Position numbers and translations under genes: made by a program. From NCBI RefSeq assembly GCF_020745735.1, contig NC_083448.1:12584006-12648005 (forward strand): a DNA stretch of 64,000 nt, read 5' to 3'. The notes under the pieces were generated by a model that worked only from the letters and a program-made list of their open reading frames with translations, did no database searches and had not been told where the DNA came from. This document shows, in pieces, positions 1 to 64,000 of the stretch. Source of the DNA: Hemiscyllium ocellatum. Taxonomy: Eukaryota. Positions within the stretch are counted from its first letter, which is position 1. The number at the start of each line of letters is the position of its first letter.

Positions 1-629
1 GTTTCTATCAGTACCTCAGGGCCTGGAACGAGTTAATCTGAAGGTGTGTGCAGGGCAAGAAAACGATGTCATGTAGAGAATAGTTTAGTCCTTGAAAGGA
101 CAAAGACATTCTGTTCAGGGCCCCCTCATAATCTGAGGCTGAAGCCCCTTCTGAAAGATTTTTTGCCACACTGTATATGTAATCCACGCATATCACATTT
201 GAGACACAGATATTTCAGCCTGAACTAAGTTACTTTCAACCTCAGTCGAAAATGTTACCATTTAATATCATCTGGTTTAACGGTTCCTTTGTCATCTTGC
301 TGAACGTACATTCGCAACATTTTCTGGTGCCAACAGGAAATAAAGACTGTCACCAACTCTCGGGAAGTTCCTTTCACCCCCAACCAATACTATGTCTGAA
401 ACTATTCTTCAAAAACTGTGACTCAAAAGCGTCTCTTTCCTAAGAATGAGCAGTTTCAGTGCCACAGCAGACGAAACCTGAGAAATTGAGGCTTACGCTT
501 CAGCACTACAGTCCTAAGGGACTGTTTAGTTAATATCAAGCTTTCCTTGTCCTCATTCTTTCCTTCCCCTGGTCCAGATACAGACAAATGACCACTTCCT
601 ACAGTTTCTAGGTCAGAAACAGACCGATC

Positions 630-812
630 CCAAACGCATGCGCATCTGCCTCTGAGTTCACCTTTTGAAGCATGCGCAGAGCTTGAGCGGGGCCGGCTGA
701 GGGTGCGTGCGGATGGTGCTCCGCACCGTGGCAGCATGACGCAAACGCATAGCTCGTGTCCTGGTTCCGGGACGCAGGCGCAGTGCAGGGGGATCCGGGC
801 AGCGGTTGGGCA
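630..812 (+). promoter_or_regulatory. CpG-rich promoter/5' UTR of TMED4 with NRF1-like GCATGCGCA motifs
   Basis: CpG-dense relative to flanks; ACGCATGCGCA at ~634-644 and GCATGCGCA at ~670-678, just upstream of ATG 813. Confidence 0.6.
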
Positions 813-948
813 ATGCGTTGCGGTCAATTTGTGTTCTCGGTCTGGCTGAGCGTTCAGCTCAGCTTCTCGCACGGAATCTACTTTCACATCGGGGAGACTG
901 AGAAAAAATGCTTCATCGAAGAGATACCCGACGAGACAATGGTGATCG
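813..948 (+). CDS. TMED4: TMED4 exon 1
   Basis: [45 protein letters not shown]; donor gtgagt at 949. Confidence 0.9.
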
Positions 949-3900
949 GTGAGTAGCACGGTGAGAAGGCCGGCGCCATTGGCATCGAGACAGCGTCGGT
1001 TGGAAAGCAACCTCTTCGCCAGAGTATGGCAACCCCCTAGGGGCGAGAGCGCCCCCTACTGGCTGGCACTAGTCATCATACCACCCACTCACTGGCTGGT
1101 TATGGTAATCATTCCACCCCACCCCACCCCATTGGCTGGCACTGGCCGTCATACCACCCACTCACTGGCTGATACTGGTCATCATTTCCCTCACCCACTG
1201 GCTGGCACTGGTCACCATTCCCCCCCCCCCCCCCCCCCCCAACTTGCTGGCACTAGTTGTCATTCCACCCACTCACTGGCTGGCACTGGTCATCATTCCC
1301 TCATTCACTGGTTGGTATTGGTCATCATTCCCTCCCCCTCCCAAATGGCTGGCACTGGTCATCACTCCCTTCCACCCACCCCCAACTGGCTGGCATTGGT
1401 CATCATCCCTCCCACCCCCAACTGTCTGTCACTGGCCATCACTCCCTTCCATCCACCCCCAACTGGCTGGTACTGGTCATCATTCCCCTCACTCACTGGC
1501 TGGCACTGGTCATCATTCCACCCTCCCCACTGGCAGGCACTGTTCGTTGTTATCCATACCTCACTGGGTGGCACTGTTAATCATTTCCACCCCACCCCCC
1601 TCATCATTGATTAACACTGGTCACCACTCCACTGGTTGGGATTGGTCAGCATCACTCTCACTGGCTGGCGCTAGTCACCCTTTTCCTCACTGCCTAGCAC
1701 TGATTAGCATTCCTTTCCCTTCCAGTTGGTTGGCATTGGTCAGTACTGCCACTCAACAGCTGATGCTGGTCAATAAATGCCTCCTTATAGCTCTGCACCC
1801 TACTGGCTGGCACTGGTCATCATTCCTCCTAACTGGTCAGGATTCGTCCTTGACCTCAAACTGCCTGAGACTAGTTAACATGCCCCTTTCTTTGACTACT
1901 GACTGGAACTAAACAGGTCCCTCCTTCTAGCTGGTCCTGGTTAAACAACCCCTCCCACCCAAACTGGCTGGCACCAGTCACCATTTCCCTCACTGGCTGG
2001 TACTGGTCAACGGAGCTCATCCTTCTCCCCAACCTTAACACTGGTACTGGTCAGCAAACCTTTACCAAATTGGATAGCACTGGGAATTGTGACATTGTCA
2101 TAGAAATACGTGACATTGTGGCCCATAGTCAGTTGCAGTCTCTTGGACTTTGTGATACACATTGTGCAATTTGGGCTTGTGACCTGCACAGGATGCCTGC
2201 CAATATGCAGGAATTGGCCCCCTTCATTGCTTGACTTTTAAGGATGGCGTAATGTATGAAAGCTGACACCAGTTGTGCAGAGGATGGTCTAGTATTTAGC
2301 CAGTGTGCCTCCAAATTTCTGACATGCAACCACTGAAGCAAATGGATGATCATAGAAATGCAGAGACAGCAAAATGTCACCAGGGAAGAGTTGTGCTTTC
2401 AAGTCACAGGTTAAGTTTCGATTTGAATACAAATGCTAGCCAATATAAATGAACTCAGTTTATCAGCTGTATAACTTTATAATCATCCAAATGGGTAATC
2501 CCCTCATTAATATTATCCATATCAGCAATTTGCATTCATGTGTGACAGAAGTCAACTCTTGATTTGTGAACTTCGCTACTTAATGACATCCTTTTAATTT
2601 CGAATGCATTTTAATAATGTAACACATACCAATGGATGAGCTTTTCAGGTTGAATTGAGTTTATGGATTATCAAACAGTGCGCAAAAATAGAGTTCTCCC
2701 AAATTGTCACCTCCAACAGCAGCATTCTCTGTTGCTCCTGTTGTGCATCCCATGTGCCTCGCCGTCCGTGGACAAGAATCTGCAGAACCTGGAGCCGTTT
2801 ACAGTAATTTATGGGGGTGGCAACCCATGACATAAATAAAATGTAGTCATTGATAAATCCAATACAGAATTCAGGACAAATGTCTTTAGCCAGAAGGTTG
2901 TTGGACCAGAATGTCCAATTAATTGTAAGGAATAGCCGAAGTGAACAGCATAAATGCATTTAAAGAGAGGCTGGAGAGAAAATAAGATAAGATTAAACTG
3001 ATAGGGTGAATGAAGTAGAGGGGATAGCAAAATACTGTGCTGTTCTTTCAAAGTGATTGTATTTTTCGAATGTTTGATTCAGGTAATTACCGGACTCAGC
3101 TGTGGGATAAGCAGTCGGAATCTTTTCTGCCCTCGACTCCAGGGTTGGGTATGCACGTGGAAGTACGGGATCCCGACTTCAAGGTATAATGCCACTTGGA
3201 TTTTGGATGTGTACATAAGAGGTTGGAACATAATAAACATTACAGCTATCCTTGTTGGAGGAAAGAATGTTGGAGTACTGAACATAAATTACTTTGATCA
3301 GACATTATCCAGTATTACCCTCAGCAATGTACATTTGCACATTATTTAAATTTACAAGCTGTTTTGTAAAATAAGCAATTAACTCCTGCTTTGATGTAGT
3401 TAACATGGTGTGTCATTTACCGGATGTGGAGCTTCAGTTGAAAATCGCCTTTCACTTCTGTGTGGGGCTTCATTGTAAAATTACAATGAAGTTAACAGGG
3501 TGTTGGTGATAAGTCCCTGTAATCAACCATGCTAAACACATTTTAAATAATACACAGCTTTCTTTCTTAAATATTATAGTAGGTACAGATGATTGTTTCA
3601 TCTTGCAGACAATATGTAATTTCAGATCTTAAACATAACAATGAGCACATGAAAGTGATCATCTGGTTCAATGCAAGTGTATGACTCCCAAGCATTGCTG
3701 CTTGTGTGACAATCTCAACTTTGAGTGTAGAACTCAACTTGGAACTGCATTTCTAAGCACTACTGGGCAAATGTTCCAGTGAACGCTTAGCAAAGATGAA
3801 TTCACAAGAACTGGAGCAGAGTTCCTCTGGTGGATGAAATAGTGATGGCCAGAATGACAGGATTACTCAGCACCTGACCTCTTCAAAAACTTGGTCCCAA

Positions 3901-6900
3901 CAGAGACAAATGTCATGAAGTGCAGAAGAAAAGTAAAAGTGAGTGCCCTTGCAATCAGGGCACTATTTGACAGAATAGCATCAATGAGTCTCATTATCAT
4001 GTAACTCGGTTGGTGGGAAATCAGAAAAATTCTCCAATCTGTGAAATCATGCCTAACATAAAGGTATCTACTTGTTAGGGCTCAATCATTTCGGATAATG
4101 CTCCAGTAATTCCTTAGATTAGTGTCCTTACGTTGAGCAACATTCCCACCAATGTAAGGTCACACGTGGAGTTATTTGCTGATGATTGTGCCATGTTCAG
4201 CACCATTTGCACTCCTCAGGCACTGAAGCAGTCCATGTACATGTTCAGCAAAGCTTGGACAACAATAAGGCTGACCAAGGCCAAAGAGCAGGCAAGTGCC
4301 AGACAATGAATATCTCCAACAAGGGAGAATCTAATTACTCTCCTTGACTTTCAGTGACATTGGCATCACTGAATCCCATGTGATCAACATCATCACTATT
4401 GAACAGAAACTGAAATGGCCCAAGCCATATCAACACAAGAGCTGGTCAGAGATTAGGAATCCTACAGCAAGGAGCTTAATTGCTCACTCCCCAGAGCCTG
4501 TTCATCATTTGCAAGGCACGTCAGCAATGTGCTTGAATGCTGTCCACTTAACATGAACGACTGCAGTTCTTGTAACAATCAGGAGGCTTGATACCATCCA
4601 ACCAATCGACTTAAATGGTACCCCATACTCAAGATGCATTCACTCCATTGCCACAGTAATAGCACCCTGTACAAGATTCACGACAACAACTTATTAATGC
4701 ATTTCCCGCAATTTTTGTATGTGGAAGGATGGAGCAGGAGATGAATGGGAAAACCATGACCTGTAAGTTCCCCTCCATGCCACATTCTGGCCTGACTCAC
4801 GACATAACCCTTCTTGAATGTCATTGAGTGAAAATGTTGAAATTCCCTTCCTAACAATATTGTGAATGTACCTACACCAGAAAGAAGGCATCTTATCATG
4901 ACGTTTTCAGTTTTGATTAGGGATGGGCAGTGATATGCACATGCCAAAACAGAATTTAAAAGAAAAATTAGATTAGATTAGATTAGATTACTTACAGTGT
5001 GGAAACAGGCCCTTCGGCCAACAAGTCCACACCGACACGCCGAAGCGCAACCCACCCATACCCTACATTTACCCCTTATCTAACACTACGGGCAATTTAG
5101 CATGGCCAATTCACCTGCAGATTTGGTAGGTTGTCTTGCTGGCTGATCTCAGCTGTGAAGACAGTGAAAGAATTTCAGTAAGTTTGAATGAGCTTGCTTG
5201 AGAGAGAAGAAAGGCAGCCTACGACTTTCCTTCTGATTTTATTTCAGTGATCTGGAACAGAAAGTACCTGTGAGCAGATGCAGTCAAGGATTTGTGATAA
5301 AATAGTTAATTGTTACATTTAGAATCACACTCCAGAAAATGTCAGTGCTCAGGAAACCAGAACACTGCCTTAATGTCATTAAGCCATAAAAAATTATGAA
5401 CCAATTTAAAATTAAAAGGAGATCAGTTCCCTTTCCTCAAATTACTGCTTGCTTATTTGTGTTTTCTGTGAAACAGAATTGGGAAATTGAGCATTTTTTG
5501 ACTTCTCCACTGTTGACTGACTGGTTCTTCCAATTTCCAGGTTATCCTATCCCGACAGTATGGCTCGGAGGGCCGATTTACCTTCACATCACACACTCCT
5601 GGTGAACATCAAATCTGTCTGCACTCCAACTCTACAAAGATGTCATTGTTTGCAGGGGGCAAGCTGGTAAGAATTGGGCTTTGGATGCACCATCTTAAAG
5701 AAAAGAAAATCACTTGCTGGTTTTGTTTAAGCTCTGAAACTGACATTGGTGTCTTTTCCTTGACAAAGTATTGCATTCTCTAGCTGAACCAGGTTGAGGA
5801 CTCAGCCAATTATTAACTGAGACTGCAGTAATTTATAAACTTGTGCTTCACTGCTGTTTGTAATATGTTTTATTCACCAAGTCCTGTTGAGAGATTCGCC
5901 AGCTTGCTCCTGACATAAAGTTTGATGGAATCCTTGAGCACATAATATTCAGCATTTATATCGATACATTGTAAGAAATATTTTTTTCTGTCAAGGCTGG
6001 CACTAATACTGTGTATGTTACAATTTAGCTTATTGACTGTCTGATGAGAACCCTTTTCAGCAATTTTCACCCTCTTAAATATAGCAAGCTCTGGACTTTT
6101 TAGAAAGTATTTTCAGTGTGAGTGCATGTTTCTAATTGCTGATTATTGCTGGTTATTTTCTTTGGATCAAACTTGGCTTTGTTTTGCAATGTTCTCATTG
6201 CCCCACAGGAGGCACAGTTCCTTCAATACTTTTGCAACCCACGTTTTCATGGCTGTGTACAGGTGATGTGATACTGAGTCGTACACACCAGAGAGGAATA
6301 ATCTCCGGTCTGTATGGATCAGTACCAAACCACTGATGTTAACCAGGAGGTTCTTGTCGGTTGTGATTCATTTGATTTTACATGTTCCTGTGAATCATTT
6401 GGTTCCGGTTACAATGCCCACCTCAAGGCTTGATCATAAAAACAAAGCTGCTGATTAAGTGCAGTACTGAAGGAATAATACATTTTAGATGAAATGTTGT
6501 ATTGAAGGCTCCAGGATGGTTGAACGTTTAAAAAAAAATCCAGTGATGCTGTTTCAAAGAAGAGCAAGGGTTTATATTTGGGGGGGAAATGTGAAAGAAC
6601 AGCAGAGATTGGCAATCAGAAATAAAAGCAAATTGCTGAAAAAAACTCAGCAGGTCTGGCAGCAACTGTGGAGAGAAAGCAAAGTTAACATTTGGGTCCA
6701 CTAACTCCTCTGCAGAACTTTTGAACTGCAGAAGCTGAGCAGCAGTTTCAATCTAGATAGTTCAATAAATTTGGAATTGAAGGTGATGTCTATTAAATAA
6801 ATCTGATTAGATGATGGAGTAGGCAGTGAACAGTCAGATACAGTGTGCAGACAGTCTGTGAGGAGGTTGGGCACTTAAAGGGCAAAGGTGCAGGCAGTGT

Positions 6901-9900
6901 GATGGGTTGAAGTGGCAGAACTGGGCTGTTTTTAATGCAAGAGGTATCAGGAATACGGGTGATGAACTTAGAGCATGGATCACTGCTTGGACCTATAATG
7001 TTGTGGCCATTGCAGAGACTTGGCTGTTCCAGCGTTGAGATATTTTAAAAGGAATAGGGAGGAAGGTAAAAGAGGTGGGGGAGTGGCATTTCTAATCAAG
7101 GACTGCATCTCAGCTGCAGAAAGGAAGGTCATTGAGGAGGGTTTGTCGATTGAGTCAATATTCGTAGAAGTCAGAAACAGGAAAGGAGCAGTAACTTTAT
7201 TGAGAGTTTTCCACAGACCTACCAATAGCAATAGAGACATGGTGGAGGTTAGGCAGATTTTGGAAAGTGCAGAAGTAACAGGATTGTTGTCATGGGTGAC
7301 TTTAACTACCCGAATGTTGATTGGAATTTCTTTCGTTTAAACAGTTTGGATGGAGCAGTTTTTGTCAGGTGTGTCCAGGAAGGGTTCCTGACTCAACATG
7401 TATAGGCTGATGAGAGGGGAGGCATTATTGGATTTGGTACTTGGCAATGAACCAGAGCAGGTGTCAGGTCTCTCGGTGAGAGAGCACTTCGGTGAGAGTG
7501 ACCACAACACCCTGACCTTTACATAGTCATGGAGAGGGTTAGGTGCAGATGGTACGGAAAAGTATTTATCTGGAGGATGGAGAATTACAATGGTATCAGG
7601 CAGGATCTGTGGAGCATAAAGTGGGAGCAGGTATTCTCAGGGAAATGTGGAGATTGTTTGGGAAGCATTTGCTGATAGTGCTGGGTAGGTTTGTCCCACT
7701 GAGGGAAGGAAGGGATGGAAGGTTGAAAAAACGTTGGGTGACAAGGGATGTGGAACATCTCGTCAAGAGAAAGAAGGAAGCTTACTTAATGTTGAGGAGG
7801 CAAGATTCAGACAAGGCTTTATAGGGTTACAAGGTAACCAGGAAGGAACTGAAGAATGAACTTCGGAGAGCCAGAAGAGGGCATGAAAAAAACTTCAGCA
7901 GGTAGGATTCAGGAAAACTTAAGGTAGTCAACACTTATGTGAGGAACAAGAGGATGGTCAGTGTGAGGATAGGGCCGATTAGGGATAGTGGAGGGAACTT
8001 GTGCCTAGCGTCGCGAGAAGTAGGGAAGGTCTTTAATGAAAACTTTGTTTCAGTATTCACTACTGAGAGGGAAATTGACTTTTCTGAGGATAGTGTGAAA
8101 CAGGCTGATATGCTAGAACAAGTTGATGTTGGGAAGGCGGATGTGCTGAAAATTTTGAAAAACCGAAGGATAGATAAATCCCCTGAGCCAGTTGGGATCT
8201 TCCCGAGGTTACTATAGGAAGTGAGGGAAGAGATTGCTGTGCTTCTGGTTGTGATCTTTGTGTCCTCACTGACCACTGGAATAGTGACAGATGTTATTTG
8301 CTTGTTCAATAAAGGGAGTATGGATAATCCTAGGAATTACAGACCAGTCAGTCTTACATCAGTGGTGGGCAAAGTATTGGAGATGATTCTGACAGACAGG
8401 ATTTATGACTACTTGGAACACCATAGTTTGATTAGAGATTGTCAGCGTAGCTTTGTGAGAGGCAGGTCATGCCTCATAAGCCTTCATTAATTTTTTAAGG
8501 ATGTGACAAAACATGTTGATGAAGGTAGAGCAATGGATGTGGTGTACATGAATTTTAGCAAGCTGTTTCATAAGGTTCCCATGGTAGGCTCATTCAGAAA
8601 GTAAGGAGGCATGGCATACAGGGAACTCTGGCTGTCTGGATACAGAATTGGCTGGACCATAGAAAACAGGGGTGTGAGATGGAAATTATTCAGCCTGGAG
8701 CTTGGTGACCAGTGGTGTTCTGCAGGGATCTGTTCTGGGATCTCTGCTCATTGTGATTTTTATGAATGACTTGGATGAGGAAGTGGAAGTGTGGGTTAGT
8801 AAGTTTGCCAATGACACAAAGATTGGTGGAGTTGTGGATAGTGCGGAGGGCTGTTTTAGGTTGCAATGGGATATTGGTGGATACAGAACTAGCCTGATGC
8901 GTGGTGGATGGAGTTCAACCTGGGAAAATGTGGAGTCATTCACTTTGGAAGGTCAATTTGGATGCAGAATACAGGGCTAAAGGCAGGATTCTTGGCAGTG
9001 TGGAGGAAGAGAGGAATCATGGGGTCCATGTCCATAGATTTCTCAAAGTTGACACCTAAGTTGAGAAAGTTATTGAGAAGGCACATGGTGTGTTGGCTTT
9101 CGTTAGCAGGGTATTGAATTTAAGAACTGTGAGGTGTGCTGCAGCTCTGTAGAGCGCTGGAATATTATGTTCAGTTCTGGTTACCTCAGTATCAGAAGGA
9201 TGTGGAAGCTTCAGAGAGTGTGCAGAGGAGATTTACCAGGATGCTGCCTGGACTTGCGATACGAAGAAAGGTTGAGGGAGCTAAGGCTTTTCTCATTGGA
9301 GCAAAGAAGGATGAGTGGTGACTTGATTGAGGTGTACAGAGATGTTGAGAGGCATAGAAAGATAGCCAGAGACTTTTTCCCATGGCGGAAATGTCTATCA
9401 CAAGGGGGCATAATTTGAAGGTAATCAGAGGACGGTTTAGGGGAGATGTCAGAGGTCGCTTCTTTACACAGAAAGTGGTGAGTGTGTGGAATGCACTGCT
9501 ATCGGTAGTAGTGGGTTCAGAGACATCGGGGCATTTAAGCAACTCTCCGATAGGCACATGGACGACAGTACAATGAAGAATATGTATGTTAGTCTGATTT
9601 AGAGTAGGATAAAAGGTCGGCACAACATTGAGGGCCTGTACTGTGCCGTACTGTTTGATGTTCTGTGTTCTGAACTGGAGAGGGCTCACAAGAGATTTAC
9701 AAGGACATTACCAGGAATAGAGGGATTCAGGTACAAGGAGAGGCGAGGTCGGCTGCGACATCTATCACTGGAGTGCAGGAGGTTGAGAGGTGACCTTATA
9801 CATGTTTGTAATATCATGAGGGGTATCAATAAGGTGAATGGCAGGTGTCTTTTCCCGAAGCTGAGGGCTTTCAAGACTTGGGGGGCTGGGGGTACTTTTA

Positions 9901-12289
9901 AGATGAGAGGAGAAAAATTTTTTAAAATACATGAGGAACAACTTTTTTGTGCAGAATGGTTTGTGTGGAATGAACTTTCAGAGAAAGTTGTGGATACATG
10001 CACAATTACAATATTTAAAAGACACTGAGATCTGTACATGAATAAAAGATGTTGGACTGAAATGGGCCAAGCATAGTCAGATGGGACTAGTTTAATTTGG
10101 GATTATGGTTGGCATGGACTGGTTGGACTGAACGGTCTGTTTCCATGCTGTATGACTCTCTGACTCAATTGGCAAATCTTCCAATACATATGCATTGATG
10201 CCTCAGCATTGACCATGTCTCTTCAGGAAAGGCAGGTGAGGTGGAATGATTATATTACAAACGTGAAGTGTAATATTACTTGTATGTATATCAGTGAATT
10301 GTTTTCTTACTCTGTCTTCCTTCTGTTTTAGCGAGTTCACCTTGACATCCAAGTGGGGGAACATGCCAACAACTACCCAGAAATTGCTGCAAAGGATAAG
10401 CTGACTGAATTGCAGCTCCGAGTCCGGCAGCTGTTGGACCAGGTTGAACAAATTCAGAAAGAACAAAACTACCAGAGGGTGAGTGAGTGAAGAGCAAGCT
10501 GTGCCCCAGGAATGTAACAGCCCTTTCCTGAAAATGTGGGGATACTTTTCTGAAATGAACTGGTGGGAAACCAGATCAACAAATGCTACTCTTTGATCAG
10601 AATGCAGCAGAGTGAGTGACATGGATCTCAAGCTCCTCAGCAATGTTTAACCAAGTTAGTAATCTTCAACAACTGCAAAATTGAATTTTGTTCACAAACA
10701 GGCTATGTGTAGAAATGAATGAAAACAGCATTGCAAAGGTGATTGAATGTGATCTATGTACCAAACTTATTGAGCATGTACAGTGCAGTTTCTACCTCGG
10801 GCATAGTGCTTTGAATTTTTTTATGGGTCTCTCTGACTCGGTGTCAGACTGCATTCAAACCAGTTGCAGGGCCTTTTTATAATCATTCCACCATCTTTAG
10901 AAAGTGCTGTCTCTTTTCATGTGTAGTTTCTGCATGAAGAGTCATGGAGATGCACAGCATGGAAACAGACCCTTTGGTTCAACTTGTTCATTCCTCAGAT
11001 ATCCTAAATTAATCTCATCCCATTTGCCAACATCTGGCCAATTTCCCTCTTAACGCTTCTTGTCCAGATAACTATGCAGATGCCTTCTAAATATTGGAAT
11101 CATACCAGCTTCCTCATCACCTCATCTGGCAAATCATTCTACACCCACCACCCCCTGCATGAATAAGTTGCCATTTACGACCCTTTGAAATCTTTTCTCC
11201 CTCCAATCTTAAACCTATGCCCTCTAGTTTTGGAGTCTCCTACCCTGGGAAAAAGGTCTTGAGTATTCACCTGTCTATACCCCTCATGATTTTATAAATC
11301 TCTGTAAGGTCAGCCCTCAGCCTCCAATGCTCCAGGGAAAACAGCCCTACCTATTCAGCCTTTCCCTGTAGGTCAAACCATCCACCCCTAGCGGCATCAT
11401 TCTACATCTTTTTTGAACCCTTTCAAGTTTCCGAACATATTTCATATATCAGGGACACCTGATATAAGAATTGAACGCAGTGTTCCAGAAGTGGCCAAAC
11501 CAGAAAATACTCCAGTTTCGTCTAGGCGAGGTTTTCATTATTGCAGCTACCAGTTATTTTTCAGGTCTGTCATTCATGCAGAATTTTTAAATTCATAATA
11601 ACTGTCCATTGTGTTTTATTTTACTTCCCAGTTGATGCAGACACTCTTCAGTCAGATAAGCAGTGGCACCTTCCAGTATCTCACTCACATGGCCGAGCCA
11701 AGTAGGGAATATTTAGAAGCTCACCTGTGCAGAGTTTGAAGCTTATCTCTGTCCTGATCAGATGTGAACTTTACAATGGTCTTGGCTGATGGCATTCAAG
11801 AACAGAAACCCTTAGAGATTTTCCTCCTGCTTTCCTGGCCCAGGAATGCAGGACTTATCGTGATGCACTCCACAAGAAATAGAAATGCATGTATTAAATT
11901 TAGAACAACGAAACAGGCAGTTTGGCCCAACCAAGTTTCTTTGTCTTCACTGCCACTTCTTTGTCACCCGCTACCCCAAAAACATCAGCCACTTCAGCCC
12001 AGCCAAGCAATTGAATCTGAGATCTTGAATCAGTAACCTTGTCAACTGAGCTTGCCTTTTTATTCCATGTGATAGAATGTTTCCACCCCTTAGTTTGTGG
12101 CAGATTGTAATTCTTTTCTTTTTTCACTGCTTCATACAGTACAGGGAAGAACGATTTCGGCAGACAAGTGAAAGCACAAACCAACGAGTCCTGTGGTGGT
12201 CGATCGCGCAGACAATTATCCTGATCCTAACTGGAATCTGGCAAATGAAACATCTGAAGAGCTTCTTTGAGGCGAAGAAACTGGTGTAG
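813..12289 (+). CDS. TMED4: Transmembrane p24 trafficking protein 4 (p24alpha family), spliced, 219 aa
   Basis: Exons 813-948, 3083-3183, 5541-5666, 10332-10478, 12140-12289 (660 nt), all GT-AG and in frame. Signal peptide, GOLD domain ([35 protein letters not shown]), coiled coil, TM segment and FFEAKKLV dilysine tail. Residues NNYPEI/LLDQ/QRYRE/SIAQT favour TMED4 over TMED9, as does linkage to DDX56. Confidence 0.93.
1055..2055. repeat. Degenerate minisatellite (~30-40 bp unit, core CACTGGCTGGCACTGGTCATCATTCCC) in TMED4 intron 1, including a 20-nt C run at 1220-1239
   Basis: Core recurs more than 20 times, separated by C-rich spacers of variable length. Confidence 0.85.
3083..3183 (+). CDS. 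TMED4: TMED4 exon 2
   Basis: [34 protein letters not shown], ag/gt bounded. Confidence 0.93.
4060..4945 (+). mobile_element. Old LINE (CR1/L2-like) RT 3' fragment
   Basis: Degenerate LFADDC RT motif at ~4172-4190 followed by a LINE-like 3' region. Confidence 0.55.
4968..5118 (-). mobile_element. HE1-type SINE 3' fragment with (TTAGA)n tail
   Basis: ttagattagattagattagattacttacagtgtggaaacaggcccttcggcc...; shares sequence with the 3' ends of other SINE copies here. Confidence 0.65.
5541..5666 (+). CDS. TMED4: TMED4 exon 3
   Basis: [42 protein letters not shown]. Confidence 0.95.
6850..9671 (+). mobile_element. CR1 LINE ORF2 (APE endonuclease + reverse transcriptase), frameshifted
   Basis: ORF pieces [12 protein letters not shown] (EN), [51 protein letters not shown]...[14 protein letters not shown]; tail ...gatgttctgtgttct. 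Confidence 0.92.
9672..10165 (+). mobile_element. CR1 LINE 3' fragment
   Basis: [13 protein letters not shown]...[10 protein letters not shown]; tail atgactctctgactc. Confidence 0.85.
10332..10478 (+). CDS. TMED4: TMED4 exon 4
   Basis: [49 protein letters not shown]. Confidence 0.95.
10939..11500 (-). mobile_element. CR1 LINE 3' fragment (antisense)
   Basis: Reverse complement of the CR1 3' end seen at 15800-16235. Confidence 0.8.
12140..12289 (+). CDS. TMED4: TMED4 exon 5 (terminal)
   Basis: [49 protein letters not shown]. Confidence 0.95.
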
Positions 12290-13176
12290 ACACCTGTCAC
12301 CTGCTGTCATTGCAAGGACATGGCAACAAACTCAACCTTCCATCCTCAGTGACTCGCTATTTAACTTTACATTTGTTGTACTTGAAGCTGTTCTAGAAAT
12401 CGAAGGGGGTGATGTTTGATTCTGTATTTTCTAATTATGGTAACTTGAGTGAGGCTGTCTTGGAACAGTTCATGCAGGAATCTCTGATATATTTGAAAAA
12501 AAATGTGTTGCTTTATAAATTAACTGGTCATTGTTGATTCAAGGTGGGAGCTGTTCCCTACTTATCATGTATTTCAGATTTGTGAAAAGTCACAGCAAAT
12601 ACTTGCGAATAACTTGATTTCAAAGGGTTCTTTCCTGACGTTGTCAAGGTTTTAAAAAAATGCTGCCTGTGAGGAGTTATCAAAGTGTTTAGCATTCCTG
12701 GCATAGATTTGAGTTCTGAGTCATTTGAATTTTTGATTGGATCATTCTGCATTTGTCTATTTGTGAGAACCCAGACAATGTTATCCCATCCAGCTCATCA
12801 ATTTTATTTGCTGGGAGTCTGGCTAACTTCTTATCATTTCTTACAAACCAGCAAAACTGCTGAAGGAAACATGACGTCAATACATAAATGTATTGATGAA
12901 TTTGTATTGAAGGGAAGAATTTTTTTGCAGCCACTTTGTGAAAGGTAACCCTTGAACTCAAATTTGTTTGTGGAATTGTAGAACTCTAATCCTCCTCTAT
13001 CGATGATTCCTGGTCTTTCTTTCTGAGGAGAATGGTATGGTGAAGGTTTGGATTCACTCATGATGAGCTCTGCTTTCTTTGGGAACTGGTTGTTTTGTAT
13101 GTATGTTGAGTAATGCGGGATATGGAAAGGAATCCATAAGGTATCTTCTCTCACTTGAAGTGAGCTTTCTTGTATT

Positions 13177-13182
13177 AATAAA
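13177..13182 (+). terminator. Candidate polyadenylation signal for TMED4 (a second AATAAA lies at 14324-14329)
   Basis: AATAAA followed by T-rich sequence downstream of the stop codon. Confidence 0.45.
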
Positions 13183-13535
13183 AGGGCCTTTTTAGTTTAT
13201 GCACTGATATGAAAGCAAAGCAAAAGGATTTGATTTTAACTCCCATGTGCATATTGTGGGGTGTGGGGATGTGGAAGGCTGGAGCTTTGTATGCAATTAA
13301 CATGAAGCAAATGGTTTACCAGTCAGACCTCCACAATCCTTTGAGATTTTAGTTCCTGAAGCTCAGCTGCACAGGCCATGACTGTTTCATTGGAATTGGG
13401 CAGGACAATTAAATGGCGGTAGGCTGGAGGTTGCCACTTGGGATCCAAACTGATGGTGCCCTATAATGAGATTGCAAGTTGTGTCGAGAGGGGATGGTTT
13501 GGTGTGGTATAATGGCAAGTATACATGAAGAAACA

Positions 13536-13640
13536 AGGTTCTTGTGGTGCAGTGGTATCCCTGGGTTCAAGTCCCCACTTCTCCAGAGGTGTGAAAATTC
13601 TCATGTCTCTGAACTGGTTGATTAGATAGAAAATATCTTG
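13536..13640 (+). mobile_element. Short tRNA-derived SINE (related copies near 62720-62790 and 62925-63170)
   Basis: A-box-like gtggtgcagtggt and B-box ggttcaagtcc, with no complete cloverleaf. Confidence 0.5.
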
Positions 13641-15297
13641 AGTGCTGAAAGTGGATGTTAGGGAGAAGACAACAATAGTACCTCCAAAGACCTCTTCTGG
13701 CCACAACTTCTCATCTGAGCTTGCCACATTTTCTTTACCCAGTCTCTGGATTAAAATGGCATTTGTACCCTGTGACATCACCACTCTGTCCATTTGAAGA
13801 AAGTGATGCAGTTGCTATCTGTTGAGTGTTCAAACCATGAGGAAAGCAGTTGGGTCACTGCAGGTTGGTGGCTGTGGCCAATTTGAACTGCTTGTCAGCT
13901 CGGATTCCACCAGACATACTAGATTATCTTTGAACCTTTATGTTAATTGCCTTAATTGTATTTAATCAGAGCTAACCTGTGAACAGCACTGGTCAACAAT
14001 TTCTCTGAATTCAGTGATTTGCCAACAGCCCCTCTTCAACACTTGCAGTGTGCTATTTCCTGTCTTGTCACAGATACTGTAAGATGGAGCTTTCATTTTA
14101 ATGTTATGTGATATATTGTGGTAAGAATCTGTGATATTCAGCAGAATCATTGCTGTAAGGACAGAGGAAGCTGCTGCACTGCAAATATATTCAGGTGTCT
14201 GTCTCCTGAGAAATTGCTGCTGGTTTTATTCAGTTTTAGTTAGTCCCATTCCTCCTGTACCCCTACATTGTTACCCTTTTGACATAAACTGTTGCATCAT
14301 TGGAATAGGGAATTAACATTTAAAATAAATTTCTTCAAATAATGTTGTTTTGAAACAAATGTCTGTGTACATTACTTGATTCAGAAATACATTTTTATGG
14401 TTTCGTTTTGCATATTGAGAATATTGCTTCACAGTAGGACTTGTGCAGTTTTGGTCTTTTCAATGAAAGTGTTGAACTGTTTCATGTTTATGTACAAATA
14501 CGTGCAGTTGGCATTTGTTAATACCACCAATAACCATGATTTCAAGATTCACAAAAAAACTCAAGACTGAGACAAAAGATTTCGTTTTTTTGTCAGGTAA
14601 GTGTGAGGAAATACTTTAACACTGAAGTTTGGTTTCGAAGTGGTGAGTTGTGTTCTTTTACCATGGAAGAGTCCTCCAATGAGATAGCTGAAGGATCTGT
14701 TTCTAGGAAACAGCAGGGCAGCGCATTTGGATAGAGCAAGGTTCGAAGCAAAAGTGTGTGATAGTTTCCTTTATCCTGTGATTTCCACTGGTGCAGGAGT
14801 TTGATCAAACAACATCAATCTCGGGCCTGCAGATTGCTTTAACTCTTTGTGACTGCTGATGGGTGGATGTTGCAGTTGGCATTGTCATCAGTATGTGAAC
14901 CACCTCACTTTTCATCTCTCAAATGAGTGAGTAATGCGTTTGCAAAGTTCAGTGTTAAAACTGAACTGCCAACAATGATTCAAACACAGCCATCGCTATT
15001 GTGAACCAATAACTAAATATTTATTTGATGAATGTCTCTTGTTTGATTCTTTCCATTCTCTAGCTGCCACTTCAGCTCTTTTACCCACTTTTTTTGAATA
15101 GTGTCTACTGATTGTTTGTTTGGTATTAATCATCAGTGTTTGCAGCTTGTAGCAGAAGTTAACAGTCAGATGGGGTTGCCTTAGGCTCTCGAATCAAATT
15201 GATTCCTCTCAAGAGAAATATGAGGCTGAAGTGGACTGGAACATGGTCAGAAAAGCAGAGAAAAATGGGCTGTCTAGATTCTCTATGTCAAATAAAA

Positions 15298-15615
15298 TCA
15301 GAGAATCCCTACTGTATGGAAACAGGTCCTTCAGCCCAACAAGTTCACACTGACTCTCCGAAGAGTATCTCACCAAAACCCTACCCTTTTTGTCTACATT
15401 TACCCTAAGCTAACACACCCCTGAACATTATGGGCAATTCACCTGACCTACATATCTTTGGATTGTGGGAGGAAACCGGAGCACCCAGAGGACACCCATG
15501 CAGACACGGGGAGAATGTGCAAACTCCACACACACAGTTCCCTGAGGTGGGAATTGAACCCAGGTCTCTGGTGCTGTGAGACAGCAGTGCTAATCACTGT
15601 GCCACCGTGCCGCCC
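15298..15615 (-). mobile_element. HE1/V-SINE-type SINE
   Basis: Reverse complement begins gggcggcacggtggcacagtg (tRNA-like head); central tgtgggaggaaaccggagcacc domain. Confidence 0.85.
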
Positions 15616-15794
15616 AAGTAAACAGTTTTGGGCCTCTTATCTAAGGAAAGATGTCAGGCTTAGAAGCAGTTGAAATAAGTTTTACCACGTTGATTCTCGG
15701 TTTGGAGAGATTGCGTAGTTTGGGCGTGTACTTGTTGGAATAAGGGATTGCATATTTCAACTGGAGATAAGGAAGAATTTATTTTCTGAAAGGT

Positions 15795-16235
15795 ATTGAG
15801 GTATAGGGAGAGGCTGAACAGGCTGGGGCTGTTTTCCCTGGAGCATCGGAGGCTGAGGGGTGACCGTACAAAGGTTTACAAAATTATGAGGGGCATGGAT
15901 AGGATATATAGACAAAGTATTTTCCCTGGGTTGGGGAGTCTAGAACTAGAGAGTATAGGTTTAGGGTGAGAGGGGAAAGATATAAAAGAGACCTAAGGGG
16001 CAACTTTTTCACACACAGGGTGGTACATGTATGGAATGAGCTGCCAGAGGAAGTAGTGGAGACTGGTACACTTGCAACATTTAAGAGGCATTTGGATGGG
16101 TATATGAATAGGAAGGGTTTGGAGGGATATGGGCCGGGTGCTGGCAGGTGGGACTAGATTGGGTTGGGATATCTAGTCGGCATGGACAGGTTGGACCGAA
16201 GGGTCTCTTTCCATGCTGTACATCTCTATGACTCT
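15795..16235 (+). mobile_element. CR1 LINE 3' fragment, relatively young
   Basis: RDLRGNFFTHRVVHVWNELPEEVV; tail catctctatgactct. Confidence 0.88.
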
Positions 16236-16513
16236 TTGGCAGTAAATCTGTCGAGTTGTTTACTGCAGAGCATTGTTGAGACTGGGTCATTAAGTACATT
16301 CAAGGAAGAGGTAGACTTTTAATCAATAAGGGAATCAAGAGTTATAGGGAAAAAGGAAAGTGGAGTCAAGGCATTTTCAAGTTATCCATGATCCCATTGA
16401 ATGGCGGAGCAGACACAATGTGTTGTTTGGCCTACCTTTGCATCTTATGGTCTGATGTTGCTGACAAGACAAAAATTTATTGCCAATCCAAATTGTAGTT
16501 TCGAAGATGATGA

Positions 16514-16850
16514 GCATAGAACATTACAGCGCAGTACAGGCCCTTCGGCTCTCAATGTTGCGCCGACCTGTGGAACCAATCTGAAGCCCATCTAACCGAC
16601 ACAATTCCATTTTCGTTCATATGCCTATCCAATAACCATTTAAATCCCTGAAGGTTGCCGAGTCTACTCCTGTTGCAGGCTGTGCATTTCACGCCTCTAC
16701 TACTCTGAGTAAAGAAACTACCTCTGACATCTGTCCTATATCTGTCACCCCTCAATTTAAATGTTATGCCCCTTCATGCTAGCCATCACCATCCGAGGAA
16801 AAAAGCTCTTACTGTCCATTCTATCTAACCCTCTGGTTAACTTATATGTT
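16514..16850 (-). mobile_element. CR1 LINE 3' fragment (antisense)
   Basis: Minus-strand RGDRYRTDVRGSFFTQ. Confidence 0.8.
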
Positions 16851-17174
16851 AACTACCTTCTTGACAACAGATACATGTATTGTCACAAAAGCTGTCAATG
16901 CAGACACTAGAAATCAGAAATAGAAACAGAAAATGCTGTAGAGACTCAGAACATCTAGCAAGGTCTGGGGAAGAAGAAATAGAATTAACCGGTTGAAATC
17001 CAAGAAGAACTGACATTGAACTGATTTGTCGAACTTCAGTTTGTGGCTGGCAATGTCATCTGAATGGCAGTCTGAAGATTTGGTTTCAATCTCAACCTCA
17101 AAAAGAGTCAATTCCTTTTCCAGCCCATCCAAGGTTAAGCTTTGGGCCTCTATCTATTAAGATCAAAGGAGAAA

Positions 17175-17900
17175 TTGACCCAAGCATCCCTAGTTTCGAA
17201 ACTACCTCTCAGCTAAGGCTGACATTGATGAAAAGATTACACATTGATGCAGAGATTCAATATTGCGTTCAATTTATGTGCACCTCCTTCAGATGCTTAA
17301 AGATGAGAGTCTTTGACCAATGTGACATCTATGTTGATGCTAAGATCCTTAGTATAAAGCAGTCATCCTTCTGACCGATCTTTATGGCTCCAAAACTTGG
17401 ACTACATATAGATGCCACCACCAGACCCTTAAAAAGTACCATCAACATTGTTTGAGATGGATTCTCTGTAACAGCTACGAGCTCAGGTGTACTAACACCA
17501 GTATCCTTGAAGCATCTAACAACAGCAACCATGATCATCCAAACCCAACTCCTCTGGGCCAGCAAAGTGTTTTGGATGCCTGAGTTCTGACTACAATGGC
17601 AAATGTTCTTTGCCCAGATCAAGGAAGGCATTTGAACAAGGGGAAGATAAAAGAAGTGTTTCAAAGATTCCTTAAAGGCTTCGCTTAACAAATGCCACAT
17701 ATGTATTAATGCATGGAAGACCATTGACCACAAGAAACCAACTTGGAAGAAACTCCTATACGAAGGGCCACGGTTTTTCTCAATGTGATCTCAATGCCAA
17801 GGAACAGTTTCACCTCTGGGATAAAGTTGCCAATCTGTGGTTGGAGATGCAGCTCAAAGACACACTCACTGGGCACACAGTAACCCACAGAACCCACGGT
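17175..17900 (+). mobile_element. Degraded RTE-clade LINE fragment
   Basis: Remnants resembling QLRWAGH (caactcctctgggccagc) and KKCFKDSLKASL. Confidence 0.6.
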
Positions 17901-19729
17901 CAGTGACGTGGAGTTTCCAAGATGAAAATCATACTTGTTTGCAATGCTTCATCATTGGAACAAAGGCAAATGACCTTATGATTTAGAGAAAGTTTTCACA
18001 TGACTGTAAGTTAATGACAAATTTGATAGAAACCATTCATTTTAAAGGACAGGCATGCAAAATGATGCACCAATAGCACAGTGAGCATAACAGACATGCA
18101 CATTAAAAAGAAAGACATACAAATAACAGAGTGAACTCTGACATCTGGAGATGTCAGTGAATGCAGCACTTTAAAATGTCAAATCACCACAGGTCAATCG
18201 TCAAAGCAAGGTGGATGCTAAAGGTCCATCATACAACTGGAGCAATACTTGAAAGAATTGAAGAATGTTCAGCTGATATTACAGTCGTGTGTCCAGTTCT
18301 AATCAGTGGGATGCAAAGGAGGTTTTGAAGACCAGATCTTGTGGGCATGAGTCAGCAAAAGAAGTGTTGAACTACAGGGATAGACTCAGATCACAACTTG
18401 AGTGTTGTGTTATTTTACAAAGCCAACCACACCATTATCCTGTACAGGGGAAGTGAGGTTGCAAATTTGTGTCAATGATTGCCTCATGTTTGCAGTGGCA
18501 AGTGACTTGAAAAAGTTTAGCTCCATTAAAAATGTTCTTCAAAGAAATCACTTAAGTGCTTCATAAGAGGCATTAGAGCAAAAGGCCAAAAGACTGATCT
18601 CCACAGTCTCAAGAATCATCTTTAAAGGAGGAGCCAGAGGTTCAGGAAGGACGATTTCCAGAGTGTAGTGTCTCGGCAGCTGAACACAAATGAGCAAATG
18701 GTATATAGGGGGCTGGATTGAGATGCAAACATTGGAGGCATGCAGAGATTTTGTCGGATGGTAGGACTGAATGTTGTTACAGAGACAGGGAGGCGGCCAT
18801 GAAGAATTTGAAAACAAGAACAACAGTATTAAAATTGAGCCATGCTGGGGATCAGTGGAGATCTTTGAGAACTAGAGTGACATATTTCAGTTGAGATTTT
18901 TGAAGTCAATGGGCAGATTTCACCTCCAGTTCTTTGGGCTCCACTTGAATTTCATTGTTTAATGTTTGAGAATTTAGAAGCTGCTATCTGTGCAGCTCCA
19001 AAATATATTGGTAACCAGGCTCTGCTGCCAGCAAGCAGTTCTGCTGTTGTTTGCTCTTTTCAATGTCAAAATAAAGTGCCTTCTCATTTTTAAAATGCTT
19101 TCAACAATTTGAGTCAACACAGAGATACAACACAATCACTTACCAAAACATTGTGCATTCAGCACATATTTCAGATTAGGGTTCTTGCTCTTTTCGTTTT
19201 CTCTGCCTCCGCCTCTTCCCAAATAATAGCTTTCCTCTTACTTTCTGTAACTCAGTGCTGCAAGCTAGCTGTATGCGCATGGTTTATTAATTCTGCTCTG
19301 ACCACATTGGGTTCTATTTACCATGAAGTGAGGGAGGAAAGTCTCAAAGAAGGGGTATGCAGATGCTGAGCCGATGATGAATAAAAGTGGTACGTGTAAT
19401 TGATTTGTCTGTAAGTCTGTGCAGAAAAAAGAAATCAAAACAGGTTTTCTTTTTCTGTGCAACTCAGCAAGATGCTGGAGTCCCTGCCATCTTGAACAAA
19501 TTGACGTCTGAGCAAGTTCTAACATAGATGCTGCATCAGTCCACAGTTCACAAGTGGAAAAGTTTTCGATAAACTATTTACTTGCATTTGTCAGATTGAT
19601 CCAACTGTTCAGAAGTGTTGCAGAATACAAACATGGTTTGGTTCCTTTGCTTGTTAATTTTTCACTGCCTCCTGATGTTTCTAGGAGCTGTTGATGCTGA
19701 ACACCAGTTTTTGATATTTCTGCTGAGTC

Positions 19730-19790
19730 ATGAGTTTAAGGAGCAGAGAGTGGCAATTCCTGTTTCTCACCTTGGCTGTTGTACTGAAAG
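19730..19790 (+). CDS. ASTL-like exon 1 (signal peptide)
   Basis: [20 protein letters not shown], phase-1 donor gtagtg; 86-nt intron with CTAAT branch point. Confidence 0.6.
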
Positions 19791-22700
19791 GTAGTGGCAG
19801 TTTTCTTTTCACTTTCTCCTCTGAGCAAAATATTCTAATCTCTCTGTTGTAACAACTGTCTCTGTAAATACTGCAGCAGTCAGACAGAGCGAGGTTAAGA
19901 AGCAAAATAACAGCTTTCTTCTGGATACCATTCAGACCAAGAGGATCCTTAGAGCAGAGGATGCAATTGTCAGGATTAACCAGCGTAAGTTCACTCTGTT
20001 TCATTCGGATTAAACTATCCTTTCGCAACGGCCAGGCAACTGTTGTTGGACTGTGGTTTTCCCTCCATTGAATAATTGACTTCTTTAACCACATGAAATC
20101 CAGAGATCGATTGCTCTTTCCAATTGCCACGACAACTTCTCCAACAATGGAAATGCTGTTCAGAAATTTGTCCACTCCCAAATGTAGTTTTTTGCAACAA
20201 ATCAAACTGAATCCTTAATCCAAATGTTTCATTGCATTGTTGTTTTGTAAATTGCTTTGTTGGTAGTGTAGTTATTCTCTGGATACCTGCTGTTTGCTAC
20301 ATCACCTTGGACTAATGGATCAAGCAATGAACATTTGTTCTCCTGCTTATAGGAATATTTCGATATGAAAAACCATGGAGGAACTTCCTCATTGAAGGTG
20401 ACATCGTCAAACCTGTAAGTTCCTTTCATTTTTATTTTATCTTTTTAGTGATGAATGTGGGATGATCCGTGGTCCCCTCTAACTAAGAGAGGGTGCATTA
20501 TGTACTCTGTTGATGCTGATCATATTTTGTTATTCTGCCAGTAGAAAATGTCTTACTGTTTGATGCAACATGATGTTTGTTTTTCACATCTTTAAGTTTG
20601 ATTGTTTCATTCCATTTTACTGTTGACCAGACAAATGCAATCACACTGATTCTTTGGATTTTGCAATATTTTGATAGAGAGGCATATTAATTTTAAAATT
20701 TAAATCTCTGGTCCTTACGTTGCAAGTGTATCCCATCTGTGGGAGGCTATGTGAATGGAACTTAACTGTCTTCTTTCCCCCTTCAATCAGCTCTGGAGGA
20801 ATGCTGTGGTGTCTGACACCAGGACATGGCAGAAATCCATAGATGGGATGGTGAGAATTCCATATGAAATATCACAACAGTATGGTAAGTACTGCATGAA
20901 AACATGGCTTATAAATCATGGTCTTCACGAAAAAACAAATTGGAAAAGCTGTGGTATTGCTCAGCACAGTTCAGCTTGGGTTGTGACTGATTGCACATGT
21001 TGGCGGTATGAATCATTCTTATGGGGAGATCCAGCAGCTGGTCTTCCAGATCCCCTGGTTGCACACCTCAATGGACTTACCAAGATTGACTGAGGCCAGA
21101 AACCAAGAATTCCTCCTTTCTCAGTTCATCAGTACCCATCTGAACATCTGAATGCTGATGCTGGTGGTATGTGAGAGTCCCAGTTACTTTCACCTTTGTA
21201 CATTTTCTAGTGCTTCGTAAGTAACTCTTATCACTTTTTCTCCCACTTGCCACGTGGTTCTGACCTCTTGTATATTTTTCAACATGTATGTGTGCTCCAT
21301 AGCCATTCATTTTTCAGATTATTGACAGAAGAGGTCTTTCTGTCTCTGCTGGAAACGTGCTGTACCTTCAGTCATTTGCTTTGAATCCCTCCTTTCAAAT
21401 CTTGAACTTTGTGGATTTCTATTTCACTGAGCCTGTGAGTTGTTGAAATAATGGTCAGTTTTTGGAAGGATCACAGCTGAATCTGACTGCTGTTCTTGTG
21501 CAGCATCCACACTCCACAGACCAATCGAAAAAAGAAATTCACCCAATTTAATTCTCTTTGTAGCAGTAACTCTTGTAACACCATACTCCATGTTCTGGGT
21601 TGAAATGGCTCACTAAACATCAAGAAGACATGGTAGTTGAGATTGCCCTGCTGACAATGTTCAAACAGATCAACTGGGACTTTTGCAGGAAGCCTCAACA
21701 TTGAATTTTGTTGGATGACAGACTGTTGTAAACACACCCTAGTCTTGTCTCCACACCTTTGCACTTTCTTTGACTCATGGAATAATGGTCTGGAATGTGA
21801 AAATTGACAGAGATTAATTGACTCTGAATAAGTTTTTAATTTGTCAATGAAACAGTCATGTCTAAAGATCTTTGATAGCATCCAACCTGATGTTTACTCA
21901 TCACAGTACATACATCTCTCACCCAGTGATAAGCTCTTCGTTGAATACGCACATGTTGCATGGACAGGAAATTTTGGTTTATGCACTAATGATCTATTAA
22001 ATCCAGCAGACAGAGAGAAAACAGAGAACCACAGGCCACTTAATCTGATAGGAAAGCGCTAGAACCTTTGGAAGAGATCTGAGCATTGCACTTGGAGAAC
22101 CATCATATTCAGCTAATGTTTTTTCTGAAGGCAAGCTATGTTTTGCCAAATGAATTTGAGTGTTTGAACTTGTAAGTTATAGGATGGTTTGCTGAACATA
22201 TGGAGTTTGATGGACATAAAGAGGCAGCAAAGACATATACTCAGCTTGAGTAAGTGGGCAACAAATTGGCAAATGGAATATAGCAAAGGAAAGTGAGGTT
22301 ATTCACTTTAGTTCTCAGTATAGAGCCACAAAATATTTTTAAAAGACGTGAAGTTTACTATTATTGTTGGGATTGGATTTCAGTATACAAATACGAGGCA
22401 AATAAATTTGGCATGCTGATGCAACAATGAATAAGGAAGATAAATAACACATTCATCTTTCTTGCAAGTGGATTGGGAGGAAATAAAATGTATAAAGGTA
22501 AAAATAGGAATAAAAATGCGTGCTGCATTTCCACAGTCCTTTGTGACACCATATCTGCAAGATAGTGTATGGTCTCCATCTTGAAGGAATAATCACATAG
22601 GAGGCAGTATGTTTCCCAAAAAGAGGGGTTGTCCTGTGATGATGAAGGATTTAATTGAGTCTACATTCTCTGGGGGTCAGAAGAAGGAGAGTTGATTATG

Positions 22701-25700
22701 TTGAAAAATATAAGATTCTGAGGACCTTGCTGGAATAGATCCTGAAAGATTGCATCTCTTGGCTCATGAAACAAGAGCATAGGGCACAATCTCAGGTTGA
22801 GGGACTGACCATTTAGACCAAGGTGAGGAGAAACCCCTTTAGGCATATGGCTGTACAGAGGAACCTCGATTATCCAACATTCGATTATCCGAACAAGATC
22901 GTAAGTCCCAATGCTTGGTTAAACTGTGTTATTCGGCATTCGATTATCCAAATGAAATACTCCCCGCCTGTGTCCTTCGGATAATTGAGGTTCCGTTGTA
23001 AATCAGTGAAATGATCTACTCCATTGTTTGATATATTTAATGCTGAGATAATCATTTGTCTCTGGGGAAGTAAAGGTATCTGAGGAGCAGATTTGAAAGA
23101 AAGGTTGGGGTTTAGCCTCACTCATGATTGTATTGAGTGGTGGAACAGACTGAGAATCGTAGATTGTAGAATCTCCTCAGTGTGGAAAGAATTCTGCCCA
23201 TCGAGTCTGCATTGACACTCTGAAGAGCATCTCACCTTCAACCAGCCCCCCAATTCTATATTCATAACCCCCATTTACCATGGCTAACCAACCTAGTTTG
23301 CAGATCCCTGGACTCTACATGGCAATTTGTCATGGGCTTTCTGGGCCTTCAGTGTATCATTACTCTTATGTCTTTGGTTCTGAAGGTCTTGCAAGTCTAG
23401 CAAACTTAACATATGACAATGTTCTGAAAAACACAAGACTGAAAAGTCAGCAGAGACCTAAAATTATAAATGTGTCTTTTCTCCTTTATCTCTTTTCAGG
23501 TGTTAAGTGGTGTCCAGTGTGTTTCTATTGATATTTTCCTTATTTAAGATATTTTTTCTTTATTCAGATGAGGAAACTTGGAGCTCCATCAGTCGAGGTT
23601 TCAAAGACTTTGAGAAATTCACATGCGTACGCTTTGTACCTCACAGCGATGAGGAGGACTTTATTTCTATTCAGCCTATTCACGGGTGTGTACAACTGGT
23701 GGGACCAAAGTATAGCTGTCCTGAGAAATATTCTTCCTGATTTGTGCCATGACTCATTGCATCTGAGCTGTGTAATACTTGCACTTCATAGCTTCTGTTC
23801 CCTAGCAGTGTGATTGAGTGGTCAGGAACAGTGAAGCCCATCAAGTCCACCCTGATCTTCCAAACAGCACCCCACCCCTCCACCTTATTCCTGTATTCCA
23901 CTTTTCCCATGGCTAATCCACCTAGCCTTCACATCCCATGACACTGTGGGCAATGTAGCATAGCCAATACACCTAATCTGCCCATTTTTAGACTGTGGGA
24001 GGAAATCTGAGTACCCAGAGGAAACCCACGCAGACATAGGGAGAATGTGAAATCTCCACACAGACAATTACCCGAGTGTGGATTCAAACTCGGGTCCATG
24101 GCACTGTGAAGCAGCAGTGCGAACTGAATGACCAAACTGCCCTGAGGAGTACTGGTATCACTACCAATACAGGACGGAACTGTATTATCAGGACAGGTTC
24201 CACCTGAACCTGGGACCAGGATCCTAATGGAAAGGCTGAATGGAGTGGTCACAAGGACTCATTTAAGTGGGGGAGGGCTGAGTAGTGGTGACTAAAGTTT
24301 CCAGAACAAGGAATAAGACAATGTGAAAAAGATTAAGAATCTAACTACAGGCTCAGCAGATAATGGGCAACTACGAGAAGGGAGATGGTCAACATAGGAC
24401 TGAGGATGTTGTTCTTAAATACACCAAGGATGATAAATGGAATCATAGCACAGATGGAAGTTGGCGAGTAGCATATTGTGGACATCAGAGACATGGCTTC
24501 AAGGGGATTGGACTGGGAATTAAATATCCAACAATACGCGTTCTGTCAATGGGACAGGAAGGTGGTCAAAGGGGATGGGTTGCCTTGTTAATCAGAAGTA
24601 CAATTAAATTGATAGCAAGAAGTAATCTAGCGTCAGAACTGTGGAGTCTGTGTGGGTCAAGTTGAGGAATTGCAAAGGAAAGGGATCCTGATGTGACTTA
24701 GGCGTAGCCTTCTGAACAGTAGTCAGGATGTGAAGCAGAAAATAAATTCTGAGATTGAAAAGGCATGTATGAAAGACGTAATCAGAAGAATCATGGGGGA
24801 TCTTCGATATACAGGTTGATTGGGAAAATCAGGTTGGTGGAGGATTCCAAGTAAAGAAATTTGTGGACTGTCTAGGAGATTTGTTTTGGAGCAGATTATG
24901 GTTGGGCTCACTTGGGAGCATCACTCTCTTAGGGACATTCAGGTGAAGGAACCTCTTGGGGGTAGTGACCACAGTATTATAGAATTCACCTTGCAGTTTG
25001 AGAGGAACAAGATTGTATCAGATGTAAAGGTTAAAATGGGTTACAAAGAAATGTCAGAGCAACTGAATAGGGATTCTGCATGGTGAAAGACACCAGTAGT
25101 AGACCAAAATTTCAAGAGAGTCAGGGCAGAGGTGAGAGTGGTGGCCATCACTAAAGAGAAGGTGCTGGAGAAGCTAATAAGTCTGAAGGTGATTAAATCA
25201 TCTCGATCAGTTGGACTGCACCGCACAGTTCTGAGGAGATTATGGAGGCATTGGTGCTGATCTTTCAGGAATCACTAAAATCAGGAAGGGTCCGCTTACT
25301 GAAAAATATCTCATGTCACACCTCTGTTTAAGATGGGAGGGAGGCAAGATGTAGTGTTTGTAATGAGGTCAGTCAGTTGAACCTCATGGAACCTGAATTT
25401 CCTGATTGGGACTGTTAACCTGGTCCAATCAGGGAGCCTTGGCTAACAGATATAAAAACAGGAGTGTCAGGGGTTCTCCTCGCTCTGAGAGCTGGTTCTG
25501 TGGAAGCTGGAGCAGTGTCAAGGATTCCCCATGTGTAAATAAAGGAGTTATTTCACACAAGACAAGAAATTATCAGCCAGTTGCCTGACATTGGTTGTTG
25601 GTAAGATTTCAGAGTTCATTATGAAGAATGAGTTTGTGGAGTACTTGGAAGTACATGGCTTCAGAGAAGGGAGGTCATGCTTGACAAATCTATCAGAATT

Positions 25701-28700
25701 CTTTGTGGAAGTAACAAGCAACTTCAACAAAGGAGAGCCAGTGAACCTGATCTGTTTAGATTTCCAGATGGCCTTTGACAAGATGCCACACAGGAGGCTG
25801 CAAATTAAGATAAGAGCCCATGGTGTTACGGGTGAGGTACTCGAATGGAAAGAGGATTGGCAGACTGGCAAAAGACAGATAATGGGGACTAAGAAGTCTT
25901 TTTAAGGATGGCATCAGGCAACAAGTGGAGTTCCACATGGGTGTGTGTTGGGACCACAACTATTCATGTGATAACATGAACGATCTGAATGAAGGAACTG
26001 AGGGGATTATTGTAAGATTTGCAGATGACAAGAGGTTTGTGTTGAGGAGGCAAGGAGGCTGCAGAAGGACTCAGACAGGTTAGGACAGTGGGTAAAGAAG
26101 TGGCAGATGGCATACAATGTGGGAAGCATTGAGCTTATGCACTTGTGATAGGATGGATAGAGGCATAGACTATTTTCTAAATGGGTAGGTCTGAGTTAAG
26201 AATTCACTTAAGGTTAACATGCAGGTTCACTTGGCAGTTAGGAAGACAAATGCAATTATTGCATTTATTTTGAGAGGGCTCGAACATAAGAGCAGAGATT
26301 TGGTGCTGAGGCTGCAAAGTGGAGAGGTGCAGGCCACCCTGCAGGCAGTCTGCCTCTATTCCTGATGAAGGGCTTTTGCCCGAAACATTGATTTTCCTGC
26401 TCCTCGAATGCTGCCTGAACTGCTATGCTGTTCCAGCACCACTCTAATCTAGATCAAATGTTATGGGAGAGGCAGGCGAATGGTGTGGACAAACATAGCA
26501 ATCCCAATCAAATGGTAAGCAGACTAGATTAGCTAAATGACCTCAGTCCACTCTGATATCATATGGTTTGTAGTTTTATTTCTAGATGTGATTTCAGTGC
26601 CTCCCACCATATGACATTAGACAAATGAGAAAGGTAGCTGGTTAGGTAAAAGCCTTGGAATAATTTGTTAAAGGTGAAGTATTAGATTTATCGAATGCTT
26701 TACATGAACTTTATCCCAAATTGCTTTAAAACAAGTGAAATGTTCTTTGCCCTGGATATTAATTCTTGTTTCAGTTTTTGTCAATATGTTTAATGACCAT
26801 TTACTTCTGCCAATTAGGTGTTACTCATCTGTAGGCCGTGTTGGTGGAATGCAGCTCATGTCACTGAATCACCAGTGCCTGAAGAAGGGGAAGGGTGTTG
26901 TTGAACACGAGATTATGCATGCACTTGGCTTCTGGCATGAGCATGCGAGGAGTGACCGGGGCAAATACATCAAGATTGAGTGGAAGAATGTATGGCCTGG
27001 TAAAGTGTTTTCCTACTGTTAATTCCTTGCCCCTTGATACAAATGTGCATTATCAACCTGTCAGCAGCAAATTGAACCTTAAGGTAAGCTCATGGGTTTT
27101 CTGTGCCAGGGACCATGAAAAATATTCACAGTACACAAATAGGCATTTGGCCCAACAGATCTAAGTCTATGATATGGCATCTGTGAGCCTTCTGCTGCCC
27201 TTCGCTGTCGAATACTACTAATACATCTACCTATTCTTTTTTCCCTTTTCATCTGGATTCCCAGAAATGCATTTAAAGTATTTGCTTGAATGATACCGAT
27301 GGTTGCTCGTTCCACACGGACACTGAAAGTTTTCCTGAATTCCACCTTGAAAATATTTTGACTATCTTGCATTAGTTCTGGGGCTAATAACAAGTAGATA
27401 TGTCTTTTCCACTGCTTCAGAATGAAACCATTTAATAATCATGAGGACTTCCATACGATCAATCCCTCCAGTACCTGAAAGAAGCACTCATTAAGCCCAG
27501 ATCTGCCCCAGTACTGCAATATTTACTTACACACCTTTCTTTGGAAGTGTAGTCAGAGAAGGGCAAAGCAGCTTTGTACCAATCAAACGTTTCTACAAGA
27601 TGTGTGAATCTGAGAAAAAAGCTGCGATAAACTGGATTAATCACTATTGAAAGAGAAGAGTGATTAAAGTTCAAGCTACTAGACTGGAATAAATCTGCTG
27701 ACTTGTTGGTTGCCCTGTGATTTTTAGTAGAGGTTTTCTTTCGTTGATCAGAACATGCTGAAGGACAAAAATATCTCAATGAAGTATAATTGTGTTTCAC
27801 TCATGTGTACCAGTGACTTCCTGGCTTCTGTTTCAGGTTATGAACATAATTTCTTGAAACAAACCACGAACAATCTCGAGACCAAATATGATTATGGCTC
27901 CATTTTACACTACAGCAGGTGAGAATAGTGCCGAGGTGGTATATGGGAGATGGTAAGCTACTTCTCTCTCTCCTTATACCTTTATGTGGAGGAGCAGCAG
28001 TCTGAACAGTATCACTGGAACTTGTAATGCATTCACGTCTGTTGCAACACCTTGACATGAGATGCAGTTTTTGCAGTTCCTGCGATTCTTAATCTGCATG
28101 TTAGCCACAGCTTTGTATTCACTGTAAACTTGAACTTAACCAAAACTTACGTGAATATTTTAAATTACATCAAATCCATTTACTCATCACCCTTGTGTTA
28201 GCTGGCTGACATTAGCCCACAGTCTAGCAATGCTGTTGACAAAGATTCTTGATTGTTGCTTTCCTGTACCCCCTCCTTATCTCTGATACTTTCTCCCACC
28301 CAAAAACTCTCCAAACTGTCTGCTTCGCACTAATTCTGCATCTTGGGCCTCCTTGATTTTCATTGCTGCACCATTTCTTGTTGCTTGTGGGCAGAATGGC
28401 TGCTCAGTGGTTAGCGCCAGGGACCCGGGTTCAATTCCACCCTCCGGCACTGTCTGTATGGAGTTTACAGTTCTTCTCGTGTCTGCTTGGGTTTCGCGTG
28501 GGTGCTCTGGTTTCCTCCCACAGTCCATTGATGTGCATCTCAGGTGGATTGGCCATGGGAAATGCAGGGTTACAGAGATTGGACAGGGTTAGAGGGGGTG
28601 GGTCTGCATGGGATACTCTTTGGAGGGTGTGTGGACTTGATGGGCCAAATGGCCTGCTTCCACACTGCAGGGATTCTGTGAATAAACTTGTGCCCTGTGT

Positions 28701-31700
28701 TTTTGAATTTCTTCCCTACTTTTCTGCTTATTTATAAAGTAATTCTTTAAATGTCCTCCTCTGAGCAAGCTTTTGGCGAAACCGTGGAGGAGCATATAAG
28801 TACAAGAGATAAAGTTAAAAAGGAAATTAAGAGAGCAAAAAGCTAGCATTAGAAAGTAATGGAATGTAAAATAAAGGAAAGAATGTAGATATTTTACAAG
28901 TAAATTAAGATTGCAAAGTTACTTAGGGAAAGAGTCGAGCCATTCAGGATTATGCTGATAATTTGTGCATGGGGCAATAGGACTTGGGCATAGTTCCATA
29001 TGAATATTTTATGTCAGTATTCACTCATGAAAGAGACAGTGTGGGAAGAGCAATGAAGGAGAAGAATTGTGATTTACCTCAAGGAATTGACACAGAGAGG
29101 AGATTTGGATCGACTTTAAAGTCGATATATCTCTTGGGCCTGATGAAATGTAACCCAGGCTGTTGAGTGAAGCAAGTGAGGAAACAGCAGGAAATAATTT
29201 TGAGTTTCTGTCTGGCCACAGAAGAGGTGCCAGATGGCTGGTGGACAGCCATTGTGGTACTGTCATTAAAGAAGGGAGCAAGGGAGAAACTAAACTCCAA
29301 GCTAGTTAATTTAATGTGTGATGAGGAAACTATTGCAAACAATTCTGCGGATCAGAATCAAGCTGCATGTGGTCCAACATGTCAACAAGACCTTTGATAA
29401 AATCCCACATGGGAAACCTATAGCATGGAATCCAAGGAAATTTGGTTACTTGGAACTACAAATAGCCAAGTGGCTGGAAGCTGGAATCCAGGGATTCGTG
29501 TTGATGCCCTTGTTGTGTGTTGTAAATATACTTGATCTAGATTGAATGTAGGAGGGTTTATCACTAAGGTTGTGGACGATATGAAAGTTGGAGGATAGCC
29601 TTAGATTACAGGAGAATATAAATAGGCTGGTCAGATGGGCAATCATTGACAAATGGAATTCAATCGAGATAATCGTGAGGTGATGCACTTAGGTGGGTCA
29701 AAAAAAGGCAAAGGAATACATGATTAACAGTGGAACCCTGGGAAGCACCAACAATCAGAGGGACCGTGGTGTGCATGCCCAGTGGTCCCTTCAAGTAGAA
29801 GGACAGGAATATAAAATGGTTCAGAAAGCATGTGGGATACTCACCTTTTATTAGCTGAGGCATAGGGTTTAACAGCAGGGAGATGACACAGGAATTGTAT
29901 CAAAGATTAGTTAGGCTGCATTAGTGTATTGTGTGCAGTTGTGGAATACAAATTATAGGGGTGAAGTGATTGCAGTGGAGAGGGTCCAGAGGAGATTGAC
30001 TAGGATGTTGCCTGGGCTGGAGACGTTTACTTAGGAAGAGAGATTGGACAGACTGGGGTTGTTTTCCTTCAAGCAGAGGAGACTGAGGCGGACATGATTG
30101 AGATATATAAAATTAGGAGGGGCATGGACAGAGTTGACGAAAGAAACTTCTCCCTGTCATGGAGAGGATCAATGACTGGGAGCATCAATTTAAGGTTAGG
30201 GGCATTTAAGAGGGTGTGAGGAAAAATGATTTCACCCGGCGGATGGTGGGAATCTCGAACCTCCTGCCTGTCAGGTTGGTTGAGGCAGAAACCCTCAAAA
30301 CATTAAAGATGTATTCAGAGGTACACTTGTGATGCAGAGGTATGCAAGCCTCTGTGTTAAATGATGGAAAATGGAATGAGAATAGTTAGCTGGTTGTTTT
30401 TGACCCACGTTGGCCGAATGGAATGAATGGCATTTTCCTCTGCTGTGGACCATTATGGCTATGACTGTATCTACTCTTACAGCTTATGATGTGTTTTGGT
30501 TTCAAAATTTACTTGCTAATGCACCAGTGAAGCTCCTTGGGACTTGGTATGCCATTGATGTGATAAGATGCAAGTTTTCAAGACATGACTTAATATGCAT
30601 GAAAATTTTTGTTCAATTGTAGGACTGCATTTTCCAAGAATGGACAGCCAACCCTGAGACCACTAATAGATACAGACACTGTGATTGGCCAGCGAAACCG
30701 CCTGAGTGAGCTCGACTTGTTGAAGATTAATCGACTATACAACTGCACCATGCATCTCAAAGATAAGGCCAATGTATTGAAACGTAAGACTGCAAATCTT
30801 ATTTAACGTGTGTGAGAAACAAAGAAGAAAGTACTCAAAGTTTCTGCTGGTTTTGTTTGTGACCAGAACAGATTTGCATTTTTTGAGATTTTTCTGTTCA
30901 GATCCCACTTCATGTCATACGTTTCCAGTGATTTTTCTCACCTAACACTGGCTTTCTGCTTGTACCTGAATCCTTTATTTTGGATGGTGGGAATTAAAAC
31001 TTTTTTTTAAAACAGTGCTGATGGTTATTTAGGTTTTGCCAACCAAAATCTGATGTTGCTTTAAGCGTTCCTGAATTAGAATTCCTTGACCTGTCTCGTC
31101 TCTGATAAGTAGGTGCATTGTCCTAAGATTTTTAAAAGGCTTTTGTGGGAGCTTATTCCAGTTTTATTAAAAGATTCTGGAGTTGCAGCTTCAGGTGGTG
31201 ATTGTTTTGCCATTATGTGCAGGAGAGGAGGGTTCAATCCAAAGCTATGTCAAGAATCTATAAAACTAGGTTCACATTCATTGCCCCTTACGTGATCAGG
31301 GATAGAAAACACATAATTGTTGGTATTGCAGTTTGAAGATGTCTCTTATTCTAGCTAGATATGCGGGATAGTGTCCATCTGTTCTTCAATGAACAGTGAA
31401 TCCTTTTATCTGTCTGATAAAGAATGACATTGGACAAGGAGAATGGTATGTCGATATATCTCAGTGTTGGTACAGTCTGCTGCTTGTGTATGTTTCTAGC
31501 TTTCAGATATGGAAGTCTTTGTGCATAAGAAGGTTGTGATCCCATAACAAATGTTTGTGTTCAAACACAAATAGTAGAAAACTTTGTCTTATGATTTAAA
31601 TGCCTGGATCTCTTCTGATTTGGTTTTAACTGTTCAATATCAGTGACATAGCAGGAGCCACGATTAAGCACATTCTCTTCAATTCCAATCCATGTCCTTC

Positions 31701-34700
31701 ACATAACAGCCTTGAGTCACAGCTTTCTATCTGCATTGTTCATGTTTCTCTTTCTTCTATGCTTTTGGACATAATCATTTTCAATTGTTAACTTGGTCCA
31801 CTCATCTGCATTCAGGATTGTGCCCTTTTGAGCAAAAGAAACTTGATTAAGTGTTCAATACTGGCGAGGGTCTTGACGGTATAAATGTAGATAAGTTGTT
31901 AAAGTGGCTGATTGATGACCAGAGAACACACAGTGAAGGTGATGAAGAAATAACATGAGGAACAGTTTTGTTTTTCTTTTCAATGCATTGTGTGGTGATC
32001 TTGAATTGGAGAGCTGGAAAAATATTTGGATGGGTAGAATATTGCTGAGCTATGGAAAATGAGCTGAGAACAAATCAGGTAACCTCCATGGCCATCAGGT
32101 CCGAAGCTCAGTTGAAAAGGTGACTGAAGTAGGTTAATTGTCAACTAAAAATCCTTCTAAAACATGTATAGCTAGCAAGAGGAGTGGAAATTTTTCATGG
32201 TTAGCCAGAACTGTGTGGTGGTTGCTGTGCAGTAACCATCCCACCTGCAACGTGATGGTGTTTTACACATGTCATACTCTGTGGCAAGCGTGCTCCTCAA
32301 GTTGAGGGACTACTAATAGATAGCTCCATCATGGATATTGCAGACTGAGTTGTTTCCTTCTATATTATCTCATAATATATAAACTGAATTTTGAAGTTGT
32401 AAATCCTGATTTAAACTATTCCATTTCCTTCCCTCTCATCCCACCCAAAACACCCTTAGGTCTTCCCTTGCTGAATGAAAGTGGTTCCTTGCGTGAACTT
32501 GGAAGAACTAAAGAAGCAGAGAGATTAAAACCTCTTTTAGATATTTCTGCTGAAACAGCTGAAGCAAGAGTTCACACCCCAGCACAGCTGGTGGTGAGTT
32601 TGCGTGAGAATGCGTCCACAGTAAATCAAACCATCGCCATTGTGCATGAATATCCCAAGTGCATTCTCCTACGCAAATGTGCACCTATTAGCCAACTGAT
32701 TAAGTCAAGGCCTGAAGTCTACAACACTTCTATCATCACAGCATTCAAGGGATCAGCAACTGAAGCCTCAGAGGGCCAGAGCAGGCCTATTAGTGCACAG
32801 ATCCATAAAGGAAAAGCTAAGACATTTCTGCTTTTGCCCTTTGCTCAGAATCCGATGACAAACTCACTGACAACTCACCCTTCTCTACATGTAATGTCTC
32901 CGACATTGGCGCAGAGGTCTCTGACTCGAGGACCTGCACTCTGCCCCAAAGCATGTGTCAGATGTTGTACCAAGGAGCATGTTTTGCATCCAAACAGCCA
33001 AAATCTAATGGATCATGTTGAACCATTGGCAGGAACTCCGCACACAGTTAAATCTGACTCCCAAACTCAAGCGACAGTGGGGTTTCTGGCTGACTTATTG
33101 ACCACTGGTCAGCAAGATCCTCGACCAGTCAGTTGGTCTGATGTACAAGACACTCATGCACAAACCAGCAATGTTGCTCACCAAGCAGTGCCGTCAGTTG
33201 GGCTGGTTCCAACTTTGACCAATTTGACTTATCCATTGATTATTCCTGACCTAATTCTAAACCAGAGCCATCTACAAAAATTACCTTTTCATTCTCTGAT
33301 CAGTCACACACAGAAGACTGGTCACTTGAAATCAGTGAATCCAGCCAGTCAGTTTAAAATGCCACCCAGGCCTCTGCAGTCCAGCATCTCCATAAAGGAA
33401 ACCATGGGAGTACCTGAGATTCTTTTCAGAGAGTTTCATAACAGAATGGTGACACAGAGAAAGGCACTGACAGTGTCCCCGTATAAAAAAAAGCTGCCTT
33501 TTCTTCTGAAAACTGGAAGCCCTGCTCATTGGAACAAGGCATTTAATTCACGTGACCGTTTGTTGACAGCCATACCTAACCCTGTGGGCACCCTACTGGT
33601 GTCCACCCCAACTACAGTGGGGGCATCCACTCAACCTGGTGATAACCTGTTGTTGTCCACTCCCCCATCGGAGACTCTGCCAGTGTCCACTCCTCCCACA
33701 GATACTCTGCTAGTGTCCACTCCCCCTGCGGACACTCTGCCAGTGTCCACCCACTCTGCAGAGACTCTGCCAGTGTCCATTTCCCCCGTGGAGACTCTGC
33801 CAGTGTCCACCCCTCCCACAGACTCTCTGCTAGTGTCCACTCCCCACGCAGAGATTCTGTCAGTGTCCACTCCCCCTGCAGACTCACTGCCAGTGTCCAC
33901 TCCTCCTGCAGACACTCTGCCAGTGTCCACTACCCATGCAGAGACTCTTGTAGTATCCACTCCTCCCACAGACTCTCTGCCAGTGTCCACTCCCCACGCA
34001 GAGATTCTGCCAGTGTCCACTCCCCCTGCGGACTCACTGCCAGTGTCCACTCCTCCTGCAGACACTCTGCCAGTGTCCACTACCCATGCAGAGACTCTTG
34101 TAGTATCCACTCCTCCCACAGACTCTCTGCCAGTGTCCACTCCCCCGGCAGAGATTCTGCCAGTGTCCACTCCCTGTGCAGACTCTCTGCCAGTGTCCAC
34201 TCCCACCGTAGACACTCTGTCAGTGTCCACTACTCTTGTAGAGACTCTTCCAGTGTCCACTCCTCCCGCAGACACTCTGCCAGTGTCCACTCCCGCTGCA
34301 GATACTCTGCCAATGTCCACTCTTCCTGCGGACACTCTGTCAGAGTCCACCCCCTTTGCAGAGACTCTTCCAGTGTCCATTCCCACTGCAGAAGCTCTGC
34401 CAGTATCCAGTCCCCTCACAGATGATCTGCCAGTGTCCACTCCCCCTGCAGAGATTCTGACAGTGTCCACTCTCCTCACATTCGTTCTGACAGTGTCCAC
34501 TCCAGCAGAGACTCTGCCCATGTCCACTCTCCCTGCAGAGGCTCTGCCAGTATCCAATCCCCCCACAGGTGATCTGCCAGTCTCCACTCCTCCCACAGAC
34601 TCTCTGCCAGTGTCCATTCCTCCTGCAGAAACTCTGCCAGTGTCCACTCCCCTTGCAGAGACTCTGCCAGTGTCCATTCTCTCAGCGGAGAGTCTGCCAG

Positions 34701-37700
34701 GGTCTACCCTCTCAGTGGAGACTCTGCCAGTGTCTACTTCCCCTACAGACACTTTGCCAGTGTCCACTCCCTCAGCAGACATTCTGTCAACAGCAATTCT
34801 CCCCAATGAGACCGTATTAGCATCCACCTCTTCTCCAGAGACATTCCTGGCATCCTTCTCCTTTGTGGCCAACAGTGCAGCAACCATCCAGTCAATAATT
34901 TCTCCATTTACTTTGACGACACGCAACAATCCTCTGACAATTAATCCCTTATATAATGTGCCTTTGATTTCTCCCACTCAGTCAGTGTTGCCTGACAACC
35001 TTGCTGTGGAACTGTTTTGTGACTTCGAATATGGTCTGTGTGACTGGGAACAATCCACAACAGATGATTTTGACTGGGTGCTTCATCGGTGCCAAACATT
35101 CTCAAGAGAAACAGGACCAAAACGTGACCATACGAAAGGCCAGTGCAAACGCCAAGGAGGTAAATAAAAATCTGATGAGTTTGGAGCCATTAACATGACA
35201 GCACAGAGGGAAATGTGGAATAGTGTTTTTTTTTCCAAAACAGACAGAGACTGGAGAAAGAAATGAAAGGGTCTGAGTATGTAAATCTGAAATAAGGTTA
35301 ATTAATGTTTAGAAATAGAATTTGTATTTGAGGTGTTTATTCTCCTGTCAAAGAGATTAAAAATTAGTTCACCGTTCAAAGGATGTGGATGTTGCTACCA
35401 TGATCATTTATATGTGCAGCCTTCCCAACATTTTTTCAGCCCTGTGGGTCAGTAGTTATGTGTTGGTCCAGTTAGGAATGGTTGGTAGATTTCCCCTCCA
35501 ATCAAGAATGAGTGAACCGATGGATTTGAGGTCAATCAGTTGTGATTATTTTTTCTGATGGTAATTTGCGATTGTAATATTGAATTAAGTGGGTTTCAAT
35601 TCACATAAAAGCAGATACTGACAATGCTGGACATCTTAAACAAACAGAAAAGATTCTGGAGAAATGCAGCAGGTCTGGCAGCATCTGAAGGAAAGTGACA
35701 CTGGACTTGAAATGTCACATCTAATTCTGTCTTCACAGACATTGCCAGACCTTCTGAGTTTCTCCAGCAATTTCTCTGCTTTGATTTCACTTCTCAAAAT
35801 GATGGAACTCATAGCTACAACTTAGTCATCCAGCCTCTGCATTCAGAGTCCAGTGATGTGACAGCTGTACTTCTGCACTGGAATTGTTGATTGTTAGGCA
35901 GTGGGCAGTCTGGGTCTCTGTTTATAGTAGTGTTCACTGGGAAAATGTCTTTGTGGATTTACAAACTTGAAAGTAGGAACAGAAGGATTTGCTGATGATG
36001 ACTGGTGTGGATATGCTCAATGGAACAAAGTAACGAAAGGGGAATTTATGATGGTGGGGCTCAAAATTCTTTGTGATTTGAAAGTGTACATTCAGAATTC
36101 ATAACAAGAACATATAAATTCAGAAGTGTCAAGAATTAGATAAACAGTCTCAATTCTAATCGATTTTTGGCTGCATATTTCTGATATTTTGACAGTAGTT
36201 GTGATCACATGGTGTGTTTGGTTAATTTTTCTTCGCTGCAGGTCATTATCTGTACCTGAAAGGTTCATATCCTCAGCAGAGTGGGGAACAGGCAGCACTC
36301 ATCAGCCCTCCACTGAGAGAACAGAAGTGTCTGACCTTCTGGTACAATATGTTTGGGAAACACATGGGTGAGTTGTGAGGCTCCGAGCAGTAAACTCTGG
36401 TCATAACCTGTAATAATTCATGGAAACAATTTGATTTAACATCTTGCCAGAATAGAACAGTGACATAACAAAACTGCTATTTATAACTCTGTGACATTTG
36501 GTGATAGGCAAATGCATGGAGAAAGCAGAGCAGGGAGGTTGAGAAGCAGTGCATGTATCTAGATAGTGCTTATGATGTATCAAGGGCATTGTGGAGGGGT
36601 TGGAGTGTGTTGCAAGAGCAGGTACTCCTGGTTTCTATTATGGTTTGGCCCAGATTGCTCTGTGAGGGTGTCAGAACTGAATTTTGGGGAAACAGCAGTG
36701 TAATCTTAGATTTACTTTTGATCCCATCTATTCAGCTACAAATTGCATTCTGTTTCTGGAAGCCTTTTAATCAGGGCACCACGAGGGGATTACTAAGTTA
36801 AAAATACAGGTGAAGGTTGGACCTGCTGACGGACTGTTTGAATCCATTTTCCTGCAGGTTCCATAAATGTATTCCTGAAATATGAACACACGACTTCCTG
36901 GCACAAGCTGTGGTCTGTCTCTGGAAACCAAGGCCGGAAGTGGCTCAGTGCTGAGATTGACATTTTCACTAATGGAGACAAGTTCCGAGTAAGTCAAAAT
37001 ATGATTTGTGTTTTGTTGTAGGAAAAGTGTCTAAATACAAGCTGTTGAAGAAATTAACCAATCCAAAAGTAAGAAGTAGTTAAACCAACCAGCATGCTTT
37101 GTTTTTTGTCATCTGCGGACTGTGCCATGCAGTGACCTGGTGGGTGATGTGGGTGCAATGAAGGCTGAGTGAGTATTTTCATGTACCCTGAAGCATCCAT
37201 CTGCTCACTGGATATTGATGTGATTGCTGTTTGTGGATTGAGACTCCAGCATTTGAGAGTGGAATTCTAGGTACCCATTAATGCAAGGCATTTTACAACA
37301 CACTGATGTGGGGTTGGGCAAACCGTTTAATATTTCCCTGGCCGTGAACCAAATTTAAGCTTGAGTTACTGACTCTGAAACATCTCTGTCCTTCTCTGCA
37401 CTGCTACAGGTCAACGCCAAGGGTACCAACCTGTGATTATCCTGGTGGGGTTGCAAGAAGAGTTTGCATTCCTTACAGAATGGCAATAAGCCTCTGAGGC
37501 AGGCAAAGACAGTTTAAATGCTTACCTTACAAAATATTCTTGGCTGCCTCTTTTTGAACAGATTGGTCCAAAATTTCCTGGACACTGATTAACCCAGAAG
37601 GACTTTACTGGCTGCTGAGACTGGCTGCCCATGATGCAGCAAAATGACCAGCAACAGATCATCTTTGGAGGGTGGTGCAAAAGGTAGCTTTCAGAGGCCA

Positions 37701-38160
37701 GCTCCTTGACCCACACCCATCCTTGTCTCTGATTATCCCCAAATGGGGCAATTAGCATCCTTCACTTCATGTAAATTGGAAAGTTGCTTGAAGTAAATGT
37801 TGGACCAGGCTGTGTAACTGAAGAGGGCTGTGTTCACATTGAGGATAACCATGGACTGGTTGAGCCAAGTGTCTTGAATCCCTCTTGTGTTTGTTCTCTA
37901 TTCATTTGCTGAGGTGAAGTAGTTGTCTCAATGAGCCATTAACATCTGTTACCAATAATTGATATTTTTCTCGTGGCAGATCTGACTAGTTTTTACCTCT
38001 TCAGGTGATTATCGAAGGTGTGCTGGGACCAAGCTATCAGAGCGATGCTGCAATTGATGACATACAGATCTACAGAAATAACTGTGACTCAAGCTGGAAG
38101 CACTGGAACCCAACCTGCAATCGAAGTCTGAAGAAAAGGGACAAATCGCACTTGGGTTAG
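19730..38160 (+). CDS. Ovastacin (ASTL)-like astacin metalloendopeptidase with mucin-like repeat region and C-terminal MAM domain, ~1326 aa
   Basis: 12 phase-compatible GT-AG exons: 19730-19790, 19877-19984, 20353-20414, 20791-20884, 23568-23685, 26818-26999, 27837-27918, 30623-30783, 32460-35159, 36242-36367, 36858-36988, 38005-38160 (3981 nt). Motifs: FLIEGDI propeptide switch, R/NA maturation site, [18 protein letters not shown] zinc motif, [17 protein letters not shown]...LYNC, then MAM (CDFE..CDW...DDFDW...GHYLY...CLTFWY...GNQG..W...AIDDI). The first two exons are less certain. Confidence 0.88.
19877..19984 (+). CDS. ASTL-like exon 2 (propeptide)
   Basis: ...EDAIVRINQ, donor gtaagt; resembles the ovastacin DIPAINQ segment. 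Confidence 0.7.
20353..20414 (+). CDS. ASTL-like exon 3
   Basis: [20 protein letters not shown] (astacin FEGDI aspartate switch). Confidence 0.88.
20791..20884 (+). CDS. ASTL-like exon 4
   Basis: [31 protein letters not shown]. Confidence 0.88.
22000..23150 (+). mobile_element. Highly degraded CR1 LINE, interrupted by a MITE
   Basis: ENHRPLNL, 'tggcaaatggaata' (WQME) and 'agggcacaatctcagg' remnants. Confidence 0.6.
22856..22998. mobile_element. Tc1/mariner (Tigger/pogo-like) MITE
   Basis: Inverted termini cagaggaacctcgattatcc ... ggataattgaggttccgttg, flanked by TA on both sides; degenerate inverted copy at ~61721-61862. Confidence 0.8.
23568..23685 (+). CDS. ASTL-like exon 5
   Basis: [40 protein letters not shown]. 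Confidence 0.92.
23830..24140 (-). mobile_element. HE1/V-SINE-type SINE
   Basis: ctgtgggaggaaatctgagtacccagaggaaacccacgcagac core, as at 15298. Confidence 0.8.
25350..25557 (+). mobile_element. Solo LTR (208 bp)
   Basis: TG...CA termini; 5-bp TSD caaga (25345-25349 and 25558-25562); internal CCAAT/ATTGG, TATAAAA and AATAAA. Confidence 0.8.
26358..26452 (+). mobile_element. Short Penelope-derived element with hammerhead-like core
   Basis: CTGATGA-agggcttttgccc-GAAAC, homologous to the Penelope 3' end at 59160-59258. Confidence 0.75.
26818..26999 (+). CDS. ASTL-like exon 6 (zinc-binding site)
   Basis: [60 protein letters not shown]. Confidence 0.95.
27837..27918 (+). CDS. ASTL-like exon 7 (Met-turn region)
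   Basis: [28 protein letters not shown]. Confidence 0.92.
28388..28680 (+). mobile_element. HE1/V-SINE-type SINE
   Basis: tRNA-like head gctcagtggttagc...gggttcaattcc; tail cacactgcagggattct. Confidence 0.82.
28770..30465 (+). mobile_element. Degraded CR1 LINE
   Basis: KTFDKIPH, 'gagggtccagaggagattgactaggatg' and other CR1 RT/3' remnants. Confidence 0.78.
30623..30783 (+). CDS. ASTL-like exon 8
   Basis: [53 protein letters not shown]. Confidence 0.92.
32460..35159 (+). CDS. ASTL-like exon 9: 2.7-kb exon with linker, PTS repeats and the start of MAM
   Basis: Stop-free 899-codon frame; acceptor tag at 32457-32459 after a pyrimidine tract; phase matches exons 8 and 10. Confidence 0.87.
33641..34860 (+). 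repeat. Coding tandem repeat, 30-nt unit (GAGACTCTGCCAGTGTCCACTCCCCCTGCA; [DE]TLPVSTPPA), ~40 copies
   Basis: Directly visible in both DNA and translation. Confidence 0.95.
36242..36367 (+). CDS. ASTL-like exon 10 (MAM)
   Basis: [42 protein letters not shown]. Confidence 0.9.
36858..36988 (+). CDS. ASTL-like exon 11 (MAM)
   Basis: [44 protein letters not shown]. Confidence 0.9.
38005..38160 (+). CDS. ASTL-like exon 12 (end of MAM, stop)
   Basis: [51 protein letters not shown]. Confidence 0.9.
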   Translation: MIIEGVLGPSYQSDAAIDDIQIYRNNCDSSWKHWNPTCNRSLKKRDKSHLG

Positions 38161-38407
38161 AGTGTTGTGACAGGCAATTTGCTTCTCTCCAGTCCTACAA
38201 GGGATGTGTTGACTGCCCAGGGCAGTGTTCTTGGATTGGCAATTCTACACACCAAGGGGACAAGCGATGTGTTGTATTCAGGGGAGGACCCTGCCATGAA
38301 GTATTAAAGAGATGAAGTGTCACCTTGAGAGTTTGGAGCTTTTTTCAACAACTAACTTTCTTGCCAAAACCTCTTCCTTCTGAGATTACATATTCAGGAT
38401 CAGATGC

Positions 38408-38413
38408 AATAAA
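38408..38413 (+). terminator. Candidate polyadenylation signal of the ASTL-like gene
   Basis: AATAAA ~250 nt after the stop codon, followed by GT/T-rich sequence. Confidence 0.6.
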
Positions 38414-38819
38414 TGTTTAGAATTTGTTTTACCTTCGCTGTGTTATGAATTTTCTCCTAACTCAGTTCATGAACTGGGTTTTAAATGCCTTTGACAACAC
38501 TGCCCCCTATCTCTTAATCACAAATCACAAATCATGCATCAATCATCTTTTAAAAACCTCAGGACATTCCAACAGCTTCACAACAACATTCCTTGTTGTA
38601 TTGTTGGAAATGAAACATAGTTTATGCACAGCAAGCTCCTCAACCAGCAGTTTATTTTTTGTGATGTTGACAGAGGGATAAATACTGACTGAGACTCTCC
38701 TCGTCTTCTTGAAAATAATGCTATTGAATGAAAAGACAGGACACTCCATTTAACACCTGATGGTCATTTCAGTGTTCCCTCTAAGCTGTTGAATCATACA
38801 GCAACTCGGAAGTTCCCAA

Positions 38820-41000
38820 ATATAAGAATGTAAGAAACAACAAAAGAATAGACAACATGACTGCTCAATTCTGTACAGCCATGCAATATGATGATGGCTG
38901 TTGTTGAGCTTCAACTCCACTTGCCTGCCTGCTTCGTACATCCCATGTCTCCCAAAAGACCAAAAATATGTCAGTTGCAGCCTTAAATGCATTCAATGAT
39001 GGATGATTCACAATGTTCTTGGAGAGAGAATTTCAAAGATTCACAGCCCTTTGAATGAATAAGTATTTCCTTATTTCAGCCCCCCGGCTTTCTCCTCAGG
39101 CATGTTCTTCATATCCACTAGGTCAAACACCTCTTAATATCTACACTGTAAGTTCCTTCAGATTGTCTGAATGAAATCGCTTCTCATTCTTCCCATTTCG
39201 AGGGAATGAAGACTTAATTTACTCAGCTTCTTATTATATAAAAAACCCTTTGATCCCAAAGTAGGTAGGTATGGGACCTGGCATCAGAATCGGTGGCTGC
39301 TACATTGGTGAGGTAGGCCAAGCAGCGAAGGATGGCATCTGAAGAACAGCACCTTCATCGTTGGTTGGAGCCAGCATTATTGGTGGTGGAAAGGCATCAC
39401 AGTGATGTTGAGATGGGCCCAGCGCTGACGATAGAAATCAGTTCAGTGGTGGAAGATGGCACCTGAAGAGTGTCTATTTCAACATTGGTTGAGTGCAGTG
39501 TAAGTGGCAGTATGGGTGTCATTGTTGATGAGCTGGCTCAGGATTGATGGATTGTCTCAAAGCTGTACACAGAACATAAGAACTCGGAGCAGGTCAAGAC
39601 CATCTGACCCTTGGATCAATAAAATCATGGCTGATCTTTTCATGGCCCAACTCCACTTCCCCGCCCTCTCACCATAACCCTTATTTCCTTTACTGTTCAG
39701 AAAATGATTTATATTCGCATTAAAAGCATTTACTGAGGAAGCCTTAATTACTTCACTGGCAGGAAATTCCATAGATTCCCCACCCTTAGGGTGAAGAAGT
39801 TCTTTCTCAATTCAGTCCTAAATCTGCTCCCCCTAATTTTGAGGCTATGCCCTTTTGTCCACCAGTGAAAACATCCTCTCTACTTCAATCTTATCCGTTC
39901 CCTTCATAATTTTATGTTGCTCTAAGATATCCTCTCATTCTTAATAATATGGCTTAAAAATATGGGGTAGACCATTTAGGACAGAGGTGAGGAGAAACTT
40001 CTTCACCCAGAGAATGGTGGCTGTGTGGAATGCTCTGCCCCAGAGGGCAGTGGAGGCCCAGTCTCTGGATTAATTTAAGAAAGAATTGGATAGAGCTCTC
40101 AAGGATAGTGGAATCAAGGGTTAAGGCAGGAAGCGGATACTGATTAGGAATGATCAGCCATGATCATATTGAATGGTGGTGCAGGCTCTAAGGGCTGAAT
40201 GGCCTACTCCTGCACTTATTGTCTATTGTCTTCTAAATTCCAACGAATATAATCCCAGTCTACTCAGTCTCACCTCATAAGTCAACCCCCTCAATTTTGG
40301 AATCAACCTATGGAAACTCCTCTGCACCCCCTCTCATCTCAGTACATCCTTTCTCAAGTAAGGAGACAAAAACTGCAAGCAATACTTCGAGTATGGCCTC
40401 ACCAGCACCCTATACAGCTGCAAGATAACGTCTCTGCTTTAACATTCAATCCCTTTAGCCATGAAGGACAAAATTCAATTTGCCTTCTTAATTACCTGTT
40501 GCATCTGCAGACCAACCTTTTGTGATTCATGCACAAGGACACCCAGGTCCCTGTGGACAGCCAGTTCCATTTACTATTCAAATAATAATTCTTTCTCCTG
40601 TTATTCCTATCAAAATGGATGACTTCACATTCATCTACATTGTACTCCATCTGCCATACCTTTGCTCACTCATTTCAACCAATGATGTCCCCTTGCAAAG
40701 TTTCACAGTCCACTATATACTTTGTTCCACAACTCATCTTATTTTGTTCTGCAAACTTTGACACACTACACATGGTCCTCAACTCTAAGTCATCTTTGGA
40801 AATTGTGAATAATTGTGGTCCCAACACTGCTGATCTCTGAGACACACCACCAGTCACTGATTGCCAACCAGAAAAGCATTAATTTATCACCATTCTTTGC
40901 TTCTTGTTAGTTCAGCAGTCCTCCATCCATGCTAATACATTGCCTGTAATGCCTTTCATATTTATCTTATGTAGCCGTCTTTTGTGCGGCACCTTGTCTA
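38820..41000 (-). mobile_element. Antisense CR1 fragments with a nested sense CR1 3' piece (~39943-40230)
   Basis: Minus-strand GVSQRSAVLGPQLFTI...SKFA; the nested piece ends in a (TATTGTC)n tail. Confidence 0.78.
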
Positions 41001-41689
41001 TTTTTTTTTCCTTTTATAACTGTTCAAAATTATGCTGGATTGCGGCATCAGTGGAAAAGCTTTTCACTGTATTTTACTATTTTTCTCACTTTAAAATACA
41101 TATGATAATAAAACAATTCATTCATTTTACATGCTTTCTTTGATGCCAGTATTTGACGTGTGCGCACTGCACATACTATTCAACATGCTCTGGAATTTCT
41201 CGGGCTGTTTAGTGTTCTCAGTAAATTTAGATATTTTGCTCTGAAATTAATATGTAGTGCAGAAGAAGATGGATTTGATTTCCATCTGGATGTGAGTTGT
41301 AAAATGCTTTGGCTGACTTGACAATGAGGTTGGCAGGTAACACAGTTCTGATCAAAATAAAGCAATGAACTGCGGATGCTGAAGATCTGAATCAAAACTC
41401 CAAGACAAATTCGGCAGCATTGTGTGGAGAAAGTCGAGTTAATATTTCAAATTCAGTGATAAGCTTCACTCCACATATGGTGCCAGATTTGCTCAACTTG
41501 TCAAGCAATTTCCGTTTGTTTACCGTTCTGACCAAGGTGTTCAACTTGAAGATAAAGTTGCCTCTTGTTTTCGGATTTTGAGATGCTAACTGAAGTATTT
41601 CTCTGAGATTAGAGCTTTGTTGGGAGGGCGACTGATTAAAGGTTGCAGATCCAACTCCTCTGTTGCAGCCTTGGGATTGAGCTGCAGTT

Positions 41690-41764
41690 ACCCGGCGCCA
41701 CCACGGATAGCAGCCGTGAGCACCGGTGTACTGACGTCATATCACCGGGACTCAAGATGGCGGC
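41690..41764 (+). promoter_or_regulatory. DDX56 CpG promoter with CRE (TGACGTCA, 41732-41739) and YY1 motif (CAAGATGGCGGC) overlapping the ATG
   Basis: Motifs read directly from the sequence. Confidence 0.65.
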
Positions 41765-41813
41765 GGAGAAGTTGAGGTTCCACGAGATGGGACTTGATGA
41801 GAGAGTTTTACAG
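41757..41813 (+). CDS. DDX56: DDX56 exon 1
   Basis: [19 protein letters not shown]. Confidence 0.9.
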
Positions 41814-44800
41814 GTTAGACAGGGAGAGGGATAAAGATAAAAATAAAAATAGGGAAAGGGAAAGGCGAGTGTGATAAAGGACGGGATATTATGTTTGTTC
41901 TGGGTCAGAGAGAGTGAGTATCATGTACGACAGGATGGAGAGGGGAAAGTGGTGAGTGAGTCATGGAGCCCTGGAGGGGTTTGGAAGAAGATCTAGAAGT
42001 TTACTGTCTGTGTGTCTGCTGGGGAGAAAGAGGGAAGGTGGATGGGAAGAGGAGAGTAGGGGATGGGGAAAAGGGAGATAGGGTGAAGGGGAGAGGGAAG
42101 GAGGGTGGGATGGGTGGGGGGGGAAGACGATTGGGGAGAGGAGGAGGGGAAGAAGGTTGGTGAGGGAGTGGGAAGGATAGGGGCTTAGGGTATGGGTAGA
42201 GGGAGGGTGAGGAGAAGTTATGGGGGAGTGGGGAAAAGTGGAGTCAAGTAGGGTTGGACAACCAGCAGTTAACCCAAATGACTTGAATGGCAAATCTGAA
42301 GTTCAAGGTGTGTGGGGAGAACAGGTTAAGCAAGCAATCATTCTGGGTCATGAAAGCTTACAAGTGTAGCAAAGCATTATCAATCACTGCAAATGCCCAA
42401 AGACAGGATAGTATTTTTCTCAGATTATGTCTGGGATGTTGGCATTGCTGGCTGCACCACCATTTACTACTTATTCCTAGTTGTCCAAGAGAAGGTGGTG
42501 AAAATGTGTTGTTGGAAAAGCGCAACATTTTCAGCTCTGATGTCCAGCATCTGAAGTCCTCACTTTCTCCGGGAGAAGGTGGTGCTGAGCTGCCCTTTTG
42601 AATCACTGCTGCCATGTTATGGTAGTTCCACAGTACTGTTGTGGCAGATATTCCAGAATTTTAATGCTCTTGTTACCATTAGCAATACTCAGTGTGGTTC
42701 ATCTTGTGTACTGATGAAGAACGATGTGCTAGGAAGATTAAAACAATAAGACTTATACAAAGTAATATGCAGAATCCATATATGGAAGAAAAGTGATGGA
42801 ATGTGGGGTTGGAGTTGGACAAGGGGGGGCTTTGGTTGCAGCAAAGATGATGTCAACTTCTTGAAATTTTGACTAAAGATGCAAATATAAATTTTACGTT
42901 GCTTAGGCAATTGCAAGCCTCAGTTGGGCTGAACCAACTTTGATCCAGGAAAAAGCCATTCCTTTGGCACTGGAGGGAAAGGATCTCCTTGCCAGAGCAC
43001 GTACAGGATCAGGAAAAACTGCAGCATATGCTATCCCCATCATAGAGCATCTTCTTAACACCAAAAAGGTAATCAAATTATTAGATTGACTTTATTTGTC
43101 TTCATTTTTAATCATGCTAAATTTATCAATGTGATGAGTTCGATATATCTTCTTGAGCCTCTACTTGGCATTGAGGTCAACAAGTTGTCTTGGAAATTGC
43201 TGTTATGCTCCATGTCTCAACAGTACTTCAGAATTCCAAGGGTGGAGGATTTCAAAGCTTGGAGAGACCTATTTGTAAGGTGAAAGGACAAAGATTTAAA
43301 AAGACTTGGGTAATTTGTTTTTTTCACAGTGAGTAGTTTGCGTTTGGAATGAACTTTCAGAGGATGTGATGGAGGCAGGTACAGTTAGAACATTTTAAAA
43401 GACATTTGGATAAGTACATGAATAAGAAATACTTGCAGGTATTAGAACCCACTTGGCAGTTGGAAAATGTTTAGTTCGGGATTGTGGTCAGCATGGACTG
43501 ACCGGACCGAAGGATCTGCTTTTGTGCTGTATGACTCTGACTTTATGTTGCCCGTGTGTAGCTGATAATGGAGTTTGCATCTGCCTTCATTCATTGTTAT
43601 GAAGAGCTCGTTCTTATGTCAGGGAAGTACCTTTTGCGACCACTTGGCACAGGCTGCATGAGTTGTCAACATTGCAGAACAAAGTTATAATGAAGCATTG
43701 ATTTTCTGTCTTTGTTTAGTCAGTCTGCGAGCAAGCAGTGCGAGCTCTCATATTGGTTCCCACAAAGGAACTAGGTCAACAAGTGCTGCAGATGATCCGA
43801 CAACTCACATTGTGTTGTGCTCGGGATGTTCGAGTGGCTGATGTTTCGGGACAGGTGGATGTATCAGCACAAAGGTATAAAATATGAGTGCATGATTTTG
43901 GGGCACTTGCCTTCAGTATCATAACTTGAGTAAGTTCTCACTTACGACATTCTTTCAGGCCTATATTAATGGAGAAGCCTGACATTGTTATTGGTACGCC
44001 TTCTCGAATTCTGCTACATTTGGAACAGCACACCCTGAACCTCAGCACCACACTGGAGATGCTTGTCATTGATGAGGCTGATCTACTCTTCTCATTTGGA
44101 TTTGAAAATGATCTGAAAAACCTGCTGGGGTAAGTTTCTTTTTCTCAAAACTCCTATTGGTTCAGTGTCATCACAGAACTGGAGAGAGTGAAGATTGAGA
44201 CACTGTTGGAGTTATTGTAAAGGTTGACAGCCAGATTGCACCAATTTAAAGCAAGTTGCAAAAGAAGCAAAGACAACGTGTGGAATTTCTTTCAGATATA
44301 TGGCTGGGCTCTGAAATGCATTGTCTGAGAGTAAGTACAATTGGGGCTTTCAGAATTATGGAAAATTCAAGAGGGGCAAAGAGTAAGTGGAGAAAAGCTG
44401 GATTGTGGGATTCGTCAAGTTGGTCCTGCAAACTGCTCACAAGAGTGTGATGACCCAAGTGGCGCCTCCATGTTTTTATTTTAAACCAGTGTGTCTGGTG
44501 TACTGAGTGCTGGCGCTATGCTAATATTGCTACTTTCACTGCTGTTTTACTGGAGTCTCATGACCTCACCCCCCCGGCCTGTAATTATATTTTTGATTGT
44601 TACAGTATCTGTAACATTGAGGCCCTTTGGGGTTATGGTTGAGCTAAATGGATTGCTTGTCTTCAAGGCTTATTCTGTCTTTTTGCAGGCACCTTCCAAA
44701 GATTTACCAAGCATTCTTGATGTCAGCCACATTTAATGAGGATGTTCAGACATTGAAGGAACTGGTGCTTCATAACCCGGTAAGAAATCTTCTCAAATGC

Positions 44801-47800
44801 AACAGAGGCCTTTCCCTGTGTCTCAAACAGGAAATTGTTGTTTCCATCCTCAATCTCGATACTGAGCACATAATCTGTGCACCACACAGGAGATAAGAGT
44901 GTTCATAGCTCTAGATGACACTTTTTAATCTGAAGATGTATTTATCTATACTCCATGTGTATGAAAAGGTTCAATTTCATTTTGTGGAATTCAAATGGGG
45001 ATTTCTGCCTGTGTTTTGGCCAGCATTGTCTTTCTTGCACGATGAATTTTGACAGGTTAGCATGTGTTAGTCACAGAAGAGCTATGTCTTTTCCGAAAAC
45101 GATGACTATTTCTCACAATGTAACTCATTTTACATGAGCTGGGTGGTCTCTTGAGGATACAAAAGGTCATGTATGAATCCAATTTCTTTCTTTGTCTGGT
45201 CAATTGTATGATATTCAAGTTGTGCAAAGACAGTTTGTCCATGAGCACTAAAGCAAATGTATTGTAAATGCAATTGGTATTTTATTCCTATGAGCAGTGA
45301 GACAGACATGATAAAGATAATTATTATGGATAGTATTTTATTGTTTTTACATTCAGGGAGCTGTAACGCCAGCCATTATCTTGTTGAAATGGGGAGAAGG
45401 CATGAGGGGTTAATGCATCTATTTCCTGCATTTCCATGTTACTGAACTTAAGGTAGATGGAAGTGCTTGATTCCAGAAGAGGGCATTGCCAGACAAACAG
45501 ACTGGTACATGTCCGGTTTTATGTCTTGGTGTGAATTAGTGGTTCAGGCAGCATCCAAAGTGCAGTGAAATCGACGTTTCGGGCAAAAGCCCTTCATCAG
45601 GAATGTCTTGGTGTGTCCACTGTAACCTGATATCCTTTACCCTTGCAGATGATTCTGAAGCTCAAGGAGTCTCAGCTTCCGGATAGCTCACAGCTGATCC
45701 AGTACCACATTAAATGCGAGGAGGAGGAGAAATTCCTTCTGATTTACACATTTCTCAAACTCTCCCTTGTCCGTGGCAAGACCATAATCTTTGTGAATTC
45801 CATTGATAGATGCTACCGGCTGAAACTATTCTTGGAACAATTCAGCATATTGGCATGCGTCCTAAACTCAGAATTACCGGTACACTCCAGGTAGAATCAT
45901 GTTTGGTAACTGCTATCTGCTCGATTTCTCTCGCGTATACATGCTCTTTGCTCCAAAACCCGCAAAGTCCTCATACTCGCATGTTCCTATTAGAGATCAC
46001 AAAAAGAACTATCAAATAGCGGATAAAAAGCACTTGCTCACAGTTGTGAAATATTATAAGAAATCATCTGTTTTGAAAGGGAAACTCGTTAATGCCACAA
46101 TTATTTCTTCTCCTTCTGTTGAGCTGGGAAATCAAGTATTTTAGGTTGTACATGCACAAGATGTGACACACCACTGCAGAAAGTTTCTGTATGAATATAT
46201 TTAGGACAGTATGGATGATGAGATTGGAATGACCTTTATACTATGAGCTGTAGATTTAGTGGAAAAGTTGTACTATGATGTAGAGAGTTGGGCAAATAAA
46301 TTGCATCTTTGGTGTACCTTTTATTTCCTGTATTTTTCCATTAGGTGTCATATCATCAATCAGTTCAATCGGAGTTTGTATGATTATATCATTGCCACAG
46401 ATGAACATATTTTGACAAATTTAAGTGGCTCAGAGGAACAAAAGACAAAAAAGAAACAGTGTAAAAAAGCAAGGTAATCATGATCAATTTCGTTTAGCCC
46501 TATGAATGAAAAATTCTGTCTTCTAAATTACCTTAAATTGTTATTTACAAGTCTGGATTTCTTGCTTTGTTGTTTGAATTTGCTTGATGTTTGAGTCTCA
46601 ATTAGCTTAGTTTTTCTGAGTCAAGATTAGAGTGTGCTGGAAAAGCACAACAGGTCAGGCAACATCCGAGGAGCGGGAAAATCGACGTTTTGGGCAGAAG
46701 CCCTTCATTAGGAATCTCTCTGAGTTTGGGATTTTCTGCTTCTGTGAATTTGGCCATCTTCTGGGCATGTGTAGCTCTAATTTGCAGTTAGCTCTACCAT
46801 GTTACATATCAGAGCTGAAGGATCAAAATGCTGAAAAATAAACTGACTTTCTCTCCAACATCAACATAAAATATCTGGCTGGCCCTAACCTAATTCTGGA
46901 ACCATGTCAGTATGCTCTGTACTCTGGGGCATGAAGTTATTGGGCTTGCATACTCTGGTCTACAATTTCATAAATAAAAACACTCTGTTCTTTCCTTCTG
47001 GTGTAGTTCATTCAGTGTGTTCAAATGGTTAGAATATTTATGATTTGCTATTGACCAGTCTTTCTGTTCTTTCAGAGCCAAGGATCGTGAATATGGGGTC
47101 TCCAGAGGAGTGGATTTTTATAATGTTTCGAATGTTATTAACTTTGACTTCCCACTCTCAGTGGAGTCCTATATACATCGTGTTGGCAGGTGAGATATAA
47201 TGTGGACCTGTACACCAAGCAGCTTTCCCACATGTCATTTTCATGTTTGTTCTGTCCTTGCTGCACTGTTGTCTCATGTACTGGCAGCTTCTCTTTTAGA
47301 TGCTGTCACTGTTTGGTATCATACACATAATTTGCCTGGCTGCATCAATCCTACTGGTATCATGCTAGCTTTGTTTATTTTATGAATACTGAAATGAGAA
47401 ATGAGTTACGTATTTGATAGTTAAATTCTGACTTTAATTGTTCTCCATAGGACTGCCCGTGCGAATAACCAGGGGACGGCATTGACGTTTGTATCTCACA
47501 CAGAATTGCCACTACTACAGAATGTGGAGGATGCACTTGCTGGAGGTTTGTTCCAAGTAACGTTCCTGATGAAGGGCTTATGTCCAAAACATTGACTCTC
47601 CTGCTCCTTGGATGCTGCCTGACATTTTCCAGTGCCACACTTTTTGGCTAATATTTATCCTTTCTCTGTTCTGTGTTGCTGCCTTAGATGCTTTGAATGC
47701 TGTCTGGTCTTGTTTTCTTGGTTTGGTTTGTCAAGTGGAGAGTTGTAGTGTGAGTCTGTGTTGAGAATTCTTTTGTGAGGTTTTCTAATGAAGGATCATT

Positions 47801-50800
47801 GAAATCTAGTGAAAAGGCTAAGCAAAACCACAAGACCTTCACAAGGAGAGATCTTTTAAGTGCAGTTGCTGATTTCTTAGTTTGAGTATTTCACCGAGAG
47901 AACTGTTTTACATATGCAGATCAGTTGATTCATGAAGTTGAAAGGAATTGCCTTATGCTGGGATGGGTATCGTACGGGTGTTACTTGTAGACAAGAAATC
48001 TAGAGGCACACATGCTTTGGAGACCAGAGTTCAAATGCTCGGCACCAAGTTCATGTGTTACCAGGCAACATGTGCGATTTAGGTTCAATAAGTGCTTAAA
48101 ATAGGTAATGAGAAGTTAAATGTGAGTTCGAGAGGGGAGAAATGTTATGGGCAGTAAATGCTCTCAGCACAATCTTGCAAAGTCTTCCCTGCTCACGGGT
48201 CAGCTTGCCGTCTTCAGTGGCACCTTTCTTTCACCTTCAATACTCACTCCCTCCAGGATGGGTGCACAGTGGCATCACAATGTGCGAGATACACTGCAGC
48301 GACAATGTGTGTCTGCATCTACAGCATCTTCTGGACAGGACAAATTTGTGCCATCTGCCTACAAGAGTGAGTAGCAGGTGCATGGCAACATTGCAACCTG
48401 CATATTTCCATTTAAGCTGCACACTCCAATCCTGAGTTGGAATGAGATCAATTTAGCTTCAGTGCTGAAGGATCAAAATCCTAGAACTTCCTGTCTAATA
48501 TAATTCTAGGTGAATGTTGTGTGGACACTGTGTGGACTGCAGAGGCTCAGAAAGGCAGCTTGCCATTACCTTTAGGGCTGATCAACAAATCGTATCATAG
48601 AAAGTGATATTTGCATCATATCAGAAGTATTGCAAGTGTTCCTTGAAAATGTATCTCTCTGCTCTGCATAGTCAATCTGACAGTCAAGGGATGAGGACAT
48701 GTGGCACAAATATGTTGTTGGGTATCCAACTGTTAAAAGCCTGTTGTGGTTCTGTTCGCCTGGGAATTTGTGTTGCAGACGTTTCGTCCACTTTCTAGGT
48801 GACATCCTCAGTGCTTGGGAGCCTCCTGTGAAGCGCTTCTATAACATTTCCTCCAGCATTTATAGTGATTTTGTATCTGCTGCTGTTGGTTCCAGTGCAC
48901 TGGAGGATCAGTATATTGGGTCCAGGTCGATGTGCTTATTGATTGAATCTGTGGATGAGTGCCATGCCTCTACCTGGACCCAATATACCAGCCACTGCAG
49001 CAGATAGCTGGAACTGACAACCAGAAGCGGCAGATACAAAGCACTATAAATGCTGGAGAAAAGATCACAGAAGCGCTTCACAGGAGGCTCCAAAGCACTG
49101 AGGATGTCACCTGGACAAGGTATAAAACGTCTGTAACACAAATTCCCAGCTCAGCGAACAGAACCACAACAATGAGCACCCGAGCTACAAATCTTCTCCC
49201 AAACTTTGTTAAAAGCCTATTCACCACCCTGGACGATGGCAGCAAAGCAAAAGATATGCAGAAATTGTGGTGCATGATGTACCACTGATGCAACATCTTC
49301 CATGTTTCTGCTGCCCCCAAAACCCATTTTATCTTTCATCCTCAGTCATATAGAAAAGCTTCTGTCTTCAGCAACATGTGTGTGTGAAATGTTTCATATC
49401 CTGTAATTGTATTAATGTTCATTGCTTTGTGTTGACAGAGAATTTGGACTGTGTTTTGAAACCATATCAGTTTCGCATTGAGGAGATTGAGGGCTTCCGC
49501 TATCGGTGTAAGGTATGGTTGACACAGATGATGTGAAATTTGCTGTTCATTGTTGTGCTGCCTGTCCCAGACTCTTGGGGAGTTCTGTTGCTGACAGCAT
49601 ATAAGTCAGCCATTTAATCAGTTTTGTCTTTATCTACTGTCTGCAGGGCTTTTATTTTGATCATTATGCATTTCAGTACTATGAAGTCATCTATAAGCAT
49701 TTAGACATGAAAATGAAGACGGTATTATGAAGCAGTATGCTGATGGATATGGTGCTGCCATGACGTGAAAGGCATTTCTCAGCAATTAAGAAAATACTGA
49801 GTGCAAAGTACCATCTCCATTCGTGATAAAAGCATTATCACAGAATGGAAGCATAGTTTTTGAAATTTCCACATGTTGTTTGATCTAAAATGGTAATAAT
49901 TCATGCAGATTTTTGGGTGAAATGCATTGTGCAAATAATCAAATCGTTCTCGAGAAGGTGATGCTACTGTTCATGTTGAGATGTTTCCAGAGTATTGTGT
50001 TTGTCCTGGCAGTTAATTGAGGTATACTTTTATTTCTTGGTAGGATGCAATGCGTTCAGTTACAAAACAATCAATCAAAGAGGCTCGCATCAAGGAAATC
50101 AAACAGGAACTGCTCAACTCTGAGAAACTGAAGGTGAGAAAGTAAAACTCTATTGCTCTTCTTACGCGCTGGGATATTTGCAATGGCAGTCTGATCATAT
50201 AGAAGTAGTTCCAGGAAAATTAAAAATGAGTGTTAAGGTAATTTAGTAAAACTCCATGTCAAAGTAATGTTCTGCAGTGAGCATGTTCTTTTCTTGCAGA
50301 CCTATTTCGAGGACAATCCTCGAGACTTTGATTTGTTGCGACATGATAAACCTCTGCATCCTGCTATTGTGAAGCCACATTTGAAGAATGTACCGGATTA
50401 CTTAAGTGAGTAGCCTGCCCAGTGGATGCAAATGTGCCCAGTCCTACCCTGTGTGATCCACTGGAGCAAAGACATTGTCACTCCAACGCAGAGATCTGGT
50501 TCAAATGATCTGTGCTGGGAGAATATAATTTGCTGCTGTAGTGTATAGATGCGATTTGTAAATCAGGTGAATTGAAATAAAAGGTACAGGAGCTTCAATA
50601 TTCAGATGACCAGCAAAAAGGATTATAAGAGTGTTTTAAGAACAGATGTTATCCCTATCTGAGATGAACGTATACTGATGATGTAGACTGTAAAACTACA
50701 AGGAGATGGTGATTGATTTTTAATTAATGAAATCTTGGCCAGGAAGGTTCTCAAAATTGTAACAGGGCAGAAGTAGTGGGGAAACTATTGAAAGTCAGAA

Positions 50801-52868
50801 AACTGTTTGAGACCACTTTGCTCTGCTAATGCCAAGACAGAGTTTATTTGGCCCGAGTACAGTTGTAGCACTTAAATAGCAGGGAGATTATTGCAATCAA
50901 TTCAACAGCCGACCTGGTCTTCAAAATCATGACATAACCTTTGCTGATCATTCCTAATCAAACTTCAGTTTTGTACAAGATTAGCCTCAGGGTGACTCTG
51001 AACGTTGAGAGTTCAGGGGCTCATCTCTAAGAGAAAAATGTACGAACAGAAAGCAAATGCAAGAATTTGCTTACAAGAGAAGTCAAGATGAAATTCAAAT
51101 AACATAGAAAAAGAATGCAGGTAGTAAGAAAGAAAGAGATAATCTTGGTGCTATTCATCCATCACATCTCATATACTTCATTAAATCTAGCAAAACCTAG
51201 GTAGTTGCAGTATTAATTTGCACTTATGAGTACACGACTTGTACTCAGTCAAACATGCTTTGTCTCCTTCACCAGATTACTAGATTATATTGTGGAATTA
51301 TTTTCTGTGATATTTTGGAATATAAAATTTAAAAAGGATGGCAAACAATGGAATTGCAGAAAAACTTCAATGATTCAATTGACAAAAGAAGTATTAGTCA
51401 TTAGTTGGATCGACAAATGTAAATTGAATTTACGTAAAGTAAGAAGATTTCAAATAACTAGAACATGCAGGAAAGTGTAGGAGGAGGTTTTGAGTTCAGT
51501 TGTCTCTTGGTTGTTGAGAAGGAGAATGAACCACTTTTTAAACTGTTTGTTCCACTGACAATGTATAATTTAATCTAAGTCATTGGTAATGCAGGAAAAG
51601 AATGAGTTTGTATTGAGTAATAGTTCTTGGTCGGCAAACTTGTACCTCCCTAAACTGTCAAGTTTGACCTGAACTTGCCTTGGTCGCAAAAATGGCCAGG
51701 TCTCTCATCTTTTATCTCTCAGTTGGTAATGCAGCACATCAGTACCCTGCTACCTGAAGTTAATTCACTCCTGCTTTAAAAAGTGTTGTCCCCATAGCTT
51801 CTGAATTTGCCCCTGACATTGTAGCAGTGAAGTGGGTAAGTAATATTTTAATGGAATACAAACAGTGTTGGAGAAATTCAACCGGTTTGGTAGCATCTGT
51901 GCAGTGAGAAACCGAGTTCATGTTTGACGTTGATTGTTCTAAATAAGAGTCATCCTGGCCTCTAACTCTGTTTCGTTCTCCACATGCTGCCAGATCTGAT
52001 GAGTTTCTCCAGCACTTGGTTATTATTATTTCAGAGTCTCAGCATCTGAACTGTTTTGTTTTCCTTCAATAAATTCCAGTTGTTTGTTTGGCAGTTCAAG
52101 TAACTTGTATTTTAATCCTGCCAGTTCCCCAACCCCTCAAAAGAATCACGAGGCCCCTCATCAGTAAAAGAATAAGATGGCGAAGAAAGATCACAGGAAA
52201 ATCAACTCAGAAAAACAAAAAGGTGGGAGACTACAGTCGAACCGAAGAAACATTGACTGAACTATTTTTTACTTGCTGAGCAAAAGATTATTTTGCTGTT
52301 GGCTATATATCTATATTAAGGCTGTACCAATCAAGATTCATTGTCACAACTATTACTCGTAAAATGTGGCTAATGTGTGGTGGATGGAAGGACAGTATTA
52401 CTGTGTTGTGATATTACTGTAACAAATTTTGGAATTATCCACCGTGCTTTGATGCTCTTCCAGCATTTTTATGCATGATGCAGGTGAAGTGGGTGGGTTT
52501 GAGAAAGAAGTTTGGAGAGCTTGAGGATGCATTCTTCAGGGACCACTGCCAATGTTTAAATCTGAAACAAACAGCAAGATGATGTTCAGTTGGTCTGGTC
52601 CTAAATAATTCTTTGATGCATTTGGAAGGCATGTTATATTTAACTTGCCAGTCACACCAGTGTTTCAGCTGTGTTTTCAACAGATCTGCATTCATCTATC
52701 TACCCTCTTGAATTCTGTTATGGTGGCTTTTGCTTTTGGTGTTGTGTAAGATGAGTAATGAGTAATAATGTTGGCTGTTTTTCCCTTGTTTAGCCAAACA
52801 TGAAGCGTAACCCACTCAAGCATTTCACCTCCCAAGGGAAGAAGCAAAAGGCAAAGAGTGCGAGTTAA
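41757..52868 (+). CDS. DDX56: DEAD-box RNA helicase 56 (Dbp9/NOH61), spliced, 552 aa
   Basis: 14 GT-AG exons: 41757-41813, 42907-43068, 43720-43874, 43959-44129, 44689-44779, 45649-45890, 46345-46473, 47076-47189, 47451-47545, 49439-49512, 50044-50133, 50300-50405, 52125-52222, 52794-52868 (1659 nt). Motifs: Q (PTLIQ), [38 protein letters not shown], and the DDX56-type [13 protein letters not shown]. Confidence 0.95.
41820..42260 (+). repeat. Purine (G/A)-rich low-complexity tract in DDX56 intron 1
   Basis: Many GGG/GGGG runs on the sense strand. Confidence 0.7.
42907..43068 (+). CDS. DDX56: DDX56 exon 2
   Basis: [44 protein letters not shown]. Confidence 0.95.
43250..43545 (+). mobile_element. 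CR1 3' fragment
   Basis: tggaatgaactttcagagga...ggaccgaagg...gtatgactct. Confidence 0.75.
43720..43874 (+). CDS. DDX56: DDX56 exon 3
   Basis: [18 protein letters not shown]. Confidence 0.93.
43959..44129 (+). CDS. DDX56: DDX56 exon 4
   Basis: [12 protein letters not shown]...[13 protein letters not shown]. Confidence 0.95.
44689..44779 (+). CDS. DDX56: DDX56 exon 5
   Basis: [30 protein letters not shown]. Confidence 0.95.
45534..45602 (-). mobile_element. 69-bp Penelope-derived insertion with an intact minimal hammerhead core
   Basis: 13-bp TSD atgtcttggtgtg (45521-45533 and 45603-45615); minus strand reads CTGATGA-agggcttttgccc-GAAAC-GTC. Confidence 0.8.
45649..45890 (+). CDS. DDX56: DDX56 exon 6
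   Basis: [11 protein letters not shown]...[11 protein letters not shown]...[11 protein letters not shown]. Confidence 0.95.
46345..46473 (+). CDS. DDX56: DDX56 exon 7
   Basis: [20 protein letters not shown]. Confidence 0.93.
46622..46714 (-). mobile_element. Short Penelope-derived element (degenerate hammerhead core)
   Basis: Homologous to 26358-26452; flanking repeat tctgagt. Confidence 0.72.
47076..47189 (+). CDS. DDX56: DDX56 exon 8
   Basis: [10 protein letters not shown]...FDFP...YIHRVGR. Confidence 0.95.
47451..47545 (+). CDS. DDX56: DDX56 exon 9
   Basis: [14 protein letters not shown]. Confidence 0.93.
47563..47650 (+). mobile_element. Short Penelope-derived element (degenerate hammerhead core)
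   Basis: CTGATGAagggcttatgtccAAAACATT... Confidence 0.7.
48743..49206. mobile_element. Inverted-repeat (palindromic) Penelope-like fragment
   Basis: 12-bp TSD tgttaaaagcct (48731-48742 and 49207-49218); the two arms are reverse complements. Confidence 0.82.
49439..49512 (+). CDS. DDX56: DDX56 exon 10
   Basis: [19 protein letters not shown]. Confidence 0.93.
50044..50133 (+). CDS. DDX56: DDX56 exon 11
   Basis: [30 protein letters not shown]. Confidence 0.94.
50300..50405 (+). CDS. DDX56: DDX56 exon 12
   Basis: [35 protein letters not shown]. Confidence 0.95.
52125..52222 (+). CDS. DDX56: DDX56 exon 13
   Basis: [33 protein letters not shown] (basic tail), phase-compatible. Confidence 0.8.
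52794..52868 (+). CDS. DDX56: DDX56 exon 14 (terminal)
   Basis: [24 protein letters not shown], containing the conserved NPLxxF motif. Confidence 0.85.
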   Translation, partial: PNMKRNPLKHFTSQGKKQKAKSAS

Positions 52869-53418
52869 AGCAGAACTTGCAGAATCCATTAAAAGGATGT
52901 GACTTGGCAGAATGTGAAACTGTTGTCTGTATGCCTTCAATTTAGGCCCAGTTGAATGGACGAATCGAAAATGGAGACCAGTGTGTGGATTTCTAGTTTG
53001 AAAACACCAGTAGACATTGGCTTTGATTGAATTGTTTGTCAATTTATGTGGAGCTACAACCTTTCCATGTGTCATGAATGCTTAAAATTTTACTTTTGGC
53101 AAGGCATTTATAAAATGAAAATGTTGTTGCACTTAATTTTAAGCCTTATTCAGTTTCTTCGAAATGTTGCCCTGTGAAGGTGCAATTGGCTATCAATACC
53201 AATTGCAAGAATCTCTCTCCTGTTCTCTGCAGTGCCACCAAACCCACCACTGTGCGCACACATCATGACATATGGCATTAGTGCACAATATAATTGGGTG
53301 TGTTCTACACTGCAAAGCAGAAGCAGTTCCTCTCTTGATGCCAAAAGAGACCACAACACTCATTCGTGGTTTTCACATATAGACGTACAAACATGTCAAT
53401 ATGATGGCACAAGTGTAT

Positions 53419-53424
53419 AATAAA
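53419..53424 (+). terminator. Candidate DDX56 polyadenylation signal
   Basis: AATAAA ~550 nt after the stop codon. Confidence 0.4.
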
Positions 53425-54659
53425 ACCAAAGCAAAGCTTTGGCTGATTTACGGAAAGAGACCCAACAAGTGCGGATCTTGACAAAAAGGTGTAATTTTGT
53501 GACTGGATTTGTCTCCTTGCTTGATGATTATCGCAGGCTGACCTATCTTTCATCATCCTGCTCTCCTCATTGACAAGTATTTATATTATGTTGGATGATT
53601 TCTTGTCTCCTGGTGGATGGGAACTCATGGAGTTATGTTGTTTAGTACAACATGCATGAATGGACAGTCACAGTGCCAAATATTCATATTTTTGTAATTT
53701 AACACATTCAAAATATTTTGGTTTCTTTATCTGTTCTGGATCTTCCGACTCAGAATATGTTTTGCGATTTACAGATGTTCTTCACATTTCAAACAAATGA
53801 GGTTTTCTAACATTTTGTAATTTTACCTTCAAAAAGACTCAATAGTATGTGAGATTCTTTTTGTAAAGATGTTTGAAATTTCAAACACAGGATTGTGTGT
53901 AAGGTAGTTTTTAAACATGTGAAGAGATAAAGTGTAAGTTTAAAGTAATGTGAAATTGTAATCAGTATCAAAGAAGTGGTTTTTCCCCTTTCATGACAAA
54001 AGGAATGATCTTCAGTGAGGTCAGATGAGACTATCTCCATTTAAAATTCACAGTTCCCTTTTTATTTTATGAATGACCTTTAACATAAATTGAGTTGTAA
54101 ATTGTGAGTAAGTATTGCTCTGTCATGTTTTACATAAGCCATGGCTGGTTGTGTTCCTTTGTGAAATGATTAGTTTTTTAATGTGGAGCCATGTCCATCT
54201 CCGTTGATAAAAGATTGTACTACCAGAGACACAATGTTTTTCTTCCAGTTTTGTGCAACAGCTGGCACTGTATATCTCATACATATATTTCAAAGTATTC
54301 TGTGATCTTGTGTTGAACATTATTCTGAATGAGCTACTGTATTCTCTATCTCTTACCTGCAATTGTAGGTTTGCTTTTAGTTGGCAGTTCATTGTAAAAT
54401 TGTGATTCGTTTGCAAGACAAGTGCTAAGGGTAATAGCTCAATCAGCATAAATGAATTCAGTAGGATGAACAGCCTCTTCTGTTTTCAAGATATTAGCAG
54501 TTGTTAGAGCATCTGCCAGAAGTTAGAGGTTGATTTCTGTGTTTTCTAACTATCAGTCCAACTTGTCAATCTGTTCCGATGTCCTCAACTGAATTGATTT
54601 TTAGCGAGTTAGTGTTATGGGCCAGCAATGAGCGTGTATCCTTTGAAATGCTTCCTTTT

Positions 54660-55640
54660 CACGAACCTATCCAGCTGCCTTCTAAATGTTGTTGTATCTC
54701 CAACATGGCCTCTGGCATTTAATTCCATACAAGCATCACCCTCTGAGTGAAAAAGTTGCCCTTAAGCTCCATTTTATATCTTTCCCCTCTCACCTTCAAC
54801 CTTTTACCCTCTTGTTTTAAACTTTCCTACCCTGGGAAAAAAAGACAATGTCCCTCATGATTTTGTAAACCTCGATTGGGTTATCATTAACCTCTGATGG
54901 TCCATAGGAAAGAGCTTCAGACTCCCCATTTAACTCAAAATCCTCCAACCTTAGCAATCCTTTTTGAATTCTTTAATGGGTGGCACGGTGGCTCAGTGGT
55001 TAGCACTTTTGCCTCACAGCACCAAGAACCCGGATTCCATTCCAGCCTCATGCAATTGTCTGTGTAGAGTTTGTACATTTTACTGTGTATCTGCGTGGGA
55101 TTGCACTGGTTTCCTCCCTCCATCCAAAGAATTGGTGAATCGGCCCTGCTAAATTGCCCAAAGTGTTAAGGGATGTATGGGTTGGGTGCATTAGGTAGGG
55201 GTAAATGTAGAGTAATAAGGTAGGGGAATGGGTCGGGATAGTCGACTTCTTGGCGGATCAGTGTGGCCCTGTTATGCCAAATAGACTGTTTCCACACTTG
55301 GGATTCTCTGAACAACTTTCTTATAGCAGGGATACCAGAACTGAATGCAATACTCTAAAAGTGGCTTCACTCATACGATTCAGCCTCAATATGAGATCTG
55401 AACTCCCATGGTCCATCCACTGACCAATTAATGCAAGTGTGCAATATGCTTTCTTCATCATTGTCTACAAGCAATTTCATTTTTTTAGTTTAGTATTGGT
55501 TAACACTTACCATGGCTCTCCTCACGTAAAAAAATCCTGTCTCGTTTTGCTTAACCAAAATGCAACACTTACCTAAATTAAACTCTACTTGCTCCTCTGC
55601 AGCCCATTGGCCAATGTAATCAAGGTACTGTTGTAGTGCA
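54660..55640 (-). mobile_element. Antisense CR1 fragment with an HE1-type SINE inserted at ~54977-55310 (+)
   Basis: CR1 3' reverse complement; SINE head gggtggcacggtggctcagtggttagcact. Confidence 0.78.
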
Positions 55641-55860
55641 CCGCGAATTTAGTTCAGTGACGTTCCAGACATCAGCTTCGTGCAGACATCTCTCTGTAAA
55701 AGCAGATGGTTGAGAAGCTGGAAGTGCACAAAACTCTGGCAATTGACAGTGAAGAGAAACATCATGTTTGGCTTGAAGACTTGGCCACATTGTTCGTAGA
55801 TCTTACAAACCACAGTCTGGGCAAGGAACAGTTAAAAGTTCGCAGTGTTTCATATTTGAG

Positions 55861-56075
55861 TTAAAAAGCACACAACACCAGGTTATAGTCCAACAGATTT
55901 AATTGGAAGCACGCTAGCTTTCGGAGCAACGCTCCTTCATCTATCACTTGATGAAGGAGCATCGCTCCGAAAGCTAGTGTGCTTCCAATTAAACCTGTTG
56001 GACTATAACCTGGTGTTCAGTGTGCTTTTTAACTTTGTACACCCCAGTCCAACACCGGCATCTCCCAATCATGAC
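55861..56075. mobile_element. Palindromic Penelope-derived short element
   Basis: 13-bp TSD tttcatatttgag (55848-55860 and 56076-56088); ~85-bp inverted arms; (T)TGATGA-aggagc..gctcc-GAAA core. Confidence 0.82.
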
Positions 56076-56359
56076 TTTCATATTTGAGGTGGGGGTGTGG
56101 CGTGGCAGGGGAAGGAGAATGCATGGCAAATGTTTATCTGCCCTGTTGAAGGGCTGATGCCTGAAACGACTCTTCTGTTCCTCGCTTTTTGACCCTGATC
56201 TGCAGTCCTGTCCAGTGAGCAGAAAACTGGATATGTTCTGAAATGAAGGTCGCAGGAGCCGAAATATGAACTCTGCTTTCATCGTGCTGCCAGGCCTGCT
56301 GTGTTTCTCTGACAATATTTTTTTTCAAGATTGACAGCACAATCTGCAGTTGTTTTTTT

Positions 56360-56960
56360 TCCCGATTTCGTATGCCGAGTCGTGCTGGGAAGCAGTGGAA
56401 GGCTTCAAAGCCCAGAGAAGGCAGAATAAATAACTTTTAAACCTTGACGGAAGAGACGTGGCGGTGAGAGCAGCGGCTGAGTGACAGTTATTGACGTTAC
56501 CGCACCGCGCGCCCCCAAAACTTCAAATTGCAGCACGTGATCAGGCCCGCCAACGGTCGCCCTCCTCGAGCTCCGCTCCCACTGGTTGGAACCGTCCCCA
56601 CGTGGCCCCCGAACTCCCTTCCAATTGGCCCGTTTCGAATCCCGCCGGTTTCGTCCCAATGTTGTCCTCACTGGAGGCATGAGGGTAATGGAGCTGTAAG
56701 GTGTTTCCATCATCTACCTCACGTCGCAGAAATAATTATCTTTGTCCGGTATTGCAAACGATATTGGTGATTGACGGTGGGTGCTTGTTTGCTGGTGGAG
56801 TTTTAATGCTGATTTAACGGGCGGGCTGGGGATGTGCGCCAATGAGCGCAGTTTGTGTCGATTGAAGCGGCTGTTTCTAATCTTACAAATACTGCGCGAT
56901 GCGGACATCAGACATAATATTTAATGAGTAATTTGGCGAAATTTTGCAGATCTGACAGCT
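56360..56960 (+). promoter_or_regulatory. CpG island/promoter and probable first exon of a fourth gene
   Basis: High CpG density; E-boxes CACGTG at 56534 and 56599, CCAAT at 56621 and 56656, CRE-like TGACGT at 56492. Confidence 0.65.
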
Positions 56961-57415
56961 AGAAAACTTAAGAGTTAACGATGCGAGTTTCCGAAAGTGA
57001 ATTTTGCCCGCACTAGACCGACTGCTTAATTCCAGCCTTGGGTTCTTTCACACTGAAGCTGTTTTCCTCCGAGTTTGTTCAGTATTCCGAAGGTGATGGT
57101 TCCCTGCAAGAGTGATACTGGAAGTCGTAAAGTTAAACCTAGATTTCGTTTCTCTTGATAGACAGTGCTGAATTTATCCAGATGTTTGTTTTGATCGCCG
57201 AGTGTCTGGTTGAAGTTTCAAACCTGTGCTGGTAAGCCCTAGTATTTCCTATCTCATCAGATTGTGAAACACAGGAACAAATCACATGTATCACCAAATG
57301 GTTGAAGGGTCCTCACTGAGGTTGAAGTTATGTTACTTGATGCATCAGTTTCAGGAGTATGACAGACTGATAGCATCGATAGATGATTGATCCACTGACC
57401 CAGGTCATGCTCCTG

Positions 57416-59258
57416 TCCCTGCCCCACTGAACTCATCTCTACCTACCTCGACACTGTCCTATCCCCCCAGTCCAGGAGCTCCCCACATACGTTCGAGACA
57501 CCACCCATGCCCTCCACCTTCTCCAAGACTTGCGTTTCCCCGGCCCCCAACGCCTCATCTTCACCATGGATATCCAATCCCTCTACACCTCCATCTGCCA
57601 TGACCAGGGCCTCCAAGTCCTCCATTTTTTTTCCTCTCCAGACGTCCCCAACAGTACCCTTCCACCGACACACTCATTCGTTTGGCCGAACTGCTCCTCA
57701 CCCTTAACAATTTCTTCTTTGAATCCTCCTGCTTCCTCCAGACCAAAGGGGTAGCCGTGGGCACACCTATGGGCCCCAGCTATGCCTGTTTCTTTGTTAG
57801 CCACGTAGAACAGTCGGTCTTCCGTAATTACACCGGCACCACTCCCCACCTCTTCCTCCGCTACATTGATGACTGCATTAGCGTCACCTCGTGCTCCCGC
57901 GAGGAGGTTGAGCAATTCATCAACTTCACCAACACATTCCACCCTGACCTTAAATTTACCTGGACTATCTCTGACACCTCCCTCCCCTTCCTGGACCTCT
58001 CCATCTCCATTAATGACGACCGACTTGACACTGTCATTTTTTACAAACCCACTGACTCCCACAGCTACCTGGATTACACCTCTTCCCACCCTACCTCTTG
58101 CAAAAATGCCATCCCGTATTCCCAATTTCTCCACCTCCGCTGTATCTGCTCCCAGGAGGACCAGTTCCACCGTAGAACACACCAGATGGCCTCCTTCTTT
58201 AGAGGCCGCAATTTCCCTTCCCAAGTGGTTAAAGATGCCCTCCAACGTATCTCGTCCACATCCTGCACCTCCGCCCTCAGACCCCACCCCTCCAACCATA
58301 ACAAGGACAGAATGCCCCGGTGCTCACTTGCCACCCTACAAATCTTCGCATAAACCAAGTCATCCGCTGACATTTCCGCCACCTCCAAAAAGACCCCACC
58401 ACCAGGGATATATTTCCCTCCCCACCCCTTTCCGCCTTCCGCAAAGACCGTTCCCTCCGTGACTACCTGGTCAGGTCCACGCCCCCCCCCCCGCAACCCA
58501 CCCTCCCATCCTGGCACTTTCCCCAGCCACCGCAGGAACTGTAAAACCTGTGCCCATACCTCTTCCCTCACCTCTATCCAAGGCCCTAAAGGAGCCTTCC
58601 ACATCCATCCAAGTTTTACCTGCGCATCCACTAATATCATTTATTGTCTCCATTGCTCCCGATGTGGTCTCTTCTACATTGGGGATACAGGGCGCCTCTT
58701 AGCAGAGCGTTTTAGGGAACAACTCCGGGACACCTGCACCAATCAACCACACCGCCCCGTGGCCCAACATTTCAACTCCCCCTCCCACTCTGCTGAGGGC
58801 ATGGAGGTCCTGGGCCTCCTTCATTGCCGCTCCGTCACCACCAGACGCCTGGAGGAAGAATGCCTCATTTTCCACCTTGGAACACTTCAACCCCAGGGCA
58901 TCAATGTGGACTTCAACAGTTTCCTCATTTCCCCTTCCCCCACCTCAACCGAGTTCCAAACTTCCAGTTCAGCACTGTCCCCATGACTTGTCCGGACTTG
59001 TCCAACCTGCCTAGCTCCTTTTCCACCTATCCACTCCACCCTCTCCTCCCTGACCTATCACCTTCATCCCCTCCCCCACTCACCCATTGTACTCTATGCT
59101 ACTTTCTCCCCACCCCCACCCTCCTCTAGCTTATCTCTCCACGCTTCAGGCTCAGTGCCTTTATTCCTGATTAAGGGCAAATGCCCGAAACATCGATTTC
59201 GCTGCACTTTGAATGCTGCCTGAACTGCTGTGCTCTTCCAGCACCACTGATCCAGAAC
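57416..59258 (+). mobile_element. Penelope-like retroelement (RT + GIY-YIG endonuclease), 5'-truncated and frameshifted
   Basis: FTMDIQSLYTSI, GVAVGTPMGPSYA, FLRYIDD, LPFLD, YKPTD (RT); CKTC...IIYCLHCSRCGLFYIGDTGR.L..RF.E (GIY-YIG); 3' terminal region with hammerhead-like core at 59167-59194. Confidence 0.92.
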
Positions 59259-60283
59259 CATGTTCTCGGGGACCTGGGTTTGAATCTGAAATAAGTTTGA
59301 ATCTGATTTAAAAATCAAGAATTCCAAAGACCATGAAGCCATAATCCATTTAAGAAAAGATCTGATTTACTCCTTTTTGTGGAAGGCATTACTTTCCTGG
59401 TCTGGTCTATATGTGACTGCAGTCTCACTGCATTGTTAATGGCTCTTGCAGTTATCTATGGGCATTAAATGCTGGTTTGGCCACAGATGTCTCTGTCCTG
59501 TTAATGAAGATGAAACAAATCTCCAATCAACTGTATCAGTTGCAAATTTTACCCTTGATACCAGTTTGCCAAATTAATAGGTTAATGATCTTGAATGGAA
59601 CACTTGTCAGAGCTGATGGTTCTTTTAGATTGGGCTAATGTTTCAGAGGGCATTAATGGCCAATGCATTGATTGCTGTTGACTGTCCCTATTGTAACTGT
59701 AATTCATTTTTATATATCAAAAATGAGTTTGTTTTTAAGAGTCGAGGCAAATATAGGTAATAATGGGTGTTCGAGTTTGATCAAAAGTTATCAGCACGAG
59801 TTTGTCTCTGCATTTGAGTCAAAACCATTATTTGGAAGGTTCATAAATTTTCAACAAATGATGCATGATTGCTTGTGTTATGGGCACATCAAACTCTCTC
59901 TAAGTATGCTAAGAGTGTAATCTGGACGCTAACTCTTTCTTAGTTTAGTAGTAAGGGTAAGGTGTTGTGTTCACCTCTTATAGCCATAGTATCGAATATG
60001 TTGTGAAACGTCTAAGGCATAGAAAGTTGAAATAGGCAAGGTCTTTTCCTTGGGGTAGTGGAGTCCAACACTAGATGACATAAGTTTTAAGGTGAGTTGA
60101 CAAAGATTTAAAAAGGATCTAGAGTCATTACTTTTGAATCATTGAAATGCCTGCATTGATGGAGTCTTTTTGTGGAACAAACAACTTTCAGATAATTCAA
60201 AAAGTTGTCGCTTTGTTGTGGAATTCAGGTTTGTGATTGAACTTTCCTGATTTGACTAATAACTGTGTGCACTTCATCCACAG

Positions 60284-60344
60284 AGTTGAGAACCAAGATT
60301 TAGAAGCCTTCACTTCAGGGTTTGCCATGGATGCAAAAACACAA
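60284..60344 (+). CDS. Probable exon of the unidentified fourth gene (ATG 60327, MDAKTQ)
   Basis: Branch point tgactaat plus ttcatccacag acceptor; strong Kozak gccATGG; donor gtatgt. Confidence 0.45.
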
Positions 60345-63243
60345 GTATGTCATTTAATACTGGCAATAGTTCTTTCTTCTGAATAAGATTTGAGATGTAA
60401 TAGCTACGCAACAGTCATAGTGTGAAACCAAATTCAGTGAAATGGATAGCCTCACATACAATTCCCAGCATTTAACTGTAACATAGAGAGCAATAAGAGC
60501 TGGTATAAAACCAAATACTTGTGCTTGGTGAGTCAACTATTTCAGCCAAGGCAGTTCATGAGATGTTCTGATAGGTTTATGACACAATGGCCTGTGAGTG
60601 ATAAATAATTTGATCATTGACCGCTTTTTGAATAGGTTTATTAAAAAGGTGAAAGTGATACCCAATTAGGCTTTTAATTAATGTTTAAGCTTGGCTTTGA
60701 TATATTTTTCACTTGTCAAACAGTCTGATCCTGTTCATAATGCTCAATAACTTGCCACTGCATTGCTTCACTAAGAGTCAGTTCCAACAGAAGCGATATA
60801 TAGAAGTTGTGCAGGGGCAATTACCAAGTTACTTGTTTTGCGAGACATGACAAAAGCACCTGAAAATCTGTTTGCACTCAAATTAGAAAATTAATGTTGT
60901 ACGAGCAATTGCATCGATTCTTTTAACATTTCTAATATGTTCTTTAAAGTTCTTATGCTGACTGAATGTGTGTTAAATGAAAATTATTTTGATTTGGAAA
61001 ACATGTAACAAGCATTAGTTATGCTCCTGACAGGTAACTTCTGGATAAAACCTACTTTTGTGATTTAATTGACCATGGGTATAAGGTTTGGAGTTTCATT
61101 TAGTGATGTCATTGTACACTTTTCGAAAGCAGGTGAGATTTGAACCAAGCAGGAAGACTGTCACTGCACCTCAAGAGACCTCCGTTTTGTCCCTTGACTG
61201 TAACAGCCTCCTCAGAGGGCAGGGTGGATGATGCAATCACTGTAGTTCTTGGCACCAAACAGAGGCAGTTGCTTTCTGCTGACTTGCATGTGGTATCTGA
61301 ATTGTGATATGCAAACCTCGGGAGAGGAGGACCAAGTGGGTAATGGAGAGTGAGCTGTCAGATGATGACCAAGACTGGGCCAGGTGCGGTGAGTGCTAAA
61401 AAGAGAGGTTGGTGAGAAGTGTGTTTCCTGCTTGGCCATGAACACAAGGGTCTCAAGTGTGCTGTTGTAAGTTATGCAGTCACCAACCTGATTGTTTTGT
61501 ACTTGACTGGAAGGAGGAGATTTGGTTTGATAGGCCTTTGTGTTCCTGTGGTGCTAAAATGAACTGCATTGGGAATGTGGTTGTGACTAATTAATGTTGT
61601 ATGACTTTGTTATCATACTACATATTAGTTGTATTTAGTGTGATCATTAAGCACTGCCACTTGTGCTGCTCTGCTTTAATTTAAAGTCGCTAAGAAGCAG
61701 AATGATCTTTGCAATAGAAATACAGAGCAACCTTGATTATTTGAGGAGTTATTCATTTGGTTAATTGAATGCTGTATAACATAGTTTAGTCAAGCATTGG
61801 GACCTTGTGATCTTGCAGGAGAATCCGATATTTGGATAATCGAATGCTAGATAATTGAGGGAACAATTACGTAACTATATTTGGCGTTAGGATAACTTTT
61901 TGAATTATTATTATGTCATGGTTTCACGATCAATCTGCATCCTCCTCAAGTCCTAAAAGAATTGAAAACATGTGACCTCTTATGAGCTGCCCAGGGTTTG
62001 TCAGCCCATTTTTCTTTTTTTTTGAATGACCCGTGGCTGTTCTGGAGGTTACCATCCATTCCGTATTCTGTATTGTCCATCAAGTTTTGTTTCAGTGCAG
62101 TTATTGGTGTACAACAATTGTGAGTTGTTGAACTCTCCCTCACTCACTCCTGCTTAAATCTTAAAAGGTTCTGTCTTGCAATGTTTTTGTGAGTTTACTG
62201 TTGACTTCAGATATGCCAATGTTGCTTGGGAAATCAAGGTGTCAGCAGAAAAAATCCCCTTGAATTCAAACAGTGAATTTCAGGCCATTTCACTGACTTA
62301 GCTGCCTCAATAGGTTTTTGCTTGAATTGTATCCGGTTTCAATTCAGTACTGAATTGAATAAATTCTGAGCTGCAATGAAGATCAAGCCCAAAGTTAATA
62401 TTGAAGTATTATGCCTTGGTTTTATCCTGGAGACTGCTTCAAGGCGAAATATGTTCTTCGTCCACACAGTTATCTAAGGGTGACATTTTTGATTTTGGTT
62501 TTTTTGGAATGAATTATTTCTCGTCCTGTGCGGTGCTCCATAGAAATTTTACTTCTCAAAGGCAAACTAATTTGCTGCAATATCCTTGTTGTCAGTAAAT
62601 GGAGTCCTATGGTTGCGATTGAAGCTAGGTTTATAGTTAAATAAATTTCAGGTGAAACCCACTGAACCATTTGGTTTCTGTGCATCTTGCATCCTTTCCG
62701 GATCGAAGCAGATAACCATTGGTTCAGTGGTAATGGTTTCTATCTCTGAGCCTACGGACCCAGGTTCAAATCGCACCTAACTGCATCCATGGCATATTTG
62801 GCCAGGTTCCTGGGGGAAATATAAATTTGATTTTCTTTGGAAGGTGAATGGGAGTCATTTAACACATGTGAACCCTGAAGTGGTTGCTTTTTTTTTGAAG
62901 AAAGGCTAAGTTAAACTCTGTTGTCAAGGCTTCTTGTGATGCAATGGTAGTGTCCTTCTTTAGGACTAAGCCATGTCCGTTGAAATCTCATCTGCTTCAA
63001 AGGTATGCCAGAACCACTCTGGACAGGTTGGGCATCCCATGTTTTGCAACCGACAATTGACGGTTCTGTGGCACAGTGCTAATGAACCAGGAAGACCAGA
63101 TCAACTCCTACCTGATCCAAAAGTGTTATGTAACATTCCTGAGATAAATCAAATCAACCATATTCATTAAAACATAAGGTTGATTTTATTCTGAATGTTT
63201 GTTTGTTTTGGTGTATATTTTTATATGTATATTACTGTCATAG

Positions 63244-63301
63244 GAGAATCTTTCATCGGACAGTCATCGAGGCCACAGACAAGCAACGAGGAATGCATCT
63301 G
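63244..63301 (+). CDS. Possible next exon of the fourth gene (ENLSSDSHRGHRQATRNAS)
   Basis: T-rich tract plus tag acceptor, composition shift, in phase with the previous exon; donor gtagag is weak. Confidence 0.35.
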
Positions 63302-64000
63302 GTAGAGTACAAAAGTTTGCCCATATTGCCTAATGATTTTAAGAACTTGTTTATACAGTGCTCTGTGAAACGTCCAATGTAGTGGGTTCTTTTGGATCAC
63401 AGTGATGATGTAGCCAGTTTACTTCATTATGTTTGCTGGGATAGTGCCAAATGCCTCCAGAGGAGGTCAGGTATTTATTTTCTTTTTATCTGAAATGTGA
63501 TATTGCTGAGATGCTGTGTTTCTTCAGTATTGAACTGGGATGGGAGAAACTTTTGTCTCCATGTTGATGACATTATCAGAAAAATACCTTGTAGTCACAG
63601 TATAGAAGTTCAGCAATGTAAACGATTCAGTAGGAAACACGTTTGGGAATTGGCCATCTCGATGTGTGGTAATTTGAAAGAGAAGTTGATGTTGTGTGGG
63701 TTTTACATACAGAAAATAACTAAATTGTCTGTTTCCATTTTGGATCTCACCTGCAGTTAGTCACGCAAGGAGGATGTGTGGGAAATCAAGTGCTGTGCCT
63801 GAGGGAGCAGGAATGTACTTAGCCTGACTCCACCCCACCTTCAATTCATATAAACTTTCACCATGTCAGTCGTGGTGTCAAATTTAGGATATTTTAGCAA
63901 GTTAAAAATTGCACAACACTAGCTCCTTCATCAGGTAGCTAGTGGGGCAGGAGCTGAAGCAGCACTCCAAAAGCGAGTACTTCCAAATATTCCTGTTGGT

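Follow-up and report, generated by a model that had tools for sequence, protein, structure and literature searches.

A carpet shark gene encoding an ovastacin-lineage astacin protease with a long stalk and a C-terminal MAM domain

The stretch of Hemiscyllium ocellatum DNA analyzed here, 64,000 nucleotides in length and hereafter called the window, carries exons for an astacin protease, a repeat-rich mucin-like region and a MAM domain, one after the other on the same strand. This raises the questions of whether these parts belong to one gene, to which lineage of astacins the protease should be assigned, and whether such a combination is peculiar to this shark.

Gene model and possible products

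The model, rebuilt from the window, is a 12-exon open reading frame (ORF) on the + strand (19730-38160), which runs from the ATG at 19730 to the last base of the stop codon at 38160 with GT-AG sites and consistent phases (Table 1). The coding sequence is 3981 nt long and specifies 1326 aa, with a single terminal stop. An earlier note on this DNA had claimed one 12-exon, phase-consistent gene, and its bounds, all of the motifs it quoted and its stop at 30806 were reproduced on rebuilding. The donor of exon 1 is ambiguous (19790, 19793 or 19799), with phase 1 in each case, and the N-terminus encoded by this exon can be aligned with that of Pristiophorus P0003. All 12 exons were found in Stegostoma, in which exon 9 (2700 nt in the window) is also open (1207 codons). 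When compared with Stegostoma, dN/dS was 0.08 for the catalytic domain, 0.22 for the MAM domain and 0.52 for the linker, values that indicate purifying selection. Given that the 2.7-kb ORF is open in both species and that dN/dS is low, this reading frame goes far beyond chance. A minus-strand ORF of 448 aa across the repeats (33631-34977) was rejected as an incidental product of a 30-nt period that contains no stop. Neither a second astacin copy nor an Rfam match was found in the window. Judged from its sequence, this is a single, intact carpet shark (orectolobiform) gene that encodes a secreted zinc protease.

Table 1. Features of the protease gene (coordinates are positions in the window)
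Feature	Position	Strand	Basis
Exon 1: start codon and signal-peptide-like N-terminus	19730..19793	+	Signal peptide predicted from hydrophobicity only
Exons 2-3: propeptide, INQ and FLIEGD aspartate-switch motif	19880-19984, 20353-20414 (19880..20414)	+	Conserved in P0002, P0003
Exons 4-8: astacin catalytic domain, zinc motif, 4 Cys	20791-20884, 23568-23685, 26818-26999, 27837-27918, 30623-30783	+	Pfam Astacin tiling, motifs
Intron-8 read-through, potential catalytic-only end ...LKRKTANLI	30784..30806, stop 30804-30806	+	ORF reading
Exon 9, first part: non-repetitive linker, aa 291-664	32460..33583	+	Composition, AlphaFold
Exon 9, middle: PTS tandem array	33654..34786	+	30-nt periodicity
Exon 9, end: N-terminal ~50 aa of MAM (...DHTKG)	35006..35159	+	Pfam MAM positions 1-39
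Exons 10-12: rest of MAM, basic hydrophilic tail, stop	36242-36367, 36858-36988, 38005-38160	+	Pfam MAM positions 44-85, 89-129, 132-157

The peptide spanning the junction of exons 8 and 9 (...ANVLKR/LPLLNESGS, the slash marking the junction) has the same sequence in Stegostoma P0123 and is conserved in the Scyliorhinus, Heterodontus and Pristiophorus models. The junctions joining exons 8, 9 and 10 are predicted on the basis of these gene models of other species and of conservation. In the two closest species the NCBI annotation splits or truncates the gene, with C. plagiosum P0001 covering the mucin-like region and MAM only and Stegostoma P0123 ending at 504 aa; the full 12-exon model mends both. 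There is a real possibility, on the lesser side of the odds, that this one gene has several products, i.e., the long form together with a catalytic-only read-through form and/or forms that skip most of exon 9 and bring MAM near the catalytic domain. In Scyliorhinus isoform X3 (495 aa) the early linker is joined to MAM, with most of the linker and the repeats absent; alligator and turtle isoforms of 314-405 aa consist of Astacin and MAM without a linker; the Stegostoma model splices out from within exon 9; and ray models of 280-295 aa end 15-20 residues past NRLYNC. Downstream of the read-through stop are ATTAAA signals at 30993 and 31166, but poly(A) signals lie 3' of both candidate stops and thus do not discriminate between a long and a short product. 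All of these isoforms, however, are computed gene models, some of which may be artefacts of read assembly or of alignment across repeats. It is very improbable that the locus comprises two genes, an astacin (exons 1-8, stop at 30806) and a mucin with MAM (exons 9-12), the reading suggested by the annotation of C. plagiosum: although nothing is called within 10 kb upstream of P0001, which is named 'mucin-17-like', and the ray ASTL models end shortly past the catalytic domain, P0001 begins at an internal Met (Val in the window) and has no signal peptide, exon 9 opens in phase 1 with a strong acceptor matching the GTAAG donor of exon 8, the junction peptide is kept in four other shark models, and the joined architecture and its intron positions recur from lamprey to reptiles.

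Domains of the predicted protease

The predicted catalytic residues are intact, and the zinc-binding consensus HExxHxxGFxHExxRxDR was matched in exon 6, in keeping with the Astacin family (MEROPS M12A, PF01400), and separate matches to exons 5-8 tile positions 21-189 of Pfam Astacin. Exon 3 encodes the Asp switch as FLIEGD (family form FxGD). The catalytic domain has four Cys, which would pair in two disulfides. The Met-turn (family form SxMHY) reads SILHY, which retains the zinc-ligand Tyr but has Leu in place of Met. This Leu is also present in 10/10 chondrichthyan sequences, in lamprey, alligator, birds and one mammal, and in six of the seven sampled frogs (Engystomops gave no match). Since the same residue occurs across chondrichthyans, lamprey, most frogs, alligator and birds, the comparison marks it as a lineage variant, with no sign of decay. 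By sequence, the closest solved structures are ZHE1 (3lqb; E 1.5e-55) and HCE1 (3vtg; E 7.4e-51).

Between the catalytic domain and MAM lies a stalk of ~850 aa in total, the second half of which is PTS repeat. Its first 374 aa form a non-repetitive linker (27% S+T+P, 6 Cys and 6 N-x-S/T sequons) whose composition is not mucin-like. No hidden folded domain was found in this linker by Pfam, and AlphaFold, working from a shallow 7-sequence alignment, returned a mean pLDDT of 34.6 without secondary structure; the linker is thus tentatively predicted to be disordered. The PTS repeat portion spans 416 aa, with 52% S+T+P and neither Lys nor Arg, and is built from 37.9 copies of a 30-nt unit within a 150-nt higher-order unit, i.e., ~38 ten-residue repeats. 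It is probably O-glycosylated. A 58-aa spacer separates it from MAM. The mucin-like region of ~900 aa described in the earlier note resolves into the 374-aa linker, the 416-aa PTS repeat, the 58-aa spacer and ~50 aa of MAM. Repeat unit and copy number vary even among sharks, the units being species-specific, and variability of this kind is a common trait of reproductive or mucosal proteins that evolve fast.

The MAM domain (PF00629) is covered, across its four exons, from position 1 to position 157 of the 158 in the profile (Table 1), and the C. plagiosum relative P0001 matches positions 1-157 with E 1.2e-40. The solved MAM domains closest by sequence are those of MDGA1, scavenger receptor, neuropilin, enteropeptidase and RPTP kappa/mu. 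No Pfam domain besides Astacin and MAM was found in the protein. Nor was a transmembrane (TM) segment, with no 19-residue window exceeding 1.6 on the Kyte-Doolittle scale and a hydrophilic C-terminal tail; hydrophobicity and MAM coverage are as expected from the earlier proposal of a secreted protein with a complete MAM and no TM.

Lineage, genomic neighbourhood and distribution

Trees were built from 63 catalytic domains, from MAM only, and from the catalytic domain and MAM concatenated. In the catalytic-domain tree, the chondrichthyan sequences formed a clade (100/99) that was sister to bowfin and tetrapod ASTL, the gnathostome ASTL clade, including mammalian ovastacin, received 96/92, and the meprins formed their own clade (100/100). 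Concatenation yielded a vertebrate ASTL-type clade at 98/98 and rejected a grouping of shark with meprin (p-AU 0.0045), while the meprin MAMs separated at 100/100 in the MAM-only tree. AU tests on the catalytic domain alone rejected neither shark with meprin (p 0.16) nor shark with hatching enzyme (p 0.11), and lamprey and bichir took no settled position in the trees. A meprin affinity was ruled out by the trees and the concatenated AU test, the catalytic-domain-only test not being significant; membership in the hatching enzymes was ruled out by Cys count and tree position. With the same reservation as to the catalytic-only AU values, these results uphold the view that the catalytic part is ovastacin-like and neither meprin nor C6; it did not group with BMP1/TLL either. 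On these sequence comparisons, the protease belongs to the ASTL/ovastacin lineage of astacins (family M12A) and is a candidate orthologue of tetrapod ASTL.

The protease gene is flanked in the window by EMP24/TMED-like exons upstream and DEAD-box helicase exons downstream, and TMED-like and DEAD-box helicase genes likewise flank it in Stegostoma and C. plagiosum. The shark gene does not occupy the DUSP2-ADRA2B position of ASTL. Gene order is DSPc-ASTL-7tm_1 in both bat and Anolis and START-ASTL(with MAM)-7tm_1 in Spea; the flanks in bowfin and lamprey differ again. These differences from the bat, lizard and frog flanks (DUSP or START / 7TM receptor), together with those of bowfin and lamprey and the unstable tree positions of lamprey and bichir, would suit an ancient paralogue (ohnologue) of tetrapod ASTL, with a different copy kept per lineage. 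We regard this as less likely than not, given that searches returned only one ASTL-type gene per chondrichthyan, that the catalytic-domain tree follows the species tree and that a single-gene translocation would account for the flanks just as simply. Downstream of bat and Anolis ASTL, no MAM relics were found at E <= 1e-3.

An N-terminal astacin, a long linker and a C-terminal MAM were found together in at least 25 annotated proteins. This joined layout occurs in NCBI and Ensembl models from lamprey, chimaera, sharks, bowfin, frogs, turtles, lizards and alligator, most of them named "astacin-like metalloendopeptidase"; examples are Petromyzon XP_032808037.1, Amia XP_066548851.1, Spea XP_053319767.1, Mauremys XP_044862643.1, Pogona, Podarcis, Xenopus and Callorhinchus A0A4W3HYC3, as well as P0002, P0003 and P0004. 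The introns flanking the linker and MAM exons lie at identical positions in lamprey, bowfin and the window gene. The earlier note had considered the architecture unusual and had itself said that its being common already in annotated non-mammalian ASTL orthologues would count against that view; the distribution from lamprey to alligator is of just this kind, and the claim is given up. Its wording 'among characterised astacins' was nevertheless fair, as no paper describing the MAM-bearing form was found. Searches of the literature, including that on ovastacin, likewise gave no account of an ASTL orthologue with a MAM domain. In recent reviews, ovastacin is presented as confined to mammals and MAM is left unmentioned, and one review from 2025 declares ovastacin non-orthologous to non-mammalian astl genes (PMC12281054). 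As far as gene models and alignments can tell, the astacin-stalk-MAM layout is an ordinary ancestral vertebrate form, little discussed, already annotated and not new. At slightly under even odds, we further suggest that the ASTL-type catalytic/stalk/MAM protease predates the lamprey-gnathostome split, that its locus in frogs and lizards is that of ovastacin, and that mammals lost the MAM exons.

Proposed function and comparison with known systems

We propose, with a probability of about 0.8, that a single gene encodes a secreted, zymogen-type metalloprotease of the ASTL lineage with a disordered PTS stalk and a C-terminal MAM, that this is the ancestral form and that its substrate is likely of the ZP type. 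Weighing against it are the Leu in the Met-turn, the genomic position away from tetrapod ASTL, the AU values for the catalytic domain alone and the split or truncated annotations of the two closest species. The predicted order is signal peptide, Asp-switch propeptide, zinc catalytic domain, ~850-aa disordered stalk and MAM, and removal of the propeptide would activate the enzyme. MAM is an adhesion and oligomerisation module; here it may hold the enzyme to matrix, to the cell surface or to itself, with the extended glycosylated stalk letting the catalytic head reach its substrate. Because the lineage is shared with mammalian ovastacin, the likeliest substrate class would be ZP-type proteins of the egg coat, with processing at fertilisation or later; the earlier note had likewise suggested a possible modifier of the egg envelope or egg case. 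Mammals would have retained only the short disordered tail. Elasmobranch eggs are physiologically polyspermic, and the mammalian block-to-polyspermy role is therefore not simply transferable.

PTS stalks and MAM domains are characteristic features of proteins on epithelial surfaces, and the solved MAMs named above point the same way, so that a role outside reproduction can be envisaged, e.g., at mucosal or epithelial surfaces, where the PTS stalk and MAM would keep the protease in the mucus. Such a role is less likely than not for a gene of the ovastacin lineage; a protein named ASTL in sturgeon ovarian fluid also speaks against it, although this is a weak lead that takes the identity as named there (PMC11077782).

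On the egg-coat reading, the gene is a specific candidate for the protease that acts on the egg coat in non-mammalian vertebrates. The comparison indicates that the ovastacin lineage is old and originally had stalk and MAM, which astacin and fertilisation reviews omit, and it offers a route to the origin of the disordered tail in mammalian ovastacin, to which anchoring of the enzyme has been ascribed. If the origin before the lamprey split is true, MAM and stalk would be what originally tethered the protease that modifies the egg coat, the ASTL+MAM enzyme would be the fetuin-sensitive metalloprotease responsible for cleaving ZPA in fertilised frog eggs, and ovastacin would be no mammalian invention, contrary to the 2025 review (PMC12281054).

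Mammalian ovastacin, whose hallmarks are oocyte cortical-granule expression, ZP2 cleavage and inhibition by fetuin-B, falls in the same catalytic clade (96/92), and its catalytic domain is 47-51% identical to that of the shark protein. Both have an Asp-switch propeptide, the zinc motif, four Cys and, past the catalytic domain, a disordered region. In both, eight exons code for everything from the signal peptide through the propeptide to the catalytic domain, and a tail exon comes next; for mouse ASTL, the exon number is given as nine (PMC12281054). Unlike the shark protein, mammalian ovastacin has neither PTS array nor MAM (Pfam: Astacin only), with no MAM relic downstream in the bat locus, its Met-turn is SVMHY in most mammals rather than SILHY, and its gene has different neighbours. 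The non-mammalian ASTL+MAM models have the domain order of the shark protein, and their MAMs group with the shark MAM, apart from those of meprins. The linker between the domains ranges from ~35 aa in bowfin to >2300 aa in Mauremys, and in frogs and lizards the gene occupies the locus of mammalian ASTL, whereas in the shark it lies elsewhere.

Meprin alpha/beta, like the shark protein, combine an astacin catalytic domain with MAM. In meprins, however, MAM directly follows the catalytic domain and is itself followed by TRAF/MATH, EGF and TM (PMC9848320), whereas the shark protein has ~850 aa in between and no TM, and its MAM matches those of meprins only at E 1e-8 to 1e-6. The C6 hatching enzymes share a deep branch with ovastacin (reviews; PMC9848320), but those sampled have 5-8 catalytic Cys as against four in the shark, lack linker and MAM, and fall outside the ASTL clade. 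Limulus LAST-MAM, Hydra HMP2 and the coral proteins P0017 and P0322 also consist of signal peptide, propeptide, catalytic domain and MAM, with no membrane anchor; in these invertebrate astacin-MAMs, the MAM or MAMs lie near the catalytic domain without a PTS stalk, and the proteins place outside the vertebrate ASTL-type clade.

An intact gene for a secreted astacin with a stalk and a MAM domain

The window consists of vertebrate DNA and is free of N runs; in it we rebuilt an ASTL/ovastacin-type astacin gene of 12 exons on the + strand (19730-38160). Its introns are GT-AG throughout, with good polypyrimidine tracts and consistent phases, and its coding sequence of 3981 nt yields 1326 aa with a lone stop at the end. 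The sole ambiguity concerns the e1 donor, which may lie at 19790, 19793 or 19799, each in phase 1. The rebuilt model confirmed in detail the 12-exon ORF and domains observed in the earlier note, as well as the stop reached on read-through past the e8 donor (30804-30806).

Positions of the astacin gene exons (e1-e12) and of the neighbouring genes
Feature	Position	Strand	Remark
e1	19730-19793	+	rebuilt gene model
e2	19880-19984	+	rebuilt gene model
e3	20353-20414	+	rebuilt gene model
e4	20791-20884	+	rebuilt gene model
e5	23568-23685	+	rebuilt gene model
e6	26818-26999	+	rebuilt gene model
e7	27837-27918	+	rebuilt gene model
e8	30623-30783	+	rebuilt gene model
e9	32460-35159	+	rebuilt gene model
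e10	36242-36367	+	rebuilt gene model
e11	36858-36988	+	rebuilt gene model
e12	38005-38160	+	rebuilt gene model
EMP24/GOLD (TMED4/9-like) gene, upstream neighbour	5517-5780, 10332-10487, 12050-12286	+	last exon ends FFEAKKLV, stop
DEAD-box helicase gene, downstream neighbour	42907-43086, 43930-44130 and beyond	+	ARTGSGKT, VIDEAD exons

Separate exon translations tiled the Pfam Astacin profile (21-51, 57-112, 117-144, 146-189) and the MAM profile (1-39, 44-85, 89-129, 132-157 of 158). The protein carries the zinc motif, FLIEGD in its propeptide and four Cys in the catalytic domain; none of its segments is hydrophobic enough for a TM helix, and its C-terminal tail is basic and hydrophilic. Exon e9 encodes a non-repetitive linker (374 aa, 27% S+T+P, six Cys, six N-glycosylation sequons), followed by ~38 ten-residue repeats (416 aa, 52% S+T+P, Lys and Arg absent), a 58-aa spacer and the first ~50 aa of the MAM domain. 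The linker had a mean pLDDT of 34.6 and showed no secondary structure in an AlphaFold model from a shallow alignment, which hints that it may be disordered. The repeat DNA (33654-34786) has a 30-nt unit with a higher-order period of 150 nt. A 448-aa ORF antisense to the repeats (33631-34977, - strand) was rejected as an artefact of their stop-free 30-nt periodicity.

The Met-turn, encoded by e7, reads SILHY, with Leu instead of the Met that is usually called invariant in metzincins. In an alignment of ASTL-type proteins, Leu (SxLHY) was found in all sampled chondrichthyans, lamprey, six of seven frogs, alligator, birds and one mammal, and Met was kept in most mammals, lizards and turtles. Because it is common to sampled chondrichthyans, lamprey, most frogs, alligator and birds, the Leu is a lineage trait and not a sign of decay. 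The exchange of Met for Leu at this position is thus a recurrent one.

One gene and its possible products

The nearest public proteins came from carpet sharks. P0001 of C. plagiosum ('mucin-17-like', 705 aa) comprises the late linker, repeats and MAM only, with 94% identity over the search region, and no gene is called within 10 kb upstream of it in that annotation; P0123 of Stegostoma ('meprin A subunit beta-like', 504 aa) comprises the protease and early linker. Public annotation therefore divides or cuts short the gene in each of these two closest species.

The window gene may also yield alternative products: ray models stop soon past the catalytic domain, and most of the linker is dropped in one isoform from Scyliorhinus and in several from turtles and alligator. 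Five findings speak against the idea that the protease and the mucin plus MAM parts are separate genes. P0001 begins at an internal Met, where the window has Val, and lacks a signal peptide. The peptide across the e8/e9 junction is the same in Stegostoma, and the models from Scyliorhinus, Heterodontus and Pristiophorus conserve it. The Stegostoma locus is colinear with the window at ~75-80% nucleotide identity, with 12/12 exons and e9 open over 1207 codons. Against Stegostoma (dS ~0.3), dN/dS is 0.08 in the catalytic domain, 0.22 in MAM and 0.52 in the linker. Models that span both domains at full length are available from Heterodontus (1343 aa), Pristiophorus (1462 aa) and Callorhinchus (1162 aa). 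At the sequence level, the Stegostoma genome supports the full 12-exon form. This single gene is intact and under selection; its product is a secreted astacin that keeps all catalytic residues and joins them, through a stalk that is partly PTS repeat and predicted to be disordered, to a MAM domain.

Architecture and locus across vertebrates

The earlier note had deemed this architecture unrecognised among characterised astacins. Searches restricted to long proteins, plus an all-against-library HMMER search, yielded numerous proteins that pair an N-terminal astacin domain with a far C-terminal MAM, most of them named 'astacin-like metalloendopeptidase', and novelty was not borne out among annotated sequences: the form is present in lamprey and bowfin (fishes: Petromyzon 733 aa, Amia 480 aa), frogs (Xenopus tropicalis 918 aa, X. 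laevis 1100 aa, Spea 979 aa; also Pseudophryne, Mantella, Ranitomeya and Engystomops) and reptiles (Pogona 1853 aa, Podarcis, Rhineura, Alligator, Pangshura, Mauremys 2786 aa). The window gene is a further member of a known, if neglected, protein kind. In lamprey, bowfin and the window alike, the linker and the start of MAM share one exon ending just past DHTxG, and three more MAM exons follow with matching boundaries; the linker exon has therefore both lengthened and shortened while the frame around it stayed fixed, and this began before lamprey and gnathostomes split. The Anolis ASTL model has a single 4.7-kb terminal exon and no detectable MAM, unlike Pogona, Podarcis and Rhineura, and no MAM relic was found at the bat (Molossus) locus. 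Loss of MAM may thus have occurred repeatedly.

In bat and Anolis, ASTL lies between a DSPc phosphatase gene and a 7TM receptor gene, and in Spea the MAM-bearing ASTL lies between a START-domain gene and a 7TM receptor gene. We take these flanks to be DUSP2, STARD7 and ADRA2B. Such gene neighbourhoods link the tetrapod forms with ovastacin. The TMED gene and the DEAD-box helicase gene (presumably DDX56-like) that flank the window gene are unlike this locus. Stegostoma and C. plagiosum have the same neighbours as the window gene, with a 552-aa DEAD/Helicase_C gene 3.4 kb past the MAM exons in C. plagiosum. As the shark and tetrapod loci differ, the shark gene could be either a relocated ASTL orthologue or a retained ohnologue.

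A LINE reverse-transcriptase insertion (~7000-9600) occupies an intron of the EMP24/GOLD gene. RVT_1 retroelement fragments lie at 25543-25902 (intron 5) and 57682-58353, and a dispersed SINE-like repeat at ~15300-15620, 23840-24120 and 54980-55180. A GC-rich tandem array at 1058-1519 (periods 41, 77 and 110 nt) gives long spurious ORFs (949-1912); the array had no Pfam match.

Descent, proposed function and comparison with meprins

Assignment to the ovastacin lineage was supported by phylogeny. In an ML tree of 63 catalytic domains (208 columns), the window and Stegostoma proteins paired (100/98) within a chondrichthyan clade (100/99) whose sister group comprised bowfin and the tetrapod ASTL proteins, among them mammalian ovastacin (96/92); C6 hatching enzymes fell outside the ASTL clade. 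On these columns alone, the AU test rejected neither shark+meprin (p 0.16) nor shark+hatching enzyme (p 0.11). With MAM added (376 columns), a vertebrate ASTL-type clade holding lamprey, bowfin, bichir, chondrichthyans, frogs and reptiles received 98/98, and shark+meprin was rejected (p-AU 0.0045).

The protein would be a zymogen activated by propeptide loss, with repeats densely O-glycosylated into an extended stalk and MAM perhaps serving attachment or oligomerisation. Because of descent from the ovastacin lineage, ZP-type egg-coat proteins are candidate substrates. Elasmobranch eggs tolerate polyspermy, so the enzyme may serve to remodel or harden the envelope and not to block sperm; it may also act outside reproduction.

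A review of astacins describes ovastacin as signal peptide, propeptide, catalytic domain and a disordered tail that may anchor the enzyme to the oolemma, mentions species where ovastacin has not yet evolved, and reports that frog ZPA is cut by a fetuin-sensitive metalloprotease (PMC9848320). No description of MAM-bearing ASTL orthologues was found in the searchable literature; the form is annotated in databases, yet undescribed in the literature searched. 'ASTL' in sturgeon ovarian fluid, listed by proteomics, is a weak lead only (PMC11077782).

By sequence, the closest solved catalytic structures were zebrafish and medaka hatching enzymes, then meprins; the closest solved MAM domains were those of MDGA1, a scavenger receptor, neuropilin, enteropeptidase and RPTP kappa/mu, with meprins not among them. 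Meprin MAMs split away at 100/100 in a MAM-only tree, and in the tree of 63 catalytic domains meprins form their own clade (100/100).
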